Assembly: GCA_018266215.1 (NCBI GenBank)
Contig: JAFEAV010000023.1
Span: forward strand, 760 to 64,759
Direction of reading: 5' to 3'
Length of the DNA: 64,000 bases
Source: Cyanobacteria bacterium SZAS LIN-3
GTDB lineage: Bacteria > Cyanobacteriota > Vampirovibrionia > Obscuribacterales > Obscuribacteraceae
The number at the start of each line of letters is the position of its first letter. The first letter of the stretch is position 1. Under the pieces are notes generated by a model. That model did not search any database. It was not told where the DNA came from and was given only the letters and a program-made list of their open reading frames with translations. A program made the translations under genes and the position numbers. This document shows positions 1 to 64,000 of the stretch, piece after piece.

Positions 1-394
1 TGACCTGATAGGTGAGTTGGGTCATCACGTCCAGAGGATTGGTGACGACGGTAAAAATGGCATCGGGTGAATACTTAAGTGCTTCGGTGGCGGCGCTGCG
101 GACAATCTGGGCGTTGATGCGCAGCAAGTCGTCTCTGGTCATGCCTTCTTTGCGCGGCACACCGGCGGTAATGACGACGATGTCGGAGCCGGCGGTGGCT
201 TCATAGCTGCCGCTGCCCTGGATTGGAGATGAGTGCAAACTCAGCGGGCCGGTCTGGAGCAGGTCCAGGGATTTACCCCGGGCGGCACCGTCATTGATGT
301 CAACGAGGACGACATGCGCCAGATTTTTTATGGCTATGTAGTCTGCGGCGGTAGCGCCGACATTGCCGGCGCCGATTATGGCTACTTTGAACAT
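1..394 (-). CDS. mdh: Malate dehydrogenase (LDH-like MDH family), N-terminal part. The gene runs off the left edge.
   Basis: Absent from the ORF track because it is edge-truncated. Reverse-complement translation from the ATG at 392-394 gives MFKVAIIGAGNVGATAADYIAIKNL...IVVITAGVPRKEGMTRDDLLRINAQIV...VVTNPLDVMT. This shows the Rossmann GxGxxG, ITAG.PRK.GM.R.DLL and NPLD blocks typical of MDH/LDH. Confidence 0.85.
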   Translation of the reverse strand, partial: MFKVAIIGAGNVGATAADYIAIKNLAHVVLVDINDGAARGKSLDLLQTGPLSLHSSPIQGSGSYEATAGSDIVVITAGVPRKEGMTRDDLLRINAQIVRSAATEALKYSPDAIFTVVTNPLDVMTQLTYQV

Positions 395-842
395 TTTGAT
401 TCCTTGGTGAATGGCGGCAGCCAGGCGGCTCCTGGAGAGGTGGCCGGCTGTTGCAGCTGCTGTGCCTGTTGTGATTGGGGAAATTGGAACGGGGCGTTCT
501 GGAAGGACGGACGGTTGGATATGGGCATGTTGTTGTTTGCGAGTACTCACGCTAACCGGCGCCGGTACTTGAGTTCAATCGCTTTCATTTGAGAAAGCGC
601 ATTCACAAATGGTGGCGGCTGCAACTGACTCACTGGTCGTCGGCAAAGCGCACTGATTTTCAGTTTCTCCGGTCTTGAGTCTGCACGCCCGCACATGCTA
701 AGTGTAGGTGCCTTTACTGCAAATTTTTCTTCCGAGTAGCTCCTCCGCTCACCACTCCAATAGTCTCGCTTTCCCGCAATTGTTCGACTGCTTTTGAGCA
801 GTTGCATTCTGATTTTTCAATAACCATTTTAAGGAGGCTCTA

Positions 843-1982
843 ATGAGCACTTCAAACGAACCCGTATCATTCCCCGCCGGCCTGGAAGGTGTCTACGTCT
901 GCAATACCACTTTGAGTGAAGTCGAGGGTCTGGAAGGCAGACTGATTTTTAACGGCTTCAATGCCATTGACCTGGCTGAAACGAGAACATTTGAGGAAGT
1001 CTGGTTTGTACTGCGCGAGGGGCGTCTGCCCAGCCAGTCTGAACTTTCTACTTTCGTCTCGCAGGTTGAAGCTTTGAGTCATCTGACACTTGATGAATAT
1101 AAGTTGGTCAAGAAATTGCGTGGCGGTGAGCCCATGTCGGCTTTTCGCAGCAGTCTCTCGGCTGTCGCCAATGGACGCGGTTTTAAATCATGGATGAATC
1201 GCGATAAAGCTGTCGTCGCCGAGGAAATCATGACCTTGTGTGCATTGACCCCTGAAATAATGGAAGTTTTGCATACAGGTCGCAAACCAAAGTTGAAGGC
1301 AGGTAATCGTGGTTATGCCGACCGGTATCTCTGGGGCATTCTTGGTAAGCAGCCTGCCGAAGCCGATCTGCGTGCACTGGAAACCTATTTGATTCTCACG
1401 GTTGACCACGGATTGAATGCCTCGACCTTCAGTTCGCGAGTGACTGTTTCAACCGGGGCCGATGTCGGTGCTGCGCTGACTGCTGCCGTCGGCACCCTGT
1501 CCGGTCCGCTGCATGGAGGCGCACCGGGACCGGTGCTGGACATGTTCGACAGCATCGCTTCGGTAGCCAATGTCAGCAACTGGGTGGCGGAAAAAATGGC
1601 TGCCGGACATCTCTTTATGGGGTTTGGTCATCGCGTTTATCGCACCGACGATCCCCGCTCGCTTTGCTTGAAACGCGTCGCCGAGCGCCAGGCCAGCCCC
1701 AGGATTGAACTGGCTAAGGCCGCTGAGGCTGAGATTCTTGCCGCTCTGGCCGCCAAACAGCAGGCCAAAGCACTGGCTCAAAATGTCCCGGTGCGCACTC
1801 TTCGAGTCAATGTTGAGTTCTGGACCGCTGTCGTCCTGGAGCATGTCGGCATCCCACGGACTTTGTTCAGCTCCACGTTCTGCGCCAGTCGCATGATTGG
1901 TTGGGGTGAACACATTCGCGAGCAAATCGCCGGTAATAAGCTCTATCGCCCCCGTTCTTACTACACCGGTAGCAAACCGTAA
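843..1982 (+). CDS. Citrate synthase family enzyme (citrate or 2-methylcitrate synthase)
   Basis: 379 aa. AAGGAGG Shine-Dalgarno sequence 7 nt upstream. Citrate synthase blocks LTVDHGLNASTFSSRV, GPLHGGA and MGFGHRVYRTDDPR. Confidence 0.85.
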   Translation: MSTSNEPVSFPAGLEGVYVCNTTLSEVEGLEGRLIFNGFNAIDLAETRTFEEVWFVLREGRLPSQSELSTFVSQVEALSHLTLDEYKLVKKLRGGEPMSAFRSSLSAVANGRGFKSWMNRDKAVVAEEIMTLCALTPEIMEVLHTGRKPKLKAGNRGYADRYLWGILGKQPAEADLRALETYLILTVDHGLNASTFSSRVTVSTGADVGAALTAAVGTLSGPLHGGAPGPVLDMFDSIASVANVSNWVAEKMAAGHLFMGFGHRVYRTDDPRSLCLKRVAERQASPRIELAKAAEAEILAALAAKQQAKALAQNVPVRTLRVNVEFWTAVVLEHVGIPRTLFSSTFCASRMIGWGEHIREQIAGNKLYRPRSYYTGSKP

Positions 1983-2033
1983 GTAAGACCACATCAACAA
2001 AATACAGAGAAATACTCTATGAAATTTTGATTG

Positions 2034-2080
2034 CGAGATGTCTGCAGCAGTGCAGGCATCTCGTCCTTTTTTGCCTTTTT
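2034..2080 (+). terminator. Rho-independent terminator after citrate synthase
   Basis: Hairpin cgagatgtctgca/gcag/tgcaggcatctcg followed by tccttttttgccttttt. Confidence 0.75.
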
Positions 2081-2276
2081 GCCACGCCAGTGGGAATACT
2101 CCCAAAAAAAATTTGTCTATATAGAAGCGCATCAGCAGCCTCTTTGCAGGCCCGGCCGCGACTGTCTCTCAGATTCGACAAAATAGTGTAATGCGCAGAA
2201 TTGAAAAAATGCTTAATCATGTTTGAGGATTGACTGATCGCAGATTGGCGTCAGAAGGCCGCTTACACTCGGAGCA

Positions 2277-2906
2277 ATGAAAATGGAAAGACAACTGGAA
2301 AAGGATTCCCCCGAACAAGCGCGCGGTGATGCTGGTGCCAGGCTCTATGAAGACGCCCAGGAAAGTATGCTGGATAAATTGGACCGTACTTTTGTAGTGC
2401 AAAAGGGTGAAGGACTCTGGACCATTGCCCGCAAGTGTTTGCGTGAAGAAGGCGAGGATGCCGGAAACGCACACATCGTCCGCGCCAAAATCAGAGAAAT
2501 TATTGAATTGAACCGCGACAGATTTCCCAACCTGGCGCATCATCCGCACAATACATATGAAGGCCAATGGCTGCTGGTGCGTCCGCCCAGAGAACATCAT
2601 GGCGAGAGCGAGCGCGCAGGCCATGCCCAGAGCGAAGAAATCATCTGGAAAAAGGCCGGAGCAGGATCCCGCGTGCATGCACAGGCCGGCGACAGAGTAG
2701 AGGGATTGAACCAATCTAAAGTGATTGCCCATTCCGGCTCGGAGGTAAAGGCTATGAACGGAGCTTTTATACTTGCTTTGCCCGGATCTAAGGTCAAAGC
2801 TTTTCATGGTTCGACCGTGGCTAATTATGGCGGGCAGGTTGAATCATGGCCCGGTGCCAATGTCTTTGAGATGGGAAATATCACCGTCCCAGAAGCCGAA
2901 CAATAA
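2277..2906 (+). CDS. Hypothetical protein with a LysM-like segment
   Basis: 209 aa. FVVQKGEGLWTIARKCL...IVRAKIREIIELN resembles the LysM core (YxVxxGDTLxxIA...N.L). The C-terminal half has repetitive GSxVxA units. Confidence 0.45.
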   Translation: MKMERQLEKDSPEQARGDAGARLYEDAQESMLDKLDRTFVVQKGEGLWTIARKCLREEGEDAGNAHIVRAKIREIIELNRDRFPNLAHHPHNTYEGQWLLVRPPREHHGESERAGHAQSEEIIWKKAGAGSRVHAQAGDRVEGLNQSKVIAHSGSEVKAMNGAFILALPGSKVKAFHGSTVANYGGQVESWPGANVFEMGNITVPEAEQ

Positions 2907-3179
2907 TTTGACCGCTCTTCTGCCGGCGCCACTTTCCCTGATTGTTGCGGGGACGGTGGCGGCCGCGCAGCTTTGCAAATATTCAAGAGCCTTTAATTGG
3001 CCCCATCGCGGGCGCTAGAACCAGATTACTACTCGTCCATTTTCCAATCCCAGGAACCCACCAAAAACCCTCGCATCAACCACCCAGGTTTCCCACCACA
3101 AGCATATTCAAGACGCCTTCGCCGTCCGGGATTGGTACAGACAGTAGAAGACTCAACTTCAATTACTTTGGATACCCAT

Positions 3180-3848
3180 ATGAAAACATGCACTCTTGCA
3201 CTTGCTTTGACCGCAGTACTGACCACGTTTGCAAACTTAGCGCTAGCAGACGGCTATCCTGCCCAACCCGGCGTGAATGGTCCCAGTAATGTCAGCAGTA
3301 ATGCCAACATTTTGGACGGCTCAGTCAACGGTCAGCTAAGACAAGATCAGACCCAGGGGCAGCAGCAGCGCAACGACAGCCATAACACCGCAATTTCTGC
3401 GCCCAGTCAGGGACAGAGGCAGGACAACGTAGCGGTAGGCGGTCAGGGCGGCAGCTTTAACTCAGCGTCGACAAACAGAAGCTATACAATGTTTGGGCCT
3501 CAGGCCAATGCCTATAGAAGTGGAGATTGCGCCGGCGATGCCGACGGCATTTCACTCTATTCAATATTTGGTGGCATTGGCTTTTCACATGCTGACGAAA
3601 GCGAAACCTGCCGCATCATGGGTACTATCCAGATGACCTGCGCCACTGCTACCAGTCTGGTACAGACCGGCGCCATCCTCGCGCAAAATAATCAGCTAAA
3701 CGCCGTCGGTTTGAAAATATTAGGTCAGGCCACAGATATGGTCCAACAGTGCGTGCAGCAAATGCAGGCCAATCCCATCGCCTTGCAATTGCGTGCCGCA
3801 TACGGCCGAAACATTGTCGGTACACCCGTTTCGTCCTCCGACGATTGA
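3180..3848 (+). CDS. Secreted Q/N/G-rich protein with a Cys-containing C-terminal domain
   Basis: Start moved to the internal ATG at 3180, which gives the signal peptide MKTCTLALALTAVLTTFANLALA. The long N-terminal extension in the ORF track has no coding character. Confidence 0.6.
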   Translation: MKTCTLALALTAVLTTFANLALADGYPAQPGVNGPSNVSSNANILDGSVNGQLRQDQTQGQQQRNDSHNTAISAPSQGQRQDNVAVGGQGGSFNSASTNRSYTMFGPQANAYRSGDCAGDADGISLYSIFGGIGFSHADESETCRIMGTIQMTCATATSLVQTGAILAQNNQLNAVGLKILGQATDMVQQCVQQMQANPIALQLRAAYGRNIVGTPVSSSDD

Positions 3849-3886
3849 TTCAACGTCACCCAAAATCCATCCAAACGAGAAGACAA

Positions 3887-4438
3887 ATGAAAAGACAAAA
3901 CACCAGCGCCGCCATCATCATCGCAGCAGTTCTGACCCTGGTTTCCGCCGCGGCACATGCCAATCCTCCCTATTACACCGGGGGCAATGTATCCGAACAG
4001 TGGCAACAGTCTTCCCAGCGAGGGGGCATTAACTACGGCGATCAGAGTCAGCTGAATCGTCAGTTAGGCGGCACCAATCACAGCTTTCAGGGCCAGGGCT
4101 CCGCACAAAGCGGCTTCTTCAATGACAACGGGCAAGCGCAATTGAACTGGCAGAGCGGTCATGTCAACGCTGCGAACCAGGAGCAATGGAACAGTCAGGC
4201 AGGCGTCTTGAACGGCAATGATCAGTTTCAACGAAACTTGCAGTCCGGTAGTTTTAATGGTGCGAATCAGGGGCAATTTAGCCTGCAAAATGGTTTCGCC
4301 AATTTCTCCGACCAGGCGCAGATTAACAGTCAGACCGGCTTTAACAACCGCTATTCCGGCGTGCAGATCAACACCCAGACCGGTGCTGTAAACGAAAGCC
4401 GCCAGTATCAACAATCAACGCAAGTCAGCCCCTGGTGA
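3887..4438 (+). CDS. Secreted curlin-repeat-like protein (candidate functional amyloid subunit)
   Basis: Start at the internal ATG 3887 gives the signal peptide MKRQNTSAAIIIAAVLTLVSAAAHA. The mature part is about nine tandem ~15-aa units. Several match Q-x-G-x-x-N-x-A-x-x-x-Q (QSGHVNAANQEQ, QSGSFNGANQGQ). Confidence 0.6.
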   Translation: MKRQNTSAAIIIAAVLTLVSAAAHANPPYYTGGNVSEQWQQSSQRGGINYGDQSQLNRQLGGTNHSFQGQGSAQSGFFNDNGQAQLNWQSGHVNAANQEQWNSQAGVLNGNDQFQRNLQSGSFNGANQGQFSLQNGFANFSDQAQINSQTGFNNRYSGVQINTQTGAVNESRQYQQSTQVSPW

Positions 4439-4513
4439 AACCGGGTCGTTAAAGAAGGGCACCGCTAGTGTACTTCCGCTGAACTTGAGGAGTTGAGTTC
4501 GGTATTTACCACA

Positions 4514-4546
4514 ATGGTCCCTGGCAAAGGATTGCCATGGGACCAT
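4514..4546 (+). terminator. Stem-loop downstream of the curlin-like gene (possible terminator, no strong T-run)
   Basis: atggtccctggcaa/agga/ttgccatgggaccat, a 14-15 bp stem with one bulge. Confidence 0.4.
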
Positions 4547-4566
4547 CCGTTAATTGAGAAAGTCGT

Positions 4567-5265
4567 ATGAATATCAATAATACCCGGCGCATTCGCTGGA
4601 CCAATATCGGGGATGAAAGCTGGGACCACGTGCGCTGGTACGGAGTAACTCAGGCTCTGACTCTTGATCCAAAAACGCGAAGCGCCTCTGTGATTTTTTC
4701 ACCTTTAAGGGGTGATAACTGGTGCGGCCTGAACGAATCTGGTGCTGCCCTTGCTGATTTGCTTATAGACCTGCCGCAAATTACCCAGGTCCATGTCGGC
4801 GCTTTTGAGGTGACTGTAGTCAAAGATGCTGAAGTTGATTGGGAGCAGGTGCACGACGATGTGCTGGCTCTTATCAATGATGTGCTTTTTGCCGGTGCCG
4901 CTGAGATAAGTGAGTTGCCTGTGCGCATGCCCGGGGATGGTCTGATTCGCTGGTGCGACACAGAGCAAGATGGTGAGCGCTGCTTCAAGGTGTCCTGCTC
5001 TCTCAAGTTGGACCCGAAGAGGACGTACGAAGACATGGTTTATAAACCTGTGGAGTCGGACAACCCCTTCGGCCTGACCGCTGCCGCTATCCGCGCGGTT
5101 GATGCTATTTTCGCCATGACTGGTGTTTTGACCATCTGGGTTTCACCTTTTGCTCTGCGCGTAAGTCTTGTCCGTGTCTTTGATTGGCAGGATTATCACG
5201 ATCAGGTCATTGCCGTTTTGAAGGACGCCATTTTTGAAGGTCGAGTTTTTGTTTCCAAGAATTGA
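4567..5265 (+). CDS. Hypothetical protein made of two homologous halves (Nfu_N-like pattern)
   Basis: 232 aa. IRWTNIG...LDPKT...ITQVHVGAFEVTVVKDAEVDWEQVHDDVLALINDVLF aligns with IRWCDTE...LDPKRT...VLTIWVSPFALRVSLVRVFDWQDYHDQVIAVLKDAIF. Confidence 0.5.
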   Translation: MNINNTRRIRWTNIGDESWDHVRWYGVTQALTLDPKTRSASVIFSPLRGDNWCGLNESGAALADLLIDLPQITQVHVGAFEVTVVKDAEVDWEQVHDDVLALINDVLFAGAAEISELPVRMPGDGLIRWCDTEQDGERCFKVSCSLKLDPKRTYEDMVYKPVESDNPFGLTAAAIRAVDAIFAMTGVLTIWVSPFALRVSLVRVFDWQDYHDQVIAVLKDAIFEGRVFVSKN

Positions 5266-5315
5266 GCGGACTTGATTGTCTGTTCTAAGCTACCAAAAAT
5301 GAAAAGGAGTAGAAA

Positions 5316-6542
5316 ATGACACATCTGAGTGACACAGGAAGAAATCCGCCGGCGGCCGTCGAGTATCAAATTAATCCCAAGATGATTGGCCTGAAATGTA
5401 CCCGTTGTGGGGAATTGTTTGGCCTGGACCTGGGTGATACAGGCCTTGGCTGTTCCTCTTGTTTGGAACAAGGTTTTCCGGCAAGTTTGGCATGTGCATA
5501 CGAGAATTTGGATCATGATTTCGGGAGTTGTAGCCGTTCGAAAAAGATGACGCGCTTCGGTCGGTATCTGCCGTATGAGTCTTTCCCGACTTTAGGAGAA
5601 GGGAACACGGCCGTATTACCGCTTGCCGACATCGCACGGAGTTTGGGTATTGCTCACTTGTGGTTGAAGAATGAAGGCCAAAATCCCACTGGTTCGCATA
5701 AAGACCGAATGACCGCTGTCTGTCTGGCTCGAGCAATTGAGCTCGGTAAGCAGACGGTTGTGGCGGCTTCCTCGGGCAATGCGGGGGCTTCACTGGCCGC
5801 TTACGCCTCCGCAGCCGGTCTGCGTTCAGTTATTGTTTGCAGCGAGGATATAGCTCCGGCATGGGCTGGAGCAATATCTGCGCACGGAGGTGAGCTCCAC
5901 AAATTAAAGAGCGCTGATGAACGATGGCCACACATGCGCAAATTAGTGGAAGAGGATGGTTTTTATCCGGTAACCAATTTTCTTTCACCACCGGTCGGCA
6001 GCAATCCTTTTGGCATAGAAGGATACAAAACCATCGCCTATGAGATTTTTGAAGATCTCGAACATGAAATGCCTACGGCGATAGTGATTCCAAATTGCCG
6101 CGGCGACGTAATGGCCGGGATTTATTATGGTTTCAGAGATCTTGTCGACCTGGGACTGGTCCAGAAGTTGCCTCGCCTGATTGCAGCAGAGCCGGGGCCG
6201 CGTCTTGTTAACGTCCTCTCGGGCAGCGATTATCGTGGCGTGCTTCCGGTCAACGAAAATCATCTAACATCAATCGGTGGAAACACAGCTACGTTTCAGG
6301 CTTTTAACGCGCTTGTGCAGACGAAAGGCACAGCCGTCGCCGTCGATAACGAAGCTGCGGTCGTATGCCGTAAGCTCCTGGCTCGTCACGGTCTCTATTT
6401 GGAGCTCTCTGCAGCAGCAGCCCTTGCCGGCGCGGAAAAGCTGGCGGCCCTCGGCTACTTTGACACCGCAGACAATGTGCTTCTCCTTGGTACCTCGCAC
6501 GGGTACAAAGAGCCTCGCGAAGTCGATTTCGACAAGACCTGA
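5316..6542 (+). CDS. Threonine synthase-like PLP-dependent enzyme (fold type II) with an N-terminal zinc ribbon
   Basis: 408 aa. AAAGGAG Shine-Dalgarno sequence. CTRCGE...CSSC ribbon. PLP-lysine block NPTGSHKDR. ASSGNAG glycine loop. Confidence 0.7.
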   Translation: MTHLSDTGRNPPAAVEYQINPKMIGLKCTRCGELFGLDLGDTGLGCSSCLEQGFPASLACAYENLDHDFGSCSRSKKMTRFGRYLPYESFPTLGEGNTAVLPLADIARSLGIAHLWLKNEGQNPTGSHKDRMTAVCLARAIELGKQTVVAASSGNAGASLAAYASAAGLRSVIVCSEDIAPAWAGAISAHGGELHKLKSADERWPHMRKLVEEDGFYPVTNFLSPPVGSNPFGIEGYKTIAYEIFEDLEHEMPTAIVIPNCRGDVMAGIYYGFRDLVDLGLVQKLPRLIAAEPGPRLVNVLSGSDYRGVLPVNENHLTSIGGNTATFQAFNALVQTKGTAVAVDNEAAVVCRKLLARHGLYLELSAAAALAGAEKLAALGYFDTADNVLLLGTSHGYKEPREVDFDKT

Positions 6543-6864
6543 GTCAATTTCGAGGAGCCCCGTTTTTACTGGCAGTGGTCTGGAGTGCTTTGTCCCAGCC
6601 GCTGCCACGGCAATTTAGGGCCAGGGCATGGGCGTTTTTATTGAAAAAGTTATTACTAAGGCATATGGTAAGATAATCTGAAAAAGAATACGATGTGCCG
6701 GGTTGAATCCGATACCTGGGGGGCGACCGCTCGCCTGCACTGCTGGGTATGACTGAATTTTGTGATATCACCCGTTTGCACAGAAGAAAGAAAGTGACCT
6801 GGAGCAGCTAAGTCCGGGCCACTTTCTGGAAAATAGGGAACTCTAAAGTAACAAGCTTAGGCTT

Positions 6865-7515
6865 TCAGTGAGAACTGCTTGCGGCAGTCGAAATGCTAAG
6901 ACCGCCGATTGTCAAAGAAGTAATCTGCGGACAATTATGGACACCAAGACTGCTAAGAGAACTGGGAAGTTGAGGCAAACAACTCAGTCGCGGGCAGTCT
7001 TCGATGACCAGATGTGTGAGCCAGCCCGGCAGTCGCGGCAGTTTCTCCAGGCTGGAGCAGCTTTTTACCCTGACATACTTAAGAGATTCCGGCAGCCGCG
7101 GCAAACACATTAGCCCTGCGCAGAAATCGACCATGAGATGGCCGAGCGAATCGGGCAAGGTCGATAGACCAGTTACCGTCGGACAGCCTGAAAGAAGTAA
7201 ACTATACAGCCCGTCGGGGAGACGCGGCAGGGTGCCTAACGCTGGGCAGTTTTGCAACTTCAGATCGTGGAGCGATTCCGGCAACTGCGGCAGTTGGCTG
7301 AAAGCGGTGCAATCAAGCACTCGCAGGAAGCGCAGACTTCCGGGCAGGTTGGGAAGGGAGCGCAGACCCGCACAGTTGCTGATGCGCAGATAAGTGAGAG
7401 ATTTCGGTAAGGTCGGCAAACCCGTCAATCCTGGACTGTCCTGAATTTCCAATTGATCCAGACCGGGGTTTTCCCAGAGATATGCAGCTATGGATTCCTT
7501 TGATGCAAAGTTCAT
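6865..7515 (-). CDS. Leucine-rich repeat protein (LPxLPxSL type, Cys-containing repeats)
   Basis: Start placed at the second ATG (MNFASKE), which has AAGGAG 8 nt upstream. There are eight consecutive ~21-aa repeats, e.g. LRSLPNLPGSLRFLRVLDC and LEKLPRLPGWLTHLVIEDC. Confidence 0.8.
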   Translation of the reverse strand: MNFASKESIAAYLWENPGLDQLEIQDSPGLTGLPTLPKSLTYLRISNCAGLRSLPNLPGSLRFLRVLDCTAFSQLPQLPESLHDLKLQNCPALGTLPRLPDGLYSLLLSGCPTVTGLSTLPDSLGHLMVDFCAGLMCLPRLPESLKYVRVKSCSSLEKLPRLPGWLTHLVIEDCPRLSCLPQLPSSLSSLGVHNCPQITSLTIGGLSISTAASSSH

Positions 7516-8116
7516 TTCAAAAACTCCTTTTGCAATCATTTTCGATACTGCCTTCCGGGCAGTGTGAAGTTGGCGCCTCTATTCAGGCGACATCCGCCCC
7601 GCCGTCAGTGTTGCCGACAGCTACATGGTTCATTGGTGTTCTGGGATGCTGTTGATTGTTTTGAAATCCGGCATGCATAGAGGGGGGGGATTCCAACCAA
7701 ACACTTTTGAGTCTTTAACTGCAAGGCAAATCTAGGGACATAAGGCTTCAATCTTCACTACCAGCGATACTATCTATTCAACTGCCATGGCTGAGCTAGC
7801 ACAAAGGTTGGCAAATTTTTGACATTGCGAAAGTATCGCAACCCCACTAACTTTGGCATTTTTTTGGCACTGGTTTGGGCAGCGAAAATTACCCGGGGCA
7901 AATGCCGCGCGCACCGATTTATCTCAGTCCCGTCTGATACGTTTAAGCTGTCTCGGTTATGACAAACGGTAGTACCTTTGTCCATATTTTTTACCTCAGT
8001 GAAGGTTGTGCCGGGGGAGCGACGGTACCTCGAGCCGTCGGCGTCATTGTGAACGCCGACAGCGATGAACGATTATTCTGTGAAAATTACTCAGCGCAAC
8101 TTGAGACCAGGGTGAT

Positions 8117-8560
8117 TCAGAACAAGAACTCCCGCATTAGCGTGGCCACAAGCGCTTCTGTCAGTTGTGTGAGAAGGGTTGACTGCGCCGTAAGGGCATC
8201 CACCAGAAGGCTCCAGCTTTGCCAGGCCGGATTGCCGAACTGATTGTTTTCCGTAAGCTGTGCCTGGGCGAACTTCTGTTTCTCCCGAATGTGTCTTTTT
8301 ACTTGTGTTGAGTAAAGTCCGACATCGGAGACATGTTGCAGCACTATCGCTTGTTTTGCGGATATTTCACCCTTGCTTCTGACTGATGTGCAAAAGGCCA
8401 CAAGCTCAAAGTAGCTTTCCATGCTGCTTTGTACTGCACGGACCAGAGCATCTAAGTCTGCCTTGAACTCTGGGATGTCCTGAAGGGCTGCGTCACATCT
8501 TAGGATGCCGACGAGAGAAGTAAATGCTTTTCTGTAGAATTTTGCTTGTTGGTTTTTCAT
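8117..8560 (-). CDS. Hypothetical helical protein
   Basis: 147-aa ORF with a GGAG Shine-Dalgarno sequence. It is co-directional with its neighbours and separated from the next gene by a 38-bp gap. No recognisable motif. Confidence 0.5.
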   Translation of the reverse strand: MKNQQAKFYRKAFTSLVGILRCDAALQDIPEFKADLDALVRAVQSSMESYFELVAFCTSVRSKGEISAKQAIVLQHVSDVGLYSTQVKRHIREKQKFAQAQLTENNQFGNPAWQSWSLLVDALTAQSTLLTQLTEALVATLMREFLF

Positions 8561-8598
8561 GGTTTGTACTCCAAAGTTTCAAAAAGGGAAAACGCTCT

Positions 8599-9051
8599 CT
8601 AGCCGTAGTGTGCTGCAGTGATGCGGCCGCTCTCGTCTACCCGCAGGTCGAGGGAGATTCGCCCGCTGATTCTGCGCGCTTTTTTAGCCTTGCCTTCGGG
8701 GCGCACCGCAAACTCGATGCGCTTGTTGCCCCATTGTGCAACCCCCAGGGCTTTGTGCAGGACTTCGGTGATGCCGCAGCGACGATCTCCTTCCACCAAT
8801 CTCCGGCGCACCAGCGACAGGTTGGGCAGGCCCAGGTCGTGCGGATGCATGCCGACGGGATAGCCCTCCTCGTCGAGGTAGTCCTTGCTTGCGGCCATCT
8901 CCAGACGCGCCTCCTCCTCGGCTATGCGTTCGACGATTGGACGCCGCGAACTGCAGTCGTAATCGCAATAGCGACGACTTCTTTCAAAACCTCCGAAGCG
9001 ACCGTGGAGGACTTTAGACTTACCATTGTTGAGCCATACGATAGTCTTCAT
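8599..9051 (-). CDS. Hypothetical protein
   Basis: 150-aa ORF with a 30-bp gap to the upstream gene. Basic, with no recognisable motif. Confidence 0.5.
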   Translation of the reverse strand: MKTIVWLNNGKSKVLHGRFGGFERSRRYCDYDCSSRRPIVERIAEEEARLEMAASKDYLDEEGYPVGMHPHDLGLPNLSLVRRRLVEGDRRCGITEVLHKALGVAQWGNKRIEFAVRPEGKAKKARRISGRISLDLRVDESGRITAAHYG

Positions 9052-9081
9052 GGTGTGTGTTCTCGTGATGTGGGTTAAAAG

Positions 9082-9531
9082 TCAGGCCTTGCTGCACGGC
9101 GCATGGTCGCAGCAATTGATGCCGATGTAGAAAAAGAAGGACTGCATGTCAAAGTCATAGTCCCGGACCAGATACGGTTTCAGGCCATGCTCGTGACAGT
9201 AGATGAAAACCCGCATGGCTGCGTGCAGCAGCTTGTATGGGTCCGGGCGACGCGCTTCCCAAAACTCCGACTGCCAGCGCGGATCTTCGCTTGATTCATC
9301 GAAGCGCAGCCGCATGATGCGTCCATACGTGCGACCTTCTCGGAAGTGGGTCTGGACGCATTGCGGTATCTGAGCAATGACTGCTTCATAGCGGGCCTGC
9401 ATTTCACCGCTCAGTTGTTCGTGCATGGCGGCGACCAGGGCTTCTTGCTGCCTCTGAGCCTCTTGCGCCGCTTGTTGACCAGAGTTGGCCGCTCCTTTAA
9501 CGGCGTCGATAAAGTCATTGTCGTTTGCCAT
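9082..9531 (-). CDS. Hypothetical protein
   Basis: Start placed at MANDNDF (9529-9531), 10 bp after the ABC gene stop. No recognisable motif. Confidence 0.5.
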   Translation of the reverse strand: MANDNDFIDAVKGAANSGQQAAQEAQRQQEALVAAMHEQLSGEMQARYEAVIAQIPQCVQTHFREGRTYGRIMRLRFDESSEDPRWQSEFWEARRPDPYKLLHAAMRVFIYCHEHGLKPYLVRDYDFDMQSFFFYIGINCCDHAPCSKA

Positions 9532-9541
9532 TGAATCGTCC

Positions 9542-11368
9542 TCAGACATGCAGAGGGACGAGCTCCCAGCCACCGTCTCCGGTCAAGTTGAGGGCTTGTG
9601 CGTGGAAGCTGTCCAGTGAAGGTCGATGACCGACCGAGACATAAGTGGCACCAATAGATTGCAGGGTGCGGTAGAGCAGCTCTTCATTGGCCAGGTCCAG
9701 AGCGCTGGTCGCTTCGTCCAGGAAGACAAACCGCGGTCGGGCGATCAGCAGTCGAGCGAAGGCCAGACGTTGTTGCTCGCCCGGGGACAGTTCATCGCTC
9801 CAGGGGCGGAACATACCACTTTCTCCAGCGCCCGGGTAACCGTCCAGACCGCCCGGATAGCGGCTGGCAAGGAATCCCACATTGGCCTGTTCAAGAGCGG
9901 CAATCAGTGTGGCATCAGGTACAGCGCGGTCGAGACTGGGATACAAGAGCTGTTCGCGCAGAGTGCCCAGGCTCATGTATGGTTTCTGGGAGAGGAACAT
10001 CAAGGACGACAGGTCGGGTCTGTGGACTGTACCGGTGCCCGATCGCCAGAGACCGGCGATGGTTCTGAGCAGGGAGCTTTTGCCGCAGCCGCTGGAGCCT
10101 TTGATGAGCAGACCCGTACCTTGTGGGACGGTTGCCGAGACATTGCGAATCAGCAAACGTTTGTAGTCCGGTGTCATGAGAGTGACATTTTCGACAGCGA
10201 TGGTCTCTCCCACTATCGTGGCAATCGACGTATGCTCGCCGGTTTCGCTGGGATCCTTGCCCTTGAGTGCAGCGAGCAGCCCGGTCAGACGATTGACGTT
10301 GGCGGCAAAGGTACTGATTGTGCCAATCTGCGAGACGAAAATCGCCAGTGCGCCGAGCACTTGCGTGAAAGCCATACTGGCCTGGGCAAATGCACCAATC
10401 TGCACCTTGCCTTGCAAATAGAGCGGCAACATGATGGCCGCCGGCAGGATGGCCACAAAGTAGTCAAACCACGTGGTGAAGAGACTGACCTGCCGCTGAT
10501 ATCCGATCAGTGACAGATTGTTTTTCAAGGCAGCGTGAAAGCGCTTCAGGAGTTGGATAAACTCCGCCTTTTCGCCCTGGTAGAAAGCGATCGGTTCCAC
10601 ATTGTTGCGGATGTTGATCAGCCCGTAGCGGTAGTCGGCTTCCAGTTTTTGCTGGTTGTATTTAAAGCTGATCAGCTTGACCGAGAGCCAGATTGAAATA
10701 ATCGTGCCGGAGGCAGCATAGATTATGACGATGGCCGTAAGTGAAAACGACAGGCCCCACAATATCTGGATAAAAAAGAAGAGCGTAATCACCGCGTCAG
10801 CGACGGCAAGCACAAGGGCCAGTGCACCGCTGACAAATCCATCCACATCATTGGCTATACGTTCGTCGGGGTTATCGACGAGCGAAGTGGCCGCGATGCG
10901 GTAAAAGTTGCGTGCAGCAAAGTACAGCTTGAGAATATACTCCGTCAGCCACTTGCGCCACACGATCGCTAGCAGGCTGCGCAACCAGGCATAGATAACC
11001 ACAATCGGCGCGGCGACAACAAAGATTGAGGCCAGAATCGTCAGGTTATGCCAGGCGGCACTGACCAGGGCGGGATCTTTAGCGGCGTTGGGCAGCGTGT
11101 TTTGGAACGCGCCGTGGGCACCGTTAATCATGGCGTTCATTTTGCTGACGGCGATCAGGAATAGAAAGAGCAAAATGGCCAGGCCCCAGGCTTTGAATCT
11201 TTCCTGGATTTTGAACTTGAGACCGACGTAGGGGACTGTTATTTCAGACAGGTCGCGTGAGGTGAAGAAAGGTCTGGCCAGCTCTCCAACACTTTGCCAG
11301 AGGGCAGCGCTGAATATGCTGGAGTCGATGTTGATGTACGACAGAAACGCTCGTACTCTGGTGCTCAT
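9542..11368 (-). CDS. ABC half-transporter, fused permease-ATPase of the ABCD / SbmA-BacA-like type
   Basis: 608 aa. N-terminal multi-TM domain with the DNPDERIANDVDGF block typical of ABC_membrane_2 (ABCD) proteins. Walker A GSSGCGKSS, signature LSPGEQQR, Walker B FVFLDEATSALD. Confidence 0.8.
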   Translation of the reverse strand: MSTRVRAFLSYINIDSSIFSAALWQSVGELARPFFTSRDLSEITVPYVGLKFKIQERFKAWGLAILLFLFLIAVSKMNAMINGAHGAFQNTLPNAAKDPALVSAAWHNLTILASIFVVAAPIVVIYAWLRSLLAIVWRKWLTEYILKLYFAARNFYRIAATSLVDNPDERIANDVDGFVSGALALVLAVADAVITLFFFIQILWGLSFSLTAIVIIYAASGTIISIWLSVKLISFKYNQQKLEADYRYGLINIRNNVEPIAFYQGEKAEFIQLLKRFHAALKNNLSLIGYQRQVSLFTTWFDYFVAILPAAIMLPLYLQGKVQIGAFAQASMAFTQVLGALAIFVSQIGTISTFAANVNRLTGLLAALKGKDPSETGEHTSIATIVGETIAVENVTLMTPDYKRLLIRNVSATVPQGTGLLIKGSSGCGKSSLLRTIAGLWRSGTGTVHRPDLSSLMFLSQKPYMSLGTLREQLLYPSLDRAVPDATLIAALEQANVGFLASRYPGGLDGYPGAGESGMFRPWSDELSPGEQQRLAFARLLIARPRFVFLDEATSALDLANEELLYRTLQSIGATYVSVGHRPSLDSFHAQALNLTGDGGWELVPLHV

Positions 11369-12144
11369 AAATTTCTCCCGATGTGACCGGGCATTTCGAC
11401 GATTGCCGTACGAACTGTCTCGGTAATTAAGCCCGGGTCAAGACTGGCAAAGTCGTGCAACCAGATCGGTGTGCCGATCGTGACGGTCGCGCCTTTGCGC
11501 CACTTCAGGCCCATGGCCAGATAAGGACCTTTGGCCGTTTCTATATGGCGCCCGTGGTAGGTAAAACGAATCGGCACGAAGCCGATTTTCTCCCTGCGCT
11601 CGAGCTTTTCATATGCGCCGACGGCAATGAGCGAGAGCCCCAATTTAAAGGGCAGGAATTCGCCGGTGGGGCTGATTTTTGCCTCCGGAAAAATGACCAG
11701 TGCTTCGCCCGCACTCAAAACGTCAACGGCCGGCTGAATGGCGGTTTTGCCCTTCGAGCGATCGACTGCAAAGGAGCCGATGGCGCCCATGATGATGGCT
11801 TTCAATCCGCGGATGCCGCGCATTTCTTCGACCGCAGTCATGAAGCGTGGGAAGCGATTGAGAGCAACGTAGAGCAGGATTGGATCGAACATACTTGAGT
11901 GATTGGCGCAGAAGATAATGCGACTTTCGGTTGGGATGTTTTCGCGGCCAATCACTTTGACGCGCCCGACTTGAATGAACATCCAGATGCGGGCCAGAAT
12001 CTTGCCGATATATTGAATCGAGCGCACAGTATGCGGCATGAATCCGCTACTGAGACATTGATTTGCATAACGGCATATGACTCTATATCTGGTGCCGACT
12101 GTAACGCTAAGCGCGCGCCAGTCGTGATGTAATAGGTTTTTCAT
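11365..12144 (-). CDS. plsC: 1-acyl-sn-glycerol-3-phosphate (lysophospholipid) acyltransferase family protein
   Basis: Start at MKNLL, with GAGGAG 8 nt upstream. HX4D motif NHSSMFD and an FPEAKISPTGE block. The stop overlaps the ABC gene start as ATGA. Confidence 0.75.
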   Translation of the reverse strand: MKNLLHHDWRALSVTVGTRYRVICRYANQCLSSGFMPHTVRSIQYIGKILARIWMFIQVGRVKVIGRENIPTESRIIFCANHSSMFDPILLYVALNRFPRFMTAVEEMRGIRGLKAIIMGAIGSFAVDRSKGKTAIQPAVDVLSAGEALVIFPEAKISPTGEFLPFKLGLSLIAVGAYEKLERREKIGFVPIRFTYHGRHIETAKGPYLAMGLKWRKGATVTIGTPIWLHDFASLDPGLITETVRTAIVEMPGHIGRNL

Positions 12145-12212
12145 AGTAAAACTCCTCGCGCTGCCCGGGGACACAAATGCCGTCCTCCGGGAGCGCAGAA
12201 ATAAAATTGGAA

Positions 12213-13121
12213 CTAGCCTTTGCCGGAACCGGTTAGACGGTCCAGTGCGCTGGCCAGGGAAGCCCAGATTTCCGTCGCCCAGAGGCTAACGGAATTGGCC
12301 ATGGCGGCCAGAGATTGCCAGAGGCTCTCCACCCAGGCTGATACCTGCTGTTTGAGTAACGCAAGCCGACCGCCCAACCTGGCGAGCAATGCGCCAATGG
12401 CGGTATTGAGTTTTTGCATCACGGTCGTGAATGCTTGGGCCAGGAAGTTGTAGACAGGCTTTACCAGTTTGACTGCCAGGGCCCAGAGCTTGTCGATGAC
12501 GTTGTTCAGCCTGTGCCAGACCCCCTTTGCCTGTCTGTATAGCCACTCCAGCGCTTTCACAAAGCTTGGCCAGAGGGCGTTAACCAGGCGGACAACCTTG
12601 TCCCAGATCCAGTCGCCGAGTCTCACAGCGTAGGGCCAGAGGAAGCGAACCAGACGGACGACTTTATCCCAGCACCAGGTCCAGGCCCGCTTGACGTACG
12701 GCCGGACGAAGCACCAGAGCCGCCGCAGCTGTGGCCCGATTTTTGTCAGGATTATGCGGATTAAATTCAGTATCCGTCGCACGAGCCGGACAAGTGGCCT
12801 GAATATGACAAGGTAGGCAATCGGGAAGAGGTGCGTGTATGTGAGCACTTTGGCAGGAATGGCCACGGCCAGAGCCCAGAGTCCCAGCACCGGAATGAGC
12901 CAGAAAGCTGCAGCGAAAGCTACCAGAGAGGTCAGGGCTCCCAGCGTTCGCAGGAAGTCGTGGCCCTCATACACTTCTCTGTAGAGTGCTTCCCCGGTCT
13001 TTTTCCAGAGCAGGTAAGGGAGCATTACTGCGCCCATTACACCTTTGGTGATCAGCTCGACTAATTTGAGCAGGGGATTTTTGGAAGAGTGTTTTTGAGC
13101 GTTGTCACTCGTCTCGTTCAT
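12213..13121 (-). CDS. Membrane-anchored protein with a long 11-residue-periodic amphipathic repeat region
   Basis: Start at MNETSDN, with a GAGGAAG Shine-Dalgarno sequence. Hydrophobic helices are followed by about 17 consecutive 11-mers (RLVRFLWPYAV RLGDWIWDKVV RLVNALWPSFV KALEWLYRQAK ...). Confidence 0.65.
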   Translation of the reverse strand: MNETSDNAQKHSSKNPLLKLVELITKGVMGAVMLPYLLWKKTGEALYREVYEGHDFLRTLGALTSLVAFAAAFWLIPVLGLWALAVAIPAKVLTYTHLFPIAYLVIFRPLVRLVRRILNLIRIILTKIGPQLRRLWCFVRPYVKRAWTWCWDKVVRLVRFLWPYAVRLGDWIWDKVVRLVNALWPSFVKALEWLYRQAKGVWHRLNNVIDKLWALAVKLVKPVYNFLAQAFTTVMQKLNTAIGALLARLGGRLALLKQQVSAWVESLWQSLAAMANSVSLWATEIWASLASALDRLTGSGKG

Positions 13122-13239
13122 TTTGCTTCCTCGATGGAAGTCCACATGGAGCGCTCTCCTTAGCACCCCAGGCGAATTTTTAGATTGTCACCACGGTCCG
13201 GTGATGACGGATTGATGTCTGACTTCAATTTTGCTCCAG

Positions 13240-13590
13240 TCAGACTTCGATGCCGGGCACTATCTGGCGAAAATATCCCTTGCCCAGGAGTGATTTTGGT
13301 ATCAGGTGCGATAGCTCACCGGAGTCGGCATTGACTGCTCGCAGGCTGAAAAAATCCTCCGTCACATCTACCACCTCAAAGAACATGCCGCTCAGTCCTG
13401 GTTGTCTCAGCATGCATGCTTCAGCATGATGGCCCGGTCCGTGGTGGTACATGATTTGCAAGATATTGCCGATACTCAGTTTCTTGGAGTTTTGCATTCC
13501 AACATGCTCTCCATCTCCGTAGTATTTCGGGCCCATCCAGTTGTAAAAACGTTCGTTAGAATTATGCATGGCGGCTTCCGATGTCTTCAT
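13240..13590 (-). CDS. Hypothetical soluble protein (last gene of the coupled module)
   Basis: Start at MKTSEAAMHNS. This ATG overlaps the upstream stop as ATGA (13587-13590). No recognisable motif. Confidence 0.5.
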   Translation of the reverse strand: MKTSEAAMHNSNERFYNWMGPKYYGDGEHVGMQNSKKLSIGNILQIMYHHGPGHHAEACMLRQPGLSGMFFEVVDVTEDFFSLRAVNADSGELSHLIPKSLLGKGYFRQIVPGIEV

Positions 13591-13925
13591 CTGATGCCTG
13601 ATGCCAGCAGACTGCCGCCGGCTGCGGTCGCAAACCATGATGTAGCGACTGCCCAGGCCAGGGGGCCTGCTTCATGCAAGACCGCCACACCGAATATTGA
13701 GGACAGGGTCGTCAAAATTGCGATGCCGATCAAAGTGCGGATGGCGGACAGCTTCATAGCCAGGGTTATGCCAAAAGAGAGCAGACCCATCCAGGCAAAG
13801 AATATTGCCAGATGCGTGTCCCATACCATGTTGTAGGTGAAGAGTGCACCGAGCAGGCCCGCTTCTGCTGTGCCGAGGCACCACAGAGCGATTCCCATCG
13901 GGATTTGCCAGTTAATTGATGACAT
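13587..13925 (-). CDS. Small integral membrane protein (about 4 TM helices)
   Basis: 112 aa and strongly hydrophobic. The start overlaps the phosphatase gene end by 14 nt. Confidence 0.6.
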   Translation of the reverse strand: MSSINWQIPMGIALWCLGTAEAGLLGALFTYNMVWDTHLAIFFAWMGLLSFGITLAMKLSAIRTLIGIAILTTLSSIFGVAVLHEAGPLAWAVATSWFATAAGGSLLASGIR

Positions 13926-14619
13926 GGTGGCTTCCTCTATGAAAGTTTTGAAGAGGCGCTTTTTCGTGCGCCGTAGATAGATAGAGCACTTGTTTCAGCA
14001 GTTCATAGTCGCTCGGTTGTCTTTGCCCGCGCAGTTGGAAAACGGCTTCGACTTGCTCGTATGTTTCCACCGCACGGTCGTTATACCTGCTTCGGATTGC
14101 CGCTATCGGATCCGGAGTTTCTTTCCTTGACTCAAGCAGTGCCGCAAGACTGGCCAGAACAGTGCCTGTTCGGCCCAGACCCCCGTCGCAAAAGATGAGG
14201 ATGCGAGCACCTTGCCTGAGCTCGGCTACGATTTCTTCCAGACAGTAGCGGAAGTTGTTGCATACGCCCCCGAAATCGCGCATTGGCACCGCCAGGATCT
14301 GATAGCGTTTGCCGGAGCCGAAGGCCATATGCTGAGTCAGCGGGACCAGCAGGTCGTAGCCTTCGAGATCGCGAGCCGTGAGATACATGCCGCCGGCTGC
14401 CCAGACTTGGTAATCGCCGATTGATACTGCTTTTGGTTTGACGGCCGGGCTGAAGTGTCTGCGCTTTGCCAGGTAGGTGCGCAGTTCATCATCGAGGGCG
14501 GAGTCAGAGGGGAGGTCTGCGATCTTGCCGTCAATTTCCTCTCTTCCGATTGCAAACAAACCGGCAAGTGGAGCCATGCACGCCGCCATTGCCAGACAAA
14601 AAATAGATTGAACATTCAT
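13912..14619 (-). CDS. Cys-based protein-tyrosine/dual-specificity phosphatase-fold protein (CX5R) with an N-terminal signal or anchor
   Basis: Start at MNVQSIFCLAMAACMAPLAG. Its ATG shares one nucleotide with the upstream TGA (TGATG). P-loop ILIFCDGGLGRTGTV matches the C-X5-R-(S/T) signature. Confidence 0.65.
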   Translation of the reverse strand: MNVQSIFCLAMAACMAPLAGLFAIGREEIDGKIADLPSDSALDDELRTYLAKRRHFSPAVKPKAVSIGDYQVWAAGGMYLTARDLEGYDLLVPLTQHMAFGSGKRYQILAVPMRDFGGVCNNFRYCLEEIVAELRQGARILIFCDGGLGRTGTVLASLAALLESRKETPDPIAAIRSRYNDRAVETYEQVEAVFQLRGQRQPSDYELLKQVLYLSTAHEKAPLQNFHRGSHHVIN

Positions 14620-17159
14620 CAGAGTACTCCCTGGCCAGATTCGGCGTTTGAGTTGTTGTCGTTGCATCCGCCCCAGAGGCCGGCAATCAGTCCTTGTTCG
14701 TAAAGAGCCCTGACTTCAGGGTCTAAAGCTTTGTGGAGTGTCGTCAGTCGGGCGAATAGCTTATCGGTGCTGGAGATCGACTTCTTTGCGTCCAGTTGGT
14801 TCTGGAGCAGGTGTTCGTTTGCCTCAGCCATTCTGTGTTTGTTAAAAAGAACGCCTCCGTTGTGTTTGAGGTCAAAAACATGGTCGATATAAATCGAAGC
14901 CGGGACTCTTCCTGCCAGATACTCCCTGGGAGCCGCTGCAATTTGTGACCAGGGTCTGCCGCCAAAGCCGCTGCTCCAGGAGCTGTCGACAAAGGCGTGG
15001 GAAGCCAGGCGGAAGAACTCCTCCTGATAGCTGCAGTTCCTTGCCGCCAGCTTTTTCAATTTTTCCATTGTTGATTCGCCGCAATTACGCAGCTCGCCCA
15101 GGGCTTGCAGTTGCTTGACCTGGGGATTGTTCTTGCGGGCGTAATCCGGCAGCAAGAACAGTTCGGTGTAGACCGCATAAGTCAGGTAGCAGGTCAGTAT
15201 TTCTGCCAGTTGGCTTTCCACGGCTTTCAGTTTTGTGGTAATGCGGTCCTTCAAGGGATGACTTTTGCTGTTGGCCGCCATCGAGCTGAGCAGGTAAAAG
15301 TCGTTGTGCCATTGATTGATGTCCCATATTTGTTCCATCAGCGCCGGCAAGATAGCCGCATCGTGGATACGCAGTTCGGTGCGTTCCAGCCATTCTTTGA
15401 TCATCCGGGTATTGGCAGTAGCCTCGGCGTTTGCGATTGGAATCAGCCCGCGCACTACGATACCGGCGGCACCATCAACACTGACCTCTTGCCCCTCGCT
15501 GATAGTCTGACCGTCGCCAAAAGTCAGCTGATCGCCTTCTATGCGAAAATTGCAGCCCACAACGGCGGGAATATGCAGCCCTCGTGCTACTACCGCAGCG
15601 TGGCTGGTGGTGCCGCCACAGGATGTGATAATAGCTCTGGATGCGAGCATGGCCGGCAGATCGTCCGGGGATGTATCCATGCGCGCCAGGATCACGTCAA
15701 CATCAAAATCCGCCGCTTCCATCGCTTTTTCGATGCTGAAATACAGACGGCCGACGGCCACCTGTGGAGAGGCCGGAATGCCTTGCATATAGCCTTCCAC
15801 CAGAGCTGGTACGATCGCCTCCTGATCGAAGAATGTACAAGTGGTATCGTCGTCCAGAAAGCCGACGCTCATCAGTGCATCTTCTTCAATCCATTCGCCT
15901 TTTGCCACCTGGTTTACGGCAAAGTTGATTGCCGCTTCGCGAGAGCGTTTTGCACTGCGGACCTGTAGCAGATAGAGCACCCCGTCTTCAACAGTGAACT
16001 CAACGTCCACCATATCGCGATAGTGTCTGGCCAGCGTGTTGACGTGCGTCACAAGTTCGGCATAGACATCCGGCATGATCTCAGCTAACCCTTGCAATGA
16101 CAGAGGTGTTCTCACTCCGGCTACCACATCTTCGCCCTGGGCGTTGGCAAGAAATTCACCATAGAGCCCATCTTCCCCGGTAATCGGATTGGCGGAAAAT
16201 ACCACCCCCGTGCCGGAGTTGGCTCCCTTGTTGCCAAAAACCATGGCTTGCAGGATGACGGCAGTGCCCAGGTCGGCCGATATTTCTTCCTTCTTTCTGT
16301 AGGCGATTGCGCGTTCACTGTCCCAGGATTCCAGCACGGCCATGATGGATAAAGCCAGCTGTTCGTAGGGATTCTCCGGCATAGCCCGGCCGCAGCATTG
16401 GACAATAATTTTTTCAAACTGATCGCAAATCAGTTGCAGTTGATCTACGCTCAGCTCGCCGTCATTGTCCACGCCGCTGTGTTCCCTGGCCGTTTTCAGG
16501 CAGTTTTCAAACAGGCTGCGATCCGCGCCTAATACCGTGGTCCCAAACATTGCCAGGCAGCGGCGATACGAGTCCCAGGCAAAGCGTTCGCCCGCCCGTT
16601 GTCCCAGGCCGATTACAGAGTGACGATTGAGACCAACATTGAGAATGGTATCCATCATGCCGGGCATGCTCACTGGGGCACCGGAGCGCACTGAGAGTAA
16701 AAGCGGCTTGTCCTTGTTTCCGAAGGTCAAACCGCTTTGTCTCTCAAGCGACTCTATGGCCAGTGCGAGTTCTCGTGCGAGGGAGGCCGGCAATTTGCCT
16801 CTTGTGTTGAAATAGCGTGAGGCTGTTGTCAGCACTGTGGCGCCTGGGGTACCGGGAATGCCAAGTCTGGCCATTTCAGAGAGTCCCATGCCTTTGCCGC
16901 CACGAAGGTCAGGATCAAAAGAACCGAGGTGTCCTTCGGCAAAGTCGAAAACAAGACGGGGGGAAAGCAGACGGTCGGTGAAGTGGGACACTTTGATCCG
17001 CGCCAGCGGGAGTGAACCGATCAGACCGCGAGCGGCAAGTAGTTCCCGGTAAAGCACCGCGGCATGGCTGAGATTCGACTGAGGAGATTCATTCGTGGTG
17101 CTGAAGTCTGATGATTGCTCGGGCCAGTTAAGTGTAAATTGAGTTGCTGTAGCGTTCAT
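14619..17159 (-). CDS. Pyruvate-phosphate-dikinase-family enzyme with a non-canonical C-terminal domain
   Basis: Start at MNATATQ, with GGAG 6 nt upstream. PPDK N-terminal blocks GGKGMGLSEMARLGIP, MMDTILNVGLN, WDSYRRCLAMFG, GEFLANAQGEDVVAGVRTP and DVEFTVEDGVLYLLQVRSAKRS. Swivel domain TSPDDLPAM...GGTTSHAAVVARGLHIPAVVG. The last ~270 aa lack every PEP/pyruvate TIM-barrel block. Confidence 0.8.
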   Translation of the reverse strand: MNATATQFTLNWPEQSSDFSTTNESPQSNLSHAAVLYRELLAARGLIGSLPLARIKVSHFTDRLLSPRLVFDFAEGHLGSFDPDLRGGKGMGLSEMARLGIPGTPGATVLTTASRYFNTRGKLPASLARELALAIESLERQSGLTFGNKDKPLLLSVRSGAPVSMPGMMDTILNVGLNRHSVIGLGQRAGERFAWDSYRRCLAMFGTTVLGADRSLFENCLKTAREHSGVDNDGELSVDQLQLICDQFEKIIVQCCGRAMPENPYEQLALSIMAVLESWDSERAIAYRKKEEISADLGTAVILQAMVFGNKGANSGTGVVFSANPITGEDGLYGEFLANAQGEDVVAGVRTPLSLQGLAEIMPDVYAELVTHVNTLARHYRDMVDVEFTVEDGVLYLLQVRSAKRSREAAINFAVNQVAKGEWIEEDALMSVGFLDDDTTCTFFDQEAIVPALVEGYMQGIPASPQVAVGRLYFSIEKAMEAADFDVDVILARMDTSPDDLPAMLASRAIITSCGGTTSHAAVVARGLHIPAVVGCNFRIEGDQLTFGDGQTISEGQEVSVDGAAGIVVRGLIPIANAEATANTRMIKEWLERTELRIHDAAILPALMEQIWDINQWHNDFYLLSSMAANSKSHPLKDRITTKLKAVESQLAEILTCYLTYAVYTELFLLPDYARKNNPQVKQLQALGELRNCGESTMEKLKKLAARNCSYQEEFFRLASHAFVDSSWSSGFGGRPWSQIAAAPREYLAGRVPASIYIDHVFDLKHNGGVLFNKHRMAEANEHLLQNQLDAKKSISSTDKLFARLTTLHKALDPEVRALYEQGLIAGLWGGCNDNNSNAESGQGVL

Positions 17160-17697
17160 AGATAGCTCCGATTCCGATTGGAATGTTGAGTTCAAAAAAA
17201 TCGCCCAGGCAGATCTCATCTCGTCAGCCCGCGGGCGAACGAAAAAGGAGAGCGGTAGGCGGGAATGGATAAAAGGTGTTTTTTATGCCGGTTAAAGGAG
17301 AGGAAGTTGTTCTTCCATATTGGCCTTAACTAAACCCTTGTTGGCAAGTGCTATAGAACCCTGTATGGGCCTCGATTAGTGTTTTTCCCAGGACAATACT
17401 TGCCTCTGCTGAAACTGTCTCATTGCGCGGCGCGGAAGCGTGTCGTCGTCGCGACCCTATCGCATTGCCGGTGGTGTCAAATTTCATCACATAGATTGAG
17501 TTGTCCTGGCGCTATTTGTTAGAGCTGGGGGTATCCAATTCATTCCCTCTCCATCCGGCGCATTTCCTTAAACACTGCATACGTCGCTAACTCTCCGCTT
17601 TTTCCAAGCACCTGCCGGTGTCTGTGAGCGGGACTGTATCTGGATAATTTCGTCCTTCAACTTCGTCCATCAACCACCTACAAAAACAGGTATCCCA

Positions 17698-19632
17698 ATG
17701 GAAAAATCAAGAATGAGCTTTGCCCAGCTCTTGCTCAACGTAATATTTATCATCCCCGTCACACTCCGCGTCAGCGGTAAATGGTTGTGCCATCGTGCAT
17801 ACGGTACCGGAGGCTGGGCCAGGACATTACCGGTCGCACTGGTCGGTCTTGCCCTGGGCGTGATGACCGGTTGGCAGGTCGCGGATAGAATTGCCTTCGA
17901 GTTTGCCCCCGGCGCTTTCAGCTGGCTGCTGAATTCCTCCAGCTGGTTTTTAACTTTCCTGCTCGTCGCCTCGCTTGTGTACACGCATGTCTGGTCGGCG
18001 ATCTATTATTTTGCGCTGCGCCATTTGTGGGACTTGTGGGAGCGAGCATGGCGCGCCTATGAACGTATCTGGAAGAGCGTACTGCTCCCGGGCCTTGAGG
18101 CTCTCGTGAAAATCATAAAAGTGGCCCCGGGGTCTACTTATCTCTGGTCGCATCTGGAGGATGAAAACGGTATTCGCTCAAAAGGAATACGGTTGCTGGA
18201 GGTTTTGTGTATCATTGCCATTTTCGGCGCCGGCGGTTATTCAGGATATCTGACCTATGAGCTGGTCTCCGCTTCAGGGCTGCAATTTGTTGGTCTTAGT
18301 GCGGTAGCTACAACTCTGGCTGTTATCGTTGCCATTTCCCTGGTGGGTCTGATCAGCCCCTTGTTTGACAGTAAGGCCTATGCATCGGTGGCTGCTGCCA
18401 GCGCCATGAGCACCTCCGTACTGTTCTTCTTGCCGCCGGCTTTTCTCGGACAGACTTTTGCCATCAAAGCTCTGGCCCTGTTCGCCATGTTCGTTTTTGG
18501 CGTAGCCTATACGGTGCCGGCGCTTGTAATCTTCATGCAAGGCGGATTTATGAAGAAGGTTCTGACTCAATGGAGGCGCATGCTTGATACCGCATACGGT
18601 GAGGAAAGCGATAAGGATTATCAGCGGTTCTTCCAGCACGCCCTCAATATCGCGCTGTCATTTGTCCTGACCTGGATTGCTTACAGCATCAGTATCAGCA
18701 TTGGATTCGCCTACTGGCTTGCCTTCCTGGTCGCTGCCCTGACCCTGGTCTATACCTATGCCGAGGGATTCCAGAAACATCTGGGTCAATCAAAGGCAAA
18801 TACCGAGCTGGCCTTCGTGTCCATCCTCGCGGTTTCCTATCTCAGCTATCAGGCGGTAACAGCATCTTCCGCCGCCGTCGCCTTTGGTCTTTCCCTGGCT
18901 GCCTTTCTGGCTACGGCTCTGATTGCGTATCCTTTCTTCTACATCGCCCTGCGTTTTGTCACCAGACGATTCGTCACCTCTGCCGGCTATGCTCTGGAGA
19001 AAGTACATGCCCGCTTGTCCAGCCGCGTGGTTGCCGCTTTTGCCTGGCTGCGCCGGAAGCAGGATGAAGCCTTCAATGATAGATCCGAGTTTGCCGGTCT
19101 TTTTGGCCATCTCCTCAACGTCGCCATTCTGGCGGCGGCACTGACCCTGTGGATCCCCTCTGCGGCCGCTTATGCGACCAGCAACATTTTCTTTGAGATA
19201 GCGATTTTCGCTTTCGTCTCAGTTAACGGCTTTATCCTATTAGGACGGTTATTCTCGTCCTACAGCGGTGCTACTCTGGGCTTCTTCACTGGCCTGTCCA
19301 CCTTCGCGGCGGTAGCCTATTTCGTCAATGATATGAGCGGGTCCCTGACCATCGCATTGTTGGTGGCCGGCGTTGCCAGCGGTATCGTAGGCGGTGTCGT
19401 CGCCCCGCTCTTCTATTTGCAGGTGGCCCGGCTGCTCGCTCCTTTTACGGCTACTCTGGCGCCGCCTGTTAATCGTGTTTTCAACATTTTGTGGTCTGCT
19501 TATAGGGACCTCTGGATTGCATTCGGGCGTCACTTTGCAGTCGTTCTGGCATTGCTTCAGCCCTTGTTTGCTGCGGTGGCGCGTACCTGGCAAACCGTTG
19601 CCGCGCAGTTGACTCGCCTGTTCGGCGCTTAA
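17698..19632 (+). CDS. Large polytopic membrane protein, function unknown
   Basis: 644 aa, with many hydrophobic helices throughout. Transcribed divergently from the dikinase-like operon. Confidence 0.65.
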   Translation: MEKSRMSFAQLLLNVIFIIPVTLRVSGKWLCHRAYGTGGWARTLPVALVGLALGVMTGWQVADRIAFEFAPGAFSWLLNSSSWFLTFLLVASLVYTHVWSAIYYFALRHLWDLWERAWRAYERIWKSVLLPGLEALVKIIKVAPGSTYLWSHLEDENGIRSKGIRLLEVLCIIAIFGAGGYSGYLTYELVSASGLQFVGLSAVATTLAVIVAISLVGLISPLFDSKAYASVAAASAMSTSVLFFLPPAFLGQTFAIKALALFAMFVFGVAYTVPALVIFMQGGFMKKVLTQWRRMLDTAYGEESDKDYQRFFQHALNIALSFVLTWIAYSISISIGFAYWLAFLVAALTLVYTYAEGFQKHLGQSKANTELAFVSILAVSYLSYQAVTASSAAVAFGLSLAAFLATALIAYPFFYIALRFVTRRFVTSAGYALEKVHARLSSRVVAAFAWLRRKQDEAFNDRSEFAGLFGHLLNVAILAAALTLWIPSAAAYATSNIFFEIAIFAFVSVNGFILLGRLFSSYSGATLGFFTGLSTFAAVAYFVNDMSGSLTIALLVAGVASGIVGGVVAPLFYLQVARLLAPFTATLAPPVNRVFNILWSAYRDLWIAFGRHFAVVLALLQPLFAAVARTWQTVAAQLTRLFGA

Positions 19633-19662
19633 CAGCACCTGATTGAGTGCGGTGCCCATCCC

Positions 19663-20406
19663 ATGCAACAGATAACCGAAGAGTATCTAACTATGAAAAA
19701 CGACACAATAACCCATTCCGCCATAAACGCTTTTATGGCCGACCTGGCTGATCAGTACCGTCACAGAAACGTCATCAACGATGCCGAGCGGAAGATATTT
19801 ATCGATTTCTTCGACGCCTTATTCACGTCCGAGATTGAGACTTTGAAGCGTCTGGTCGAAGGCTATGGGAGTGCTCCGGAAGACGGCATCATGATTTTTG
19901 CCGCGCTGTGCCGCGCAATCGGTGTCATCCTCAACGATTACAGCAACTCATACAGCTGGACTGAGGGTAAGTTGTATCTGGGAACTGTGACCAGGGCGGC
20001 ACAGTCCAGGCCTTATTCTAAGTTTACCGGTGAAGAACGGCACAGTCTGGTGCTTTTCGTCGATGGCCGTGCGCCGACCGCTTTTAAGAACTGTCGAGAT
20101 GACCGACTGCGGGGTGCAGCTGATGCGCAGAGCCATGTCGTATGTGCCTCCGAGGCTCTGGAGCAGTTTGCTCGCGTCCTGGCCGAATCTGCTCTCAGTC
20201 TTATCGCCGCTGGGCGTTCTGATGATTTCACGCCTTTCGAAATCCCTCCACACATGCTCAAGCACATTATCGGACAGCGGCAGTACGCCATCAGCAAACG
20301 CACCTTTGCCGCCGAATTCGCAAGAGAGCAAGCTGCTCGCGGCAAGATCAGTTTCTTCTGGTGGTGCTTACAGAACAAAGGCAAGATTGAACAATTTGGC
20401 CTTTAG
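19663..20406 (+). CDS. Hypothetical protein
   Basis: 247-aa ORF 30 bp after the membrane protein gene, followed by a strong terminator. Confidence 0.55.
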   Translation: MQQITEEYLTMKNDTITHSAINAFMADLADQYRHRNVINDAERKIFIDFFDALFTSEIETLKRLVEGYGSAPEDGIMIFAALCRAIGVILNDYSNSYSWTEGKLYLGTVTRAAQSRPYSKFTGEERHSLVLFVDGRAPTAFKNCRDDRLRGAADAQSHVVCASEALEQFARVLAESALSLIAAGRSDDFTPFEIPPHMLKHIIGQRQYAISKRTFAAEFAREQAARGKISFFWWCLQNKGKIEQFGL

Positions 20407-20560
20407 GTCGATCTCAAAGCACCCAACATTTTTGTTTTCGGCTTCCATCACAGCGTGATTCTGGGCCTTGTCTCCCTTTTGCCGCCGATTGGATTCTTTG
20501 AGGGGCTGCTTCATCTGATTGGTTTGATTTAAACCCGTCATAGCTGGCGGCTAACTGATT

Positions 20561-20598
20561 TCGAGGCGCATGGACGCGCCTCGACTTTTCTTTTTTTT
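20561..20598 (+). terminator. Rho-independent terminator
   Basis: tcgaggcgc/atggac/gcgcctcga followed by cttttctttttttt. Confidence 0.85.
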
Positions 20599-20712
20599 GA
20601 GCATAATAGTTGACCGGTCTATTAAAAAATAGATGACCCGGCAATGATAATCCCGGTGCTAACTTTGGTAGAGAAAGAGCGGGAACAGGTTGTTTGGAAG
20701 GGAAAGCTTTTT

Positions 20713-21618
20713 ATGTTTGGAGCGATAGAGGCCGGCGGCACGAAGTTTGTTTGCGGCATAGGCACAGGACCGGACGACGTTCAAACCTGTCAAATTCCCA
20801 CTACAAGCGCGACAGAGACGCTGGAGGCTGTGGTCGCTTTTTTCAAAAGCTTCGATACCCCACTGAAGTCGGTGGGTATTGGTTCTTTTGGTCCGGTTGA
20901 TCTGGACCGCAATTCACCCAGTTATGGTTGCATCACGTCGACACCAAAGCCTGGCTGGCAGGATGTTGATCTTGTAGGCACTCTTGGTAGGGCCTTGAAT
21001 GTACCGATCGGCTTTGATACGGATGTGAATGCCGCGGCTCTGGGCGAAGGTCGCTGGGGGGCGGCGCAGGGGCTCTCCGACTTTATCTATCTGACCGTCG
21101 GTACTGGTATCGGTGGAGGTGCCGTCGTCAATGGGCAGGTCGTGCATGGCCTGGTCCATCCCGAGATGGGACACATTAGAGTGCCGCACGATACCAATCG
21201 CGATGCTTTCCCCGGGTTCTGTCCATTTCATGGAGATTGTCTTGAGGGCCTGGCCTCGGGGCCGGCGCTGGAAGCTCGCTGGGGGCAGAATTCCGCCGGC
21301 CTGCCCGACGATCATCCGGCCTGGGCGCTTGAGGCTCATTATCTGGCGCATGGGCTGTCTACCTGGGTGTGCACCCTTTCGCCCAGGAGGATTATCCTGG
21401 GTGGTGGCGTGATGAAGAAGGCTTTTCTCTTCCCTATGATACGCAAGGAGCTGTCAGCTCTCTTAAACGGCTATGTGCGCTCCGATGCTCTCAGCGTCGG
21501 TCTGGATGAATATGTGGTGCCGGCTCAGCTGGTAGGTCTGTCAGGCATAATGGGGGGCTTTGTTCTAGCTGAGAGAGCTCCGGCACACTCTTGCGGTCTT
21601 TCGATGAGACAGTACTAG
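20713..21618 (+). CDS. ROK-family fructokinase
   Basis: Start at MFGAIEAGGTKFVCGIG. ROK blocks LTVGTGIGGG and HPEMGHIRVP...CPFHGDCLEGLASGPAL, as in ScrK-type fructokinases. Confidence 0.8.
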   Translation: MFGAIEAGGTKFVCGIGTGPDDVQTCQIPTTSATETLEAVVAFFKSFDTPLKSVGIGSFGPVDLDRNSPSYGCITSTPKPGWQDVDLVGTLGRALNVPIGFDTDVNAAALGEGRWGAAQGLSDFIYLTVGTGIGGGAVVNGQVVHGLVHPEMGHIRVPHDTNRDAFPGFCPFHGDCLEGLASGPALEARWGQNSAGLPDDHPAWALEAHYLAHGLSTWVCTLSPRRIILGGGVMKKAFLFPMIRKELSALLNGYVRSDALSVGLDEYVVPAQLVGLSGIMGGFVLAERAPAHSCGLSMRQY

Positions 21619-21910
21619 AGCTCGCTATTTTGATTTGGCTCGGTTCGTAACTTCGGGCTGAGGATCTGCTTGTGCGCCGTAGATTTGCTCTGATATTACT
21701 AGATATCTCTCATTTTTCTTTTACGCCGCAAGGAACTTTTATCCACTCTAAACAGCCTCACTGGCCTGCGCATTAGTTTTATTCCGTGCAACTTTGTTGC
21801 TGCGCGGTGTTATCGCTTGAGAGATTGAAGCTGCTGGACTGCGGCGGACCCTTTTTGTGCCTGGCCTGGAATGGACTCCGGGGAAGGTGCCTGTTATTTG
21901 GGATTTGCCT

Positions 21911-22327
21911 ATGACTGTCAAGAAAATTAGAAAAGAAATCAGTAACAGTGAATTGCCGGCTAAGAAAGAAGCCGTTCTGGCTAAATTCAAGGTCCTGTTC
22001 GCAAGAGCGGACGCCAGTCTGCAACTCTTTCCCGGTACGGCGAGATTGCGCCGTAGTGGTGATTCGAGCGTGAAAGAGCTGGGAGTTTTCCCGATTGACT
22101 GCATGGTGAGCACAAATGAGGGCAAGGTCTATTACTTCGCTTTCGGCTATGACCGGGGCAAAGAGATGGAAAATCCTTTCTTCATATGGCTCGATGACAG
22201 TTGGTTCAAAGGGACGCAACTCGTTGCTTCGGAGCGCGCTTTGTACGTTGCACTATCTCAGGCTATGGCTCATCAAGGTCGTTTTGACGATCAGGGCATC
22301 AGCTTGAGAATCACACTCAACAACTAG
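21911..22327 (+). CDS. Hypothetical protein
   Basis: ORF with an internal ATG start (MTVKKIRKE). The overlapping minus-strand ORFs look non-coding. Confidence 0.45.
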   Translation: MTVKKIRKEISNSELPAKKEAVLAKFKVLFARADASLQLFPGTARLRRSGDSSVKELGVFPIDCMVSTNEGKVYYFAFGYDRGKEMENPFFIWLDDSWFKGTQLVASERALYVALSQAMAHQGRFDDQGISLRITLNN

Positions 22328-22338
22328 CAGGAAAAATT

Positions 22339-22710
22339 ATGTCAAATACCGACTATGAAATTATCACCGGTTTGATAGTGAGTATCGGCCTCGCCGCTAT
22401 TTACTATTTCTGGATCAAGATTGAGATGAAGACTCAGTTTCTGCAGAAACTGGAGGAGACTGAAGAGAAGTTGAATCAAGCTCTGGAAGCCTGTGCCGGA
22501 GAGCCTGATTTTAGTAAACCGCTGCGGCTCTTGCGGCAGGCAAAAGAATGGATGCGCGAAATCAAGGAATTTGGCGGGTCCGTTGATCTCGACAAAGACC
22601 TCGATGACATCGTCGCCGCCCGCCGTCAGCTTTATTTTGTCAATGCCAATATTGACCGGGCCCTGCGCCTGCGTGCCAATGCCGACAAAGTCAATTATTT
22701 GTTGGCCTGA
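22339..22710 (+). CDS. Hypothetical protein with an N-terminal TM helix
   Basis: 123 aa. TM helix IITGLIVSIGLAAIYYFWI followed by a charged helical region. Confidence 0.5.
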   Translation: MSNTDYEIITGLIVSIGLAAIYYFWIKIEMKTQFLQKLEETEEKLNQALEACAGEPDFSKPLRLLRQAKEWMREIKEFGGSVDLDKDLDDIVAARRQLYFVNANIDRALRLRANADKVNYLLA

Positions 22711-22736
22711 ATCAATCTTTGCCAATCGGAGGTTTT

Positions 22737-22955
22737 ATGTATTTAGATCCTGGTGTTTTTCTGGTAATGCTTCTTCTGGCATTACTGATCTGGCAAGTGT
22801 TCTGGCGTTTGACTCGCTGGTTCACCAACTTGCTCATTTTCTTCCTGGTCATGGCCGTTCTTTTCCCCTTGCAGACCAGGGGCTTGCTTGGTGCTGTGAT
22901 GCAGGCTCTGGGTGAGGTCTTCCACCGCTTACTATTCGTCCTCGGCCTCTATTGA
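22737..22955 (+). CDS. Small membrane protein
   Basis: GGAGG 5 nt upstream of the ATG at 22737. 72 aa with two or three hydrophobic helices. Confidence 0.5.
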   Translation: MYLDPGVFLVMLLLALLIWQVFWRLTRWFTNLLIFFLVMAVLFPLQTRGLLGAVMQALGEVFHRLLFVLGLY

Positions 22956-22988
22956 GGTCCTGAGCTTTTGTACAGCCTCTAATAATTT

Positions 22989-23019
22989 GCCACCACCCGG
23001 ATGTGGTGGCACTTATTTG
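22989..23019 (+). terminator. Probable terminator
   Basis: gccaccac/ccggat/gtggtggc followed by acttatttg, a weak T-run. Confidence 0.5.
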
Positions 23020-23184
23020 CAGGCTGCATTGGTGGTGCTTTTGTAAGCTCGTTTTTTAGTGCTATATATTATAACTGGTAGTATAAAATGAGAGGTCGAT
23101 CGGCACTGGACTGTCTCCCCGGCGAAGGGAGGTGTCCTGGGGGTAAATTTTGGGCATATTGCAGGGGTTAAGGGCTGAGGTTCT

Positions 23185-25359
23185 GTGACAAATCGGGACG
23201 AGTCGGAGCAAAACAGGCCTGGGCGGCAGCCGGATCCGGCGGCTACCTGGAGTACTTATCACTTCCTGGCCGCTGATCCGACTCGAGTTTCGAGTCAGTC
23301 GCAGACTGCTTCTCTGCCTACGGGTAACGGCCGCTGCCAGGTCTATGCGCCCGGGGACGTAGTCGACAATACCTATCGACTTTTGTCTTTGATCGGCAGT
23401 GGCGGGATGGGTGTTGTTTTTCATTGCCAGCATGTCATCCTGGGTAAGGAGTATGCGCTCAAGCTTTTGTCGTCGGATAATCTTACGGTTGAGAGCTGGT
23501 CACGCTTTCAATCTGAGGCCAAGGCCCTGGCGCGTCTCCATCACTCCGGTGTTGTCGGCATTCACAACATGGGTATCGATAAAAATCAGTGCCCCTATTA
23601 CGTCATGGATCTGCTCTCCGGCAGCTCACTGGCTCAGCTTGTACGAAAAGAGCGTCGCATATCGGTCAAGCGGGCGCTGAATATTTTCATTCAGTTGGCT
23701 GAGGCCCTGGATGCCGCGCATCAGCAGGGGATCATCCACCGCGACATCAAACCATCCAACATTATGGTCGTTGAAGGTTCGGCCGGTGAATCAGCCAAAG
23801 TAGTCGATTTTGGTATTGCCAGACTCTCGAACAGGGGCCTGGACCGTCAGTTTGAGACGATCGCCGGCAGTGTTTTCGGTACGCCGTTTTATATGAGTCC
23901 GGAGCAAGGACTGGGGCGCACAGTTGATGAGCGCTCGGATATTTATTCTCTTGGTTGTGCCTTCTTTGAGGCTCTGACAGGCGTGCCGCCGCTGTGCGGG
24001 GAAAGTGCCATGGAGACTGTCATGCTTCATCAAACAGAACCGGCGCCGGGTCTTTCCGAGGTCTACACAAAGGGCGATTTTGATCCCGGTCTGGAGGCCG
24101 CCGTTGCCAAAATGCTGGCCAAGGATCCGCAGGAGCGCTATCAGTCGATGAAGCAGGTGGCTCATGATTTGCGGCGCATTCAGGAAGGTAAGGCGGTGGG
24201 TTCTCTGCGAACGGTGCCTCCCGCCGCTGATGCCTATGAAAAGGCGATCGGACAAAACTTCAGGGAGAAGCTGATTCCGGCCTTGCAGGCCAGAGATGTC
24301 GAGCCTCCGCCGAAAGCGCGTTTCAGTTTCAGTCCGGCAGTAATTACCGCCGGCGCTGCGCTGGCCGTCGGCATGGGCATAGTATGCTTCTGGGTGTTTG
24401 CTCAGGGCCGTATCGGTGGCACTACAGCTGCCGTGGCCGCCGCCGGTGCGCCGACTGAAGCGAGCGAAGACGCCTGGGACCGTGGGGCTTCTGATCCGTT
24501 GTTTCCCGAGTTTCCTGAGTTTTTGCGGAAGGTGCCGAAGATGAGCACCGACATCGTCAGGGGCGGCGTTGTCGTTTCAAGGCAATTTGAATTTCCCTCT
24601 TTTGACTGCAAGTTCGGATATTTGCAGGCCGGGTCGGCCCAGCCCAGGAAGGCCATAGGTAAGATTGATGTGCCGCCCGATCAGCCGGTAACGGTCTATA
24701 TGCAGTGTCTCTGCACGCCCTTTCCCACCATCTGCAAAAAATTCGGTGATGATGCTTTGACCGGTCTTGAAATAGTGACCTTCGAGGTGCCTACGGTGGT
24801 GAAGAAAATCACGGGTTGGACCAGGCTCAGACATCTTTCATTTTTTAACAGCATTGAGCGTGTTGAAGGTATGGACTGTTCCACTGTTTATCCCGAGGAC
24901 ATTCCGGTAATCGATCAATTGACGAATCTGCGTTCTCTGGGGCTTTGCGGCGAGACCGTATCGGAACACTATCGCAATGGGCTGCAGTTGAAAGGTTCCG
25001 ACATTACGGGGATGAGACTATTGAGTCGTCTGGATACGCTCATGCTCAAGGAGATTGCCGATATTCGCCCGGTTCTGACGGCTATCTGGCTGCACCCCAA
25101 TATCAAAACGCTCTATCTGGATAATCTGGACATTGATGACTTGGACATCGAGATTCTGTCAAAGTCCACTGGTTTGGAGAACATTACGATTTTTCAGTGT
25201 AAAAAAGTGACGCCGCAGGCGGTGGCAAGTTTTAGTAAGATGAAAAACCTCAAGAGTCTGCATATGGACGATAATTGGTCGCCGGAAGTGCGGGCGGCCT
25301 TTGCCGCTAAGGTTAAAGCCTATCAATACGAGAGCTACAAAAAGAATACCCATCACTGA
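23185..25359 (+). CDS. Hanks-type Ser/Thr protein kinase with one TM helix and a C-terminal leucine-rich repeat domain
   Basis: 724 aa with a GTG start. Kinase motifs GSGGMGVVF, ALK, HRDIKPSNIMV, DFGIA and GTPFYMSPEQ. TM helix ITAGAALAVGMGIVCFWVFA. C-terminal RNI-like LRRs (LTNLRSLGL, IKTLYLDNL, LKSLHMDDN). Confidence 0.85.
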   Translation: MTNRDESEQNRPGRQPDPAATWSTYHFLAADPTRVSSQSQTASLPTGNGRCQVYAPGDVVDNTYRLLSLIGSGGMGVVFHCQHVILGKEYALKLLSSDNLTVESWSRFQSEAKALARLHHSGVVGIHNMGIDKNQCPYYVMDLLSGSSLAQLVRKERRISVKRALNIFIQLAEALDAAHQQGIIHRDIKPSNIMVVEGSAGESAKVVDFGIARLSNRGLDRQFETIAGSVFGTPFYMSPEQGLGRTVDERSDIYSLGCAFFEALTGVPPLCGESAMETVMLHQTEPAPGLSEVYTKGDFDPGLEAAVAKMLAKDPQERYQSMKQVAHDLRRIQEGKAVGSLRTVPPAADAYEKAIGQNFREKLIPALQARDVEPPPKARFSFSPAVITAGAALAVGMGIVCFWVFAQGRIGGTTAAVAAAGAPTEASEDAWDRGASDPLFPEFPEFLRKVPKMSTDIVRGGVVVSRQFEFPSFDCKFGYLQAGSAQPRKAIGKIDVPPDQPVTVYMQCLCTPFPTICKKFGDDALTGLEIVTFEVPTVVKKITGWTRLRHLSFFNSIERVEGMDCSTVYPEDIPVIDQLTNLRSLGLCGETVSEHYRNGLQLKGSDITGMRLLSRLDTLMLKEIADIRPVLTAIWLHPNIKTLYLDNLDIDDLDIEILSKSTGLENITIFQCKKVTPQAVASFSKMKNLKSLHMDDNWSPEVRAAFAAKVKAYQYESYKKNTHH

Positions 25360-25380
25360 GCGGCAGGGTCAGGCTGTGCT

Positions 25381-26322
25381 CTACAGACGCTCGATGGCTC
25401 GCTTGTTTTTTTGCTCGTCGCCGGCTGCTTTGTCTTTGACCGCGGCGGCGTGGTTGTTTAGCTTCTCGTAGGCTTCACTGCGAGCATAGTAGGCTGTGCT
25501 TGATTCGTTCAATTCAATTGTTTCGGTGAAGGCTTCGATTGCCTTTTTGTATTCTTTGAGGTTCATGAGCGCCTGACCCTTTTTGAACCAGAGCGTGTCG
25601 TCGAGCGAGTTGAGCTTGAGTACGGTGTCGTAGTCGGCGATCGCTTTTTTGTATTCTTTGATCTTAGCGTAGAGATCAGCTCGCTGTATGATGAATTCGC
25701 TGCTATCTCGGGGGGAGGCTTGCATCGCCCGGTTCAGGTCTTCAATTGCTTTGTTCCACTGGCCGGTCTGCTGATAGGCAGACGCACGCCATTGGTAGCC
25801 TCTGCGGCTGTTCGGCGAGAGCTTGATATAGGCAGTTAAATCGTCAATGGCTTTCTCGTATTGTTTCAGCGAGCCATAGGCTATTGACCGCTGATGATAG
25901 GCCTCGGGATTTGTGGGCAGCAGTTTGATTGCTTCGCTGAAAGTTGCAACCGCCTTCTGATGCTGACCGTCCGAAGCATAGTAAGCGCCCAGATCAACGA
26001 TTGTTTCATAGTCTGCGGGATGGGTGCGCAAATATCGACTCAGTTCGGCTGCCGCTTCTCTGGGGCCGACGGTGAAGTCAATGCAGGCCGCCCTGGTTAT
26101 GTAGGGAAATGGATTTTTGGGGTTGCGCCGGATCAGCTCATCGCAAAGGGCCATGGCTTTGGGGCAACGTCTATGGGACCATTCTTTCTTGGCCATATCT
26201 TCCAGTTGGATATTGGTCAGTTTGCCGAAGTCCCCGGCCTGTGCCGCAGTGCAGCTGAGCACGATACTGACTGCAGGCAGCACAAAGATTCTAAAAATGC
26301 CGGTCTTGGAAGTGCGCATCAA
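25381..26322 (-). CDS. Secreted TPR-repeat protein
   Basis: 313 aa. Signal peptide, then repeated A..Y..A...P......Y..RA TPR units. Confidence 0.75.
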   Translation of the reverse strand: MMRTSKTGIFRIFVLPAVSIVLSCTAAQAGDFGKLTNIQLEDMAKKEWSHRRCPKAMALCDELIRRNPKNPFPYITRAACIDFTVGPREAAAELSRYLRTHPADYETIVDLGAYYASDGQHQKAVATFSEAIKLLPTNPEAYHQRSIAYGSLKQYEKAIDDLTAYIKLSPNSRRGYQWRASAYQQTGQWNKAIEDLNRAMQASPRDSSEFIIQRADLYAKIKEYKKAIADYDTVLKLNSLDDTLWFKKGQALMNLKEYKKAIEAFTETIELNESSTAYYARSEAYEKLNNHAAAVKDKAAGDEQKNKRAIERL

Positions 26323-26685
26323 TTGTCTACGGGGGTGGGTCTTGACTCATGGCAACGGTGGCGGTGGATTGTGTCGGCCCCTGGCGCCCCATTGTTGCAA
26401 CAGCAGCCCCTCTTTGACCTTAATCTGGACACATCTATATTTTAGTGGCTTTGCTGCCTTAGTGTCCCTCTCTGAAGGGCTGTCAGCGGTCCACAGTAAT
26501 TCAGTTGACATCTTTTTACTCCGGGCCAATAATTGTTTTGTTCAAAGCAGCTGGCACCATATACGCCATCATTGTTTTGTTCCGGTTTGAAACATATGCT
26601 CGGAAGCCAGTGGCGGTGCCGCTGCTTGCTGTCGTGCGTCCATGCGAGCAAATTATTTAGACAATCAAAACTGGAGGATCGGCTC

Positions 26686-27672
26686 ATGCAAAGACTCTAT
26701 CGCGCCCCTCAATCAAAAGTTTCTGACAATGTACTTCTGCTCGACCTGGATAACACTCTCACTGATACAAGGCGGTGGTTCGCCGATTTTATCCTCGACG
26801 CGACGGCTGAACTGGCTGAAGCCCTGGACGCTCCTGTCGCCGTTGTTAACGCTCTGTTTGCGGAGGTTGCTCTGGCGACTACTCTTCATGAGTATGCTTT
26901 TGCTGTTGAGGCGATCTCCTGCCGTCTGGCTAAACAAAGGACTCTCTCGTACAAAAAAATTCGCGCGGCTTCGGAGCAGTTCTGGCAACGCTTTGCCAGG
27001 GCGCATGAAAGTATTGAGCTCTACGCGGGTGTGAAAGAAACTCTTTACCGGCTCCGTGCTCAGTTTAGAGATTTGAAGATTGTCATTTTGACTGATTCTC
27101 CGGAGTGGGTAGCGCTGGAGCGCCTGGCGCTGACCGGCACATTGCCGCTTGTGGATGGGGTTGTGGCCATTCGGACTGAGGATCCGCGCTTGAGACAAAA
27201 GGGTTATCGAGACAGTGTCAAGGCTGCTCGCCGTCGCATTGAAGTCAAACAGCAAAAGATCGACAAGCAGCACTTGCTTTTGAATATGGCTATACCGGCG
27301 TCTTTTGCCAAGCCAAGCTCGGCCGGTATTGAGCTTGCGGCCAGGCGATTGGGCTTTGTCGGCGGGCAGATCGTCATCTGCGGCGATAAGGATACAAAAG
27401 AAGGACAGGCTGCCGCCCACTGGCGCAACAGGCAACATCTTATCGGTCTGGGCGATAGTGATATTCATTATGTCCGCGCGCAGTACGGCAATCACGATCT
27501 CGAGCACGGTCGCTATGTTGAGCTGGCCCGGCACATCCGCTCGCTTGCCCGGCCGATCTGTGGTGATGGGCCGACGATTCAGCCGTCCGGGTCGATAGAC
27601 AGCTTCCCTCAATTGATCGACGTCATCAGCCCCTTGCTCTCAGGCGAGAGACGCAAACCGGAGGTGGCGTGA
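26686..27672 (+). CDS. HAD-superfamily hydrolase-like protein
   Basis: Start at MQRLYRAP, with GGAGG 9 nt upstream. DxDxT motif LLLDLDNTLTD, motif II ILTDS and motif IV-like ICGDKD. Confidence 0.6.
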   Translation: MQRLYRAPQSKVSDNVLLLDLDNTLTDTRRWFADFILDATAELAEALDAPVAVVNALFAEVALATTLHEYAFAVEAISCRLAKQRTLSYKKIRAASEQFWQRFARAHESIELYAGVKETLYRLRAQFRDLKIVILTDSPEWVALERLALTGTLPLVDGVVAIRTEDPRLRQKGYRDSVKAARRRIEVKQQKIDKQHLLLNMAIPASFAKPSSAGIELAARRLGFVGGQIVICGDKDTKEGQAAAHWRNRQHLIGLGDSDIHYVRAQYGNHDLEHGRYVELARHIRSLARPICGDGPTIQPSGSIDSFPQLIDVISPLLSGERRKPEVA

Positions 27673-27757
27673 GTCCGCCTGTATTCGTAATTTCACCGGT
27701 GACGCCAATCGGAGTCCTGACTACAATAACGGAACATCAAAGTGGACATCACCCCTC

Positions 27758-29005
27758 ATGCCACCAGAAAGCAGCTTTATAAACCAGTTTGATCTCGAGA
27801 AGTCGTTGCGCTCCGAGCATGCCGCTCCGGACAAATCATCGACCGATGTCTCGCAGCGGCTGTTTCGTGAAGCTGAAATGATTGGCCTGGGAGTGGGTGG
27901 TGCCGTCGGTGATACGCTGCGCCACCCACTCAGTAAGTTGCCTGAGCTGTCTTCTTCGCTGGCTGTCGGCACCGCGCTCGGCGGTATTGCTCGACTGGGG
28001 GCTCCCGGACGTGTGATCGCCGCCGGTGTCGGCGGCGCCATGCTCGTCAAATTTGCTGTCGACGAATTGACCGGTAGCCGCTGGAGCAAGTTTGGCGCAG
28101 CGGTAAGTGATACCTGGCGCAGCGGCGAAAACAGGGATAAAAATATCGAGATCACCAGAAACAGCCTGGGCAGTTTTGTTGTCGATACTGCTGTGGCATC
28201 GGCCGGCATGAAGGTCGGTGCCTGGGCTACGGCTGCTTTTGCGCCAAAGGCTAAATTGCTTGATACCGCCATCAATCGCAGTGCCAGGGATAACGGTGCT
28301 GCCCTGTTGAGTTTGCAAAATCGCTTTGAAAATCCAGCTGTTTTCCAGCGACAGGCGGCCGGACAAATTGAGTTGATCACTCATAACGTACCGGCGGTCC
28401 CCGGTATGCCGCGGGGAGATTTGATCAGAGTGGCCAGGACGCCGGATGATAATATTTTGCTTGCTGCCATGGATGTTGAAGGTCACGGCATCAAGGCTGC
28501 GAAAAAGGCTGTGACTGTACACTCGGCTATTGATCAGGTTTTGCCTTCCACGTCTAATAAGACCGCCAGTGAGATTCTGGGACAGATTGACGAGAAACTG
28601 AGTTCCGCCGATGAGCTTTCCATCACTGCTGCTCTCATGCATTACAATCCCCGCACGCGCACGCTGCAGACGGCAACGGCCAGTTCTGAATTTGCTTTTT
28701 TGATCCGCGGTAATGGCACGGTGCATCAGCTGGACGCTAAAGTCGGCGGTCTGGCTCTGGGTGCGGATATGTACGGTCTGGCCGCCGGCGGCAACGAAAT
28801 TGTGCAACTGGCGCCGAAAGATACTGTGGTTATGGCCAGCGATGGGGTTTTTGATCGATTTGGCTATGGCAATGCCCAGGCTTTCGCCGCATTCCTGCAG
28901 AAGATGGGACCGAATCCGCAGAGAATTCGCCGGGCTATTCTTGAGACACCGCCTCCCGAGACTGGTATCGACGACAGCAGTTTTGTCATCTTTAGACCGC
29001 TGTGA
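27758..29005 (+). CDS. PP2C/SpoIIE-family Ser/Thr phosphatase with a Gly/Ala-rich hydrophobic N-terminal module
   Basis: 415 aa. Phosphatase blocks MDVEGHGIKAAK, VVMASDGVFDRFG and GIDDSSFVIF. The N-terminal ~170 aa are rich in G/A/V. Confidence 0.75.
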   Translation: MPPESSFINQFDLEKSLRSEHAAPDKSSTDVSQRLFREAEMIGLGVGGAVGDTLRHPLSKLPELSSSLAVGTALGGIARLGAPGRVIAAGVGGAMLVKFAVDELTGSRWSKFGAAVSDTWRSGENRDKNIEITRNSLGSFVVDTAVASAGMKVGAWATAAFAPKAKLLDTAINRSARDNGAALLSLQNRFENPAVFQRQAAGQIELITHNVPAVPGMPRGDLIRVARTPDDNILLAAMDVEGHGIKAAKKAVTVHSAIDQVLPSTSNKTASEILGQIDEKLSSADELSITAALMHYNPRTRTLQTATASSEFAFLIRGNGTVHQLDAKVGGLALGADMYGLAAGGNEIVQLAPKDTVVMASDGVFDRFGYGNAQAFAAFLQKMGPNPQRIRRAILETPPPETGIDDSSFVIFRPL

Positions 29006-29060
29006 AATAGCGTTTTAAATAGTAAGGGAGCCTCTTCCAAAGCTCCCGTGAGAAAAACTT

Positions 29061-29612
29061 TTACCAGCCATCGCGCCGATCATAGTACTGCCGGTGGTGG
29101 TTGAATCGACGATCGTCGTAATCGCGATCGTCGTCATCATAGTCGTGACGACGTTGCGGTTCGCGGTAGTACTGCTGTGGCTCGTAGTATCGAGGCGGCA
29201 CATAATACTGGGGAGGCGCATAGTATTGAGGAGGCGCATAGTACTGTGGCGGCGCGTAATAGAGGGGTGGTGGAGTGTAATAACGTTGTGGACCAACCAG
29301 GTCGTAGAGTATGGCACCGCCGATAATGGCGCCCCAGTTCGGGCCGCGCCCGCCGTTCCAGTGGACCTTTTCCACTTCGGCTGCGCCTGCTACGGGGAAT
29401 TGTCTGTCCGAGGTGTTTGTGGTCTGTACGAAGACCGCGTCTCGCACCGCGCCGCGGTCGTTGTCGCCGGTATGTACAGCTTCCGGGATCTTATTTGCCG
29501 CACCTTCCTTATGTAGTTGCAGCGCGTCGAAGGGAGAAAAATAATTTTGCCCGTCTTCGTTTGAATGTTGGCTCGCGTCAGCGACCTTCATCAGGTCTTC
29601 TCGGTTTGCCAT
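29061..29612 (-). CDS. Low-complexity protein with YY(A/V/E)PPQ hexapeptide repeats and an acidic/basic tail
   Basis: Start at MANRED, with GGAGG 7 nt upstream. GAIIGGAILY glycine-zipper-like segment, seven YYxPPx units, then RRHDYDDDDRDYDDRR. Confidence 0.6.
   Translation of the reverse strand: MANREDLMKVADASQHSNEDGQNYFSPFDALQLHKEGAANKIPEAVHTGDNDRGAVRDAVFVQTTNTSDRQFPVAGAAEVEKVHWNGGRGPNWGAIIGGAILYDLVGPQRYYTPPPLYYAPPQYYAPPQYYAPPQYYVPPRYYEPQQYYREPQRRHDYDDDDRDYDDRRFNHHRQYYDRRDGW
29154..29282 (-). repeat. In-frame 18-bp tandem repeat encoding YYTPPP/YYAPPQ x3/YYVPPR/YYEPQQ/YYREPQ
   Basis: Plus-strand units such as ggaggcgcatagtattga and ggaggcgcatagtactgt repeat back-to-back. Confidence 0.8.
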
Positions 29613-29826
29613 GGTCATTCCTCCGCCGTGCTGTGCATCTGTTTAAGACAATAGATCTCGCTTACTCACCGGTAACTGACGCAAGTCTGACTTTTTCCTG
29701 ACGGCCGGATTAAGACCTCCATGTCCAATCGGGCGAATCTAAATTCTTCAGACAATTAATCTCACTTTCACATGATTGTCAGGTGGCTGGGCTTAATATG
29801 GATACATTACTAGTCCGAGTCCGCAC

Positions 29827-30507
29827 ATGAAAATCGATAAAGACCCTGATTTGGCGCGTGGTTGTCCACCCTCCAGCGTGGTTGCCTCCGGCGTGTCTTC
29901 ATCCGACCTTCCGCCTCCGCTCAGCCTGGCGTGGGAGACGCACGAGCATCAGTGGAACGGCTTTGATAGCTGGAGTGCCAAGGTTGAGGATTATCTAAAA
30001 AGTGGTTTTGTGCAGCCGGTCTCCAAGCCCGGCTTTCATGAGGCGGTGCCGCATTTTCAGACTTTTGGCGCCGGAGCGCGTGCTGCGCTCAGTCAGTATG
30101 ATGATGGCGAAACAGTGGTGGTGGCCGGTCAGTTATACGGTGTTGCCGACCTGGCGGCAGCCTATCGACGACTGCGTGAAGAGACGGCTTTTGTCGTTCC
30201 CGATTGCTTGATGGTGGTCGATCCGCGGGTGCCCGGTAGAGCGTTTCTGGCGGTGGAAAAAATTGATTGCATCGATGGCAGTGCTCTTGAGTATCAGCTC
30301 ATGGGCGACACTTCCGATGATTGTCTGCGTCTGGTGTCTGAGATTCGGGAGCTAATCGGCCAGGCTAAGGAAGTGCTGCGGGGCGAGTTTTTCGTCAATC
30401 TGGATAATCCTGCCAGCTGGGGCCTGACGGCCGTGGGCGTGATCAGAGCCAAGCGTCGCTTGCCCCTGACCCAGTCGGATATTGTGATTTTGCAGCCGGT
30501 TCACTAA
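29827..30507 (+). CDS. Hypothetical protein
   Basis: 226-aa ORF convergent with the 1084-aa gene. No recognisable motif. Confidence 0.45.
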   Translation: MKIDKDPDLARGCPPSSVVASGVSSSDLPPPLSLAWETHEHQWNGFDSWSAKVEDYLKSGFVQPVSKPGFHEAVPHFQTFGAGARAALSQYDDGETVVVAGQLYGVADLAAAYRRLREETAFVVPDCLMVVDPRVPGRAFLAVEKIDCIDGSALEYQLMGDTSDDCLRLVSEIRELIGQAKEVLRGEFFVNLDNPASWGLTAVGVIRAKRRLPLTQSDIVILQPVH

Positions 30508-30597
30508 ATCGTTCGGTTTATGCAATCTCGGTCAGATTCTCGAAGTACAAAGTAATTGATGAAGTCTGCTAAACCGGCTCGCCGGCCAGGGAAGTAA

Positions 30598-33500
30598 TTA
30601 TCTGGCGCTGCTGCGGACGGGGGCGAAATTACCGGGCAGTGAGTTGTCTGTGCGGTGGTCGCGACGCATGAAATCTACAACCTGGGTGCGGATTTCGCGG
30701 GCCAGCTCCATCTGGCTGAGCTGAGTTGGGGTGGGTGTTTCGCCCGGCTTGATGTATGTGAGCGGCTGATTGTAGAAGGGGATATGGTCCCGGGCCGGAT
30801 CCAGGCCCTTGCTGTTTTTGAGCCAGGCGTCCATGTATGCTTTGAGGCTGCCGTTTTGTCTGTCGGTGACGCGGTTGAGGGCGGCCAGGTTCTGGTCCGC
30901 TATGCGCTGTCCCTGCGGGGTTAGCACGGTGTAGGCATCTTTGAAGCTGGCGTTGACCGAGTCGATTGAATTCCAGACAGTGGCGTCGGGGAAGAATGTT
31001 TCCGGTCCGCGGATAGCGACGATTTTGCTGGCACCGCCAGTGGTGCTGTAGTTGTCGGCGCCGTCGCCGTCGATGAGATTCTGGGCGATGCGTTTGCGGG
31101 ACAGCTGGACTTCTTTTTCAGCTGCGCTGAGAGATTTGAAGCGAGGATCGAAGGCCGGTTCGTAGGGAAGCACCCAGCGGTCGGTGCCGGAGAGGGCAAA
31201 TACTTTTTGCTCATCCGGGCTGAACTTGACCTGTTGCAGGCCATCGGCACCGGTGGTGCGCGGGGCGTCGGCGACATTGGCCAGCTGACGGATGCGCTTG
31301 ACGCCGTCGGGGCCGACTTCGGTCATGCCGTCCAGTACTGCTCTCATGTGATCGGCTTCCTGCGCCCCAATTTTGCCGGACTTGACCATGCCGTCCAGGG
31401 TGCCTGCTATTTTCATGTAATAGAGCTGGCCCATAAACTTGGGCGGTGCGATCTGGTGGGCGAGAATGGCTTCGATTATGCGCTCGGTGCGATCCTGGGG
31501 AAAGCCTTGCAGGCGCAGGCTGTGGTCGGCAGCCAGGGCGCCGTCCAGGTGGTGGGTGTGGAAATTAGGCACGGTGCCCTCGGGGGCAGGGGCGGAAAAT
31601 TTGACAGAGTCCGAATACATCGAAGCCAGCAGACTGTCTTCCAGGTCGTTGGCGCTCAGGCCTTTGGCTCGGCCTGCTTCCAACACTTTGGCTATTTCGC
31701 CCTGGGTGTGGATCCAGTTTACTTCCGGATCGGGATGCATACGGTCGCCCAGTCTGTAGGATGCCAGATGCTCTCTCACCAGGCCGAGGTTGCGCAGAAC
31801 GGTTTCTTTCTGTGTGGCGCTCAGATTTTTGTCCTGCATCAAACTCTCGTAGGCGCTGGTTGGTTTGCCGTCCGGACCTATAGCTTTGACGTCTTGCATT
31901 TCGCGCTGTACCTGGGCGCGCAGGGCTGTTCCTTCGCTGTCGCTAAGTGGTGCAAATTTGCTTTCGATTATTTCTCTGCGTGCCCGGGTTTCGGCTAGTC
32001 GGCGGCCATCAATATCGAGCGGCTCACCGTGGGTGGGCGGTCTTTCGCTAAGGGGCGACCGCTCTGCAATCGCCGGTCTTTCCATAGTCGCCGGTGCTTC
32101 GGCCCGGGCCAATCTTGTCGCGGCGCCGATGGTGCCGCTTATTACCCCGGCCAGCACGGCACCGGTTGCGCCACGCACTGCAGCCGTCTCGCCGATGCGG
32201 GCAAGATTTTCGCCAAATGATTTGTTGCCGTCCCATTTCGTCACGCCCTCTACTGTACCAGAGGCCGCTCCGCCCGCTGCTCCCGCGGCACTGTTGAGGG
32301 CTACTTCTGTACCGTAGGAGAAGGCAGCGCGCTCACCGGCGGCGAGGGTTTTGCCGCCCAGGCCCACCACGCGGGCGACCTGGGCCGGCCCGACCAGCAT
32401 GACCGCGGCATTGACTGCGCCGGTGGCGCCATCGGACAGCACCTGGCCGGCGCTGAAGCTGTAATCATCGCCCGCAATGGCTGCTTTGGTGCCTATTTTT
32501 ACCGCTGCTCCGCCGGCGCCGACTGCACCGAGCAGGGTCAAGCTGGCTCCGCCGGTGAAGGCGGCTCCGCCCACGCCTGCAACTATCAGGGTGCCGTCGA
32601 CCAAGGCATCGGCGGCTCCGTTTTTGGATTCTTTTAGCAGGTCCAGAGTGTGGTTCAGATTTTGCTGGTGGGCTTGCTGTCTTTCGGCTGTCAGTGTCGT
32701 ATTGGCGGCGGCGGCGCGAGCCATATCGGCGGCATACTGGTTGAGTTCATCGGTGCTCATGTCGGAGGTGCCGTCCCAGATGTTGCGCACGATGCTGCGA
32801 CCAATGCCGTCATTGCTTTTGTATTCTCTGTCGCGGGCGCTGTTGAAGGCTTCCCTGGCGTCTCCAGGCGCCGCCGGAGTAGGCTCTGAATTGCCTTTAG
32901 ATGCTGCGGCCGGTGCATTGTAGGTGCCTTTGATCTCGCCGTCCCATTTTGCCAGGTCGGCTTTGTTGCCGGCTGATTGCAGGGCTTCATGAATCTGACG
33001 ATAGTAGGTCAGGTCGGCCAGATCCTGCGCGCTGTGGGCGCCATTTTTTACCGCCTCTTCGCCGCGGGTGTATTGGGCCTTCTGCTCCGGGCTCATGCGG
33101 CTCAATGCGTGTTCAATGGCCTCGCGGTTGGAGGAAAAGATACCGGTGTTGTCGCGTATTTGAGTCTGCAGGCTCAGTCGGCCGCCGTTTACATAGTCCA
33201 TGGCGTGACGCACGTCGGCGTTTGAAAAAATGCCTGCGAAGGCTTCTTTTACACGGGCTTCACCGCCGGAGGCCAGGAATTTTTGTCTCGCTTCGGGGTT
33301 AGCATCGCGGAAGGCTTCTTCGAACATGTCCAGGTTGCCGGCACGCGTGCCAATCTCGGCCAGAGTCAGCGAATCTTCCGAACCGCGCCGGTCGGCGCCC
33401 TTGAGATAGACGCCGAGGGCCTGTCTGGTCTCGGTTGAAAGCTTGCTCTCGGCCATTAGAGACTCTTTCAGACCCTTGCCGTAAAGTGCTTTGTATTCTC

Positions 33501-33852
33501 TGTCGAGGGCGGCGATTTGCGTGGAGTTAAGGGTGGCGACGGTGTCACGCAGGTCCTTCTCTATGTTGTGCCTGGAGCGTCCGGTCCATTCATGCAACTC
33601 GGACAGACCGTCGTGCACCCGTCTGGCATCGCCGCTCGGGCGCTCCGCGCTAATGGTGGCGGCCGGCAGCAGGCCCCTTGTCTCCAGGGCGTGATTGGCG
33701 TGGCTGAGATCGCGTCCAATGACCGCACGCTGCAGCAGAATTTGCTGGTCTTGTAATGCCTGGCGCATATTCTCGCCGGCTAGACTGTTTGGTTCAGTTC
33801 TTTCTCTGTTTGCGTGGGCGAGGTTTTCAAACTGATTGCTGGCCATAATCAT
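30598..33852 (-). CDS. Very large multi-domain protein: annexin-like repeats, a Gly/Ala-rich hydrophobic core and a large C-terminal domain
   Basis: 1084 aa with no signal peptide. LNSTQIAALDREYKALYGKGLKESLMAESKLS matches the annexin repeat core. Residues ~415-585 are G/A/V-rich. The C-terminal domain has a degenerate HD-like pattern (IHTQGEIAKV...SMYSDSVKF...FHTHHLDG...AILAHQ). Confidence 0.7.
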   Translation of the reverse strand: MIMASNQFENLAHANRERTEPNSLAGENMRQALQDQQILLQRAVIGRDLSHANHALETRGLLPAATISAERPSGDARRVHDGLSELHEWTGRSRHNIEKDLRDTVATLNSTQIAALDREYKALYGKGLKESLMAESKLSTETRQALGVYLKGADRRGSEDSLTLAEIGTRAGNLDMFEEAFRDANPEARQKFLASGGEARVKEAFAGIFSNADVRHAMDYVNGGRLSLQTQIRDNTGIFSSNREAIEHALSRMSPEQKAQYTRGEEAVKNGAHSAQDLADLTYYRQIHEALQSAGNKADLAKWDGEIKGTYNAPAAASKGNSEPTPAAPGDAREAFNSARDREYKSNDGIGRSIVRNIWDGTSDMSTDELNQYAADMARAAAANTTLTAERQQAHQQNLNHTLDLLKESKNGAADALVDGTLIVAGVGGAAFTGGASLTLLGAVGAGGAAVKIGTKAAIAGDDYSFSAGQVLSDGATGAVNAAVMLVGPAQVARVVGLGGKTLAAGERAAFSYGTEVALNSAAGAAGGAASGTVEGVTKWDGNKSFGENLARIGETAAVRGATGAVLAGVISGTIGAATRLARAEAPATMERPAIAERSPLSERPPTHGEPLDIDGRRLAETRARREIIESKFAPLSDSEGTALRAQVQREMQDVKAIGPDGKPTSAYESLMQDKNLSATQKETVLRNLGLVREHLASYRLGDRMHPDPEVNWIHTQGEIAKVLEAGRAKGLSANDLEDSLLASMYSDSVKFSAPAPEGTVPNFHTHHLDGALAADHSLRLQGFPQDRTERIIEAILAHQIAPPKFMGQLYYMKIAGTLDGMVKSGKIGAQEADHMRAVLDGMTEVGPDGVKRIRQLANVADAPRTTGADGLQQVKFSPDEQKVFALSGTDRWVLPYEPAFDPRFKSLSAAEKEVQLSRKRIAQNLIDGDGADNYSTTGGASKIVAIRGPETFFPDATVWNSIDSVNASFKDAYTVLTPQGQRIADQNLAALNRVTDRQNGSLKAYMDAWLKNSKGLDPARDHIPFYNQPLTYIKPGETPTPTQLSQMELAREIRTQVVDFMRRDHRTDNSLPGNFAPVRSSAR

Positions 33853-34222
33853 AAACCTGTCTGGTAGTTGCTGGGCGGGACGCTCGCTTGACTACCTGAT
33901 AATAGGCTCAATGCTAGACTGATGAGTCTAGTCCGTACACTTAAGCAAGTGTTGGTTTGCTCGCTGCGGGCTAGCGCTAGCTGCGTGAGGTGGGCCCATG
34001 CATAAGCGCAAGTTTTGACCACGTAAATGTCCTCGTAATCATGGATCAAAAGCCTTTATATAGGCTTCTTCATAGACGTAAGTTCTAATGGTCTTCTTTA
34101 ACTCACCTATAACCGAATCTCTCAAGAAACCCCCGTTCTTACCGCCCATGCCTGCAATCGCTCTGTTCCTCAGGGGACACTGATGGCGGCTGGGTTCTTG
34201 TTCAACCCTGATAGGAACCACA

Positions 34223-35281
34223 ATGAACAAACTGTTCAACCTGCTACTGGTATTTGTCCCGCTCACCTTCGTCGCCTCCTATCTGCAGTGGTCGCCGCTG
34301 GCCGTGATGCTCATCGCCTGTATGGCCATCGTGCCGCTGGCGAAGATCATGGGGCAGGCGAGCGAACACGTGGCGCATCACACCGGTCCCACCGTCGGTG
34401 GTCTGGTCAGTGCGACGTTCGGCAATGCCTGTGAGCTGATCATCGCCTTGATCGCCCTCAACGCCGGTCTGGTCGAAGTCGTCAAAGCTTCCATCACCGG
34501 CTCGATCATCGCCAACCTCCTGCTCGTGCTTGGCGGCAGCTTCCTTGCCGGCGGCATCAAGCGCAGCGAGCAGAGCTTCAACAAGATGTGGGCCGCCACC
34601 GGCGTCACCATGCTCACCATCGCCAGCTTCGCCCTGATGCTCCCTGCCGCTCTGCACCACGTCGGTGGCCCGGACAGCCAGTTGCTCGATTCGAAAATGG
34701 CTCTGGCCATCTCGATCGTGCTCATGCTGCTCTATGCCTGTCAGCTCTTCTTCAGTCTCAAGACCCACAAGCACCAGCTTGGCGCGGTCGAAACGGCGGA
34801 AGACGCTGACGAGCCGACCACGAGCTGGAGCCTGAAGAAGTCCGCCTTTGTGCTGGCGGCTGTCACCGTCACCATCGTTTTCCTGAGCGAAAAGCTCGTG
34901 GGTAGCGTGGAAGCGGCGGCAGAAACGATCGGCATGACGAAGATCTTCGTCGGTCTGATCCTGCTGGCCATCGTCGGTAACGCCGCCGAGAACAGCACCG
35001 CCGTCATCATGGCCATGAAGAACAAGATGGACCTGTCGCTCAACATCGTGCTCGGCTCGAGTACGCAGATCGCCATGTTCGTCGCTCCGGTGGTCGTGAT
35101 TGCCAGCTTCATCATCGGCAAGCCGATGGACCTGGTTTTCTCCCAGGCGGAAATCCTGGCTGTGTTCGCCTCGGTGATCGTGGTCGGCCGTATCGTCCAT
35201 GACGGCAAGTCCAACTGGCTGGAAGGCGCAATGCTGCTGGGGCTCTATGCCATCCTGGGAGCGGCGTTCTTCTTCATCTGA
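34223..35281 (+). CDS. cax: Ca2+/H+ antiporter (CaCA/CAX family)
   Basis: 352 aa with about 11 TM helices. Both alpha-repeat signatures are present: GNACELIIAL and GNAAENSTAV. Confidence 0.85.
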   Translation: MNKLFNLLLVFVPLTFVASYLQWSPLAVMLIACMAIVPLAKIMGQASEHVAHHTGPTVGGLVSATFGNACELIIALIALNAGLVEVVKASITGSIIANLLLVLGGSFLAGGIKRSEQSFNKMWAATGVTMLTIASFALMLPAALHHVGGPDSQLLDSKMALAISIVLMLLYACQLFFSLKTHKHQLGAVETAEDADEPTTSWSLKKSAFVLAAVTVTIVFLSEKLVGSVEAAAETIGMTKIFVGLILLAIVGNAAENSTAVIMAMKNKMDLSLNIVLGSSTQIAMFVAPVVVIASFIIGKPMDLVFSQAEILAVFASVIVVGRIVHDGKSNWLEGAMLLGLYAILGAAFFFI

Positions 35282-35355
35282 GGCCCTTGGTCCGGGTGCT
35301 GTCACAACGGCTTCACTGCTGTTGTGGCAGCCCCGGACGCTGGTCTGGAAATCAG

Positions 35356-35396
35356 GAAAGCGGCATCTGTCGCCGCTTTCTCGATTTCCTTTTTTG
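35356..35396 (+). terminator. Probable terminator after cax
   Basis: gaaagcggc/atctgtc/gccgctttc followed by tcgatttcctttttt. Confidence 0.6.
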
Positions 35397-35445
35397 ACAT
35401 TTATACTATAGCAAGTCGTATAAATGCTGTGCCTGGCCGAGCCTG

Positions 35446-35474
35446 TAAACGAAAAGGACCGTCAAAGACGGCCC
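35446..35474 (-). terminator. Probable terminator of the minus-strand small membrane protein gene
   Basis: The minus strand reads gggccgtc/ttt/gacggtcc followed by ttttcgttt. Confidence 0.55.
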
Positions 35475-35513
35475 TTCTCTTACCCCGGATAAAACTTTCT
35501 TGGAGATGTTGCT

Positions 35514-35774
35514 TCAGTGCCCCATTGCCCCTGAATATGCAGCTGGTCTGCGCTGTATTTGTTTGAGCTGTTTGACTGTTTTCTTCACCACTTTGTAGAG
35601 CACCAGTCCCGTGGCGCCGGCCAGGAGGCCCGGCAGTACCGCTTCGAGAATAAAGGCGCTATCCGGCTGGTTGTAGGTGGAGATGGTGCCCAGGGTGGTA
35701 ACTGCCAGCCAGGGTAGCCCGAAGGCCGTCAGGCCATCATTGCGGCAGGAACATTCAGTGTTTGCTTTGCTCAT
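35514..35774 (-). CDS. Small membrane protein
   Basis: Start at MSKANTECS. 86 aa with two hydrophobic helices. Confidence 0.5.
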   Translation of the reverse strand: MSKANTECSCRNDGLTAFGLPWLAVTTLGTISTYNQPDSAFILEAVLPGLLAGATGLVLYKVVKKTVKQLKQIQRRPAAYSGAMGH

Positions 35775-35960
35775 CGTGGGGCACTCCGGTAAGAAACTGT
35801 GTTGCAACTAGACTTAATGGTCTAATATTACGATTGTCAGGAGGCGAATGCTCCCGTAGCAAACAGTTCTACAAGTGTTGGTTTTGTTAGATGACCCTGG
35901 ACCCAAAAGTCGAATCGCGGGCATATTATTGATATGGGTTGGTTCGTTTTGAGGTGCAGT

Positions 35961-36572
35961 ATGGCGGTTGATAGAAAAGTCGGCGGCGACAAGAAAAACA
36001 GCATCAAGCGCGCTGCCCTTAAACTCTTTCTGCGCAATGGATACGAAGGCACATCGGTCGATGATATAGCCTCGGATGCCGGTGTGGCCAAGCAGACCGT
36101 TTATTCGCACTTTCGCGATAAGGAGACCCTCTTCCGCACCCTGGTGGGTGATCTGGCAAATGGTCTGGAGTCGCCCAATCTCAGCAGCGCTGACCGGGAG
36201 CGCCTGTCTGTCCGCCAGTATCTGGAGCAAATTGCCGAGTCATATTTTGGCCAGCTCGATAGTCGTGAGTACTATTCATTTTTGCGTCTGATTGTGGCGG
36301 AGTCGGTGAAATTTCCCGGTCTGTCCGAACTTTATGTATACAAGGTAGTGGAACTGAACAATCAGATATTGACGACGTTTCTGGCGGCGAATAAAGAGCT
36401 GGAGTTCAAAGACCCCGCGGCCACCGCCAAGATTTTTCGCGGCGCGCTGGCCAGTCATGCCATGATTCAAAATGTGCTGATGCCTGATCGCCCGGTGCGA
36501 GTTGAAGACCGGGCTGCATTCATTGAAACATTGATAGATATGGTCATCGCCAGCGGTAAACCACGGCGCTAG
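35961..36572 (+). CDS. TetR/AcrR-family transcriptional regulator
   Basis: Start at MAVDRK, with a GAGGTG Shine-Dalgarno sequence. HTH block IKRAALKLFLRNGYEGTSVDDIASDAGVAKQTVYSHFRDKETLF. Confidence 0.85.
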   Translation: MAVDRKVGGDKKNSIKRAALKLFLRNGYEGTSVDDIASDAGVAKQTVYSHFRDKETLFRTLVGDLANGLESPNLSSADRERLSVRQYLEQIAESYFGQLDSREYYSFLRLIVAESVKFPGLSELYVYKVVELNNQILTTFLAANKELEFKDPAATAKIFRGALASHAMIQNVLMPDRPVRVEDRAAFIETLIDMVIASGKPRR

Positions 36573-36663
36573 ACTGGTGAGTCTATTTTAATTCGAATTT
36601 CATGCCGCAAGTGGGAATAAAGCTTCCCGGTCTGCGTTTAGAAGGATAGTTACTTCTGGAGGC

Positions 36664-37011
36664 ATGAAAATGCAAGACAAAAAGAATGTTCAATTAGCCA
36701 CCGCTCTCGCCGCCGTTCTCGGTTTTTCGTTGGCATCAGCGGCCCGGGCTGAGGGTGGTAGTAGCGCGCAATTTGAAGTGCGCGAAAATACCCTGATTGC
36801 GCAGGCCGCCGACGACTCAGTCAAACTGGACGAAAACAAGGGCAAGGAAGGTTCTTGCAAGGGCAAAGAGGGATCCTGCAAGGGCAAGGAAGGCAAACAC
36901 AAGAAAGGTAAGGAAGGCTCCTGCAAAGGCAAAGAAGGCTCCTGCAAGGGCAAGGAAGGCTCCTGCAAGGGCAAAGAAGGCTCCTGCAAGGGCAAAGAAG
37001 AGGCTAAATAG
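36664..37011 (+). CDS. Small secreted protein with KGKEGSC heptad repeats
   Basis: 115 aa. Signal peptide ending ASAARA. The C-terminal 57 aa are eight heptad-like units, six of them exactly KGKEGSC. Confidence 0.7.
   Translation: MKMQDKKNVQLATALAAVLGFSLASAARAEGGSSAQFEVRENTLIAQAADDSVKLDENKGKEGSCKGKEGSCKGKEGKHKKGKEGSCKGKEGSCKGKEGSCKGKEGSCKGKEEAK
36838..37008 (+). repeat. In-frame 21-bp tandem repeat (aagggcaa[ag]gaaggctcctgc)
   Basis: Eight head-to-tail units. The last four Cys-containing units are nearly identical at the DNA level. Confidence 0.85.
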
Positions 37012-37191
37012 CCGCGCCTGCGCTGCAGCAGAATTCACCGCCAATAGAGCAGCCGGTGTCAGCCTCGAGCGCTGCCCGGCTGCTTCTTATCTCCGTCACG
37101 GCAATGCCTCTGGTCTGTCACAGTTGTGTCACAATCTTTCCCTATCTTATATTCCAATCCCCCCGACCGCTGGCACATTTGGAATATAGAT

Positions 37192-37791
37192 ATGCAAAAC
37201 TCTTTCAGACTTGCTCCTGGCATAGGTCAGGCTGTATTTGGATCCAATCAATCCCGCTATCCCTTTACGGGCATCAAGTTTATGCGTCTCATCGTCTGGA
37301 AGGAACGCGAAATTGAAACCCGGCTGCGCTCCAAGTCAGCCTTTGGTGCACAACTGTTGCAAGGTTACGCCCTTTCGTTCATCAAAGGTGTGACTATCGA
37401 CTTCTGTGCGCGCACCGCGCAACTGCCCCGGGATTCGGCCAGAGCCTTTGCTCAAGTCATGTCTGCCTGTCATTCCGTTGACGATGAAGAGCTTCTTGCG
37501 CTGGACGGCTTATTGTGCGACCACTTCGCCAACCCCCTTGATCCCGAAAACACCATTGAGCATGCCCAGGTCGGAGACTTGAACGGTCGCAACGCTCTGG
37601 CTATCGAATGGACCGATGTTTACCGAAACTGCAAGCGCATCTCCGTCTATATCGATGGTGGCGTAGACGGTGTGGCCGTGCAGGAGATACATTTCGCCGC
37701 GCCGCTTGAATCATTTGATCTTGCCAAAAAATATTTTTCCGAGGTTTTGCGCTCACTTCAGTGGCAGACTTGCCGCTCGCAGTCGGCCTGA
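37192..37791 (+). CDS. Hypothetical protein
   Basis: Start at MQNSFRL. About 199 aa with no recognisable motif. Confidence 0.45.
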   Translation: MQNSFRLAPGIGQAVFGSNQSRYPFTGIKFMRLIVWKEREIETRLRSKSAFGAQLLQGYALSFIKGVTIDFCARTAQLPRDSARAFAQVMSACHSVDDEELLALDGLLCDHFANPLDPENTIEHAQVGDLNGRNALAIEWTDVYRNCKRISVYIDGGVDGVAVQEIHFAAPLESFDLAKKYFSEVLRSLQWQTCRSQSA

Positions 37792-37901
37792 ACGTCAGTC
37801 TGTTATAAGAGACTGATTGTGGTTTTGCTATACTCTTCTTGCCGTTTCGACTGCAGGTGCAGTTGATCAGGGATAAGATTTGGGTCCAGGGTATTTCCAC
37901 T

Positions 37902-38573
37902 ATGGCTAAGATACTGGTTGTAGATGATGACGCTGAGCTGAGTGAAGCTCTGGCCGAGCATCTGACTGCGCAGGGCTACCTGACGGAAAATTGTGTTTCC
38001 GGTGAGGATGCCCTGCAGTTGCTCAGTAATTTTCACTATGATTTGATTTTGCTTGATTGGACCTTGCCGGGTATCAGCGGTGAGGAGGTGTGCGCCCGCT
38101 TCCGCCGTACCGGAGGTCAGACTCCGATTCTCTTTTTGACCGGTCACGGCGACATTCAGTATCTTGAATCGGGACTGGGCGCCGGGGCCGATGATTACAT
38201 GGTTAAGCCTTTTGACATCAGGGAGCTGGCTGCTCGGGTAAAAGCGCTGCTCAAGCGGCGTACCGGGACGTTTGCTCCGGACCTGACGATCGACGATCTG
38301 GTTCTCAATCTGGAGATGCGCTCTCTTGTTGTCGGCTCTACGGTTGTGCCGCTGCGCGCCAAGGAGCTCAGTCTGCTCGAGTTTCTGATGCGCAACACTA
38401 ATCGTGTCTACAGTGCCCAGCAGCTGCTTGAGGCGGTGTGGCCGTCCGATGCCGAGGTGACAACGGGTTCGGTGCGATCCTGGATGAATCTCTTGCGGCA
38501 AAAACTGGCTGAGGTCGGCAAGCCTGACTTGATTGAAACCGTTGCCCGGTCAGGCTATACGATACGCAATTGA
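37902..38573 (+). CDS. OmpR-family response regulator
   Basis: Start at MAKILVVDDD. Receiver domain with DLILLDWTLPG and KPF. Winged-helix output domain (LTIDDLVLN...LSLLEFLMRN...GYTI). Confidence 0.85.
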   Translation: MAKILVVDDDAELSEALAEHLTAQGYLTENCVSGEDALQLLSNFHYDLILLDWTLPGISGEEVCARFRRTGGQTPILFLTGHGDIQYLESGLGAGADDYMVKPFDIRELAARVKALLKRRTGTFAPDLTIDDLVLNLEMRSLVVGSTVVPLRAKELSLLEFLMRNTNRVYSAQQLLEAVWPSDAEVTTGSVRSWMNLLRQKLAEVGKPDLIETVARSGYTIRN

Positions 38574-38587
38574 TTTTTCCCGGCCGC

Positions 38588-40027
38588 TCAGAGCTTGATC
38601 GTGAACCAGAAAACCGTGCCGCCGCCCTCGCGCTGGTGGGCACCGATCGTACCTTCATGCAGCTCTACCAGCATTTTTGCTATTGCCAGGCCCAGCCCAA
38701 AGCCCGCTGAATTTTTGCCGTCGCGGGCTTGCTTGAAAGGATTGAACAGCTTCTGGATATCAGCCTCGCTAATGCCCGGGCCCCGGTCCATTACTTCCAC
38801 GCGCAATCGATTGTTTTCTTTTGCCGCGGTGATATCGACGGTTGATCCGGACGGGGAAAACTTGATGGCGTTAGCCAGTAAATTGGTGGTCACTTGCAGA
38901 ATGCGGTCTTCATCGATTGATGCCAGCAGCATTGGTGCGTGATTCACCAGTGCGCAATTTTTGCGATCCGCCAGTGGTTTTACTGTTTCGATGGCGTGCT
39001 CGATTGTCTCCTGGAAGTCCACCCTCGAGCGGTTTAATTCCATCGCTCCGGCGCTTAGCTGCTCTATTGTGAGCAGATCGTTGGAGAGAGAGACGACACG
39101 TTGCAAGCTTCTTTCTATGCTTTTGAGGCGACTTTCCTTCTTTTCGGTCGTGCTGTTTTGATCCGTGAGCAGTGTCTCGACGACTAACGATGCGGCCATG
39201 AGAGGGGAGCGGAGATCATGAGTGACCATCTGGAAGAGCAATTGCTTTTGCGCCACGGCATCCCGCCTGGCCTCGGCGGCGGTAACCAGGGCCTGGCTCA
39301 GGTAGCTCAATTCATCATTGCCGCTCACTGTCTTGCTGGCTGGCCGGTCCAGAGCCAGTTCGCGGGCATTTTCCAGCAAGTCATTGAAGCGTCGGCTGAA
39401 GTCCAGGCGGAAGAGAAGATAGAGGACGGCGATCGCCACGGTGCTGAGAATCAACTCCGCCAGCACCAGGTTTTTTACCGCGGCTCGATTGGCTCGCAGT
39501 CTTGTTCTAATTTCCTCCAGGCGGACATTTTCGCGATCTAGAGTTCTGGCCAGTGTCTTCAGCTGGTGCGTGATTTTCAGGCTCCTGCGCACTTTGCCGA
39601 ATTCGATATTTTTAGCCGGAGAATCCTGTGCCAGATCGTCGTTGGGGTGCACCAGGCGCTCTTGCAGGAATTCTTTCTGCGACTGCGCGGAGGTGTTAAT
39701 CAGCTCCTGGATTTCTGCCCTGGTGGTGGGATCGTCTCGGGTCTGCGCAATCAGTTCGGCATAGATTTTGTCGGCGGCTTTTGTGGTTTCTTCCACCCTC
39801 GTGCGCAATTCCTCAAAGGGTGTCGCGGCGTAGGACGCTGTGGCAATGGCCACGTCCAGGGAGCGCGCTACCCCTGTAACCAGTGTGCGGGCCAGAAGAC
39901 TCTGTTTGACTTCTTCTTCAGCGTAATATTCGACTGAGCTGAGCAGGGAAAAAAGTTGAATGCATATGCCGGCCTGACAAATTGCGGGAATCAGCCCGAA
40001 GAGCAAAAACTTTTGGGTAATCTTCAT
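38588..40027 (-). CDS. Sensor histidine kinase (HisKA + HATPase_c)
   Basis: 479 aa. N-terminal TM helix, second TM helix plus HAMP-like segment, H-box MVTHDLRSPL, N box LLANAIKFS, and G boxes DRGPGI and GFGLGLAI. Confidence 0.85.
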   Translation of the reverse strand: MKITQKFLLFGLIPAICQAGICIQLFSLLSSVEYYAEEEVKQSLLARTLVTGVARSLDVAIATASYAATPFEELRTRVEETTKAADKIYAELIAQTRDDPTTRAEIQELINTSAQSQKEFLQERLVHPNDDLAQDSPAKNIEFGKVRRSLKITHQLKTLARTLDRENVRLEEIRTRLRANRAAVKNLVLAELILSTVAIAVLYLLFRLDFSRRFNDLLENARELALDRPASKTVSGNDELSYLSQALVTAAEARRDAVAQKQLLFQMVTHDLRSPLMAASLVVETLLTDQNSTTEKKESRLKSIERSLQRVVSLSNDLLTIEQLSAGAMELNRSRVDFQETIEHAIETVKPLADRKNCALVNHAPMLLASIDEDRILQVTTNLLANAIKFSPSGSTVDITAAKENNRLRVEVMDRGPGISEADIQKLFNPFKQARDGKNSAGFGLGLAIAKMLVELHEGTIGAHQREGGGTVFWFTIKL

Positions 40028-40092
40028 TGCCGGACTCTGTTCATACGGAGCCCTAGCATATCGGATTTCTCGGCTTTTGTTGTATGGACGCT

Positions 40093-41637
40093 TTACTTGC
40101 CGATAGCTTTTACATCGAGTACTTCAACCGATGTTGTTACCGTGCGCTCCAGCCAGTTTGCCGCTCCTCCTATGCGTTCCACCCGCGGCTGGGCGTGGGT
40201 AACGACCTTGAGCCAGCCATTGGCATTGGGGCGGGCTTTGTAGACGTCCAGAAGGGTTTGCAGGTGTTCGACGGTGGTGCCCCACTTGTACTGACCGCCC
40301 GTACTGTGCACACCCACTACTTTGCCGGCGCCGTCAAATATCGGACTGCCGGAATTGCCCGGCTGCGATGGGGCCGTGTGCGAAAGCACGTCACGTCTGA
40401 CTATCGGAGCGGCTGTCGCCGGGCGGGCCAACTCGCGCAGGGCGGGGTGACCATCAACAATCAGTTTTTCCACAAACTGTTCGTTGCCCGGGTGGGGGTC
40501 GAGGATTCCGCTTCTGGTCTGGATGTATTTCTGTCCGTATTTGCCGTTCCAGACTCCGGTGCTGACCACCGGTTTGGAAACATCGCGCGGATGACCGATC
40601 ATAAATACCTGGTTCTGCGCTTCCATATTGGCGCTCTGACCCAGCTTTACCGGGGGACCGCCTTTTATTCCCTCGGGTAATTTGAGTAGGGCCAGGTCGG
40701 CAGTCTTATCGCGCGCCACCAGTCTGGCCTCGACTGTTTCACCGCTGCTGAGGCGCACCATTGGTGGCTTCCATGCGTGCAGAACGTGGCTGTTGGTGGC
40801 TATCAGTCCCTCATCGACGACAAATCCGGTGGCAAAAGTCGGGTGTCCGTCGGCTGAGGGATGGGTTATCTGTACGATAGACGGCGAGCCTTTGCTGTAA
40901 ATTTCGGCCAGCTGTTTGTTTTTGCCCAGGCGCACCTGTGAAATTGTGCCTCCTTCCAGATCGCTCAGGACCGGCACATGCGTGGCGGCGGATTTTCTCG
41001 TGGCCTGTAATTCCAGCGAACCGGCAATTTCGTTGGCCAGTTTCCCCTGGCCGGCTCCTTTCCAGAGTCCGCCGGCTCCGGCGGCCGAATACAGTGCCAG
41101 GTCGAACAAAGGTCTGCCCAGTTTTTCGGCGACCAGGGCTTTGTTCTCCTCGTAAGTGGATGGATTGGCCCAGGTATCGAGGGCCGCCTGAGCACTGCTG
41201 AGGAGGCCCGGCCCGGCTTCATAAAGCGCGGCCCCGGCCAGGACAAATTTGGCCGCCCCCAGTGCTCCGGGCATCAGTCTCGCACCGGCATAGCCGACAG
41301 CCCAGGTGGCCGCTGTGGTCGCGCCCACTATGGCTGTGTTTTTGACTGGATTTTCGGCAAATTCACGCGCTCTGTCCCAGGCTCCCTGGCCGATGCCGCC
41401 GGCTAAGAGCCCGGCTTCCAGTGCCAGTTTGCTCGCCGTGTCGACGGTGGGCGCAGGGACGCCAGAGTCTCTGCTCTGTGCAAACAATGCATCGATCTTG
41501 GCGTCGGGCATGTGATTGAGTGTAAGGCCGAAGGCCTCGGCGCGGGTGAAAGTTAGACGACGTCGGAGGGCTGAAATCGCACTATCAGTGGGAATTTTCC
41601 CCGAGAATTTATCTCCGGCCGTAACAAAAAGGGCCAC
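40093..41637 (-). CDS. Trypsin-like (S1/PA clan) serine protease with a Gly/Ala-rich hydrophobic N-terminal module
   Basis: 514 aa. Catalytic triad contexts IATNSHVL, KTADLALLKL and GNSGSPIFD. The N-terminal ~200 aa are G/A-rich. No classical signal peptide. Confidence 0.75.
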   Translation of the reverse strand: MALFVTAGDKFSGKIPTDSAISALRRRLTFTRAEAFGLTLNHMPDAKIDALFAQSRDSGVPAPTVDTASKLALEAGLLAGGIGQGAWDRAREFAENPVKNTAIVGATTAATWAVGYAGARLMPGALGAAKFVLAGAALYEAGPGLLSSAQAALDTWANPSTYEENKALVAEKLGRPLFDLALYSAAGAGGLWKGAGQGKLANEIAGSLELQATRKSAATHVPVLSDLEGGTISQVRLGKNKQLAEIYSKGSPSIVQITHPSADGHPTFATGFVVDEGLIATNSHVLHAWKPPMVRLSSGETVEARLVARDKTADLALLKLPEGIKGGPPVKLGQSANMEAQNQVFMIGHPRDVSKPVVSTGVWNGKYGQKYIQTRSGILDPHPGNEQFVEKLIVDGHPALRELARPATAAPIVRRDVLSHTAPSQPGNSGSPIFDGAGKVVGVHSTGGQYKWGTTVEHLQTLLDVYKARPNANGWLKVVTHAQPRVERIGGAANWLERTVTTSVEVLDVKAIGK

Positions 41638-41680
41638 CCGGATCGTCCGGCTGGCCCTCTTCTATGTTTGGACGACTGGT

Positions 41681-42856
41681 CTATCTGCGTCTGGCAGCCG
41701 GTTTGAATGGCTTGCGGTGACGCGAGAAAGGACGAGCTGGTGTTTTGTGCAATTGCGAATTTTCATCCAGCTGACGGCCGATAACTTTTTCGATATCTCT
41801 GACGAGATAGCGTTGGTTTTCGCCGACGAAGGAATAAGCAATGCCTGAGCGTCCGGCACGACCTGTACGGCCGATGCGGTGGACATAATCTTCGGGTGAT
41901 TCAGGCAAGTCGTAATTGACTACGTGGCTGATCGTAGGGATATCGAGGCCGCGGGCGGCGACGTCGGTAGCTACGAGCACGGCAAAGGCCCCGTCGCGAT
42001 AGCGCTTGAGAGTTTTTTCGCGCTGGCTCTGGCTGATATCACCGTGGATTTCTTCGGCGGCGATTTGAGCGTCGCGCAATCTGTCCTTGACCCAGGCGGC
42101 TTTGCGTCTGGTTTTGGTGAAGATCAAGACCGAATCCATTTCTGATTCTTGAATCAGTTTGAGCAGCAGTGCATCTTTGCCAAATTCGTTGACGTGGAAG
42201 AACTTCTGTTCGATGGCCACAGGCTCGACCTGTTTGTTGACGCTCTGTACTCTGGTCGGATTGGTGAGAAGATCACCGGCCAACTGTTCTATGCGTCTGT
42301 CGATAGTGGCGGAAAGCATCAGTGTCTGGCGCTTCTTCGGTATCTGGGAAACAACGCGGCGCACCTGAGGCATGAAGCCCATGTCGAGCAAGCGGTCGGC
42401 TTCGTCCAGGACCAGTATTTCGATACCGGTCAGGTCGGCCGTGCGGCGTTCGACACAATCGAGCAAACGGCCGGGGGTGGCGACGATTACGTCAACACCA
42501 CGGCGCAGCAAACGATTTTGTTTCTCGTAGCCGGTGCCACCATATAAGGTGACTGTCCGCAGTTTGCTGTTTTTGCCGAAGCGATTGACCTGCGATTCTA
42601 CTTGCAGGGCCAGTTCTCTTGTAGGCACAAGGACCAGTACTCTGGGCTTGGGATTGTGCGCTTTGAGAAGCTCGATTATCGGCAGCACATAGGCTGCGGT
42701 TTTGCCCGAGCCGGTCATGGCCGAGGCCATAATGTCTTTTCCGGCGAGGACTAGAGGGATGGATTTAGACTGAATCTCAGTAGGTTCTACAAACTCACAC
42801 TCTTCGAGCGCAAGTATGGTGGGCTTGGACAACCCAAGCTCGGCAAATATATTCAA
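41681..42856 (-). CDS. DEAD-box ATP-dependent RNA helicase
   Basis: 391 aa. Q-motif region, AMTGSGKTAAY, VLDEADRLLDMGF, SAT, HRIGRTGRAG, and a basic C-terminal tail. Confidence 0.9.
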   Translation of the reverse strand: MNIFAELGLSKPTILALEECEFVEPTEIQSKSIPLVLAGKDIMASAMTGSGKTAAYVLPIIELLKAHNPKPRVLVLVPTRELALQVESQVNRFGKNSKLRTVTLYGGTGYEKQNRLLRRGVDVIVATPGRLLDCVERRTADLTGIEILVLDEADRLLDMGFMPQVRRVVSQIPKKRQTLMLSATIDRRIEQLAGDLLTNPTRVQSVNKQVEPVAIEQKFFHVNEFGKDALLLKLIQESEMDSVLIFTKTRRKAAWVKDRLRDAQIAAEEIHGDISQSQREKTLKRYRDGAFAVLVATDVAARGLDIPTISHVVNYDLPESPEDYVHRIGRTGRAGRSGIAYSFVGENQRYLVRDIEKVIGRQLDENSQLHKTPARPFSRHRKPFKPAARRR

Positions 42857-43149
42857 ATTGGAGTCCTTGTGTAGCGATACGGCATGGAAAACCGCTTAGG
42901 TAATGCGATTCAGATGCGTACTAGACGACCTGAACATTCGCGTTTCCATTCAGATGACTTTAGCCCAAACGAAGCAGTCTTTTACCGTGCAGCCCGAGCA
43001 GTGACCTTCCTAACGCGAAACCATGGCATTATTACATGACATGGTGGGGATGTCAAAAGTTTCCCCGCCAGTGGGCCTTTTCAGGCCCGAGCCCAGAAGC
43101 CGAAGTCCGCAGACAGTCCGGCTATAAGGCTCTGTTTACTTTTGTACAC

Positions 43150-43497
43150 CTAGAGCCGATTGTATTGAGGATAGTACTCAGATACAAGCTGTTCCTGGAC
43201 GCTGGAGCGCTGCCAGCGAGTGGCGCCGTCCATAGGATAAACGAAGACAAACAGCTCGCCTACCTGACCGCCGTTCTCCACCCATGCATCCAGTACATGT
43301 TTGTGGAATCCCGCAGCTTGCTGCGAAAGATCCTCGGCGTGGCCGAAATACAAAACCGTATGGCTCTTGGGTTTTGCAGCCGGGTCCTGTTTATAGGTCA
43401 GTGCATAGACAGCTGAACAAGCGGGAGGTGCCCAACTGGTGAGCGGAACGCCTGAATTAAACTTGTAACGCTGTTTTTTGCCCCAGGAAATACTCAT
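43150..43497 (-). CDS. Hypothetical protein (weak GIY-YIG-like pattern)
   Basis: 115 aa. AVYALTY...VLYFGHAEDL...EQLVSEYYPQYN loosely resembles the GIY/YIG/E/N spacing. The conserved Arg is not evident. Confidence 0.4.
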   Translation of the reverse strand: MSISWGKKQRYKFNSGVPLTSWAPPACSAVYALTYKQDPAAKPKSHTVLYFGHAEDLSQQAAGFHKHVLDAWVENGGQVGELFVFVYPMDGATRWQRSSVQEQLVSEYYPQYNRL

Positions 43498-43688
43498 ACG
43501 CGATCTGATCCTTTTCTTCGGTTATTACTTAACGATAGATCCATCCCCGATCAGGTGCAAGCAAATAGAAGCACAGTTTGTGATTTCGCATTAAACAATT
43601 ACAAACGAACGCTCTGACCTAGTAGCGTTGAGGGGCGCAGTTTTTGCTCGTGGTGGCGTATGTGGTGGCGTCGCCTGGTCAGGGTGAA

Positions 43689-43725
43689 GGAAAAGACCGC
43701 TCCCGGATCCGGAAACGGTCTTTTC
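43689..43725 (-). terminator. Stem-loop downstream of the rhodanese gene
   Basis: gaaaagaccg...ccggatccgg...cggtcttttc, a 10-bp outer stem with an inner palindrome. Confidence 0.5.
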
Positions 43726-43756
43726 GTTATAGCTGGATTGTAGGCCAGCTCAGGCT

Positions 43757-44179
43757 TTAGCCGCAGCTGGAGCCTTTGGTGGTGGAGCAGCTGTGTGCTT
43801 CGGCTTTGCCTTCGACGGCCAGACCGCGGGCGACATAATCGTCGAATCCGCCGGCCAATTCTTTGACTTTGTAACCTTGCTCAGCAAGGTACAGAGCGGC
43901 TTTAGCCGAGAGATGGCAGGTGATGTTATAGCAGTAGACGATCGTCAACTGTTCTTTTTTCAGTTCGCTCAGATGCTTGGGCAGCTCGTCGTATGAGATG
44001 TTGAGTGCGCCGGGGATGTGGCTTTTGGCATAAGCTTCGGGGATACGCAGGTCGATGATTTTGACCGCTTCTTTGTCTTTGACCAATTGATCAATACCGA
44101 AAGGTCCAATTTCGAATTCCAGTTTGGCTTTGAAATAGCTTACGGCGTCTACAGTTTCGCGTGTGAGTGTAGTGGACAT
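43757..44179 (-). CDS. Rhodanese-domain sulfurtransferase-like protein
   Basis: Start at MSTTLT, with GAGGAGG 5 nt upstream. Active-site loop context IVYCYNITCHLSAKAA. Cys-rich C-terminus HSCSTTKGSSCG. Confidence 0.7.
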   Translation of the reverse strand: MSTTLTRETVDAVSYFKAKLEFEIGPFGIDQLVKDKEAVKIIDLRIPEAYAKSHIPGALNISYDELPKHLSELKKEQLTIVYCYNITCHLSAKAALYLAEQGYKVKELAGGFDDYVARGLAVEGKAEAHSCSTTKGSSCG

Positions 44180-44336
44180 GAGACCTCCTCGGACGCGAGG
44201 TCCGATTGATGGGGTGATGAAGATAAATCGCTGGCGATTAGAATAACAGGGATCGGATCCCAAGATGTCGGCTTGGCCTCAGAACTAATCTTTCCCGAGT
44301 ACAATAATTGCTCTCAATCAGTTACAAGGGTGAGCA

Positions 44337-45098
44337 ATGACCGGAGAGCGACTTTTGGAAGGGCGAGTGGCCCTGATTACCGGAGCCAGCCGTGGGATAG
44401 GTGCAGCTACAGCCAGGCTCCTGGCCCGACACGGGGCTGCCGTCGGCATCAATTACTACAAGAGCGGCGCTGAAGCCAAGCAGCTGGCGGATGAAATCGC
44501 AGCCGACGGCGGTCGAGCCGTGACTGTTCGCGCTAATGTGCGCTCCTCCGATGAAGTGGCGGCTATGGTCCGTCTGGTTGAGGCCGACCTGGGTCCTATC
44601 GACTTGCTGGTACTCAATGCCGGCAAGGTCATTAGATTTGCCCCGGCCCTGGAATTCAAATTTGAGGACCTGCAAAATACCATCGCCGATGAGTTGAAGG
44701 GTGCCCATTATGCGGTGCAAGCTGTGGTCCCGGGCATGGTTGCCCGGCGCAAGGGCTCTATCGTAGCGGTCACCTCCACTGCTTCGCGTCATCAATGGGA
44801 AGGCTCGATGGCCCACAGCATGGCCAAGGCTGCGCTGGATTCCTATATCCGCAGTCTGGCGCTGGAACTGGGCCAATTTAATGTCCGCGCCAATTTAATT
44901 GCACCCGGTCTGACCATCACCGAGGCCATCAGTCCGGCCTCGAAAGCGCGCACCGATGAGGTGGCGCGGGCCACTCCTTTGCGGCGCAATGCTCATCCCG
45001 AGGACGTGGCCGGTGCCATATTGATGGTGGCCAGCGATAACGCCGCCTTCGTCAGCGGTGCCTACATACCCGTAAGCGGCGGCTTGAACATGGGCTAG
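44337..45098 (+). CDS. Short-chain dehydrogenase/reductase (FabG-like)
   Basis: 253 aa. TGASRGIGAA cofactor motif, NAG, and an S...Y/K catalytic region (MAHSMAKAAL). Confidence 0.8.
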   Translation: MTGERLLEGRVALITGASRGIGAATARLLARHGAAVGINYYKSGAEAKQLADEIAADGGRAVTVRANVRSSDEVAAMVRLVEADLGPIDLLVLNAGKVIRFAPALEFKFEDLQNTIADELKGAHYAVQAVVPGMVARRKGSIVAVTSTASRHQWEGSMAHSMAKAALDSYIRSLALELGQFNVRANLIAPGLTITEAISPASKARTDEVARATPLRRNAHPEDVAGAILMVASDNAAFVSGAYIPVSGGLNMG

Positions 45099-45101
45099 CT
45101 C

Positions 45102-45539
45102 TTATTGCGCCGGTTTGTTTTCGGCCAGCACACTTTGTGCCTTTTCCTGCACGTGCATTGCCCTGTAATTGCTGGAATCAAGACTCAGTGCCTGCTCTGC
45201 GTCGGACAGCGCCGCCTGATAATTGCCCAGCCCGAAGTTGGCCACGGCGTGCTCGGCCCAGGCGTTGGGTTCGATTTGATGATATTGCAGTGCCTTGTCG
45301 GCGCTGGCAAGACCCTGCTCGTAACGCATCATATGGTTGTAAGCTCGGGCCAGACCAAGGTAAGCTTCGCAGGTCGGGCCGTTTTTTTTGATTGCTTCCT
45401 CAAGGGTGATGACGGCCTGGTTAAACTTACCCTGGCGTATCTGTTCCAGACCCATTTTTTCGGTCGGGTGTGGTTTCATCGAAATGCCGATGGCCGTGGC
45501 GCAGGCGAGAAAAGTGCAGGTCAGGACGGTCTTGTCCAT
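45102..45539 (-). CDS. TPR-repeat protein with an N-terminal signal or lipoprotein-like sequence
   Basis: Start placed at MDKTVLTCTFLACATAIG. Three or four TPR units follow. Confidence 0.65.
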   Translation of the reverse strand: MDKTVLTCTFLACATAIGISMKPHPTEKMGLEQIRQGKFNQAVITLEEAIKKNGPTCEAYLGLARAYNHMMRYEQGLASADKALQYHQIEPNAWAEHAVANFGLGNYQAALSDAEQALSLDSSNYRAMHVQEKAQSVLAENKPAQ

Positions 45540-45966
45540 GAGGAGCAATTTTTTTTGCTTTTTGCCGGTTGCTCGATTTTCTTGTGTCCATGGACGGCGT
45601 TGCAGGGGCTGCATTTAGGTACCCTCTAGGAGTTGTGTTTTGTAGAGGTGCGCTCTTGGCCGCCTTAGTAGCGCCGAAAGACGTGTTCGGTCTCGCACCG
45701 GTTGGTGCTGTCGAAATTGATTTGACTGAGGTCTCTGCACAATTACTTCGGCGTCGCCGCGTAATGCTTAAAGGGTTTCCCGCAAGACAACCTCAAAACA
45801 AAGTTTTAGTCGATAGATATGATCGACTTGTGATCAAAGAGCAAAAAGGTAAATATTGATTTTTTCTTAGCGGCAAATAATGTGTTCGTATGGCTATAAA
45901 GTGCCATTTGTGACCGTATTTCTGGAGTGGGCTCTGATGCAGATTTTTTTTCTGTCCGGTCGATTT

Positions 45967-46392
45967 CTAGGAGAAGTACATCATCACGGCTTTGCCTTCG
46001 CCCAGTGCTTCGCGGCAGACTTCGACAAAGTTTTTCAGGGCTTCCTCGACCGTTTCATCGGTCCAGCTGCCGTTTTTGAAGCCATCGGTGCCGGCCCATT
46101 GTTTGGCCACCGAAGGCAGTCCCATGTCCGGGATCTGGCAGAGACTGATGACCAGCTCGGAGGGCACCAGCTGGATTGCAATGGTGCCGCCTTCGTAAAG
46201 CATCGGCGCATTGTCTGCCATAAAGTTGGAGCTGTAGGCACTGAATGAGGTTATGGGATAGAGCATGCCTAACTGTGTTGCGTCCAGTCCATGACTTTTG
46301 GCATTGAAAAATTCATCGAACGGAGCTTCGGAGGCGGCCAGTGCCTCAGCGTCTTCGGCATTGGCGACGAAAAAGTTTGTCAAAACACCCAT
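45967..46392 (-). CDS. Hypothetical protein
   Basis: Start placed at MGVLTNFF. The upstream extension in the ORF track is Cys/Arg-rich and unlikely to be coding. Confidence 0.45.
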   Translation of the reverse strand: MGVLTNFFVANAEDAEALAASEAPFDEFFNAKSHGLDATQLGMLYPITSFSAYSSNFMADNAPMLYEGGTIAIQLVPSELVISLCQIPDMGLPSVAKQWAGTDGFKNGSWTDETVEEALKNFVEVCREALGEGKAVMMYFS

Positions 46393-46523
46393 AAATGCTC
46401 CACTTGGATAAGGTCTGATCCGTCTTTCACTCTGACGGTTGCAAGAGTAGCAGCAGCGGGCCTGAAAATCATAAAATCTCAGCTTAATCCACGGTTTTTG
46501 GACCTTTTCGGGATCGGAGTCGG

Positions 46524-47444
46524 TTGTCAAAGTTGTTTCACTCAAGGATTTTGCCCGCGGGGTTTGTCTGGGGGGCGGGGACGCCCGTCTATCAAATGGA
46601 CGGCAAGAGCGATCCTTATCGGCGTTTTGCCGAAGACATTGTGCGTCTGTCGCAGCTGCAATTGAACAGCTGTCGCTTTGTCATTTCCTGGACGGCGGTG
46701 CAGTCCAGTGGACGGGGCCCCTGTGATCAGGTGGCCCTGGACTTCTACGATCGGCTAATTGATTGTCTCCTGGCCCTGAATATTCAACCTTTTGTCACCC
46801 TCTATCAGTGTCGGTCGGAGCAGTCTCCGTTCGCCAGCGAGATCTGGAGCCGCGAAACCTGCGCTCTGTTTGCTCAGTACGGCGCCAGGATGATCGAACG
46901 CTATGGCGATAGGGTTAAGCACTGGACTACATTTGACGAAACCCCCGGTGCTTCGTATGCGGGGCGGCAAGGGTCGCACCACCTCTTGCCGGCTCATTGT
47001 CTCGCTTCTCAGGCTATGCGTCAGGCGGCGAGGTCTCCGGTGGCCGTCGGCATCGGTCTGCATTTGTCAGCGATTGCGCCTCATCGTGCAGGCGATTTGC
47101 TCGATATCCATCTGGCTGAAAGCGCCTGGCGTAAAGATTGCGGCCGCTATCTTGATGCGCTTATTCTCGGTCAATATTCGGCTGAGAAACTGGATTTCGT
47201 CGGCATCAATTTGGGTGCACCCGATGTAGTGTCTGCCCGGCCGCAAGCCCTGACTGCAGGCGGAGCTGAATACACGGAGGGGCAGTCCTTGCGCAATCTG
47301 CTTAACCGCATCGATCGGGAATACCACAGGCCGGCACTTTATGTCACCGGCAACGAATATGTCCGAGGTCCTGCGGAGCAATGCGCCCTGGCTCTGAAAG
47401 ACGGAGTCGACTTGCGGGGATATTTCGCCTGTGGGCTGGTTTAA
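46524..47444 (+). CDS. Glycoside hydrolase family 1-like protein, shortened and with altered catalytic motifs
   Basis: 306 aa with a TTG start. GH1 blocks FVWGAGTPVYQMDG, CRFVISWTAVQ, LDFYDRLIDCLLALNIQPFVTLYQ and VKHWTTFDE. The NEP and TENG positions read DET and TGNE. Confidence 0.55.
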   Translation: MSKLFHSRILPAGFVWGAGTPVYQMDGKSDPYRRFAEDIVRLSQLQLNSCRFVISWTAVQSSGRGPCDQVALDFYDRLIDCLLALNIQPFVTLYQCRSEQSPFASEIWSRETCALFAQYGARMIERYGDRVKHWTTFDETPGASYAGRQGSHHLLPAHCLASQAMRQAARSPVAVGIGLHLSAIAPHRAGDLLDIHLAESAWRKDCGRYLDALILGQYSAEKLDFVGINLGAPDVVSARPQALTAGGAEYTEGQSLRNLLNRIDREYHRPALYVTGNEYVRGPAEQCALALKDGVDLRGYFACGLV

Positions 47445-47486
47445 ACTGAATCAGGCATGCGATGATACTGGCTTAACGGGGGTGCT

Positions 47487-48287
47487 ATGAATCGTCGGTC
47501 CGGTCATTTGCTTTTCTCGTTGGTGATGCTTGTTTCCGGCGCTTGTCCGGCTGTGCAGGCTGATCCGCTGGGTTTTTCAGATGAAGCTGTCGAGTTGCAG
47601 GCAGCCCGATATCCCGTTCTCGCTCGCTATGTCGATGGCGTGCAGAGAGGGGTTTACGCTAATTGGAGTCCTTATGCGCGTGAGCGCGAGGGATCGATTA
47701 GCTTGATTTTGCGGATTGAAGCCAGTGGACGGCTCGTGCCGTCGATAGCCATTCCCGAGTGTTCCATCGAGGATAGCTTTGCCGTTATGGACGCGGCCCT
47801 TTCTGAGGCGCCACTGAAACCGGTGCCTGCGGTACCGGGCCGCGATGCCGCCGGTGGTACCACAACCAGAATCGAATTTTATTCGCGTACTTTCAATGGA
47901 GTCTTTGGCATTCCTGATCCTTCCGACAGCGAGCTGCTTTTCGCCACTAAGCCAAATTTGCGCGGCAAGGCCGTTGTCTACCACGCGCTACCCCTGACGA
48001 TTTTGCGGCGCTATCCGGCTGCCTTCAAGCGACGGGAACTGCATGATATAGCTAATTTGAGGGCCATCTCCGTAAGCAAACTTTGCTCCAGCAAACCCTA
48101 TCCGCGACAGAAAAGATATCTTTTTCCCTGGCTCATCGCTGAACAGTTGTGCAAAGATCTTCGCCTTCTGTCTTTGTACAAAGAGTGGCAGGACTTTTTC
48201 CGCACTCACAAAACCGCTTCAAGGGCGCAGCTACTGGCTCAGCGTGCCAGGATGGATCAGAAATACGCCGCGCTTTTCCGTCTCTAG
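47487..48287 (+). CDS. Secreted hypothetical protein
   Basis: 266 aa. Signal peptide LLFSLVMLVSGACPAVQA. No firm domain call. Confidence 0.55.
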   Translation: MNRRSGHLLFSLVMLVSGACPAVQADPLGFSDEAVELQAARYPVLARYVDGVQRGVYANWSPYAREREGSISLILRIEASGRLVPSIAIPECSIEDSFAVMDAALSEAPLKPVPAVPGRDAAGGTTTRIEFYSRTFNGVFGIPDPSDSELLFATKPNLRGKAVVYHALPLTILRRYPAAFKRRELHDIANLRAISVSKLCSSKPYPRQKRYLFPWLIAEQLCKDLRLLSLYKEWQDFFRTHKTASRAQLLAQRARMDQKYAALFRL

Positions 48288-48345
48288 TCTGTGCGCTGTT
48301 GTCATGCCCCGGGCCCGTCTGCTAATCTCGTGAGCCGGAGGAGTG

Positions 48346-49128
48346 ATGACCATAGCTGAGCCGGTAGTTAGTGTTCAAAATCTGCGCAAAGAGTTTGGTA
48401 AGTCTTGCGCTGTGGATGACATTTCCTTTGACATACCCAGAGGACAGGTGCTGGGTTTGCTCGGTCCAAACGGTGCCGGCAAGTCGACCACGATTCAAAT
48501 TTTGCTTGGACTGATTGCTCCGACATCCGGCAAAGCCCTCTTGTTTGGCCTGGATCCGTGGAAGGACAGGGTTGCCGTATTGCAGCGGGCCAATTTTTCT
48601 TCGGCCTATGTTTCACTGCCGCACAATTTGAAAGTGGCGGAAAATCTGGAAATTTTTGCCCGTTTGTACGGTGTCAAAGACCGGGCCCAAAAGATTCAAA
48701 GCCTGCTTGCCCTTTTTGAGATTGAACACCTGGCCAAAAAGATGACCGGCGGTCTCTCTTCCGGCGAATCGACACGGGTAAACCTGTGCAAGGCCATGCT
48801 CAACGATCCTGATTTGTTGTTGCTTGATGAGCCTACGGCTTCCCTCGATCCGGATATTGCCGACAAAGTGCGCAACCTGCTTCTGACCTATCAAAAAGAG
48901 CGTGGCGTCACGATTGTCTATACTTCCCACAATATGAAGGATGTGCATGAACTCTGCGAGCGCGTTATATTTTTGAGTGAGGGCAAAATCATCGCCGACG
49001 GATCACCCAGTGTCATACTCGATCATTTTGACGAGGCAAGCCTGGAGGAAGTATTCATCGCCATTGCCCGGGATAAAGTGAAATTGCGCAAAGAGGAGGG
49101 CGAAAGCACCAGTGATTCTGCGCTTTGA
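48346..49128 (+). CDS. ABC transporter ATP-binding protein (ABC-2 exporter type)
   Basis: GGAGGAG Shine-Dalgarno sequence. Walker A GPNGAGKST, signature LSSGESTR, Walker B LLLLDEPTASLD. Confidence 0.9.
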   Translation: MTIAEPVVSVQNLRKEFGKSCAVDDISFDIPRGQVLGLLGPNGAGKSTTIQILLGLIAPTSGKALLFGLDPWKDRVAVLQRANFSSAYVSLPHNLKVAENLEIFARLYGVKDRAQKIQSLLALFEIEHLAKKMTGGLSSGESTRVNLCKAMLNDPDLLLLDEPTASLDPDIADKVRNLLLTYQKERGVTIVYTSHNMKDVHELCERVIFLSEGKIIADGSPSVILDHFDEASLEEVFIAIARDKVKLRKEEGESTSDSAL

Positions 49129-49912
49129 CCGAATTATGGGTCTGTTCCGTCGCTATGTATTTATCTACATGCGCGGCAGTTTTCGTATTCTTGATGTGGC
49201 TTTCTGGCCGGTCATGGACCTTCTGGTCTGGGGCTTCGTCTCGGTTTATTTCATTGGCTTGAACGGTTCGGGCAAACCGGGAGCGGTCACTTTTCTCATA
49301 GGTGCCATAATCCTGTTCAACATTTTGTATCGCTCGCAGCAGTCGGTGACCATATCTTTGCTGGAGGATCTCTGGTCGCGCAACCTGCTCAACATATTTG
49401 TTGCACCAATTACGGTGGCGGAGTTTATTTGTGCGACCTATCTGGTCGGTCTGGCGCAGGTGGCTTTTGTGGGGCTCTCAACCTCGATTCTGGCGGCCCT
49501 GCTCTATCATTTCAACATCCTGTCACTGGGCTTTTTACTGGTGCCACTTTTTCTCAATCTCATTGTTATGGGCTGGAGTCTGGGTCTGCTTTCCTCCGGG
49601 CTTATACTGCGTTACGGCCATCAGGCCGAGGCTCTATGCTGGGCCCTGCCCTACCTGGTGCAGCCGTTTTCGGCGGTGTTTTATCCGATCAGTGTGCTGC
49701 CCACCTGGTTGCAGCCGGTTTCGCGACTGATGCCGGCCTCTTATGTCTTTGAGGGCATGCGCTCGGTCTTGCAGGGCAATGCCGATGTCGGTGCCGATCT
49801 GGCCTGGGCCACTGGTCTGAACGCGGCCTACTGGATTTTCTTCAGTTTCTTTTATACGCGGATGCTGCAGGCCGCTCGCAACCGGGGCTCGCTGGCTCGA
49901 TTGGTCAGTTGA
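49112..49912 (+). CDS. ABC-2 type transporter permease
   Basis: 266 aa with six hydrophobic helices. Overlaps the ATPase gene end by 17 nt. Confidence 0.8.
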   Translation: MILRFDRIMGLFRRYVFIYMRGSFRILDVAFWPVMDLLVWGFVSVYFIGLNGSGKPGAVTFLIGAIILFNILYRSQQSVTISLLEDLWSRNLLNIFVAPITVAEFICATYLVGLAQVAFVGLSTSILAALLYHFNILSLGFLLVPLFLNLIVMGWSLGLLSSGLILRYGHQAEALCWALPYLVQPFSAVFYPISVLPTWLQPVSRLMPASYVFEGMRSVLQGNADVGADLAWATGLNAAYWIFFSFFYTRMLQAARNRGSLARLVS

Positions 49913-50060
49913 AAAATTATACGCGTAGCTGAAGGCGGCTTTGGGAGCTGATTCTGCTATTGCCACAGATTTATACTATGGCATATAAAAGGAAGTTGTA
50001 AAAAACAAATCGCACAGAGATTGGCGAGGGCCAATCGTCTGCGCGACTTGTTTGCGTTTA

Positions 50061-50666
50061 CTAAATGGCCATCGCCTGCGCCAGCAGCTTGTCGAAGGTT
50101 CCCTGCCTGTCGCAATCCGTTTTGGGCGGATTGTAGGGCAGTGCTTCGGTGTAGCTGCGAGCGAAATCCGAGGGCACAGCCTGGTCCAGACGCTTCCGCC
50201 AGACCCGCAGCAATTGCTGGCCGCACTTGTCGGGCAGCGGAATGCGGCGCGTGCGAAACTTGCTGGCAAAGCGTCCCATCCAGCCATTGCGGCGAACGTT
50301 CTCGAAGATTTCGACGATCTGCGGAACATCGCTGTAGCCCTCGGGCGAGATGATTACCGGAGCCACCTCATAGCGAAGCGGCATGGTTGTGGCATCCCAG
50401 CTGATCTGACTGCGATCGGCGTAGGCAGTCGGCGTCACCGGCGGTGTGGCGCAGACCAGCTTGAATCCGGCCTTTCCACCCTGAACAAAAGCGATGCGCG
50501 CGCCGGCCAACTCATGCACCTTTTTCGGGTGCATGAGATTGGTCTTGTGACAGCCGGTCAGGCCGAAGCTGCCGAATTCCCAGAAGGGATCCGAGCGCAT
50601 TTCAGTCGGCCTTTCCATGTGCGGCTGCCTGAGCAGCGCAACAATAACAGTGGCGTTATTCGGCAT
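50061..50666 (-). CDS. Hypothetical protein with a conserved-looking DPFWEFGSFGLTGCH block
   Basis: 201-aa ORF 37 bp downstream of the methyltransferase fusion gene. GC3-rich like its neighbours. Confidence 0.55.
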   Translation of the reverse strand: MPNNATVIVALLRQPHMERPTEMRSDPFWEFGSFGLTGCHKTNLMHPKKVHELAGARIAFVQGGKAGFKLVCATPPVTPTAYADRSQISWDATTMPLRYEVAPVIISPEGYSDVPQIVEIFENVRRNGWMGRFASKFRTRRIPLPDKCGQQLLRVWRKRLDQAVPSDFARSYTEALPYNPPKTDCDRQGTFDKLLAQAMAI

Positions 50667-50703
50667 TTTTCGTCCTCCTTCACTTCTTGTTCTTGTTCGT
50701 TGT

Positions 50704-52080
50704 TCAGACTTTCTCCGCCACGATTACACCGGTGGTGTCGTCGAAGGGCAGTGTTTCGCCGGGCTTGCCGTCACTGTCGGCGAAGAGCCAGACGTGGCCG
50801 TTGTAGCGGTTTTTCTCAATCCAGGGATTGAGATAGCTGCTGCAAGCGACCATGCGATAACCGATGGCTGTGAGCTCTCGAGCCCATTCATCGGTCGTCC
50901 AGACGCCAAACTCCTCGTTCACCTCCATGGCCCAGTTGGTCACGTAGTCCTTCTTGGAGAGGAATTCGTTGGCCTCGTGCAGGGTCATGCGGAAGTGTGC
51001 GACGCCGTCGAAGATCTGCTCTTCGTAGACGACGCCGGGCTTTGCCGATTTGCCTTTGAACTCGCGGGCAAACTTGCGGAAGCGCTCTTCCAGCTCCTCG
51101 CGGGTGTTGGTCAGGGCCAGACGAATCTGGTCGCGGTCGTAACCGTTGTAGGAGTAGACCTCGTGCATCACCGACGAGAAGATGGCCGTCGACACCGAAC
51201 CGTCAGCGAAGCGCTTGTGGATGATGTTGCCCTTCACCACGGTGACGTTGTGGTTGGGGTAGTGCTGGCTGTCCGACATGTGCAGCAGCTCGCGCGACAG
51301 ATCCATGCCGACGATTTCCGCACGGGGGAAGAGGTTGGAGAGATGAATCAGGAGCGTGCCGGTGCCGCAGCCCTTGTCCACGATCTTGCCGGCCGTGGGC
51401 TGGATGTGCGGGCAGATGTCCTGGATTTTGACGGCCAGGCTGGCGTCCATGCCCTGGCTGTAGACGGTGAAGTCGCGGCCGTGGGAGAGTTCGCCTTCCT
51501 CGTTGACGAGTACGTCGTCGAAAAGCTCGACGATGCGCTCGACGATTCCCCGGGCCTCGTAAACCTTGCGCGTGGAGGCCGTGGCGATTTTGCGCCAGTC
51601 GCGTCCGCTGGCGATGGCCGCCAGAAGATCGACCGGCAGGGCGCCGCTGGTAGAGGGGGCGACGGCGCGGTATCCACCCCGGGCGAAGTGCTTGTTCACG
51701 TCCGGGTTGGCCGAGACGAGCACGGTGTTGCTCGCGTCGAGCAGGGTTTCACCGGCCGATTCGCGCTTCACCACCTCGATGATGTGCGAGGTCCAGGCGT
51801 CGGCGTCGGTGGCCGATTCGTTGATGTCGAGCGCGGTGTGCACCTCGTAGGGGCGGCGCAGGGCACGGGCCAGGCCTTCCACCACTTGCACGCGTTCATC
51901 GGCGTAGAGGGGGTGGCGCTTGGTGGCGCCCTGCCCCTGAGCGGTGATGACAAAGACGAGCTTGCCATCACCTGCGCTCTTCAGCGCCTGACGCAGAGCC
52001 CGCTCCTGGTCTTTCGTGACGCCGTGCCAGCGTCCGACCAGGAGCAGGAATGCTGCTTGTTTTGCTTGCTTTTTGACCAT
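50704..52080 (-). CDS. Fusion protein: Rossmann-like N-terminal domain (degenerate HIGH nucleotidyltransferase pattern), class I SAM-dependent methyltransferase, and a C-terminal extension
   Basis: Start placed at MVKKQAKQ. N-terminal LLLVGRWHGVTKDQERAL resembles the GRFQPFHxGH context, but both His residues are replaced. Methyltransferase motif I is IVDKGCGTGTLL, followed by VGMDLS. Confidence 0.6.
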   Translation of the reverse strand: MVKKQAKQAAFLLLVGRWHGVTKDQERALRQALKSAGDGKLVFVITAQGQGATKRHPLYADERVQVVEGLARALRRPYEVHTALDINESATDADAWTSHIIEVVKRESAGETLLDASNTVLVSANPDVNKHFARGGYRAVAPSTSGALPVDLLAAIASGRDWRKIATASTRKVYEARGIVERIVELFDDVLVNEEGELSHGRDFTVYSQGMDASLAVKIQDICPHIQPTAGKIVDKGCGTGTLLIHLSNLFPRAEIVGMDLSRELLHMSDSQHYPNHNVTVVKGNIIHKRFADGSVSTAIFSSVMHEVYSYNGYDRDQIRLALTNTREELEERFRKFAREFKGKSAKPGVVYEEQIFDGVAHFRMTLHEANEFLSKKDYVTNWAMEVNEEFGVWTTDEWARELTAIGYRMVACSSYLNPWIEKNRYNGHVWLFADSDGKPGETLPFDDTTGVIVAEKV

Positions 52081-52143
52081 AGTAGATTCTCCTGTGTGGT
52101 AAATCACATCCCGGCGGATGACCACACAGGTCATTTACCGGGC

Positions 52144-53445
52144 TTACTTAACGGTGCCTTTCCTGGGCGCCGCCTTGCGTCGGGGCTTCACCATGTTGGC
52201 GATGAGCGCGTCGGCGAAGGCGGAAGTGCCAAGCGTGGTGGCCTTCTTCATGTAGCGAGCCAGGTCACCGGTGACGGTGCGGGCGCGAATGGTCTTCTCG
52301 ACCGACCTGGTGACGATGGTGGCGGCCTCTTCCCAGCCCAGATAGTCGAGCATCATGATGCCCGAGAGCAGGAGGGAGCAGGGATTGGCGATGCCCTTAC
52401 CGGCGATGTCCGGGGCAGTGCCGTGCGTGGCCTCGAAGAGGGCGCAGTGCACGCCGATGTTGGCGCCCGGAGCGATACCCAGACCACCCACCTGAGCGGC
52501 GGCGGCATCGGACAGGTAGTCACCGTTGAGGTTCATCGTGGCGATCACCGAAAATGTGCTGGACTTGCAGAGCAGCTCGAAGAAGGTGGCGTCGGCGATG
52601 CGGTGATTGAGCAGGATCTTGCCCTCGGGCAGCTTGCCGCCGTGCTTCTTCCAGAGGTCGTCTTCCGAGACCATGATGTCGCCGAACTCTTCGGCCGCCA
52701 GTTCCAGACCCCACTTGAGGAAAGCACCCTCGGTGTACTTCTGGATGTTGCCCTTGTGGACGATCGTCACCACCTTGCGGTCGTGCTCGATGGCGTACTG
52801 GATGGCGGCGCGGACGATGCGGCGGGAACCGAAGCGCGACATCGGCTTGATGCCGATACCGGAGTCTTCGGGGATCTTGTGACCGTGCTTGGCCGCCAGG
52901 GCGATGAACTCGAGGGCGGCCGGTGTGCCCATTTCGAATTCGATGCCGGCATAGACGTCTTCGACGTTCTCGCGGAAGATGACCACGTCCAGGTCCTGCG
53001 GGCGTTTGACGACGGAGGGAACACCGCCGTAGTAGCGCACCGGTCGGACGCAGCTGAAGAGGTCGAAGCGCTGGCGCATGGTCACGTTGAGACTGCGCAT
53101 GCCGCCGCCGGTGGGGGTGCCCAGGGGGCCCTTGATCGCCACGCCGAAGTGGTCGATGGCCTCCAGGGTGCCGTCCGGCAGTGAATTGCCGAAGCTGGCC
53201 CGGGCCTTTTCGCCGGCGAAGATTTCGAACCAGACGATGCGGCGGTTGGCGCCGTAGGCCTTGCTCACAGCGGCGTCGATGACGCGGCGTGTGGCGTCCG
53301 AGATTTCGGGCCCGATGCCGTCACCCTCGATGAAGGGGATGATGGGGCGCGCGGGCGTGATGGGCTTGCCGTCCTTGAACTGGATGACTTCGCCCTCGGC
53401 CGGAATCTCGACACCGTTGAACGTTCTCACTTTGGATGTCGTCAT
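52144..53445 (-). CDS. icd: NADP-dependent isocitrate dehydrogenase (homodimeric prokaryotic type)
   Basis: Start at MTTSKV, with an AAGGAAA Shine-Dalgarno sequence. IDH blocks [61 protein letters not shown] and [13 protein letters not shown]. Confidence 0.9.
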
Positions 53446-54001
53446 AATCGGTTTCCTTTGCAGCACAAAGGACTCGGGGCAAATGGCCACGAGCTGTGTG
53501 CGAGTTTGAGGTAACAAAAATGGTTGTTGTTTTGGAGGACTGTCAGTTCGGACCCAGGAAGAATCCTGAGTAACGCTGGGGAAATAGGGACAGGGTCTAT
53601 GCCGCAGTGTTTTTGGTTTGACTAATGCTCCGGAAGTTGAAAGAAAAGAGATACAGCTCTGAGCTTATTAAGCTCTGGTGGTTTCCAAGCAATAGCTGTG
53701 CTCTAAATATTTACGTGCACCGGCGCGTAAATCTAAGAATTTATGTGGAGAGGGTGAGCTAGCTGCGATAGATTTTGAGTACAGCCCACTTGCGTGGACC
53801 TTACCGGTTCGTAGGAGCCCCACCGTCTATGAAGATTGTTGTTGCGAGGCTGTTGAGCTTGTGTAAAACTGGGTACATAGTCAATGCGACTTGAAGGATT
53901 CCAGCCAAAATGACATTTATTGCAGAGTTATTCGACACCATCCGCGGTCTTCTTCAGGACCTGGTCGAGACACTTGTGCCGGGCCAACGGCAAGTGGCGA
54001 C

Positions 54002-55963
54002 TCAGCCTGTCCGCAGTGACGACGAGAGAATTTTCCGCGCCTGAGAGTAGTAGCGATCAGCTTCCTGTTCGCGGCGCATACGATTAAGCAATACCGCATA
54101 GTCGCGGTAAACCGCTGCCAGTCTGCGTTTGGTCAGATTGTCCGTCGGTGCGGTTCTGCCGCCCTTTTCGTCCGATAGCTGTTCCACTGCCTGTTTGAAG
54201 TGTCTTTCGGCTTTGAAGAGCAGGCTCAGATGGCAGTAAACCAGTGCCATGCGGTGATGACAGAGGCCAACCAGCTTGGCATTAACGTCCGTGCGTTCTT
54301 CCAGAATCGTCAGGCAGGTCTTGAGCAGCCGTTCGGCCTGCCAGCTTTTGCCGTGGGCCAGATAAAGGCAGGCCAGGAACATCAAATCTTCCACTTTCTT
54401 ATCTTCAAGATTGGCGCTGTAGGAGAGTTCCAGAGCTGATTTGAGCAAATCTTCGGACTGGCTGAGTTGGCGGCGCTTGAGAAAGACTCTGCCCAGGCGG
54501 GCGTAAGCTTCACGCAGACCGCGGTAGAACGATTCACGGTGATCCTTGACGAAAGCAAAGTTGGCGCCGAAGAACTCTTCGAAGCGAGTGGCGGCCTGTA
54601 TTTCGGCGTCCGAAGGCTCGAATGTTTCGAAGCCGGTTTCATCCTCGGGCACAAGATTACGCAACTCTTCGGTGTCGAGCTGAATCTGGCGAATCTTGGC
54701 GGCCAGATCAAGTTGACCGGCTGGCATCCTGGCGCTTTCATTAGCCGCCGTCGCAGGCTGTTCCGGGGCGGGGGCAACTTCTTCCTCGAGCTCCAGTGGC
54801 CCGACCATATCGAACATTTCCACCAGTTCCACCGGTCGGCTGACGACGATGTCCTGTCTTTCTCTGACTGACATGGCCGGCAGGTCTGTGCTGGTATCGC
54901 GCGGATTGCGACCTTCTTGATTATCGCCTGCTGGCCCGGCGTTTGCAGCTTCGACACCCGACAGAGTGTTGCGGCGCTGCAGCTTTTGCGCCTGACGCAG
55001 AGCCGGTTTTGCTTTGAGAGAATTGAGTTCGAGAATGCACTCGGCCACGGTTTTGTCGGTGGTGAATACTTTGATCAGACAGGCGGTGGCTTCACCGGCT
55101 GTCAGGTGTGCCTGCGTCGTCATCTGCTGCAGAGACAATGTGGCGTCGAGCAGAGGGCGGGTAATAAAGCCACGCGCTACAAGCATTTCGCCGATTTGAT
55201 GACCGTGGGCAAGTGACAGCTCCAGGGCTTGATTGACGTCGGCGTTGCTGACTATGCCGGCGCGGACAAGGAGTTCACCGAGTCTGATTGCCGCTTTGGC
55301 CTTTTTGGCCTCGGCTTCGTCCGCCATCATATGCGGTGCAATCATTGCCAGCAATTTGCGCGGATCTTGCTTCATGGCAAAAATGGCCTGTTCGCGGCTG
55401 AACATGCCGTCCCGCACCCGCACTTGCAATTCAAGGGCGGCGTCAAGGAAAGATTCGGTCAGGATGCCTTCCTGTACAAGGATTACACCAAGGGGCTCGC
55501 CGCTGGCCAGACCTTTTTGCTGGGCTTTTTCCAGAGTCTTTTCATCCAGGACCTCGGCCGCTAGAAGCAGCTCTCCGAGCTTGCTTGTGCGTTCGGCGGG
55601 GACGGCTCTGACTTCGTTTTTGGGGGTGATGCTCTGCAGGGCCTGCTCAAAAGTAAGGTTCTTGGAGGCAGCCAGGGAAAGCGCTTTGAAGGCTTTGAAG
55701 CTGTCTATCACGCCGTCGCGCAGCATCGATTGCGCTTCCAGAGCGGCTCGCAGCGTTTCCTGACTGAGCACACCACGGGAGATCAGCGTTTTACCAAGGA
55801 GTCTAGCCCGCGTGCCGGCTTCCTTCACCGCTTCGTCCATCTGATGCTGGTTGACCAGTCCGGCTCGGACTAAAATTTCACCGATGGGAAGCTCTGAAAT
55901 GCAACTATTCACTTCTTCAAGGGACCTCAAAGGGCGAAAGTATATACATGTATGGTTAGGCAT
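54002..55963 (-). CDS. Protein with three tandem MshEN (T2SSE_N-type) domains and a C-terminal TPR region
   Basis: 653 aa. Three units each built as 24-aa motif + 5-aa spacer + 24-aa motif, e.g. RLGELLVRAGIVSNADVNQALELS-LAHGH-QIGEMLVARGFITRPLLDATLSLQ. The C-terminus has TPR-like helices. Confidence 0.75.
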   Translation of the reverse strand: MPNHTCIYFRPLRSLEEVNSCISELPIGEILVRAGLVNQHQMDEAVKEAGTRARLLGKTLISRGVLSQETLRAALEAQSMLRDGVIDSFKAFKALSLAASKNLTFEQALQSITPKNEVRAVPAERTSKLGELLLAAEVLDEKTLEKAQQKGLASGEPLGVILVQEGILTESFLDAALELQVRVRDGMFSREQAIFAMKQDPRKLLAMIAPHMMADEAEAKKAKAAIRLGELLVRAGIVSNADVNQALELSLAHGHQIGEMLVARGFITRPLLDATLSLQQMTTQAHLTAGEATACLIKVFTTDKTVAECILELNSLKAKPALRQAQKLQRRNTLSGVEAANAGPAGDNQEGRNPRDTSTDLPAMSVRERQDIVVSRPVELVEMFDMVGPLELEEEVAPAPEQPATAANESARMPAGQLDLAAKIRQIQLDTEELRNLVPEDETGFETFEPSDAEIQAATRFEEFFGANFAFVKDHRESFYRGLREAYARLGRVFLKRRQLSQSEDLLKSALELSYSANLEDKKVEDLMFLACLYLAHGKSWQAERLLKTCLTILEERTDVNAKLVGLCHHRMALVYCHLSLLFKAERHFKQAVEQLSDEKGGRTAPTDNLTKRRLAAVYRDYAVLLNRMRREQEADRYYSQARKILSSSLRTG

Positions 55964-56167
55964 AAAAATGCCTCGAAGCCATTTGTATAAACTCGGGGGA
56001 AGAGTTCTGGGAATTCCTTGGATTTATCGAACGAAGACGCGATAAACACCAGTGACAGACTTTATCAGAGTTAAGCTCCGGTCGATGTTATCGTTCGGTG
56101 AATTTTAGTTTTTGAAACACTTTTCAACCGGTCGCCACCTCGCTGGATGGCAAGTGTCTCTCAAGCA

Positions 56168-56199
56168 AAAGGTGAAGAGGCCTGAACCCCTTCACCTTT
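56168..56199 (-). terminator. Probable terminator of fbaB
   Basis: aaaggtgaag...cttcaccttt inverted repeat 38 bp downstream of the fbaB stop. Confidence 0.5.
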
Positions 56200-56236
56200 A
56201 TTGTTGCGTTCTTATCTGGCTGTCTGAGCCGTCTGC

Positions 56237-57304
56237 TTAAGCGATGGTTACTTGTTCGCAGAGGTAGACGTCTTGAATGGCATTGAGGAGCTCTATGCCG
56301 TCTTTCATGGGCTTCTGGAAAGCCTTGCGGCCGGAGATGAGACCGGTGCCGCCGGCGCGTTTGTTTACAACGGCCGTCATGATTGCTTCATCGAGATCGT
56401 TTTTGCCGGAAGCGCCGCCGGAGTTGATCAGGCCCTGTCTGCCCATGTAGCAGTTAGCTACCTGGTAGCGGGTCAGGTCAATCGGGTGGTCGGTGGTCAG
56501 TTCGCTGTATACGCGGGCATCGGTTTTGCCGAACTTGAGGGCGTTGTAGCCGCCGTTGTTTTCCGGCAACTTCTGCTTGATGATGTCGGCTTCGATGGTC
56601 ACGCCCAGGTGATTGGCCTGGCCGCTCAAGTCGGCGGAGAGACTGTAGTCGACGTCGCCTACTTTGAAGCCGCTGTTACGCAGATAGCACCAGAGAATGG
56701 TGGCCATGCCGAGTTCGTGAGCTTCGTGGAAGGCTTTGGAAACTTCGATGATCTGTCTGCCGGACTCGGGGGAGCCGAAGTAGATTGTTGCTCCAACAGC
56801 AACAGCGCCCATTTCATAAGCTTCGCGCACGGTGCCGAACATGATCTGGTCGAACTTGTTGGGGTAGCTGAGAAACTCATTGTGGTTGATTTTGACAATG
56901 AAAGGAATCTTGTGCGCATATTTGCGGGCTACAGATCCCAGTACGCCGTAGGTGGAAGCGACTGCGTTGCAACCGCCTTCTATGGCTAATTTGACAATGT
57001 TTTCACCGTCAAAATAAATGGGGTTTTTGGCGAAGGACGCACCGGCTGAGTGCTCGATGCCCTGGTCGACCGGCAATATGGAGAGATATCCGGTGCCGGC
57101 CAGACGGCCGTGGTTATACAGGCTCTGCAGGCTTCTCAAAACGCGCGGATTGCGGTCGCTTATCTGGGCGACGCGATCAACAAAATCGCCTCCGGGAAGA
57201 TGCAGGTGCTCCTTGGGAATACCTTTGCTCTGGTGCTCAAGAAAATAAGATGCTTTCGAGCCCAAGGCTTTTTCAATTTTGGATAATTCGGTCATAACTG
57301 GCAT
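56237..57304 (-). CDS. fbaB: Class I fructose-bisphosphate aldolase (FbaB/DhnA type)
   Basis: 355 aa, collinear with E. coli FbaB as I remember it: [55 protein letters not shown] and INSGGASG. Confidence 0.9.
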
Positions 57305-57465
57305 TAAGGTTGCTTGCCTCCCTTTGACGTGGAGCTAAATTGCTCTGGAGACTTAGACTAGCAGAGCTTCTTGATCCGGCAGTCAAATCTCCCAAAAACA
57401 TCAAGGTTTGTGTAAAGCAGGACCTGGAGCCCCTCGATTGTCAAGCGCTTGCGTGCTTGCGCGAA

Positions 57466-57906
57466 TCACTGGGGCTGGGATAGCTCAAGAAGAACACCAC
57501 CGGTCGATTTGGGATGAACGAAGGCTATTTTTGCCCCGCCGGCTCCTATCTTGGGTTCTTCATTTATGAGCTTCGTGCCGCTGTCCTTGAGACAGGTCAG
57601 GCGTGAGCTGATGTCATCCACACCAATACAAATGTGATGCAGGCCCGGTCCGCGCTGGGCGATGAATTTGCCTACCGGGGTCTCTGGAGAAAGCGGTTCG
57701 AGCAATTCGATATGCGTGTTGCCCACTTCCAGCTTGGCTACCCTCACCCCCTGCTCCTCGACAACCTCGATTTCCAGGCGGGTCAGTCCCAGGCTTTCTT
57801 CGTAAAATTTGAGTGTTTCTTCCAGATTGGTTACGGCTATAGCCACATGATCTAGGCGTGTGTCGCCATGGGAGCCGGTATTGTGCTTGTCGGTTTCAAC
57901 AGTCAT
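57466..57906 (-). CDS. mce: Methylmalonyl-CoA epimerase (VOC/glyoxalase fold)
   Basis: Start at MTVETDK, with an AAGGAAG Shine-Dalgarno sequence. LDHVAIAVTNLEETLKFY, GLHHICIGVDDI and AFVHPKSTGGVLLELSQ. Confidence 0.75.
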   Translation of the reverse strand: MTVETDKHNTGSHGDTRLDHVAIAVTNLEETLKFYEESLGLTRLEIEVVEEQGVRVAKLEVGNTHIELLEPLSPETPVGKFIAQRGPGLHHICIGVDDISSRLTCLKDSGTKLINEEPKIGAGGAKIAFVHPKSTGGVLLELSQPQ

Positions 57907-58027
57907 ATTCGCTTCCTTTACTGAGAGCACTCTTATTTCACACTATCCTTAACTAAGTCAACTGCAAAGCCGGGGCTGCTTTTAGTAAAATGTGGACGTT
58001 TGTTGGACAAGTACGGAGAAGGCAGAG

Positions 58028-59929
58028 ATGTCTGAAATGCATACAATCGCTCCCAAAAGAGCCCTGACCAGTTTGGCACTTTCACTCGGAATTCTCGGTA
58101 CTTTTGCAGTTGGAAGAGCGCTCGCCGACGGGGAGCAGTCTCTGCAAAATCTGGCTGTGGATAGTCAGCGACATCTGGTGGTGCAGTTTGCCGGAGGTGG
58201 CGGAGCGCCCCAGGCTCCCAAGCTGACCGAGGTGAAATCCCCTAATCATCAACTGTACATTGAGTTTGCCGATACGACCCTGGACGATAATTCGGTGCCG
58301 CCCTCGGACCAGCTCACTCGTAAGCTCGTTTCGCAATTGCCCGGCCTGCGTCGGGCTCTGATCGGTGTTGTGCCCAATGCCGCCAGTCCAACTGTCAGAG
58401 TTGTGCTGGATCTCGATCCTGACCTGGCGATCACCCCGGCGGTGGCCAATCTGCGTGAAGGTGCCGCAATCATCAGTCTGGGAGATGCCGTCAGCGGTGG
58501 CGCCGCCGATGGTGCCGTTCCCGTAGCCGACAATTCCGCCGCCGGTGCGCCTGAAACTCCTGTCTCCGACATTGATTCGACCTCCGGCAGTGCGCCCACT
58601 CCCAGTCCGTCCAGCACCAGCGACCCCACGGCTGCTTATGAAGAGTATTACCGCAAGTTTTTGCAGCAGAAACAGCTGACCAAGGCCACCGTTCCCGCCG
58701 GTGAGTGGGGACCTCGCAAAGGCACCCTGAGCGAAGTCAATGCTATTAAGAAGCAAGGTATAAGAATTATCGGCACACCGATTCAATCACCGGCACTACA
58801 GGATGTGTCGGAGGTCAAGGCGGCGGCCCCCGCTCCTAAAGCCAAACGCGCTCCTGTTCCTGCCCCGACCTCTGAAGTGACCGAGGCTACCCCCGCCGCT
58901 ACACCAGAACCGGCCCCGGAAGCCGTCAGTGAAGCTCCTGCGGCGGCGCAGCCGACAACGCCGGTAGAGGAGGCTCCTGCCCCCGGTAAGCCTGCCGCCG
59001 TGGCCGAAACAGCCCCGGAAGAAACGGCTTCGCAGCCGGCTGAGGCTCCTGCCGCTCCTAAGGAAGAAGCGGCTTCGACCGCGCAACCGGATATGGTGGC
59101 AGGTGAGGAACCCGCTGTTGAGCCCGCCGCTCCCGCTCCCGTCAGACATCAATTGCCCACCCCGGTGAAAAAGGCTCCAGTGGCTAAAGCCGCTCCTTCT
59201 CCCGGTCGCAGAGTGGCGGCAACTGCTCCTGCTGCCACCGCAGCAGGGGAAGAATCAGCCTCCACTCCTGCCGATGCGACAGCCGCCGCCGGCGGAAGCG
59301 ATGAAGAAGCGAATCTGGCCGAGACCGAAACTCCGGCCGCTGCTGAATCACCCAAGCTGCGCGCGGCGAAATTGTTTAATTCCGCTCTGAAGAATCACAT
59401 GCAAGGCCGAGTCAGCCAGGCAATCACTCAATATCAGCAGGCCCTCAAACTCAATCCAGAACTGGGTTGTGCCCACGGTAATCTTGGTCTGGCTTACAAT
59501 CAGATGCACAATTACGACAGTGCCCTGACCGAGTTTCACAAGGCTCTGGCTGTTAATCCCCGTGATGCCATCACATATAACGGTATCGGAGCGGCCCTGC
59601 GCGCCGAACACGATATGCCCGGCGCCATCAAAAACTGGCAGACCGCCGTCAAGCTTGATCCTAAAATGGCCGTAGCTCACTTCAATCTTGGCACTGCTTA
59701 TGAGCTCGAGGGCGATCCGGAGCAGGCCATGGTTTCCTATCAGAACGCCGTGGCCAATGATCCCAAATTTGGTGAAGCCTTCTATCGCATGGGCCTGATT
59801 ATGCAAAAGCGTCATCGCTTGCAGGATGCCAAAACCAATTTCAAAAAAGCCCTGAACGTTTCGGCTGATTCCGATTATGCCGCCGACGCCAGACTGAAGA
59901 TTGCCGCCATCGATAAGGTGAGCAAGTAG
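58028..59929 (+). CDS. Secreted protein: AMIN-like N-terminal domain, long Pro/Ala/Glu-rich linker and C-terminal TPR repeats
   Basis: Start placed at MSEMHT. Signal peptide, LVVQF...HQLYIEFADTTLD...VRVVLDL (AMIN-like), ~250 aa of PA-rich low complexity, then four or five TPR units. Confidence 0.7.
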   Translation: MSEMHTIAPKRALTSLALSLGILGTFAVGRALADGEQSLQNLAVDSQRHLVVQFAGGGGAPQAPKLTEVKSPNHQLYIEFADTTLDDNSVPPSDQLTRKLVSQLPGLRRALIGVVPNAASPTVRVVLDLDPDLAITPAVANLREGAAIISLGDAVSGGAADGAVPVADNSAAGAPETPVSDIDSTSGSAPTPSPSSTSDPTAAYEEYYRKFLQQKQLTKATVPAGEWGPRKGTLSEVNAIKKQGIRIIGTPIQSPALQDVSEVKAAAPAPKAKRAPVPAPTSEVTEATPAATPEPAPEAVSEAPAAAQPTTPVEEAPAPGKPAAVAETAPEETASQPAEAPAAPKEEAASTAQPDMVAGEEPAVEPAAPAPVRHQLPTPVKKAPVAKAAPSPGRRVAATAPAATAAGEESASTPADATAAAGGSDEEANLAETETPAAAESPKLRAAKLFNSALKNHMQGRVSQAITQYQQALKLNPELGCAHGNLGLAYNQMHNYDSALTEFHKALAVNPRDAITYNGIGAALRAEHDMPGAIKNWQTAVKLDPKMAVAHFNLGTAYELEGDPEQAMVSYQNAVANDPKFGEAFYRMGLIMQKRHRLQDAKTNFKKALNVSADSDYAADARLKIAAIDKVSK

Positions 59930-59950
59930 ATAACACGGCTAATAGATGCA

Positions 59951-59987
59951 TAGGGTGGAAATTTTCGAGTTTCCACCCTATTTTTTT
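59951..59987 (+). terminator. Rho-independent terminator
   Basis: tagggtggaaa/ttttcgag/tttccacccta followed by ttttttt. Confidence 0.85.
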
Positions 59988-60029
59988 GCCAACACCTGTT
60001 AATCCCCTGTCTGGAGTTTGGAGGTGAGT

Positions 60030-60773
60030 ATGTCGATTACGCAGCGGAGTTTTTTGGCAGGTGTCCTTCTTCTGGCAATCTCTACGCCCTTCGTAACGAC
60101 CGCCGCCCTGGCCGGCGAGATAGTGGTGATTAAGGGGCAGCGCTACGAGAAAAATGGTGACAAACTCTATCCTCAGCAGGATGCGAGCTGGACTGACCTG
60201 CAGGGTGTTGTGCATCCCAACTGGATCACAGACTACTCCACCTATCGTGCCCCGGAATTTCAGCCCAATTTCAAACCCCAGCACCCAAATTTTCAGGCCA
60301 CCTCGGCCGCTGTGCCGCAGAAGCCCGAGCCGCCGCCCTTTCAGATTGTTGATTCGGGCAAAAAGCATCTGGTCACGATCGGTGCCGACACGCTGTTTGA
60401 TTTCGATAAGGCTACCCTCACGCCCAGGAGTGAAAAAGTCCTGGCCAGGCTTGGTCCGGCCCTGAAAAAATACGGCAGTTGCAGTGTCTCTATCGCCGGT
60501 CATACGGACAATATTGGCAGCGAAGAATACAATCAGGACTTAAGTGAGCGGCGGGCGACCACGGTCAGAGACTGGTTGGCGGCCCATGATTTTATTGCCG
60601 CCGATGCTTCCATCACCGGTTACGGCGAACGCCAGCCGCTGGCCCGAAACACGTTGCCTGACGGCAAAGACTATCCTCCCGGACGGGCACGCAACCGCCG
60701 GGTGGAGATCACCCTGGAGAGTATTGAACCGGTTGGAACGGCCGAAGCCGCCCCGACTAAGCCTGCTCTTTGA
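60030..60773 (+). CDS. OmpA-family (OmpA_C peptidoglycan-binding) protein
   Basis: GGAGGTG Shine-Dalgarno sequence and a signal peptide. LFDFDKATLTP...IAGHTDNIGSEEYNQDLSERRATTVRDWL...NRRVEI. Confidence 0.85.
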   Translation: MSITQRSFLAGVLLLAISTPFVTTAALAGEIVVIKGQRYEKNGDKLYPQQDASWTDLQGVVHPNWITDYSTYRAPEFQPNFKPQHPNFQATSAAVPQKPEPPPFQIVDSGKKHLVTIGADTLFDFDKATLTPRSEKVLARLGPALKKYGSCSVSIAGHTDNIGSEEYNQDLSERRATTVRDWLAAHDFIAADASITGYGERQPLARNTLPDGKDYPPGRARNRRVEITLESIEPVGTAEAAPTKPAL

Positions 60774-61230
60774 TCTTTTGCACCAGAGATGTAGTGCTCT
60801 TTTGCGGCACCAGCGGCAACAGTTTCACTTTGCCGCCGAATGATTCGACTACCGGTGTTTCCGCCAGCTCGCCGGTGGTGTAGTCGGCACCTTTTATATG
60901 AATGTCCGGCTTGACCAGCTTGAGAAATTCGACAGGGGTGTCTTCGTCAAAGATGTAGACAAAGTCCACGCTGCGCAAGTTGGCCAGTAGTTCGGCCCGA
61001 TCGTTTTCGTTGTTGATTGGTCTTTCCGGGCCCTTGAGGCGGCGCACCGAGGCGTCGGAATTGAGGCCGAGGAAGAGCACGTCGCCTTCTTCTCTGGCCT
61101 GGTTGAGGATGCGTACATGACCGATGTGCAGAATGTCAAAGCAACCATTGGTCGTGATCACTCTTTTGCCTTGCTGCCGCGCCTGGTCTGCGGCCTGGGC
61201 AACTTCTATGGCGGTGGCGACTTTTCCCAT
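60757..61230 (-). CDS. rfaE2: D-glycero-beta-D-manno-heptose 1-phosphate adenylyltransferase (RfaE domain II type cytidylyltransferase)
   Basis: Start moved to MGKVATA (61228-61230), because the upstream extension crosses a terminator. TNGCFDILHIGHVRIL, LNSDASVRRLKGPERPI and VKPDIHIKGADY. Confidence 0.8.
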   Translation of the reverse strand: MGKVATAIEVAQAADQARQQGKRVITTNGCFDILHIGHVRILNQAREEGDVLFLGLNSDASVRRLKGPERPINNENDRAELLANLRSVDFVYIFDEDTPVEFLKLVKPDIHIKGADYTTGELAETPVVESFGGKVKLLPLVPQKSTTSLVQKIKEQA

Positions 61231-61321
61231 GGAAACGGTTCTTTCATTGTGTGGCGGTGGAAATAGTCTAGCACCCTGGGGCCAAGATGTGACTCTGCTA
61301 TGCTGAGTAGTACTGTGGGGC

Positions 61322-61354
61322 AAAAAAAAGGTGCACCGAATGTGGTGCACCTTT
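61322..61354 (-). terminator. Rho-independent terminator of the M15-like gene
   Basis: The minus strand reads aaaggtgcac/cacattcg/gtgcaccttt followed by tttttttg. Confidence 0.8.
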
Positions 61355-61402
61355 GATGGCTGGGCCGCTGGTAAGTTTTTTTTGATGTTTGTCCTTGTCG
61401 GC

Positions 61403-61963
61403 TCAGTGACCGTCGAAGGACCAGTGGGGAGGATCGGAGACGAGCTTGATCACCTTGTAGGTGGCGCCGACTGCGATCAGGTCCCTGTTGCTGCCGCTGT
61501 GCGGGTTGGACTTGATCGGAACCGCCTTGCCCGAGGCATTGGCGACGTTGATGCTGTCGGAGGACCAGCCTATCGTCATGTCGATGGCCAGACGCAAGGT
61601 GTGGTTGGAGGACAGTGCCGGTCTGAAGGCGATGTCGTATCCCTGGACCATATCTTCGGCGGCCTGGCGCGAGGCGTTCAGGTCAAGCGAGCCGTCGGCT
61701 GTGCGGTGGCACCAGTCGATATCGATGTCGGGATTGGTCGGGACCTTTGTCGGGTCTAGTTTCTCACGCGCGATGCGGAAGGCGTAGTGCATGAGAAAAG
61801 CGCGTTCTGCGGGCCGGTAGGTGGCGCTGATGCGCACGTCGGCGCCGGCAGAGCGCAGGGCGGAAATGAAGCGCTTCACGTTGTCCCGGAAGGGGGCGTT
61901 GAGCGCTTCGACGTCCGTGCTGGTGGGGAATTTGCTTACCCAGGAAGAGCCGCTAAGAGGCAT
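61403..61963 (-). CDS. LAS-fold (M15/VanY-like) zinc peptidase-like protein, no signal peptide
   Basis: 186 aa. SNHTLRLAIDM fits the H-x6-D metal-ligand block. The C-terminal DPPHWSFDGH supplies the distal His. ISATYRPAE resembles the substrate-carboxylate Arg region. Confidence 0.45.
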   Translation of the reverse strand: MPLSGSSWVSKFPTSTDVEALNAPFRDNVKRFISALRSAGADVRISATYRPAERAFLMHYAFRIAREKLDPTKVPTNPDIDIDWCHRTADGSLDLNASRQAAEDMVQGYDIAFRPALSSNHTLRLAIDMTIGWSSDSINVANASGKAVPIKSNPHSGSNRDLIAVGATYKVIKLVSDPPHWSFDGH

Positions 61964-62038
61964 GTTATTCTCCTTGTAAAAATATGACCTCGAAGACTTG
62001 CTTTGAAAGCCGTTATTGGCTCAGTCCGGGTCTGAAAT

Positions 62039-62704
62039 TCAGGATGCTTTGACGGTGCCGTTGGGCGCGACGAGCGCGACGCCGGGCATGTACTTGAGGC
62101 TTTCGGCCGTTTCTTCGCTGCATTCCACCACGACCGTGCTCAGGCGCGGCAGTTCGGTGCGAACGGTGACTTCGCCGTCGGGCAGGGCGCTGCGGCTCTG
62201 GACCCAGGCACTGAGGTCACGCTTGAAACTTTCGAAGGCGCTCTGCAGGTGGATGGCGATGGCATCGCTGCCGGTGGGGGCGCCGCCGGGCAGGTAGTGG
62301 TCGGTGTCGATGGCGACAATGAACGACAGCTTCTGTGCGTTGCCGCCGTTGCCGGGCGAATTTCCGGGGTTGGACGGCTTGGCCAGGGAGACGCGGCAGC
62401 TCTGGCATTCTTGCTTCTGCTGGCTGCACGAGGCGCAGAGCTTGTACATTCCGGAGCTGGTCATGCCGCCGCAGGCGGAGCAGTGACCGATGTTGGCGAT
62501 GACCATTTTGCCGGCGCAGTTTTTACAAAACATGTTTTGTCCTTTCTCGATTTCGTCGCTCGTGTGAGCAACAGTTTGTTTCGGAGTAACCTCAGGTAAT
62601 TCGTCGACACGAGCCCGGACCGATCTCAATTCAGTCGCGTTTAACAGAGACGCCGTATCCAGCTGCGACAGAAGATTTTTCTGTCCCGGGGAGCTGAGCG
62701 TCAT
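62039..62704 (-). CDS. Hypothetical protein with a clustered Cys zinc-ribbon region and a C-terminal alpha/beta domain
   Basis: 221 aa. CKNCAGK...HCSACGG...CASCSQQKQECQSC. The C-terminal ...VVVECSEETAESLKYMPGVALVAPNGTV resembles a propeptide (inhibitor I9)-like fold pattern. Confidence 0.5.
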   Translation of the reverse strand: MTLSSPGQKNLLSQLDTASLLNATELRSVRARVDELPEVTPKQTVAHTSDEIEKGQNMFCKNCAGKMVIANIGHCSACGGMTSSGMYKLCASCSQQKQECQSCRVSLAKPSNPGNSPGNGGNAQKLSFIVAIDTDHYLPGGAPTGSDAIAIHLQSAFESFKRDLSAWVQSRSALPDGEVTVRTELPRLSTVVVECSEETAESLKYMPGVALVAPNGTVKAS

Positions 62705-62928
62705 TGAGAAGCGCGAATTAAAAAGAGAAGGAGAGACCAGGAGAGATGGGAGAAATTACGAGAAGGACACTGAACGCTAACCCATCTTTGATGCTTTCTT
62801 CTATGATTTTGCGCAGTTGAAAGTGCCAATTTTCTCAGTTTGAGGATAAACCGCTGGCGCGGATCCGCCACCTTGGCAGCCGCCTGTAATGCCCGTTCTG
62901 GTGGTTCGCCCAGTTCCGCTATTGACAT
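62701..62928 (-). CDS. Small hypothetical protein
   Basis: 75-aa ORF whose TGA overlaps the downstream ATG as ATGA, suggesting translational coupling. No motif. Confidence 0.35.
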   Translation of the reverse strand: MSIAELGEPPERALQAAAKVADPRQRFILKLRKLALSTAQNHRRKHQRWVSVQCPSRNFSHLSWSLLLFLIRASQ

Positions 62929-63394
62929 TGCTGGGCGAGGATTTCGCTTGGCAGGATGATTTCAAGTGGGTTCTTCAGCCGGCCGTCTCCTTTGAAACCG
63001 TGGGAAGTGGCCTGCCTGTGTGACATTTGGGGTCGGGCGTCGCTTTGCAACCAGGCGGGGCAGTCAAGTGGGGTCTCGGAGGCTGAGAGATTCATCAGTT
63101 CATTGTCTTGATATCAAGTCCCTGGAATCGTTAGCTTCTCTGGGTACACCTATATTTCTTTTTCCATCAGGCACTTCTCTTCCAGCTTTATCTTCACGCG
63201 ACCACATCAATCTCTTCATGAATTGAGCTGTACATCTCGATTTCATGTGAGGTGCCGCCCGTGAATTTTGCCTTTTGAGAAAGCTGTCTTTTTACCTGAT
63301 GGCTCATTCGCAAGACTTTGCGCTGTTGCAACTACTTGCGACGGCTGCTGCAAAACAACAACACCTGGTGCGCTTTTGCACCCGGGAGGTTTCA

Positions 63395-64000
63395 ATGGCT
63401 AACAAAATTATCAGTTCCGATGATCCGAAGTTCAATCAGATTCGGCGTCGGATGCTGGAGACCTGGGCCAAGACTATCCTCGGCTATCTGGCTATGGGCG
63501 GTCTTATCTACGGTGCTCTGGCTGTCTTTCACTTCTCCTACCACCTGCAGCTTGGCTTCGGGCTCCTGTGGTTCCTCGTTCCGGTGTTGAGTTGGTGGTT
63601 CAGTGCCAAAGTGGCTCTGGCTATGACCAAGTCGACGCCCGCTGATCCCAGCAACCCCGAGCACAAGCGCTTGATCGAGATCGTCGATCGCGTCTACGCC
63701 AAGAGCGGTCTCAAGTTCAAGCCGCCGGTCTACATTTCGGACAATCCGCTGCCCAACGCCTTCGCCACCGGTCCCATCCACCGCAAGGCGGTTGTCGCGG
63801 CCACCAAGGGGCTTTTCCTCTGCGGTATGAACGACGATGAGATCGAGGCTGTTTTTGCCCACGAGCTCGGGCACGTCAAAAACTACGACGTGGCCATCAA
63901 CTCCATGCTCTCGGTCCTGTCCATGATTTTCTTCATGATCACCGACCAGGGTGTGAAGCTCTTGCTCGGCGGTCTGCGCATCTTCAAGAAGGACTTCGGC
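63395..64000 (+). CDS. htpX: M48-family zinc metalloprotease (HtpX-like), N-terminal part. The gene runs off the right edge.
   Basis: Absent from the ORF track because it is edge-truncated. Translation from the ATG at 63395 gives MANKIISSDDPKF..., two TM helices, ...NAFATGP...VFAHELGHVKNYD (HExxH), and stays in frame to the window end. Confidence 0.75.
   Translation, partial: MANKIISSDDPKFNQIRRRMLETWAKTILGYLAMGGLIYGALAVFHFSYHLQLGFGLLWFLVPVLSWWFSAKVALAMTKSTPADPSNPEHKRLIEIVDRVYAKSGLKFKPPVYISDNPLPNAFATGPIHRKAVVAATKGLFLCGMNDDEIEAVFAHELGHVKNYDVAINSMLSVLSMIFFMITDQGVKLLLGGLRIFKKDFG

What the first reader, a model, noticed from the sequence alone, without database searches (positions are those of the whole stretch)
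8117..17159. Eleven same-strand genes with short gaps or overlaps may form one large uncharacterised locus
- **Layout:** Every gene from 17159 down to 8117 is on the minus strand.
- **Junctions:** They are separated by -14, -4, -4 and -1 nt overlaps, or by gaps of 10, 30, 38, 68 and 118 bp. I found no convincing terminator hairpin inside the run.
- **Boundaries:** A ~540-bp divergent intergenic region lies at 17160-17697. A non-coding stretch lies at 7516-8116.
- **Content:** Dikinase-like enzyme, CX5R phosphatase, 4-TM protein, orphan protein, 11-mer repeat protein, PlsC, ABCD transporter and three orphans. None of these combinations matches a pathway I know.
Basis: inference. Interest (0 to 1): 0.65.

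Follow-up and report, generated by a model that had tools for sequence, protein, structure and literature searches.

The report
Dikinase-phosphatase cassette in mosaic gene run
The same-strand run is not one system. Only its first two genes travel together across many bacteria and some phages: a pyruvate-phosphate-dikinase-like enzyme whose pyruvate domain is replaced by a new helical domain, and a cysteine phosphatase. What they phosphorylate is unknown.

Summary
The run is real but holds ten ORFs, not eleven. The source is a Melainabacteria/Obscuribacterales-like MAG.

Comparative genomics does not support one locus.
- **Conserved pair:** only the dikinase (14619-17159) and the CX5R phosphatase (13912-14619, stop/start overlap TGATG) recur together. 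In 46 species-level loci, 30 have the phosphatase adjacent and 32 have a further small partner, "B", which the window lacks.
- **Backbone genes:** PlsC and the ABCD transporter belong to a housekeeping backbone in relatives. There they are unlinked to the cassette and in a different order.
- **Other six ORFs:** they look coding but recur near neither anchor.

The dikinase keeps the PPDK ATP-grasp and swivel-His domains (His520). It lacks the PEP/pyruvate TIM barrel and ends in a confidently modelled all-alpha domain with no PDB match. Homologues of the same three modules, split into separate genes, sit next to DNA polymerase I in Vibrio, Rhizobium and Stenotrophomonas siphophages, where the dikinase is annotated as a "PPDK".

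Best reading: an ATP-driven phosphohistidine phosphotransferase with a new acceptor domain, plus a resetting phosphatase. The substrate is unknown.

The parts
14619..17159 (-). Dikinase (846 aa): PPDK-type ATP-grasp domain, then the swivelling phosphohistidine domain, then a new all-alpha C-terminal domain. There is no PEP/pyruvate TIM barrel.
   Evidence: PF01326 E 7e-37 and PF00391 E 2e-21, with no PF02896. TIGR01828 matches only profile positions 2-531 of 865, at 545.6 bits against a cut-off of 843. It is 100% identical to a hypothetical protein of MAG 'Cyanobacteria bacterium SZAS LIN-2'.
15366..16958 (-). PPDK-homologous part (aa 68-598): the nucleotide-binding ATP-grasp domain and the swivel domain. 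PPDK motifs GGKG (aa 87), VRSGA (157), DVEFT (385) and LLQVR (397) are kept.
   Evidence: The region is 44-48% identical to bona fide PPDKs over the N-terminal 56-62% of the protein only.
15600..15602 (-). Codon of His520 in GGTTSHAAVVARG, the predicted phosphocarrier histidine.
   Evidence: Read directly from the sequence. The column is nearly invariant in the 49-sequence family alignment.
14622..15410 (-). C-terminal all-alpha domain (263 aa modelled), the proposed acceptor-binding and phosphotransfer domain. Invariant residues are Y75, E83, G151, W154, D176, D180, H183, N184 and K191. The motif is DH[VA][FW]DLxHNGG.
   Evidence: AF2 pLDDT 90.8, pTM 0.86. No PDB fold match: best E 0.38, TM at most 0.21. 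Four phage proteins match in BFVD with probability 1.0 and TMq up to 0.68. phrog_20946 E 1e-15. The domain occurs in 1025 50%-identity clusters.
13912..14619 (-). Cysteine (CX5R) phosphatase of the minimal PTP/DSP type (235 aa). Its start overlaps the dikinase stop codon by 1 nt (TGATG). It has an N-terminal hydrophobic helix (aa 3-26, 14542-14613), the catalytic Cys144 codon at 14188-14190, and a candidate general-acid residue, Asp115.
   Evidence: PF22785 scores 26.7 bits against a cut-off of 27. PDB sequence hits: ShufPTP, Tk-PTP, SsoPTP and DUSP23 at E 3e-8 to 5e-5. AF2 plus Foldseek match the same group with probability 1.0 and TMt 0.6-0.77. It is conserved next to the dikinase. The membrane anchor occurs only in this clade.
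13587..13925 (-). 112-aa hydrophobic (3-4 TM) ORF. It overlaps the phosphatase gene by 14 nt.
   Evidence: coding score 0.097, best of six frames. It was not found next to any other dikinase locus. Its 90% cluster holds only a sibling MAG.
13240..13590 (-). 116-aa soluble ORF with no family match. It overlaps the previous gene by 4 nt (ATGA).
   Evidence: It is not syntenic elsewhere.
12213..13121 (-). 302-aa protein with an N-terminal hydrophobic segment (aa 58-94) followed by about 15 Trp-phased 11-residue amphipathic repeats.
   Evidence: Autocorrelation peaks at 11 and 22 residues. Only weak matches to phage tape-measure repeat regions. It is not syntenic elsewhere.
12151..12202 (-). Strong RNA hairpin in the 68-nt gap, directly upstream of the PlsC ribosome-binding site. 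It could be a transcription-unit boundary, an attenuator or an mRNA-stability element.
   Evidence: -31.3 kcal/mol, z -4.26, matched by 0 of 200 shuffles.
11365..12144 (-). PlsC-type acyltransferase (259 aa) with an HX4D motif (NHSSMFD). This is a backbone gene.
   Evidence: PF01553 E 7.5e-21. Orthologues at 53-55% identity lie in three relatives, 2.3 kb downstream of ABCD.
9542..11368 (-). ABCD-type (ABC_membrane_2) half-transporter (608 aa). Its start overlaps the PlsC stop by 4 nt. This is a backbone gene.
   Evidence: PF06472 E 5e-43 and PF00005 E 1e-15. Orthologues at 59-74% identity occur on about 15 metagenome contigs that carry none of the other genes of the run.
8117..9531 (-). Three ORFs of 149, 150 and 147 aa (9082-9531, 8599-9051, 8117-8560) with no family match.
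   Evidence: Searches gave no hits. Their coding scores are 0.10-0.16, best in the annotated frame. They are absent from the 8-kb flanks of ABCD orthologues. Their 90% clusters hold sibling MAGs only.

Best explanation
**The run is a mosaic of three kinds of gene**
1. A two-gene cassette at its 5' end: the dikinase plus the cysteine phosphatase.
2. Two housekeeping membrane and lipid genes, PlsC and the ABCD transporter, which belong to the local backbone of Obscuribacterales genomes.
3. Six lineage-restricted ORFs.

Only the cassette is a conserved functional unit.

**Proposed mechanism**
- *Shown by homology:* the PPDK-type ATP-grasp domain uses ATP to load the swivelling domain on His520.
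- *Inferred from architecture:* the loaded domain swings to the C-terminal all-alpha domain, which sits where the PEP/pyruvate TIM barrel sits in PPDK. This domain carries an invariant Asp/His/Asn/Lys/Glu/Tyr cluster. The phosphate passes there to a bound acceptor.
- *Inferred:* the translationally coupled CX5R phosphatase removes that phosphate, so the pair forms a phosphorylation-dephosphorylation cycle.

**Acceptor:** unknown. My leading guess, at about 0.35-0.4, is a protein Ser/Thr/Tyr.
- The phosphatase's nearest sequence and fold relatives are all protein phosphatases.
- Most loci add a small conserved protein, 'B', which is sometimes fused to the phosphatase.
- A nucleic-acid or nucleotide acceptor is the main alternative.

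In this lineage the phosphatase has a membrane anchor, so the cycle probably runs at the membrane.
For: **Architecture**
- PF01326 and PF00391 are present, PF02896 is absent, and TIGR01828 is matched only to position 531.
- The catalytic motifs and His520 are kept.
- The C-domain is modelled confidently (pLDDT 90.8), has no PDB neighbour, and carries 12 invariant residues.

**Linkage**
- The dikinase with this C-domain occurs in 52 GTDB species loci.
- Of 46 loci with enough flanking DNA, 30 have the phosphatase adjacent, 32 have B, and 39 have at least one of them.
- Fusions exist: dikinase + C-domain + phosphatase in P0219, and B + phosphatase at L004:5852-6814.
- The stop/start overlap is TGATG.

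**Independent recurrence in phages**
- 39 phage records carry the dikinase N-part, and 39 records from essentially the same phage genera carry a stand-alone C-domain homologue.
- In the three phage loci examined (Vibrio Ares1, Rhizobium RHph_Y1_11, Stenotrophomonas DLP3) the dikinase, one or two PTPs and the C-domain protein sit in one block upstream of PolA.

**Phosphatase type:**

**Mosaic structure:**
Against: - No substrate is identified, and nothing here is biochemical.
- 16 of 46 loci lack an adjacent phosphatase and 7 lack both partners, so the cycle may not be obligatory.
- The window lacks B, so B cannot be the universal acceptor unless it is encoded elsewhere in the genome.
- The phosphatase scores just under Pfam's cut-offs, and its model rests on a 7-sequence alignment (pLDDT 72).
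- The nearest-neighbour class of a DSP is a weak guide to its substrate.
- Short overlaps and same-strand layout are compatible with a longer transcript that includes downstream genes.
- Membrane features shared by several genes of the run could reflect a local functional link that synteny across distant relatives would miss.
Confidence: 0.6

Rival explanations
1. The cassette acts on DNA, on nucleotides or on a DNA-bound protein. It would be the cellular form of a phage module that contributes to DNA modification or replication. The dikinase would phosphorylate (activate) a nucleic-acid-linked hydroxyl, and the phosphatase would trim or reset it.
For: - In the three phage loci examined (Vibrio Ares1, Rhizobium RHph_Y1_11, Stenotrophomonas DLP3), the split dikinase, PTP and C-domain genes sit directly upstream of DNA polymerase I.
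- DNA of two carriers is refractory to restriction enzymes, and the modification is undetermined. For DLP3, 0 of 15 enzymes cut (PMC7326821). For DLP5, 4 of 36 cut (PMC5834331).
- Partner B often ends in repeats that resemble SAP/HeH DNA-binding motifs. This is a resemblance from memory, not a test.
Against: - Position next to PolA is shared ancestry within one phage group, not independent evidence.
- Those phages also carry glycosyltransferases and methyltransferases that could explain the resistance.
- The cellular loci have no DNA-metabolism neighbours.
- The phosphatase's nearest relatives are protein phosphatases, not the RNA or polynucleotide phosphatases of the same fold.
- No paper in the library links a dikinase to DNA modification.
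Confidence: 0.25
2. One reading: all ten genes form one operon with one function. One possibility is a membrane or lipid-remodelling pathway that links phosphorylation, acyl transfer and transport.
For: - The genes share a strand and have four overlapping junctions.
- There is a membrane theme:
  - the phosphatase is TM-anchored in this clade;
  - the 112-aa ORF is hydrophobic;
  - the repeat protein has a TM segment and amphipathic repeats;
  - PlsC and ABCD are present;
  - the divergent 644-aa neighbour is a polytopic membrane protein.
Against: - There is no synteny beyond the dikinase-phosphatase pair in 46 dikinase loci, and none in about 15 ABCD loci.
- PlsC and ABCD are arranged differently in relatives and sit among housekeeping genes.
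- A strong hairpin lies between the repeat protein and PlsC, and there is a 118-nt gap before the repeat protein.
Confidence: 0.1
3. A toxin-antitoxin or anti-phage defence pair. The dikinase would be a toxin that phosphorylates an essential target, and the phosphatase its antidote.
For: - The kinase-phosphatase pairing is tightly coupled.
- There are several paralogous loci per genome and tandem duplicates (L004; three loci in one Obscuribacter MAG).
- The phosphatase matches Pfam families first defined in polymorphic-toxin and polyvalent phage proteins (PF22785, PF22784).
- Some loci lie next to mobile or restriction-modification genes.
Against: - No PADLOC model matches the dikinase, the phosphatase or any orphan ORF.
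- 16 of 46 dikinase loci have no adjacent phosphatase, which a strict antidote model does not allow.
- The pair is retained in tiny Patescibacteria genomes, and inside lytic phage replication modules.
Confidence: 0.1
4. The gene is an ordinary pyruvate, phosphate dikinase of central metabolism, as homologues are annotated in MAGs and as phage 'auxiliary metabolic genes'.
For: - Database names say so.
- A phage paper says so (PMC12038007).
- The N-terminal 530 residues are strongly similar to PPDK.
Against: - The PEP/pyruvate domain PF02896 is absent from the window protein and from the phage proteins.
- The score is far below the TIGR01828 cut-off.
- The C-terminal 260 residues form a different, all-alpha fold.
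Confidence: 0.02

Closest known systems
Pyruvate, phosphate dikinase (PPDK, EC 2.7.9.1; TIGR01828)
   Same: - It has the ATP-grasp nucleotide domain and the swivelling phosphohistidine domain.
- Identity is 44-48% over that part.
- The catalytic TSH motif and the nucleotide-site motifs are kept.
   Different: - The PEP/pyruvate TIM barrel is missing.
- It is replaced by a 260-aa all-alpha domain with no solved relative.
- A dedicated cysteine phosphatase is encoded next to it.
Rifampin phosphotransferase (RPH) and other dikinases with a swapped acceptor domain (PigC/RedH, phenylphosphate synthase, the HpeHI kinase)
   Same: The logic is the same: an ATP-grasp domain and a swivel His carrier serve a family-specific substrate-binding domain (PMC4844700 and PMC12167813, listed).
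   Different: - The acceptor domain is unrelated.
- The domain order differs.
- NCBIfam scores against these families are low and restricted to the swivel domain.
- Those systems have no phosphatase partner.
Glucan, water dikinase with the SEX4/LSF2/laforin glucan phosphatases
   Same: To my knowledge, this is the only known case in which a dikinase and a DSP-fold phosphatase run a phosphorylation-dephosphorylation cycle on one substrate.
   Different: - Neither protein here has a carbohydrate-binding module.
- The phosphatase's nearest relatives are archaeal PTPs and DUSP23, not glucan phosphatases.
- It is bacterial and phage-borne, and operonic.
PTS Enzyme I passing phosphate to HPr
   Same: A swivelling phosphohistidine domain hands phosphate to a small partner protein. 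This is a possible model for the dikinase and protein B.
   Different: - Enzyme I is charged by PEP through a TIM barrel, not by ATP through an ATP-grasp domain.
- B has no detectable similarity to HPr.
'PPDK' - PTP - hypothetical-protein block of Vibrio (Ares1, VHS1, J26, SIO-2), Rhizobium (RHph_Y1_11, TM16) and Stenotrophomonas (DLP3, DLP5) siphophages
   Same: Homologues of all three modules are present:
- dikinase N-part, 37-39% identity over about 500 aa;
- C-domain, 27-29% identity, E 4e-14 to 9e-8 against the full-length dikinase and 6e-17 for the C-domain alone against the Ares1 protein;
- CX5R phosphatase.
   Different: - The modules are split into separate genes.
- The phage dikinase has its own 170-190-aa tail.
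- There are one or two phosphatases.
- The block lies beside PolA.
- It is uncharacterised and described in the literature only as a PPDK 'AMG'.

Membership tests
Pyruvate, phosphate dikinase | PPDK_N ATP-grasp nucleotide-binding domain | tested here: met
   PF01326 E 7.2e-37. The motifs GGKG, VRSGA, DVEFT and LLQVR are present.
Pyruvate, phosphate dikinase | Swivelling domain with the catalytic His in a TSH motif | tested here: met
   PF00391 E 1.8e-21. His520 lies in GGTTSHAAVVARG.
Pyruvate, phosphate dikinase | C-terminal PEP/pyruvate-binding TIM barrel (PF02896) | tested here: not met
   There is no PF02896 hit, whereas true PPDKs in the same search carry it. The C-terminal model is all-alpha.
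Pyruvate, phosphate dikinase | Reaches the curated equivalog score (TIGR01828, 843.45 bits) | tested here: not met
   545.6 bits, with the match ending at profile position 531 of 865.
Cysteine-based PTP/DSP phosphatases | CX5R phosphate-binding loop with the nucleophilic Cys | tested here: met
   C144-D-G-G-L-G-R150, invariant among close homologues.
Cysteine-based PTP/DSP phosphatases | Conserved Asp about 30 residues upstream of the Cys (general acid) | tested here: met
   D115 in PMRDFGG is invariant and aligns with PDFGG across the family. Its catalytic role is inferred.
Cysteine-based PTP/DSP phosphatases | DSP fold | tested here: met
   Foldseek probability 1.0 and TMt 0.6-0.77 to ShufPTP, Tk-PTP, VHZ/DUSP23 and SDP-1. 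The model is of moderate quality (pLDDT 72).
Cysteine-based PTP/DSP phosphatases | Passes a Pfam gathering score | tested here: inconclusive
   PF22785 scores 26.7 against 27.0, PF22784 scores 24 against 27, and PF00782 scores 20.1 against 33.5. The precomputed annotation of the same protein lists PF22785.
Single operon or functional locus of all ten genes | Gene set conserved together in other genomes | tested here: not met
   Only the dikinase-phosphatase pair recurs.
Single operon or functional locus of all ten genes | No internal transcription boundaries | tested here: inconclusive
   There is a strong hairpin at 12151-12202, and gaps of 118 and 68 nt. The consensus scans are uninformative. 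Transcripts cannot be measured here.
Toxin-antitoxin pair | The antidote gene always accompanies the toxin gene | tested here: not met
   16 of 46 dikinase loci have no adjacent phosphatase.
Known anti-phage defence systems (PADLOC) | Match to a defence-system protein model | tested here: not met
   There are no hits for the dikinase, the phosphatase or the orphan ORFs. Only generic ABC-ATPase hits appear for the transporter.
ABCD-type ABC half-transporter | ABC_membrane_2 domain plus an ABC ATPase in one chain | tested here: met
   PF06472 E 4.8e-43 and PF00005 E 1.3e-15. It scores below the TIGR00954 cut-off (256 against 919), so its substrate is not assigned.
PlsC/LPLAT acyltransferases | Acyltransferase domain with an HX4D motif | tested here: met
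   PF01553 E 7.5e-21. NHSSMFD is visible in the translation.

The most novel reading that the evidence does not exclude
The cassette is the cellular, fused form of a four-part system shared by Melainabacteria, Patescibacteria and a group of siphophages. The four parts are the dikinase, the helical acceptor domain, the cysteine phosphatase and the small protein B.

In this reading the system uses a swivelling phosphohistidine to place or cycle a phosphate on DNA or on a DNA-bound protein. That would be a new enzymatic route. It might underlie the undetermined modification that makes Delepquintavirus DNA refractory to restriction enzymes.
Probability: 0.2. Interest if true: 0.85.

Novelty: new variant of a known kind. 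Interest (0 to 1): 0.58.

Why it matters
- **Misannotation:** a widespread protein family is currently annotated as pyruvate, phosphate dikinase. This affects metabolic reconstructions of Patescibacteria and Melainabacteria, and phage papers that call it an auxiliary metabolic gene. The family lacks the pyruvate/PEP domain, so those metabolic inferences are probably wrong.
- **New chemistry to test:** the family pairs well-understood phosphohistidine chemistry with a new-fold acceptor domain and a dedicated phosphatase. The same parts recur in phages. That gives a concrete, testable entry to an unknown phosphorylation target in poorly understood bacteria.
- **Possible link to phage DNA:** it may also bear on unexplained phage DNA resistance to restriction enzymes.
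- **For the scan:** a tidy same-strand run with overlapping genes can be a mosaic whose only conserved unit is a pair.

Tried and rejected
- **Chimeric orphan query.** I concatenated five orphan ORFs and searched the 5.8-billion-cluster protein collection. Nothing was returned. The test is invalid: the exact sequences are in that collection and were still not recovered. So nothing can be said about remote homologues of the orphans.
- **PBS-linker similarity.** The C-domain gave a weak phmmer match to the three linker repeats of Gloeobacter Glr1262 (summed E 2.5e-5, each repeat insignificant). Foldseek found no PDB match for the domain, so I do not rely on it.
- **Exact look-up of the dikinase** failed.
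- **Plasmid megablast** of the region found nothing.
- **RNA searches.** Rfam and tRNA scans of the window were empty.
- **Consensus scans.** The promoter and terminator scans gave nothing useful.
- **Fusion partners.** Pfam scans of giant or long C-domain proteins were uninformative.
- **Protein B against the phage ~290-aa proteins.** Profile-profile comparison gave probability 15%, E 0.0017. The aligned motifs are suggestive, but this is not evidence of homology.
- **Upstream genes in some Melainabacteria.** Clusters c4, c8 and c74 look like lineage synteny, for example an alpha/beta hydrolase, so I dropped them.
- **Literature.** Searches for a described function of dikinase-plus-phosphatase pairs found none.

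Full report
**1. Observation**

The region 8117-17159 holds ten minus-strand ORFs, not eleven. NCBI gene calls on a sibling assembly give the same products for the first four genes and for the divergent neighbours.

- All ten ORFs score best in the annotated frame. Their codon-usage scores (0.09-0.22) fall in the range of long conserved genes of the window.
- Both boundaries are as described: 538 bp of divergent intergenic DNA and a 601-bp gap.
- An eleventh minus-strand gene, an LRR protein at 6865-7515, lies beyond that gap.
- One claim fails. The 68-nt gap between the repeat protein and PlsC folds into a hairpin of -31.3 kcal/mol (z -4.26, matched by 0 of 200 shuffles).
- Runs of six same-strand ORFs flank the region, so strand bias alone is not notable.

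**2. Source**

The dikinase is 100% identical to a hypothetical protein of the MAG 'Cyanobacteria bacterium SZAS LIN-2'. Its nearest relatives are Candidatus Obscuribacter proteins at about 55% identity. The source contig is 78 kb. By these names, the organism is a non-photosynthetic relative of cyanobacteria (Melainabacteria/Obscuribacterales).

**3. What the genes are**

| Gene | Coordinates | Finding |
|---|---|---|
| Dikinase | 14619-17159 | PF01326 and PF00391, no PF02896; TIGR01828 matched only to position 531 of 865, at 545 bits against a cut-off of 843 |
| Phosphatase | 13912-14619 | CX5R loop; borderline Pfam DSP/PTP hits |
| PlsC | 11365-12144 | Clear acyltransferase |
| ABCD half-transporter | 9542-11368 | Clear |
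| 302-aa protein | 12213-13121 | Real 11-residue Trp-phased periodicity after a hydrophobic segment |
| 112-aa ORF | 13587-13925 | Hydrophobic |
| Other four ORFs | see parts | No family match in Pfam, NCBIfam, PHROGs or PADLOC |

**4. Synteny from the dikinase side**

A pattern from the C-terminal domain (DH[VA][FW]DLxHN) recovered 52 loci in one-genome-per-species GTDB contigs. Most are Obscuribacterales/Melainabacteria and Saccharibacteria or other Patescibacteria. A few are Gammaproteobacteria, Chloroflexota and Binatia MAGs.

- tblastn of every window protein against these loci found only the dikinase and the phosphatase repeatedly.
- PlsC appeared once, 4 kb away. One orphan appeared once, 9 kb away.
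- The divergent 644-aa membrane protein appeared only in Obscuribacter, 7 kb away.
- Partner census of the 46 non-redundant loci with at least 1.5 kb downstream:

| Partners next to the dikinase | Loci |
|---|---|
| Phosphatase and B | 23 |
| Phosphatase only | 7 |
| B only | 9 |
| Neither | 7 |

- The phosphatase-only group includes the window's closest relative.
- 'B' is a previously unnoticed small protein.
  - Its N-domain reads MAGTEGTGEY ... RVRVEP ... GWKQPG ... RFS.
  - It often has C-terminal helix-loop-helix-like repeats.
  - It has no Pfam or PDB match.
  - It is absent from the whole window.
- Fusions tie the parts together. P0219 joins dikinase, C-domain and phosphatase. L004:5852-6814 joins B and phosphatase.

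**5. Synteny from the transporter side**

ABCD orthologues at 59-74% identity on about 15 metagenome contigs carry none of the dikinase, phosphatase or orphan genes within 8 kb.

- PlsC orthologues occur in three of these contigs. They lie 2.3 kb downstream of ABCD, separated from it by PrsW and RseP-type protease genes.
- Orthologues of the window's citrate synthase and other housekeeping genes are nearby.
- PlsC and ABCD therefore belong to a rearranged housekeeping backbone.
- The cassette and the orphans are absent from that backbone in these relatives.

**6. The C-terminal domain**

- In a 49-sequence family alignment the domain has 12 invariant positions: Y75, E83, G151, W154, I157, D176, D180, L181, H183, N184, F189 and K191.
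- AlphaFold2 gives an all-alpha model with pLDDT 90.8 and pTM 0.86.
- Foldseek finds nothing in the PDB (best E 0.38, TM at most 0.21).
- It does find four phage proteins in BFVD with probability 1.0 and TMq up to 0.68.
- An exhaustive phmmer search finds the domain in 1025 50%-identity clusters. Most are at the C-terminus of 700-800-aa dikinases. Some are stand-alone and a few lie in very large proteins.

**7. Phage counterpart**

- The domain matches phrog_20946 (E 1e-15).
- By tblastn it matches 39 phage records: 33 Vibrio siphophages of about 80 kb, plus Rhizobium, Stenotrophomonas, Rhodobacter and one uncultured phage.
- Essentially the same group carries the dikinase N-part: 39 of the 54 records that match it.
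- In Ares1, RHph_Y1_11 and DLP3 the gene order is as follows:
  1. dikinase (no TIM barrel);
  2. small ORFs;
  3. PTP;
  4. C-domain protein;
  5. a second PTP (not in Ares1);
  6. a protein of about 290 aa;
  7. DNA polymerase I.
- The literature treats the phage gene as a PPDK 'auxiliary metabolic gene', on modelling and docking alone (PMC12038007).
- DLP3 and DLP5 DNA resist most restriction enzymes, and the modification is undetermined (PMC7326821 and PMC5834331).
- I found no paper that assigns a function to this module.

**8. The phosphatase**

- It has C144-X5-R150 and an invariant Asp115.
- Its closest solved relatives by sequence are ShufPTP, Tk-PTP, SsoPTP and DUSP23.
- A moderate-quality model (pLDDT 72) matches the same protein phosphatases and other DUSPs with probability 1.0.
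- An N-terminal membrane helix is present only in the window protein and its Obscuribacter orthologues.

**9. Mechanism**

- *Shown by homology:* ATP-dependent loading of His520 on a swivelling domain.
- *Inferred from architecture, fusions and conservation:* transfer to an acceptor held by the new all-alpha domain, which replaces the TIM barrel, and removal of the phosphate by the coupled phosphatase.
- *Because the N-part is so PPDK-like,* the overall reaction is probably ATP + Pi + X giving AMP + PPi + X-P. This is an inference.
- *The acceptor is unknown.* I rank the classes as follows.

| Acceptor class | Estimate | Reason |
|---|---|---|
| Protein | about 0.35-0.4 | The phosphatase class, and partner B |
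| Nucleic acid, nucleotide or DNA-bound target | about 0.25 | The phage context |
| Other small molecules, lipids or glycans | lower | No specific support |

- A strict toxin-antitoxin reading is weakened by the 16 of 46 loci without a phosphatase, and a defence reading by the absence of PADLOC matches.
- The 'ordinary PPDK' reading fails the defining-domain test.

**10. Verdict**

The finding as framed, one large locus, is not supported. Inside it is a real, widespread, uncharacterised dikinase-phosphatase module with a new-fold acceptor domain and phage relatives. It is a new variant of the PEP-utilising dikinase family, not a new kind of system. The rest of the run is backbone genes plus lineage-restricted ORFs whose function and remote homology I could not assess. 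My one attempt was technically invalid.

Noticed in passing
L008:12767-13117, L018:5231-5698, L032:9088-9591 and about 30 other related loci (not in the window): Small conserved protein family 'B' next to the dikinase and/or phosphatase in 32 of 46 loci.
- It has invariant G-T-E-G, Y, R, RxRxEP, W and RFS positions.
- It often has C-terminal repeats of the form LxAxLRxxKxPGANxASRWSLxTLRxK.
- It has no Pfam or PDB match.
- It is fused to the phosphatase in L004 and L040.
- It could be the substrate or a targeting subunit.
   Followed up: partly
window 12151-12202 (-): A very stable hairpin (-31.3 kcal/mol, z -4.26) between the repeat-protein gene and PlsC, ending just before the PlsC ribosome-binding site. 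It could be a terminator, an attenuator or an mRNA-stability element.
   Followed up: partly
window 8033-8063 (-): A 12-bp GC-rich hairpin (-22.5 kcal/mol) about 55 nt downstream of the last gene's stop codon, with no U-tract. The surrounding 97 nt have z -2.4. It is a possible end of the transcript.
   Followed up: partly
window 6865-7515 (-): A 216-aa protein made almost entirely of roughly 20-residue leucine-rich repeats (LPxLPxSLxxLxxxxCxxLxxLP), reminiscent of bacterial effector LRRs. Its coding score is low (-0.04), and the exact sequence is not in the protein collection.
   Followed up: partly
window 17698-19632 (+): The divergently transcribed 644-aa protein is a polytopic membrane protein with no family match. 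It has Trp-rich amphipathic stretches like those of the 302-aa repeat protein. An orthologue at 49% identity lies 7 kb from the dikinase in Candidatus Obscuribacter.
   Followed up: partly
proteins P0175, P0190, P0193, P0230, P0253, P0188 and P0045 (long dikinase homologues): These have His-rich C-terminal tails of about 200 aa. The tails carry short islands that look like Walker A (GxxGxGK[ST]), Walker B, HExxH and vWA-MIDAS (DxSGSM[SG]) motifs, without the corresponding domains. This is unexplained. They could be metal-binding tails or pseudo-substrates.
   Followed up: no
L061:3650-5725, L062:3066-5228, L063:6123-8066 (phages Ares1, RHph_Y1_11, DLP3): Phage genes annotated as 'pyruvate phosphate dikinase', and published as auxiliary metabolic genes, lack the PF02896 PEP/pyruvate domain. 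DLP3's 'thymidylate synthase' gp141 is a CX5R phosphatase homologue. Both annotations look wrong.
   Followed up: yes
window 14965-15145 (-), C-domain residues 89-149: A weak similarity to each of the three phycobilisome-linker repeats of Gloeobacter Glr1262 (PDB 9k9w; summed E 2.5e-5, each repeat insignificant). Fold search does not support it.
   Followed up: partly
L004 (soil Melainabacteria MAG) and several MAGs: The cassette is multi-copy. There is a tandem arrangement of phosphatase, dikinase, phosphatase, dikinase on one contig, and two or three separate loci in single Obscuribacter and 'Planktothrix' MAGs. This points to diversification, not a single housekeeping role.
   Followed up: no

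Follow-up and report, generated by a model that had tools for sequence, protein, structure and literature searches.

A PPDK-like dikinase with a predicted new all-alpha domain and its partner Cys-phosphatase: a candidate phosphorylation/dephosphorylation module of bacteria and phages

Gene order and the local operon

The locus described here raises two questions: which of four tightly packed genes form a functional unit, and what the dikinase-like protein encoded by the first of them phosphorylates. All four lie on the minus strand of the window, by which we mean the whole 64-kb stretch of DNA that was analyzed. They are the dikinase-like gene itself (14619..17219; an open reading frame of 866 aa counted from the first ATG), a gene for a Cys-based phosphatase of the class I PTP/DSP fold (13912..14619; 235 aa, recognized by profile and Foldseek matches), a gene for a small polytopic membrane protein (13587..13925; 112 aa, with about four hydrophobic segments by hydropathy and referred to as 4-TM) and an open reading frame for an orphan soluble protein (13240..13590; 116 aa). 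The dikinase stop codon TGA (14621-14619) and the phosphatase ATG (14619-14617) have one base in common, giving TGATG in the context GGGAGTACTCTGATGAATG, and GGGAG forms a Shine-Dalgarno-like site upstream of this ATG. The phosphatase stop codon TAA (13914-13912) lies 14 nt inside the 4-TM gene, whose ATG at 13925-13923 is preceded by AGAGGAAG, and at 13590-13587 the stop codon of the 4-TM gene (TGA) overlaps the start of the orphan gene, giving ATGA. The three overlaps reported in a preliminary description of this DNA are therefore all present on the minus-strand sequence. The NCBI annotation of the identical contig agrees on all four genes and on their overlaps, with products of 846, 235, 112 and 116 aa; it starts the dikinase at 17159, 20 codons later than the first ATG, hence 846 rather than 866 aa.

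No promoter-like or terminator-like sites were found between 13240 and 14700, and in the window the operon runs on into genes for a membrane protein, an acyltransferase and an ABCD/SbmA-type exporter. Bacterial operons commonly contain overlaps of 1 or 4 nt, so the overlaps indicate an operon and not a functional module. When seven proteins of the locus were compared with the PADLOC-DB v2 defense models, there was no match at E<=0.01.

The 4-TM and orphan genes look like lineage-specific, co-transcribed passengers of the local operon that stand outside the conserved module. In both, codon usage resembles that of coding sequence in the annotated frame and in no other (the open reading frame at 50617-53184, an antisense shadow, was left out of the reference set, and the conclusion is the same either way). 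Their products have no Pfam, NCBIfam, PADLOC or PHROG matches, and no relatives of either were found in metagenome scans, which reach close relatives only. Both genes are absent at the nearest related loci, which are about 55% identical to that of the window.

Domain make-up and distribution of the two enzymes

As judged from sequence, the dikinase is a PPDK-like enzyme in which the PEP/pyruvate-binding barrel is replaced by an all-alpha domain. Residues 89-614 align to residues 4-531 of Clostridium symbiosum PPDK with 413 bits. Within this alignment lies the ATP-grasp nucleotide-binding region (approximately aa 88-470; 15810..16958, minus strand), which matches PF01326 (PPDK_N) at E 7e-37 and keeps the ATP-grasp motifs GGKG, SVRSGA..SMPGMMDT and NAQGEDVVAG. 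It is followed by the phospho-histidine swivel domain (aa 508-586; 15462..15698, minus strand), identified through PF00391 (E 1.8e-21) and the alignment to PPDK; the catalytic His540 (codon 15602-15600) sits in GGTTSHAAVVARG and the TSH motif is intact. This is the domain order of PPDK, with the nucleotide-binding domain before the His domain, and not that of GWD. Over the first two domains identity to true PPDKs is 44-48%, but the Pfam content of the window protein is limited to PPDK_N and PEP-utilizers. The PEP/pyruvate TIM barrel, PF02896, gave no Pfam match, whereas all true PPDKs among the matches of the full-length search have it. Consistent with this, TIGR01828 covers the dikinase with model positions 2-531 of 865 and scores 545.6 bits against a cut-off of 843.45. 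The protein is also far from the models of dikinases with other acceptors: NCBIfam models of this kind gave 49-54 bits against cut-offs of 999-1350, and in the case of the rifampin phosphotransferase model (NF041857; 49.2 bits, cut-off 999) it is the swivel domain alone that matches. At E<=0.1 in Pfam, neither the dikinase nor the phosphatase contains a carbohydrate-binding module of the CBM45/CBM20 type or any other CBM family.

The region in place of the barrel (about aa 620-850, some 250 aa; 14670..15362, minus strand) has no family assignment in Pfam or NCBIfam and no match in a PDB sequence search. An AlphaFold2 model of it (pLDDT 90.3) is all-alpha, and in a Foldseek search of the PDB the best E value was 0.79 and all TM-scores were at or below about 0.2. 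The model thus points to a new all-alpha fold, and we regard the domain as putatively acceptor-binding. Weak fold matches to heme-oxygenase-like and other helical proteins were set aside on account of those TM-scores, and a di-metal site of the ExxH/DxxH type was dropped as conservation does not extend to the His of 'ELRH', where the window reads TELFLL. What is invariant is a core of the form GG..W..IA ... D.VFDL.HNGG..F.K, with DHVFDLKHNGG beginning at aa 779 in the window protein; the invariant polar residues (Tyr, Glu, Asp, His, Asn and Lys) cluster in D.VFDL.HNGG..F.K. A word-index search with the alpha domain alone gave no matches, a limit of the index, and homologues were recovered by exhaustive and full-length searches. 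The exhaustive search (E<=1e-3) placed the domain in about 1030 representative protein clusters, nearly always at the C-terminus of proteins of 700-800 aa with PPDK_N and PEP-utilizers domains. It also matches phrog_20946, and four phage protein models in BFVD resemble it with query-normalized TM-scores of 0.54-0.63.

The second gene was described earlier as carrying a Cys-phosphatase P-loop, and this is indeed present and intact: C144-D-G-G-L-G-R150-T151 in FCDGGLGRTGT (14167..14190, minus strand), assigned from the sequence and the C-X5-R-[ST] alignment. The candidate general acid, D115 (14277-14275, minus strand), lies 29 residues upstream of C144, at the expected place, and D115, C144 and R150 are invariant in the phosphatase alignment. 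Profile matches are to DUSP23, Tk-PTP, ShufPTP and SsoPTP (E 4e-16 to 7e-11), and the top Foldseek matches are ShufPTP, Tk-PTP and VHZ (E 2e-7 to 4e-5; target-normalized TM about 0.7). SDP-1, KAP, PRL and MKP5 come next in the PDB sequence and fold lists, and neither laforin nor SEX4 is among the PDB matches listed. The Pfam scores all fall below their gathering scores (Tc-R-P 26.9 of 27 bits, PTP-SAK 24.2 of 27, DSPc 20.3 of 33.5). On profile and modeled-fold grounds, then, the enzyme appears closest to DUSP23, Tk-PTP and SsoPTP, and its closest relatives in both respects are protein phosphatases. The preliminary description had named a conventional LMW-PTP/Wzb as an identity that would undo its reading. 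The phosphatase is not an LMW-PTP: the P-loop is at residues 144-150, there is no match to LMWPc (PF01451) and the structural neighbors are class I PTP/DSP enzymes. Glucan and lipid phosphatases also occur among DSP-fold enzymes, and others act on RNA ends, so the fold leaves the class of substrate unfixed.

The signal or anchor sequence claimed for the phosphatase corresponds to a single hydrophobic segment at aa 3-26 (14542..14613, minus strand; Kyte-Doolittle scan, 2.29). As it has no basic n-region we read it as a probable membrane anchor and not as a classical signal peptide; a signal peptide that is cleaved off would leave the phosphatase extracellular and apart from the dikinase. The segment is not a general property of the family. 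A comparable N-terminus is found only in the window and in orthologues of the L001/L005 type, and is absent from those of the L007, L010 and L011 types, and with this the suggestion that the system works at or across the membrane loses its footing.

To what extent do the genes travel together? Using the alpha domain alone, 57 genome loci were found, and in 36 of them a same-strand phosphatase of the window's subfamily adjoins the domain; C-X5-R-[ST] is intact in all 36 of these phosphatases. The adjoining gene is usually just downstream, at distances from an overlap to about 0.7 kb, and is upstream instead at L047 and in one of two L014 copies; at the other 21 loci there is no phosphatase within reach. 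In the Obscuribacter-like relatives the phosphatase directly follows the dikinase in every case. Represented among the loci are Obscuribacterales, Saccharibacteria and Parcubacteria-type lineages, with further examples in MAGs labeled Gammaproteobacteria, Chloroflexota and Planktothrix. Among 43 viral loci, a PTP gene lies beside the alpha-domain gene in 40 and a PPDK-like gene upstream in 30. Here the parts of the module have separate genes (PPDK-like, PTP, alpha and PTP), the alpha domain being a separate protein of 340-480 aa encoded between two phosphatase genes with overlapping ends. The carriers, many of them and both cultured and uncultured, include siphophages of Vibrio (VHS1, J26), Stenotrophomonas (DLP5), Rhizobium and Rhodobacter; in the phage versions these genes are located among replication and nucleotide genes, and PF02896 is missing from the phage PPDK-like proteins too. 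More distantly related phosphatases of the PTP-SAK-like kind show no linkage to dikinases, and the neighborhoods hold no recurrent biosynthetic genes.

The conserved unit is the first two genes only. The earlier proposal that dikinase and C-X5-R phosphatase form a true functional pair holds up well: in phages as in distant lineages the two lie side by side in one orientation, often with overlaps of 4-14 nt, and the catalytic residues are intact throughout. The larger claim, a module of four co-occurring families, does not extend to the 4-TM and orphan genes, which fail to recur with the pair. Given that the pair recurs in Melainabacteria, in bacteria of the candidate phyla radiation and in many phages, we consider it to be an uncharacterized phosphorylation/dephosphorylation module. 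We found no paper joining a dikinase with PTP-SAK or Tc-R-P phosphatases, and the NAD/ADPr survey of viruses does not mention such a link.

A third family, of small proteins with invariant G14, T15 and Y21 (a G-T…Y motif), is encoded at 38 of the 57 genome loci. In L009/L014 and in L046 it forms a single protein with the phosphatase; the L047 phosphatase (319 aa) has an N-terminal extension of similar length that the third-family profile does not match. No relative was found in Pfam or the PDB. Its C-terminal repeats give the impression, and only that, of being SAP/HeH-like, and identity with a CsrA-like phage protein of about 90 aa was rejected (hhalign probability 0.2%). The family is absent from the whole window and from the window's closest clade and is present at 3 of the 43 viral loci, which makes it impossible for this protein to be the general acceptor.

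Proposed mechanism and its alternatives

We lean, by a little, toward a two-gene writer/eraser pair in which the dikinase phosphorylates an acceptor bound at the alpha domain, a mark that the phosphatase resets. By analogy with PPDK, the beta-phosphate of ATP would be transferred to His540. The swivel domain would then carry the phosphate to the alpha domain, which is placed where the PEP/pyruvate barrel would be and may hold the acceptor there. The DUSP23/Tk-PTP-like phosphatase, through its C144, R150 and D115, would hydrolyze the resulting phospho-ester and so clear the mark; in this lineage the N-terminal anchor would tether it to the membrane. In most relatives the small co-encoded G-T…Y protein is a candidate acceptor. 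In the window, the acceptor could be encoded elsewhere, could be the alpha domain itself or could be a different molecule. A protein hydroxyl is the most likely acceptor, and a glucan or lipid is unsupported. A broader scenario, possible but one that we advance tentatively, is that the pair is the minimal form of an unrecognized phosphotransfer system, widespread in phages and bacteria, which has a PPDK-type ATP/His-swivel engine directed through the alpha domain at a macromolecular target and is equipped with one or two dedicated Cys-phosphatase erasers.

There is precedent for dikinases of this type acting on small molecules, namely rifampin phosphotransferase, phenylphosphate synthase and the HpeHI kinase, and the leading alternative, although an unlikely one, is that the pair does the same. 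The dikinase would phosphorylate a hydroxyl of a metabolite or toxin, the phosphatase, membrane-anchored here, would reactivate the compound by taking the phosphate off later and the 4-TM protein and ABC transporter would move it, as in a prodrug or self-resistance scheme. The invariant polar residues of the alpha domain are compact, as in a ligand pocket, and both the onward course of the window operon (membrane protein, acyltransferase, exporter) and the hydrophobic N-terminus of the window phosphatase could be accommodated. However, conservation of the pair does not extend to the membrane and transport genes, that N-terminus is missing in most phosphatase homologues and no biosynthetic genes recur nearby. 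Neither does the placement of the phage versions among replication and nucleotide genes favor a small-molecule acceptor, and the co-conserved small protein, in some cases fused with the phosphatase, is more in keeping with a macromolecular target. Dikinase-family enzymes with other acceptor domains are reported to act on small hydroxylated molecules (PMC4844700, PMC12167813).

A second alternative, which we judge improbable, is self-regulation, the phosphatase acting on the dikinase itself. Its target could be a regulatory phosphate on T538, the Thr near the catalytic His, as when PDRP regulates PPDK; or it could discharge phospho-His540 or a phosphorylated residue of the alpha domain, so that the pair would work as an ATP-driven switch or timer. 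The conserved TSH motif retains the regulatory Thr position (T538), the alpha domain has phosphorylatable invariant Tyr and His residues, and the phage arrangement, in which the alpha gene overlaps a phosphatase gene at either end, suggests a complex. Set against this, a kinase for the regulatory Thr is not encoded nearby, Cys-based PTPs are to our knowledge not phospho-His phosphatases, and both the third family and its fusion to the phosphatase would be left unexplained.

The preliminary description had put forward, as a hypothesis, a cycle in which all four genes act on a polymer such as a glucan or on a lipid, at or across the membrane, in the manner of GWD/PWD with SEX4/LSF2 or of laforin. 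As an analogy for kinase-plus-eraser logic this stands, since the pairing of a dikinase with a DSP-type phosphatase is real and conserved; moreover, DSP-fold enzymes with such substrates exist, and the window phosphatase does have a hydrophobic N-terminus, with the 4-TM gene next after its own. As a statement about substrate, we think it very unlikely for the following reasons: (i) neither protein has a carbohydrate-binding module; (ii) the domain order is that of PPDK and the acceptor domain appears to be a new all-alpha fold; (iii) the listed phosphatase matches are led by protein phosphatases and do not include laforin or SEX4; (iv) no conservation was seen for the 4-TM and orphan genes and the anchor is confined to few lineages and (v) the module is frequent among phages of Vibrio, Stenotrophomonas and Rhizobium, for which it is difficult to see the use of a polymer cycle at a membrane. 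That the gene encodes an ordinary PPDK of central metabolism beside an unrelated protein phosphatase is scarcely credible: the 44-48% identity and the phage annotations (below) are in its favor, but PF02896 is missing in window and phage proteins alike, the TIGR01828 score is far under its cut-off of 843, the replacement domain is conserved with a different fold and the phosphatase adjacency is systematic.

In the broader scenario advanced tentatively above, candidates for the macromolecular target are a dedicated small protein, the alpha domain itself and the end of a nucleic acid, and the dikinase would represent a new class of protein- or macromolecule-modifying kinase; with a protein as the acceptor, it would count as a protein kinase that works by a mechanism of the PPDK type. 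Phages might then use the module during infection, and Melainabacteria and candidate-phyla-radiation bacteria in regulation or conflict.

Comparison with known systems

Dikinases are a small family in which a new acceptor domain has meant new chemistry, the acceptors being pyruvate, water, starch, rifampin and phenol. The branch described here comprises about a thousand clusters, has an acceptor domain without a similar solved structure as well as its own eraser phosphatase, and occurs in poorly understood bacteria (Melainabacteria, Patescibacteria). With PPDK (TIGR01828; PDB 1KBL/1DIK) it shares the ATP-grasp and swivel phospho-His domains, corresponding to residues 4-531, and the TSH motif; it differs in that PPDK has its own PEP/pyruvate TIM barrel (PF02896), whereas the window protein has an unrelated all-alpha domain and a score below the cut-off. 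Rifampin phosphotransferase, PigC/RedH, phenylphosphate synthase and HpeHI likewise couple the ATP-grasp and His-swivel engine to another acceptor domain, but they differ from the window protein both in that domain and in domain order; the RPH order, for example, is ATP-grasp, rifampin-binding domain and C-terminal His swivel, which is not the order seen here. We know of no description of a dedicated Cys-phosphatase partner for any of these enzymes.

Such a partner does exist for GWD, with SEX4/LSF2, and laforin belongs to the same comparison: a His-swivel dikinase writes and a DSP-fold Cys-phosphatase with C-X5-R erases. In GWD, however, the nucleotide-binding domain is C-terminal, whereas in the window dikinase it is N-terminal, and the window genes differ further in being bacterial or phage-borne, operonic and free of carbohydrate-binding modules, with a phosphatase nearer to DUSP23/Tk-PTP. 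To DUSP23/VHZ, SsoPTP and Tk-PTP the window phosphatase is alike in fold (TM about 0.7), in the C-X5-R-T-G P-loop and in an Asp about 29 residues upstream; it adds an N-terminal region of about 60 residues, and its subfamily adds a C-terminal motif, DPIAA(V/I)R.RY..(A/I)VET..Q, and an obligatory linkage to the alpha domain.

A further comparison is with the phage loci themselves. The phage homologues have been annotated and discussed as PPDK, an auxiliary metabolic gene, with no mention of the module (PMC12038007). The split version is currently read as a carbon-metabolism gene, and a corrected reading matters for catalogues of phage auxiliary metabolic genes; as the Vibrio and Stenotrophomonas phages are cultured, direct functional testing is possible. 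These 'PPDK' loci have the homologous PPDK-like gene, the alpha-domain protein and the same phosphatase subfamily as the window, and they differ from it in carrying the alpha domain on a protein of its own and in having two flanking phosphatase genes.

The dikinase-like/phosphatase pair and its gene chain

The dikinase-like and phosphatase genes form a pair that is conserved in different phyla and also in viruses; in the window they are the first two of four chained minus-strand genes. The preliminary description had these linked by overlapping stop and start codons, and all three junctions were re-found in the sequence. The dikinase-like gene (14619-17219, minus; 866 aa from the first ATG, or 846 aa from the NCBI start at 17159) overlaps the phosphatase gene (13912-14619, minus; 235 aa) by one base in a TGATG at 14621-14617; the phosphatase gene overlaps that of a 112-aa hydrophobic (4-TM) protein (13587-13925, minus) by 14 nt (13912-13925); and the 4-TM gene meets that of an orphan 116-aa protein (13240-13590, minus) in an ATGA at 13587-13590. 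Sites at Shine-Dalgarno distance precede the phosphatase start (GGGAG) and the 4-TM start (AGAGGAAG), and no promoter-like or terminator-like sites were seen inside 13240-14700. The same four genes are called in the NCBI annotation of an identical 7.6-kb contig, part of the Melainabacteria/Obscuribacterales-type MAG 'Cyanobacteria bacterium SZAS LIN-2', and the 4-TM and orphan ORFs show coding-type codon usage in the annotated frame only.

An imperfect hairpin (TCTGACT ... AGTCAGA, about 13212-13245, minus) begins at the orphan stop codon but is not a clear terminator because no T-run follows it. The minus-strand chain runs on downstream (9542-13166, minus). First comes a gene for a membrane protein of 317 aa whose amphipathic repeats are W/R-rich; genes for a PlsC-like acyltransferase and for an ABCD/SbmA-type ABC transporter follow, these two overlapping by 4 nt. 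None of the three is conserved beside the pair in relatives. Divergent from the dikinase-like gene, a plus-strand gene (17698-19632) encodes a polytopic membrane protein of 644 aa that matched no family; in Obscuribacter loci the corresponding place upstream of the dikinase is taken by an unrelated 681-aa gene, which there runs in the dikinase's direction. Elsewhere in the window, a plus-strand ORF at 50617-53184 (855 aa, 83% G+C in first codon positions) was rejected as an antisense shadow, two minus-strand genes (50704-52134 and 52144-53517) lying opposite.

Close phosphatase homologues (52-58% identity) form only about six clusters, each of which, wherever the contig permits the check, immediately follows a dikinase-like gene (848-900 aa). 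No counterparts of the 4-TM protein, the orphan or any other window neighbour were found in these loci, and for the 4-TM protein and the orphan, pattern scans of the metagenome collection, which are sensitive to close relatives only, were also negative. A survey of one genome per GTDB species, with the all-helical C-terminal (alpha) domain of the dikinase-like protein alone as query, gave 57 loci, mostly from Obscuribacterales and other Melainabacteria and from Patescibacteria (Saccharibacteria, Parcubacteria-type lineages), with a few in MAGs labelled Gammaproteobacteria, Chloroflexota, Binatia or Planktothrix; multiple copies (two or three) occur in several genomes. A same-strand adjacent phosphatase of the window's subfamily is present in 36 of the 57 (HMM E-values 1e-36 to 1e-71), including locus L055, tallied by hand because the ORF there extends upstream. 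It usually lies just downstream, from overlapping to about 0.7 kb away, and is upstream of the dikinase in L047 and in one of two L014 copies; C-X5-R-[ST] is intact in all 36. More distant PTP-SAK-like phosphatases have no dikinase nearby. The proposal that the four genes form one module holds for the two-gene pair; for the 4-TM and orphan genes operon membership is the sole link to it, and they are probably real, co-transcribed, lineage-specific genes.

Neighbour clustering yielded a third family of small proteins, which 38 of the 57 loci encode, usually in third position (for example L055:9368-9835, L049:9631-10119 and L011:3982-4338). Its members share the motif F.MAGTEGTGEY ... RVRVEP ... 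WKQPG..GQ.RFS, with G14, T15, Y21, R35, R43, R45, E47, P48, W65 and R75-F76-S77 invariant, and many have 'KLPGAN.ASRWSL.TLRAK' repeats, one or two of them, at the C-terminus; no relatives were found in Pfam or PDB. Fusions to the phosphatase occur at L009:3852-4814 (L009/L014) and L046:8715-9575, and in L047 the phosphatase protein (319 aa) is extended at its N-terminus by a similar length, which the third-family profile does not match. With the L055 correction, both partners stand beside the dikinase in 27 of the 57 loci, the third family alone in 11, the phosphatase alone in nine and neither in ten, of which two are cut short at a contig end. The third family has no member at E<=10 in the whole 64-kb window, which therefore represents the two-gene form, and none was found in the window's closest clade.

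In one relative, L007, eleven small ORFs (103-147 aa; L007:398-5336) stand ahead of the pair, and further downstream, after three small ORFs, comes an Rhs/YD-shell protein that contains a Tox-REase-9 domain (L007:10540-11604), a polymorphic-toxin-like neighbourhood. A soil melainabacterial contig (L009:4984-10301, equal to L014) carries tandem paralogous dikinase-like genes of 776 and 766 aa, with a stand-alone 182-aa phosphatase after the first and a 320-aa third-family/phosphatase fusion upstream of it.

Domains of the two enzymes

The PPDK engine is intact, catalytic histidine included: residues 89-614 of the dikinase-like protein align with residues 4-531 of Clostridium symbiosum PPDK (413 bits), and the ATP-grasp motifs and the catalytic GGTTSHAAVVARG with His540 are retained. 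The PEP/pyruvate TIM barrel is missing, given that Pfam finds PPDK_N and PEP-utilizers only and that the match to the PPDK equivalog model covers positions 2-531 of 865 (545.6 bits; cut-off 843). A new domain occupies the acceptor position in its place, the last ~250 residues being confidently predicted to fold as an all-alpha domain (AlphaFold2 pLDDT 90.3, pTM 0.85, 37 aligned sequences). Foldseek of this model against the PDB returned nothing similar (best E-value 0.79, TM-scores up to about 0.2), and a profile search of PDB sequences gave no match. Exhaustive HMMER searching of 1.84 billion representative proteins found homologues in 1030 clusters at E<=1e-3, or in 143 at the stricter E<=1e-10; almost all are 700-800-aa proteins with the domain C-terminal. 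The invariant residues (numbered in fragment 600-866) are Y43, Y79, E87, G155, W158, D180, F183, H187, N188, F193 and K195, and the core motif is ..VF(V/I)DH.FDL.HNGG..F.KH.

In the phosphatase, the described Cys-phosphatase P-loop (FCDGGLGRTGT) is present and the catalytic triad is intact, D115, C144 and R150 being invariant among homologues. The protein is a class I PTP/DSP-fold enzyme, not an LMW-PTP: the family profile matches DUSP23/VHZ, ShufPTP, Tk-PTP and SsoPTP (E 4e-16 to 7e-11), and the same proteins are the nearest structural neighbours (target-normalised TM about 0.7) of its AlphaFold2 model (pLDDT 78, core above 90). As to the signal/anchor sequence proposed ahead of the P-loop, there is a hydrophobic segment (aa 3-26) but the basic n-region is absent. 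Comparable segments occur only in L001/L005-type orthologues and are absent from the L007, L010 and L011 types; in the L001 type the lysines come after the segment, which suggests that the catalytic domain is cytoplasmic.

Phage versions

The PHROG matches are phrog_20946 (unknown function) for the alpha domain and phrog_17568 for the phosphatase. The alpha domain is found in 33 GenBank phage records, including about 80-kb Vibrio siphophages (VHS1, J26, KarBoss and others), Rhizobium phage RHph_Y1_11 and Stenotrophomonas phages; the phosphatase search gave the DLP5, DLP3 and Summit group, and Rhodobacter phage RcZahn appeared in that search only. The phage module is split (L070:2066-7705, RHph_Y1_11; L071:2616-7508, KarBoss; L072-L112), its order being a PPDK-like gene (about 700 aa), small genes, PTP1, the alpha-domain protein (340-480 aa) and PTP2. 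Across 43 viral loci (41 from an IMG/VR scan plus two GenBank phage loci), the phosphatase gene adjoins the alpha-domain gene in 40 and the PPDK-like gene lies upstream in 30; in two, L072 and L073, the module has its fused, cellular form and is accompanied by the third family. In BFVD, four models of phage proteins match the alpha-domain model (query-normalised TM 0.54-0.63). One of the 43 viral loci, on a 124-kb contig (L077:3409-11316), has six tandem alpha-domain paralogues with no phosphatase nearby.

In L080-L112 the gap between the PPDK-like gene and PTP1 (e.g. L112:5898-6883) holds three conserved small phage genes, encoding a ~90-aa CsrA-like protein (MALSLGV...RLAFEAPR.I.I.R), a ~136-aa Zn-ribbon and winged-helix protein and a ~100-aa 'GNRRFH.W' protein whose C-terminus carries a Zn-ribbon. 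A relation between the CsrA-like protein and the third family was considered and rejected by hhalign.

The proposed phosphate acceptor and comparison with known systems

In the scheme that we favor, phosphate would pass from ATP to His540 and move from there to an acceptor bound at the alpha domain; the phosphatase would erase the mark. We infer that the acceptor is a protein, because the phosphatase is most closely related to protein phosphatases and because the small third protein, in which a Thr and a Tyr are invariant, is conserved alongside the pair and sometimes fused to the phosphatase; this reading is weakened by the lack of the third protein in the window and in most phage versions. 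Alternatively, the acceptor may be a small molecule that is later reactivated, or the dikinase may regulate itself. The glucan or lipid phosphorylation cycle of the preliminary description is a further, unlikely alternative; Pfam found no carbohydrate-binding module in the phosphatase. Overall, the observation in that description is confirmed and its interpretation supported in part. A true PPDK is a very unlikely alternative: true PPDKs have PF02896, whereas the proteins recovered in the full-length search have PPDK_N and PEP-utilizers without it.

The phage PPDK-like proteins likewise lack PF02896. The phage gene has been described as an auxiliary metabolic gene interconverting PEP and pyruvate (PMC12038007); a 'PPDK' without the PEP/pyruvate domain has been published as a carbon-metabolism gene. 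We found no paper recognizing the dikinase-like/phosphatase module. Apparently undescribed are the acceptor domain, the third protein, the phosphatase as an obligatory partner and the distribution, which takes in Melainabacteria, CPR bacteria and phages; the engine and the writer/eraser logic belong to known kinds.

Follow-up and report, generated by a model that had tools for sequence, protein, structure and literature searches.

The minus-strand gene at nt 14,619–17,159 of the analysed window (64,000 nt of DNA from Cyanobacteria bacterium SZAS LIN-3) codes for a protein related to pyruvate phosphate dikinase (PPDK) in which a conserved, all-alpha domain takes the place of the PEP/pyruvate TIM barrel, and it is followed directly by the gene of a cysteine phosphatase. 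The dikinase is a known kind of enzyme with a new C-terminal domain (C-domain) and a phosphatase context, and this context is the new result. The linkage extends to a fusion of all three parts in one chain and to a phage version in which they are split into separate genes. The protein is probably a PPDK-derived His-swivel dikinase for an acceptor other than pyruvate, working as part of a kinase/phosphatase cassette.

Results

The longest open reading frame of the dikinase gene (ORF list and translation) spans nt 14,619–17,219 on the minus strand, which also carries all parts of this gene and of the phosphatase gene given below, and codes for 866 aa; residue numbers follow this frame. The initial annotation, to which the strand was not visible, began at an internal ATG (M21, nt 17,159), giving a product of 846 aa (residue number minus 20). 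This start is likelier than that at nt 17,219 because a Shine–Dalgarno-like GGAG lies 6 nt upstream of it and the nearest homologue, P0001, begins at the corresponding position. The peptide blocks quoted in the annotation are all found in the translation. Residues 1–85 (nt 16,965–17,219) form an N-terminal extension that has no PPDK counterpart, the PPDK alignment beginning at residue ~88; residues 1–45 are predicted to be disordered, and the pLDDT of the AlphaFold model is below 50 at residues 1–6 and 16–45.

From residue ~86 to ~615 the dikinase is collinear with PPDK through the ATP-grasp domain, the swivel and the second linker. The first ~580 residues had been described as PPDK-like, and this is upheld by Pfam matches to PPDK_N (E = 7e-37) and PEP-utilizers (1.8e-21), by the NCBIfam PPDK profile TIGR01828, aligned at profile positions 2–531 of 865 only (E = 1.9e-163), and by the PPDK entries of the PDB, which align across PPDK residues 3–530 only. 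The protein scores below the curated equivalog cutoff of TIGR01828 (545.6 vs 843.45 bits) and just below the curated cutoff of NF004531, the ‘short PPDK’ (447.1 vs 456). Its N-terminal 530 residues share 40–47% identity with genuine PPDKs. A full-length AlphaFold (AF2) model (pLDDT 87, pTM 0.73) superposes best on the PPDK conformer 1kbl/1dik, and the top Foldseek match is 1kbl at a TM-score of 0.58, which is about the share of the dikinase that is PPDK-like.

The ATP-grasp nucleotide-binding domain and first linker (residues ~86–470, nt 15,810–16,964) coincide with Pfam PPDK_N, and in a residue-by-residue alignment to 1kbl/9pzl K109, R178, E407, Q419 and R421 occupy the positions of PPDK K22, R92, E323, Q335 and R337. 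The phosphohistidine swivel domain (residues ~471–592, nt 15,444–15,809) aligns with the PPDK central domain and is matched by 2fm4 in Foldseek (TMt 0.81). Its motif, GGTTSHAAVVARG, aligns to the T-x-H motif at PPDK H455, with T538 corresponding to T453 and the catalytic histidine H540 (H520 in the 846-aa product; codon at nt 15,600–15,602) to H455. All tested catalytic residues of the ATP-grasp and His-swivel domains are kept and are invariant across 55 fused homologues; the codons of those in the ATP-grasp domain and of H540 were verified in the DNA. By its domains and catalytic residues the protein belongs to the His-swivel dikinase superfamily, and it is predicted to shuttle phosphoryl groups in the same manner.

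The new domain begins exactly at the barrel boundary of PPDK. The initial annotation had seen no TIM barrel after the swivel and had proposed profile searches as a check: PPDK_N and PEP-utilizers match, and PEP-utilizers_C has no Pfam match in the last ~260 residues of the window protein, nor does it match the Obscuribacter homologue or the phage dikinase. The alternative that it had named, an ordinary ppdK disrupted by a frameshift, is rejected because barrel halves, taken from five genuine PPDKs and run in tblastn, gave no hit in any reading frame over the full length of the window (best E = 0.12).

The second linker helix and the C-domain together cover residues 593–849 (nt 14,673–15,443). 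They correspond to PHROG 20946 (phrog_20946, E = 1.2e-15), which is listed as of unknown function. The AF2 model of the C-domain is all-alpha, with 13 helices and a pLDDT of 89, in agreement with the helical domain described earlier, and the Foldseek search suggested at that time, carried out with the C-domain alone, gave no fold match in the PDB. Neither Pfam nor NCBIfam returned a match and the PDB sequences include no relative; the family has no Pfam or NCBIfam model, and no source gives it a name. An exhaustive search detected relatives in 1008 cluster representatives (50% identity clusters) at E ≤ 1e-3, and in 143 at E ≤ 1e-10, a degree of conservation well above chance. Full-length relatives share 40–53% identity with the window protein across the C-domain.

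An alignment of 74 C-domain sequences, including the stand-alone phage forms, has eight invariant and eight near-invariant positions, and the window protein retains all sixteen. The most conserved core (residues 753–795, nt 14,835–14,963; GGRPWSQIA...IDHVFDLKHNGGVLFNKH) recurs in stand-alone and giant phage proteins, and within it G754, W757, D779, L784, H786, N787 and K794 are invariant. The family signature, GGxxWxxIA ... D-x4-L-x-H-N-x-G-x2-F-x-K with an upstream Y and E, is present in the window. Most of the polar residues that are invariant lie close together, in a single glycine-rich loop and at the N-terminus of one helix, and H786 falls in a loop of the predicted secondary structure. 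A pair of residues that follows the invariant Glu in most members, R688/H689, is absent from the window protein. The invariant E, D, H-N and K, together with the GGxxW helix cap, suggest a candidate active site.

The phosphatase gene (nt 13,912–14,619) is translationally coupled to that of the dikinase, its ATG overlapping the dikinase stop as TGATG in the junction sequence. From this ATG the product is 235 aa; the longest ORF starts at nt 14,667 and gives 251 aa. The P-loop is C-D-G-G-L-G-R (CX5R; C160–R166, nt 14,170–14,190), and the general-acid Asp, D131 in the 251-aa ORF, lies about 30 residues upstream of it. The P-loop Cys/Arg and D131 are conserved in 83–85% of 83 partner sequences. 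The PDB matches are ShufPTP, TkPTP, SsoPTP and DUSP23 (E = 3e-8 to 5e-5), and Pfam scores stay under the gathering thresholds of Tc-R-P (26.7/27), PTP-SAK (24/27) and DSPc (20.1/33.5); the phage orthologue passes PTP-SAK with a score of 39.5. Like SsoPTP, TkPTP and human DUSP23, the partner has a CX5R(T) P-loop, the general-acid Asp and a downstream AVETYEQ..AVFQ motif, but differs in an N-terminal extension of ~100 aa, which is hydrophobic in the window, and in the family signature C-x-G-G-H-G-R.

This pairing is a property of the family. In 34 of 39 non-redundant fused loci the next 1.5 kb downstream contains a PTP-like gene in the same orientation, and 41 of 48 stand-alone loci also have one (37 downstream, four upstream only); in P0108, dikinase, C-domain and PTP form a single chain. 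Since the family nearly always adjoins a cysteine phosphatase, it probably phosphorylates a target. The cellular loci have no other conserved neighbour. The survey of neighbourhood and phyletic distribution that the initial annotation had recommended returned a large family, common to bacteria and phages, with a conserved Cys-phosphatase neighbour; the size of the family, its sharing with phages and the cassette were not visible to that annotation.

The dikinase family occurs in uncultured bacteria and one lineage of phages, and most of its clusters are metagenome singletons. In siphophages of ~80–100 kb that infect Vibrio, Stenotrophomonas, Rhizobium and Rhodobacter, the dikinase, the C-domain and two phosphatases are specified by separate genes beside DNA polymerase A, with the stand-alone C-domain protein between two CX5R phosphatase paralogues. 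This module lies between dUTPase/RNR and DNA polymerase A, as a core part of a nucleotide/replication block, and is a core gene set in 41 sequenced phage records from these hosts. In the records the dikinase is annotated as a metabolic gene for PPDK, and at least one phage description calls it a PPDK ‘auxiliary metabolic gene’ with a stimulating effect on the glycolysis of the host. Giant phage proteins carry two to four copies of the C-domain core without dikinase or PTP. Some homologues have serine-rich motif tails, and in some members the tail consists of Walker A, Walker B, MIDAS and HExxH-like motifs that stand isolated. Around the pair, the window contains genes of an ordinary chromosomal kind (ROK kinase, acyltransferase, ABC transporter), and one family context adjoins hipBA. 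None of the defence-system models of PADLOC 2.0 matched the dikinase, its phosphatase or any of four neighbours.

Discussion

By far the closest match in sequence and structure is PPDK (EC 2.7.9.1; Clostridium symbiosum, 1KBL/1DIK): the ATP-grasp domain, both linkers and the swivel are collinear, with some 43–47% identity to genuine PPDKs over the genome hits, and the equivalents of K22, R92, E323, Q335, R337, T453 and H455 are all kept. The differences are the exchange of the TIM barrel (PPDK residues ~534–874) for an unrelated all-alpha domain of ~260 aa, and the Cys-phosphatase encoded alongside. As the catalytic residues of both conserved domains are intact and invariant, a re-targeted dikinase is the most economical reading, and the earlier proposal of a dikinase for an unknown acceptor is supported.

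The glucan, water dikinases (GWD/PWD) cycle with the DSP-type glucan phosphatases SEX4, LSF2 and laforin on the same substrate, and they are the only superfamily dikinases known to cycle with a dual-specificity (CX5R) phosphatase in this way. In function they are the closest analogue of the cassette. The window dikinase differs in that it has no carbohydrate-binding modules, its N-terminal part is PPDK-like and not GWD-like, and nothing indicates a glycan substrate; the genes of its family are adjacent, and prokaryotic or viral. Acceptor domains have been swapped or split elsewhere in the superfamily: in rifampin phosphotransferase (RPH; PMC4844700), HpeHI (PMC12167813) and GWD, for which a mechanism is available (PMC13553574). 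The initial annotation had named the exchange in RPH and the glucan dikinases as a precedent. RPH and the two-component dikinases HpeHI and phenylphosphate synthase follow the same plan, an ATP-grasp domain and His swivel joined to a substrate-binding domain that can be exchanged, and the module can be split as in the phage version (PMC4844700, PMC12167813). These are, however, distant sequence matches (E = 1e-13 or weaker, swivel only) with another domain order, and the RIF-binding-type domain is unrelated to the C-domain, which alone matched no PDB entry in Foldseek.

In the proposed mechanism, the ATP-grasp domain would take ATP, probably with Pi as PPDK does, and load the beta-phosphate onto H540. 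The swivel domain would then swing the phosphoryl group over to another active site, within the C-domain (E686, D779, H786-N787, K794 and the GGxxW helix cap), where it would be handed to a non-pyruvate acceptor. The coupled Cys-phosphatase may act on the same substrate, removing that phosphate or a neighbouring one, and the pair would therefore be a self-contained two-gene kinase/phosphatase cassette. This direction of phosphoryl flow is inferred, and the C-domain is assigned as the putative acceptor site from its position and pattern of conservation; it could otherwise be a phospho-acceptor or a regulatory module. The core repeats of the giant phage proteins, which lack dikinase and PTP, count against the mechanism, being a better fit to a binding/acceptor module than to a catalytic site dependent on the swivel. 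Also counted against the mechanism are the missing R688/H689 pair, the lack of a structural analogue (Foldseek, PDB) that would point out a binding pocket, and the hydrophobic N-terminus of the phosphatase: if this enzyme is exported, it would share no cytoplasmic substrate with the dikinase.

Two classes of acceptor are each possible, neither being likely taken singly. A nucleotide or nucleic-acid end is suggested by the position of the phage module between dUTPase/RNR and DNA polymerase A, and because the glycine-rich helix cap and invariant aromatics are compatible with binding of a phosphate plus a ring. Protein Ser/Thr/Tyr is an equally tentative candidate, since the partner is of the protein-phosphatase type and some homologues have serine-rich tails. 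A glycan, lipid or other metabolite accounts for the remainder.

A rather unlikely alternative to a dikinase with a separate acceptor is a phosphorelay or autokinase, in which the C-domain is itself the phospho-acceptor (for example, at invariant H786 or at Y678) or a docking/regulatory module. The protein would then resemble VadK or PTS enzyme I, and the Cys-phosphatase fold would reset the acceptor or carry Cys~P like EIIB. VadK (Rv1127c), a PPDK derivative that has lost its barrel, is a regulatory kinase that phosphorylates its own swivel His (PMC13400623), and the window dikinase is akin to VadK and the NF004531 family in this loss. VadK, however, stops after the swivel and is found in actinobacteria, whereas the window protein continues for ~270 aa (a conserved domain), has a phosphatase partner and belongs to a family of uncultured bacteria and phages. 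The separate phage C-domain protein flanked by two CX5R paralogues, the core repeats in giant proteins without dikinase, and the protein phosphatases that are the nearest solved relatives of the partner would all suit a relay. On the other hand, H786 is embedded in the invariant D..L.HN.G..F.K motif and accompanied by E686 and the GGxxW cap, which resembles a catalytic or ligand site more than an exposed phospho-acceptor, its predicted position is in a loop and not in an HPt-like helix, and the C-domain takes exactly the place of the catalytic barrel.

It is unlikely that the pair is a conflict system, toxin/antidote-like or anti-phage, with the dikinase inactivating a target, the phosphatase as antidote, and the phage copies offensive or counter-defensive; such a role is compatible with the chemistry of a non-pyruvate dikinase. 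It would fit that the pair is self-contained and translationally coupled while its genomic surroundings are otherwise unrelated, with one context beside hipBA, as would the prevalence of metagenome singletons, the occurrence in both bacteria and phages, and tails with Walker A, Walker B, MIDAS or HExxH-like motifs, which could be pseudo-substrates or decoys. Against it, PADLOC matched neither dikinase nor phosphatase, the neighbouring genes in the window are of an ordinary chromosomal kind, and the phage module is core to the nucleotide/replication block and not part of an accessory island. Finally, an ordinary ppdK that still interconverts pyruvate and PEP, whether frameshifted, truncated, mis-assembled or with a barrel diverged past recognition, is highly improbable: phage papers take the homologous ‘PPDK AMG’ as a pyruvate/PEP enzyme and a ‘TIM barrel’ has been modelled in a phage homologue (PMC12038007), JGI and GenBank label homologues as PPDK and the N-terminal identity is high (40–47%), but this reading is rejected computationally by the absence of barrel similarity in every window frame and of PEP-utilizers_C in the window, Obscuribacter and phage proteins, by a C-domain modelled as all-helical at high confidence and conserved in more than 1000 clusters, and by a TIGR01828 score far under the cutoff.

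More broadly, and tentatively, the dikinase, C-domain and Cys-phosphatase(s) may be an unrecognised phosphotransfer system of bacteria and of a deep lineage of ~80–100 kb siphophages, with a macromolecule or nucleotide, and not a central metabolite, as acceptor. One candidate form is the first protein-directed member of the superfamily, with the Walker A, MIDAS and HExxH-like tails as built-in (pseudo)substrates; another is a new phage pathway for phosphorylation of nucleotides or DNA/RNA ends beside DNA polymerase A. If such a system exists, the vibriophage ‘PPDK auxiliary metabolic gene’ is a mis-assignment.

His-swivel dikinases are a small superfamily in which every new acceptor domain has brought a biology of its own: C4 photosynthesis, the turnover of starch, resistance to rifampicin, aromatic catabolism and the virulence of Mtb. 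The branch described here is large, with >1000 clusters at 50% identity, and nearly all of its loci include a phosphatase of the dual-specificity type. Its putative acceptor domain has no detectable relative in Pfam or NCBIfam, nor among the sequences and folds of the PDB. As the cassette is small and self-contained, it is directly testable. Identification of the acceptor would correct the phage PPDK annotations, would probably bring to light a new function of the phage nucleotide/replication block, and would give an enzyme family whose mechanism is well studied a new class of substrate and a new fold.

Domain organisation of the dikinase

The dikinase is encoded on the minus strand by a single ORF of 866 aa (14619..17219), the translation of which contains all of the peptide blocks quoted in the initial annotation. 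The segment 14619–17159 is the same ORF read from the second in-frame ATG, and the resulting 846-aa product is judged the likelier form from the sequence, because a GGAG lies 6 nt upstream of that ATG and the nearest homologue, P0001, begins at the corresponding position. Residues are numbered here by the 866-aa ORF, and 20 should be subtracted for the 846-aa product (H540 = H520). Pfam returned PPDK_N (7e-37), PEP-utilizers (1.8e-21) and no other family, as had been predicted. The NCBIfam equivalog model of pyruvate phosphate dikinase (PPDK), TIGR01828, matched only over profile positions 2–531 of 865, its 545.6 bits falling short of the cutoff (843), and the PPDKs in the PDB all align over their residues 3–530 only. 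This alignment spans the ATP-grasp domain, first linker, His domain and second linker, and its end after the second linker places the start of the foreign domain exactly where the TIM barrel would be expected. The initial annotation had named a PEP-utilizers_C match, or a barrel in another frame, as evidence against a barrel-less enzyme; both were checked and neither was seen. There was no PEP-utilizers_C match in the dikinase (Pfam), and a tblastn search with the barrel regions taken from five genuine PPDKs detected no barrel in any frame across the 64 kb of the window (best E 0.12). A frameshifted ppdK was rejected, as every frame of the window gave only noise.

Residues K109, R178, E407, Q419, R421, T538 and H540 align with K22, R92, E323, Q335, R337, T453 and H455 of Clostridium symbiosum PPDK, and K109, R178, E407, Q419, R421 and H540 do not vary across 55 aligned full-length homologues. 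Judged by these retained residues, the PPDK-derived half is catalytically intact. The N-terminal part matches PPDK (E 1.9e-163) far more strongly than it does PEP synthase (7e-31) or rifampin phosphotransferase (3e-13, swivel only), which suggests that it was recently derived from PPDK; the ATP and Pi partial reactions are probably retained. From the alignment of 55 sequences, AlphaFold gave a full-length model (pLDDT 87, pTM 0.73) that superposes best on 1kbl/1dik with a TM-score of 0.58, about the PPDK-like share of the chain; the K22A and R337A mutant structures are among the structural matches of this model. An antisense ORF of 287 aa inside the gene (15105–15968, plus strand) is weakly similar to the antisense strand of a homologue (L082); it was rejected as a gene, being an artefact of the conserved coding strand.

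The C-terminal domain

Residues ~593–849 have no match in Pfam, NCBIfam or PADLOC. A word-index search using the C-terminal domain alone was empty, so an exhaustive search was needed to find its relatives: phmmer against 1.84 billion cluster representatives gave 1008 with E ≤ 1e-3, of which 143 reach E ≤ 1e-10. The same fused architecture is present in 109 of the best 150, the others being stand-alone or multi-copy forms. All 51 matches of a profile search with the domain are 'hypothetical' and none carries a Pfam entry; no source supplied a name, the JGI labels the fused proteins PPDK, and among phage protein families the domain is PHROG 20946, 'unknown function'.

In the AlphaFold model of the domain (pLDDT 89), 13 helices pack into a bundle with a single non-helical loop. 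Foldseek found nothing better than E 0.67 in the PDB (TM 0.2 or less) and only four unnamed phage homologues in BFVD, and a profile search of PDB sequences returned nothing meaningful. Identities as a HEPN, Fic/Doc, HPt, HD or terpene-synthase-like domain were considered and rejected on unlike motif order and the lack of fold matches. In an alignment of 74 sequences that includes the phage stand-alone forms, G754, W757, D779, L784, H786, N787, K794 and L809 are invariant, and Y678, E686, F743, G753, I760, A761, G789 and F792 are conserved in at least 90%. In the predicted structure GGxxW caps a helix, while D..L.HN.G..F.K forms the sole long loop. Such a set of acidic, His, Asn and Lys residues, next to a helix whose N-terminus is rich in glycine, resembles a site for phosphoryl transfer or phosphate binding more than it does a domain with a purely structural role. 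The window protein keeps every invariant and near-invariant residue but lacks the common R688/H689 pair.

Some relatives are very large. P0088 (2263 aa), P0099 (1247 aa) and P0130 (1926 aa) are giant phage or metagenome proteins with a C-terminal-domain core, and comparable ORFs occur in the viral loci L106 (2717–12634), L108 (5444–17068), L116 (5444–17254) and L126 (7778–13609). They carry one to four copies of the core, have no dikinase and usually no nearby phosphatase, and Pfam finds zero domains in them.

About nine of the best 150 homologues (P0015, P0063, P0070, P0075, P0076, P0079, P0102, P0114 and P0143) extend 150–325 aa beyond the domain, and C-terminal tails of this length are found at loci L142, L171, L173 and L179. 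The tails are His-rich and consist of short motifs shuffled in varying order that look like lone active-site motifs from other families: [DE]xSGSM (vWA MIDAS-like), GxPGxGK[ST]..AKxLA (AAA+ Walker A), hhFIDE (Walker B) and HE[VI]xH (HExxH-like), together with HVFE, NAYF, GYVG and LGQM. The motifs stand much too close together to make up real domains. The MIDAS-like motif occurs about 0.6 times per 100,000 aa elsewhere, against one in nearly every tail, and AAA+ or vWA neighbours do not explain the tails, since no such ORF was found elsewhere in the loci. The tails, which the window dikinase lacks, may serve as built-in (pseudo)substrates, act as decoys or bind metal.

Phosphatase partner and genomic context

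Directly downstream of the dikinase, also on the minus strand, lies a Cys-phosphatase gene (ORF 13912–14667, probable product 13912–14619), the probable ATG of which overlaps the dikinase stop codon as TGATG (14617–14621). Its DSP-PTPase matches in Pfam are sub-threshold. The CX5R loop CDGGLGR and the general-acid Asp are present, and among proteins of solved structure it comes closest to SsoPTP, TkPTP, ShufPTP and human DUSP23 (E 3e-8 to 5e-5). The protein begins with a hydrophobic stretch of ~25 residues (MNVQSIFCLAMAACMAPLAGLFAIG) that may function as a signal peptide or anchor the protein in the membrane; among 83 partner sequences, such an N-terminal peak is found elsewhere only in the phosphatase of the closest relative, L128.

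A census of 129 loci comprised the window, one Obscuribacter MAG, 47 viral and 80 metagenome loci. At non-redundant fused loci, a homologous phosphatase follows on the same strand within 1.5 kb in 34 of 39. Of the 48 stand-alone C-terminal-domain loci, 37 have one downstream and a further four have one upstream only; the giant multi-copy proteins have one in just 1 of 14. In P0108 (935 aa, 13 cluster members) dikinase, C-terminal domain and phosphatase are joined in one chain, and several bacterial loci carry an extra phosphatase-like paralogue that lacks the catalytic Cys.

No other conserved neighbours of the fused genes were found across the loci examined, and only the two-gene cassette is common to the window and its relatives. 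An apparently conserved ABC-transporter neighbour was dropped, the similarity being that of generic ABC ATPases, and PADLOC gave no matches. The window otherwise has the content of an ordinary chromosome (citrate synthase, DEAD-box helicase, histidine kinase, Ser/Thr kinase, ROK kinase, acyltransferase and ABC transporter). The unit thus amounts to a mobile cassette of two genes.

Two plus-strand ORFs divergent from the dikinase, of 644 aa (17698–19632) and 247 aa (19663–20406), have no Pfam, NCBIfam or PADLOC match and are not conserved beside the cassette elsewhere. ORFs of 1084 aa (30598–33852, minus) and 855 aa (50617–53184, plus) have no Pfam match at E ≤ 1e-5 and fall where the GC content of the window is highest (0.58–0.61 versus ~0.54 elsewhere). 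A Hanks-type Ser/Thr protein kinase of 724 aa (23185–25359, plus; Pkinase 1.7e-46) is encoded ~6 kb from the cassette, and metagenome locus L179 has a homologue with 41% identity close to its cassette, which is probably a coincidence.

Related phage modules

The C-terminal domain occurs as a stand-alone protein in 41 phage records and many IMG/VR contigs, including Vibrio siphophages of ~80 kb (VHS1, SIO-2, J26 and others), Stenotrophomonas phages DLP3, DLP5 and Summit, Rhizobium phages RHph_Y1_11 and RHph_TM16, and Rhodobacter phage RcZahn. The conserved gene order, for which the DLP3 gene table is one source (PMC7326821), is a barrel-less dikinase (647–703 aa), two or three short ORFs of which one faintly resembles CsrA, a first phosphatase (PTP-a), the C-terminal-domain protein, a second phosphatase (PTP-b), a conserved ORF of 240–290 aa, small ORFs, DNA polymerase A and portal. 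The separation of a dikinase into components has a precedent in the two-component HpeHI (PMC12167813). The window dikinase shares 40% identity with that of J26, and its C-terminal domain and phosphatase match their J26 counterparts with E-values of 6.5e-15 and 1.7e-5. The same lineage is present as a prophage in a cultured bacterium, Hyphomicrobium sp. ghe19 (L213, LR743509.1, 2499033–2520118), where the module directly follows dUTPase and ribonucleotide reductase; the split dikinase, phosphatase and C-terminal-domain genes are succeeded by DNA polymerase A and portal, and beyond the portal lies a protein of 537 aa that carries an Acb1 (anti-CBASS) domain. DLP3 DNA resisted all 15 restriction enzymes tried (PMC7326821), a weak hint that the lineage modifies its own DNA.

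Misannotation in the phage lineage is systematic, as seen in PP534163.1 (L127, L208), MT110073.1 (DLP3) and PHROG 17568. The barrel-less dikinase appears there under the name 'pyruvate phosphate dikinase', the C-terminal-domain protein 'putative membrane protein', PTP-b 'thymidylate synthase', and the conserved 284-aa ORF (PHROG 25950; no Pfam or PDB match) 'pyruvate decarboxylase'. The dikinase has been taken, and published, as a PPDK auxiliary metabolic gene for which a TIM barrel was even described (PMC12038007); Pfam detects no barrel in it. A link to Z-genomes (PurZ/MazZ), prompted by the J26 annotation, was dropped, as the protein labelled 'adenylosuccinate synthase' proved to be ead/Ea22-like, a type that Stx phages commonly carry.

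Discussion

The module joins a PPDK-like anatomy, with intact ATP and His residues, to a domain carrying a conserved polar set, and is coupled in the genome to a CX5R phosphatase. We consider it somewhat more probable than its opposite that ATP (plus Pi) would load H540 with a phosphoryl group, that the swivel domain would carry it to the site in the C-terminal domain, that an acceptor other than pyruvate would be phosphorylated there, and that the phosphatase would act on the same substrate, either reversing the mark or removing a neighbouring phosphate. SEX4 and LSF2 reverse the phosphate mark of glucan water dikinase, and end-healing enzymes remove a neighbouring phosphate. The putative anchor or signal peptide of the window phosphatase, if real, would complicate a shared cytoplasmic substrate.

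A nucleotide or nucleic acid is a possible, tentative acceptor because the phage module sits in a nucleotide/replication block. A protein acceptor is suggested with similar reserve by a partner of the DUSP23/SsoPTP type and by the tails with their serine-rich motifs, although atypical dual-specificity phosphatases often act on non-protein substrates. It is unlikely that the C-terminal domain is itself the phospho-acceptor, in a relay like that of VadK or the PTS; the giant proteins with several copies of the domain favour such a relay. A toxin/antidote or conflict module, which would be compatible with the chemistry of the acceptor-phosphorylation scheme, is a slightly more doubtful proposition. 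An ordinary PPDK is exceedingly improbable and was rejected, as the protein has no barrel, scores below the TIGR01828 cutoff and so falls outside PPDK membership.

The dikinase belongs to the His-swivel dikinase superfamily, in which swapping of the acceptor domain is a known evolutionary theme. It narrowly misses the model of short PPDKs (VadK), with 447 bits against a cutoff of 456, and differs from them in its extra domain. Full-text searches on dikinase, phage, phosphatase and defence themes found no description of the module. What is new is the putative acceptor domain, an unnamed family with a predicted new fold, its conserved pairing, as part of the dikinase, with Cys-phosphatases, and a distribution across uncultured bacteria and a phage lineage.
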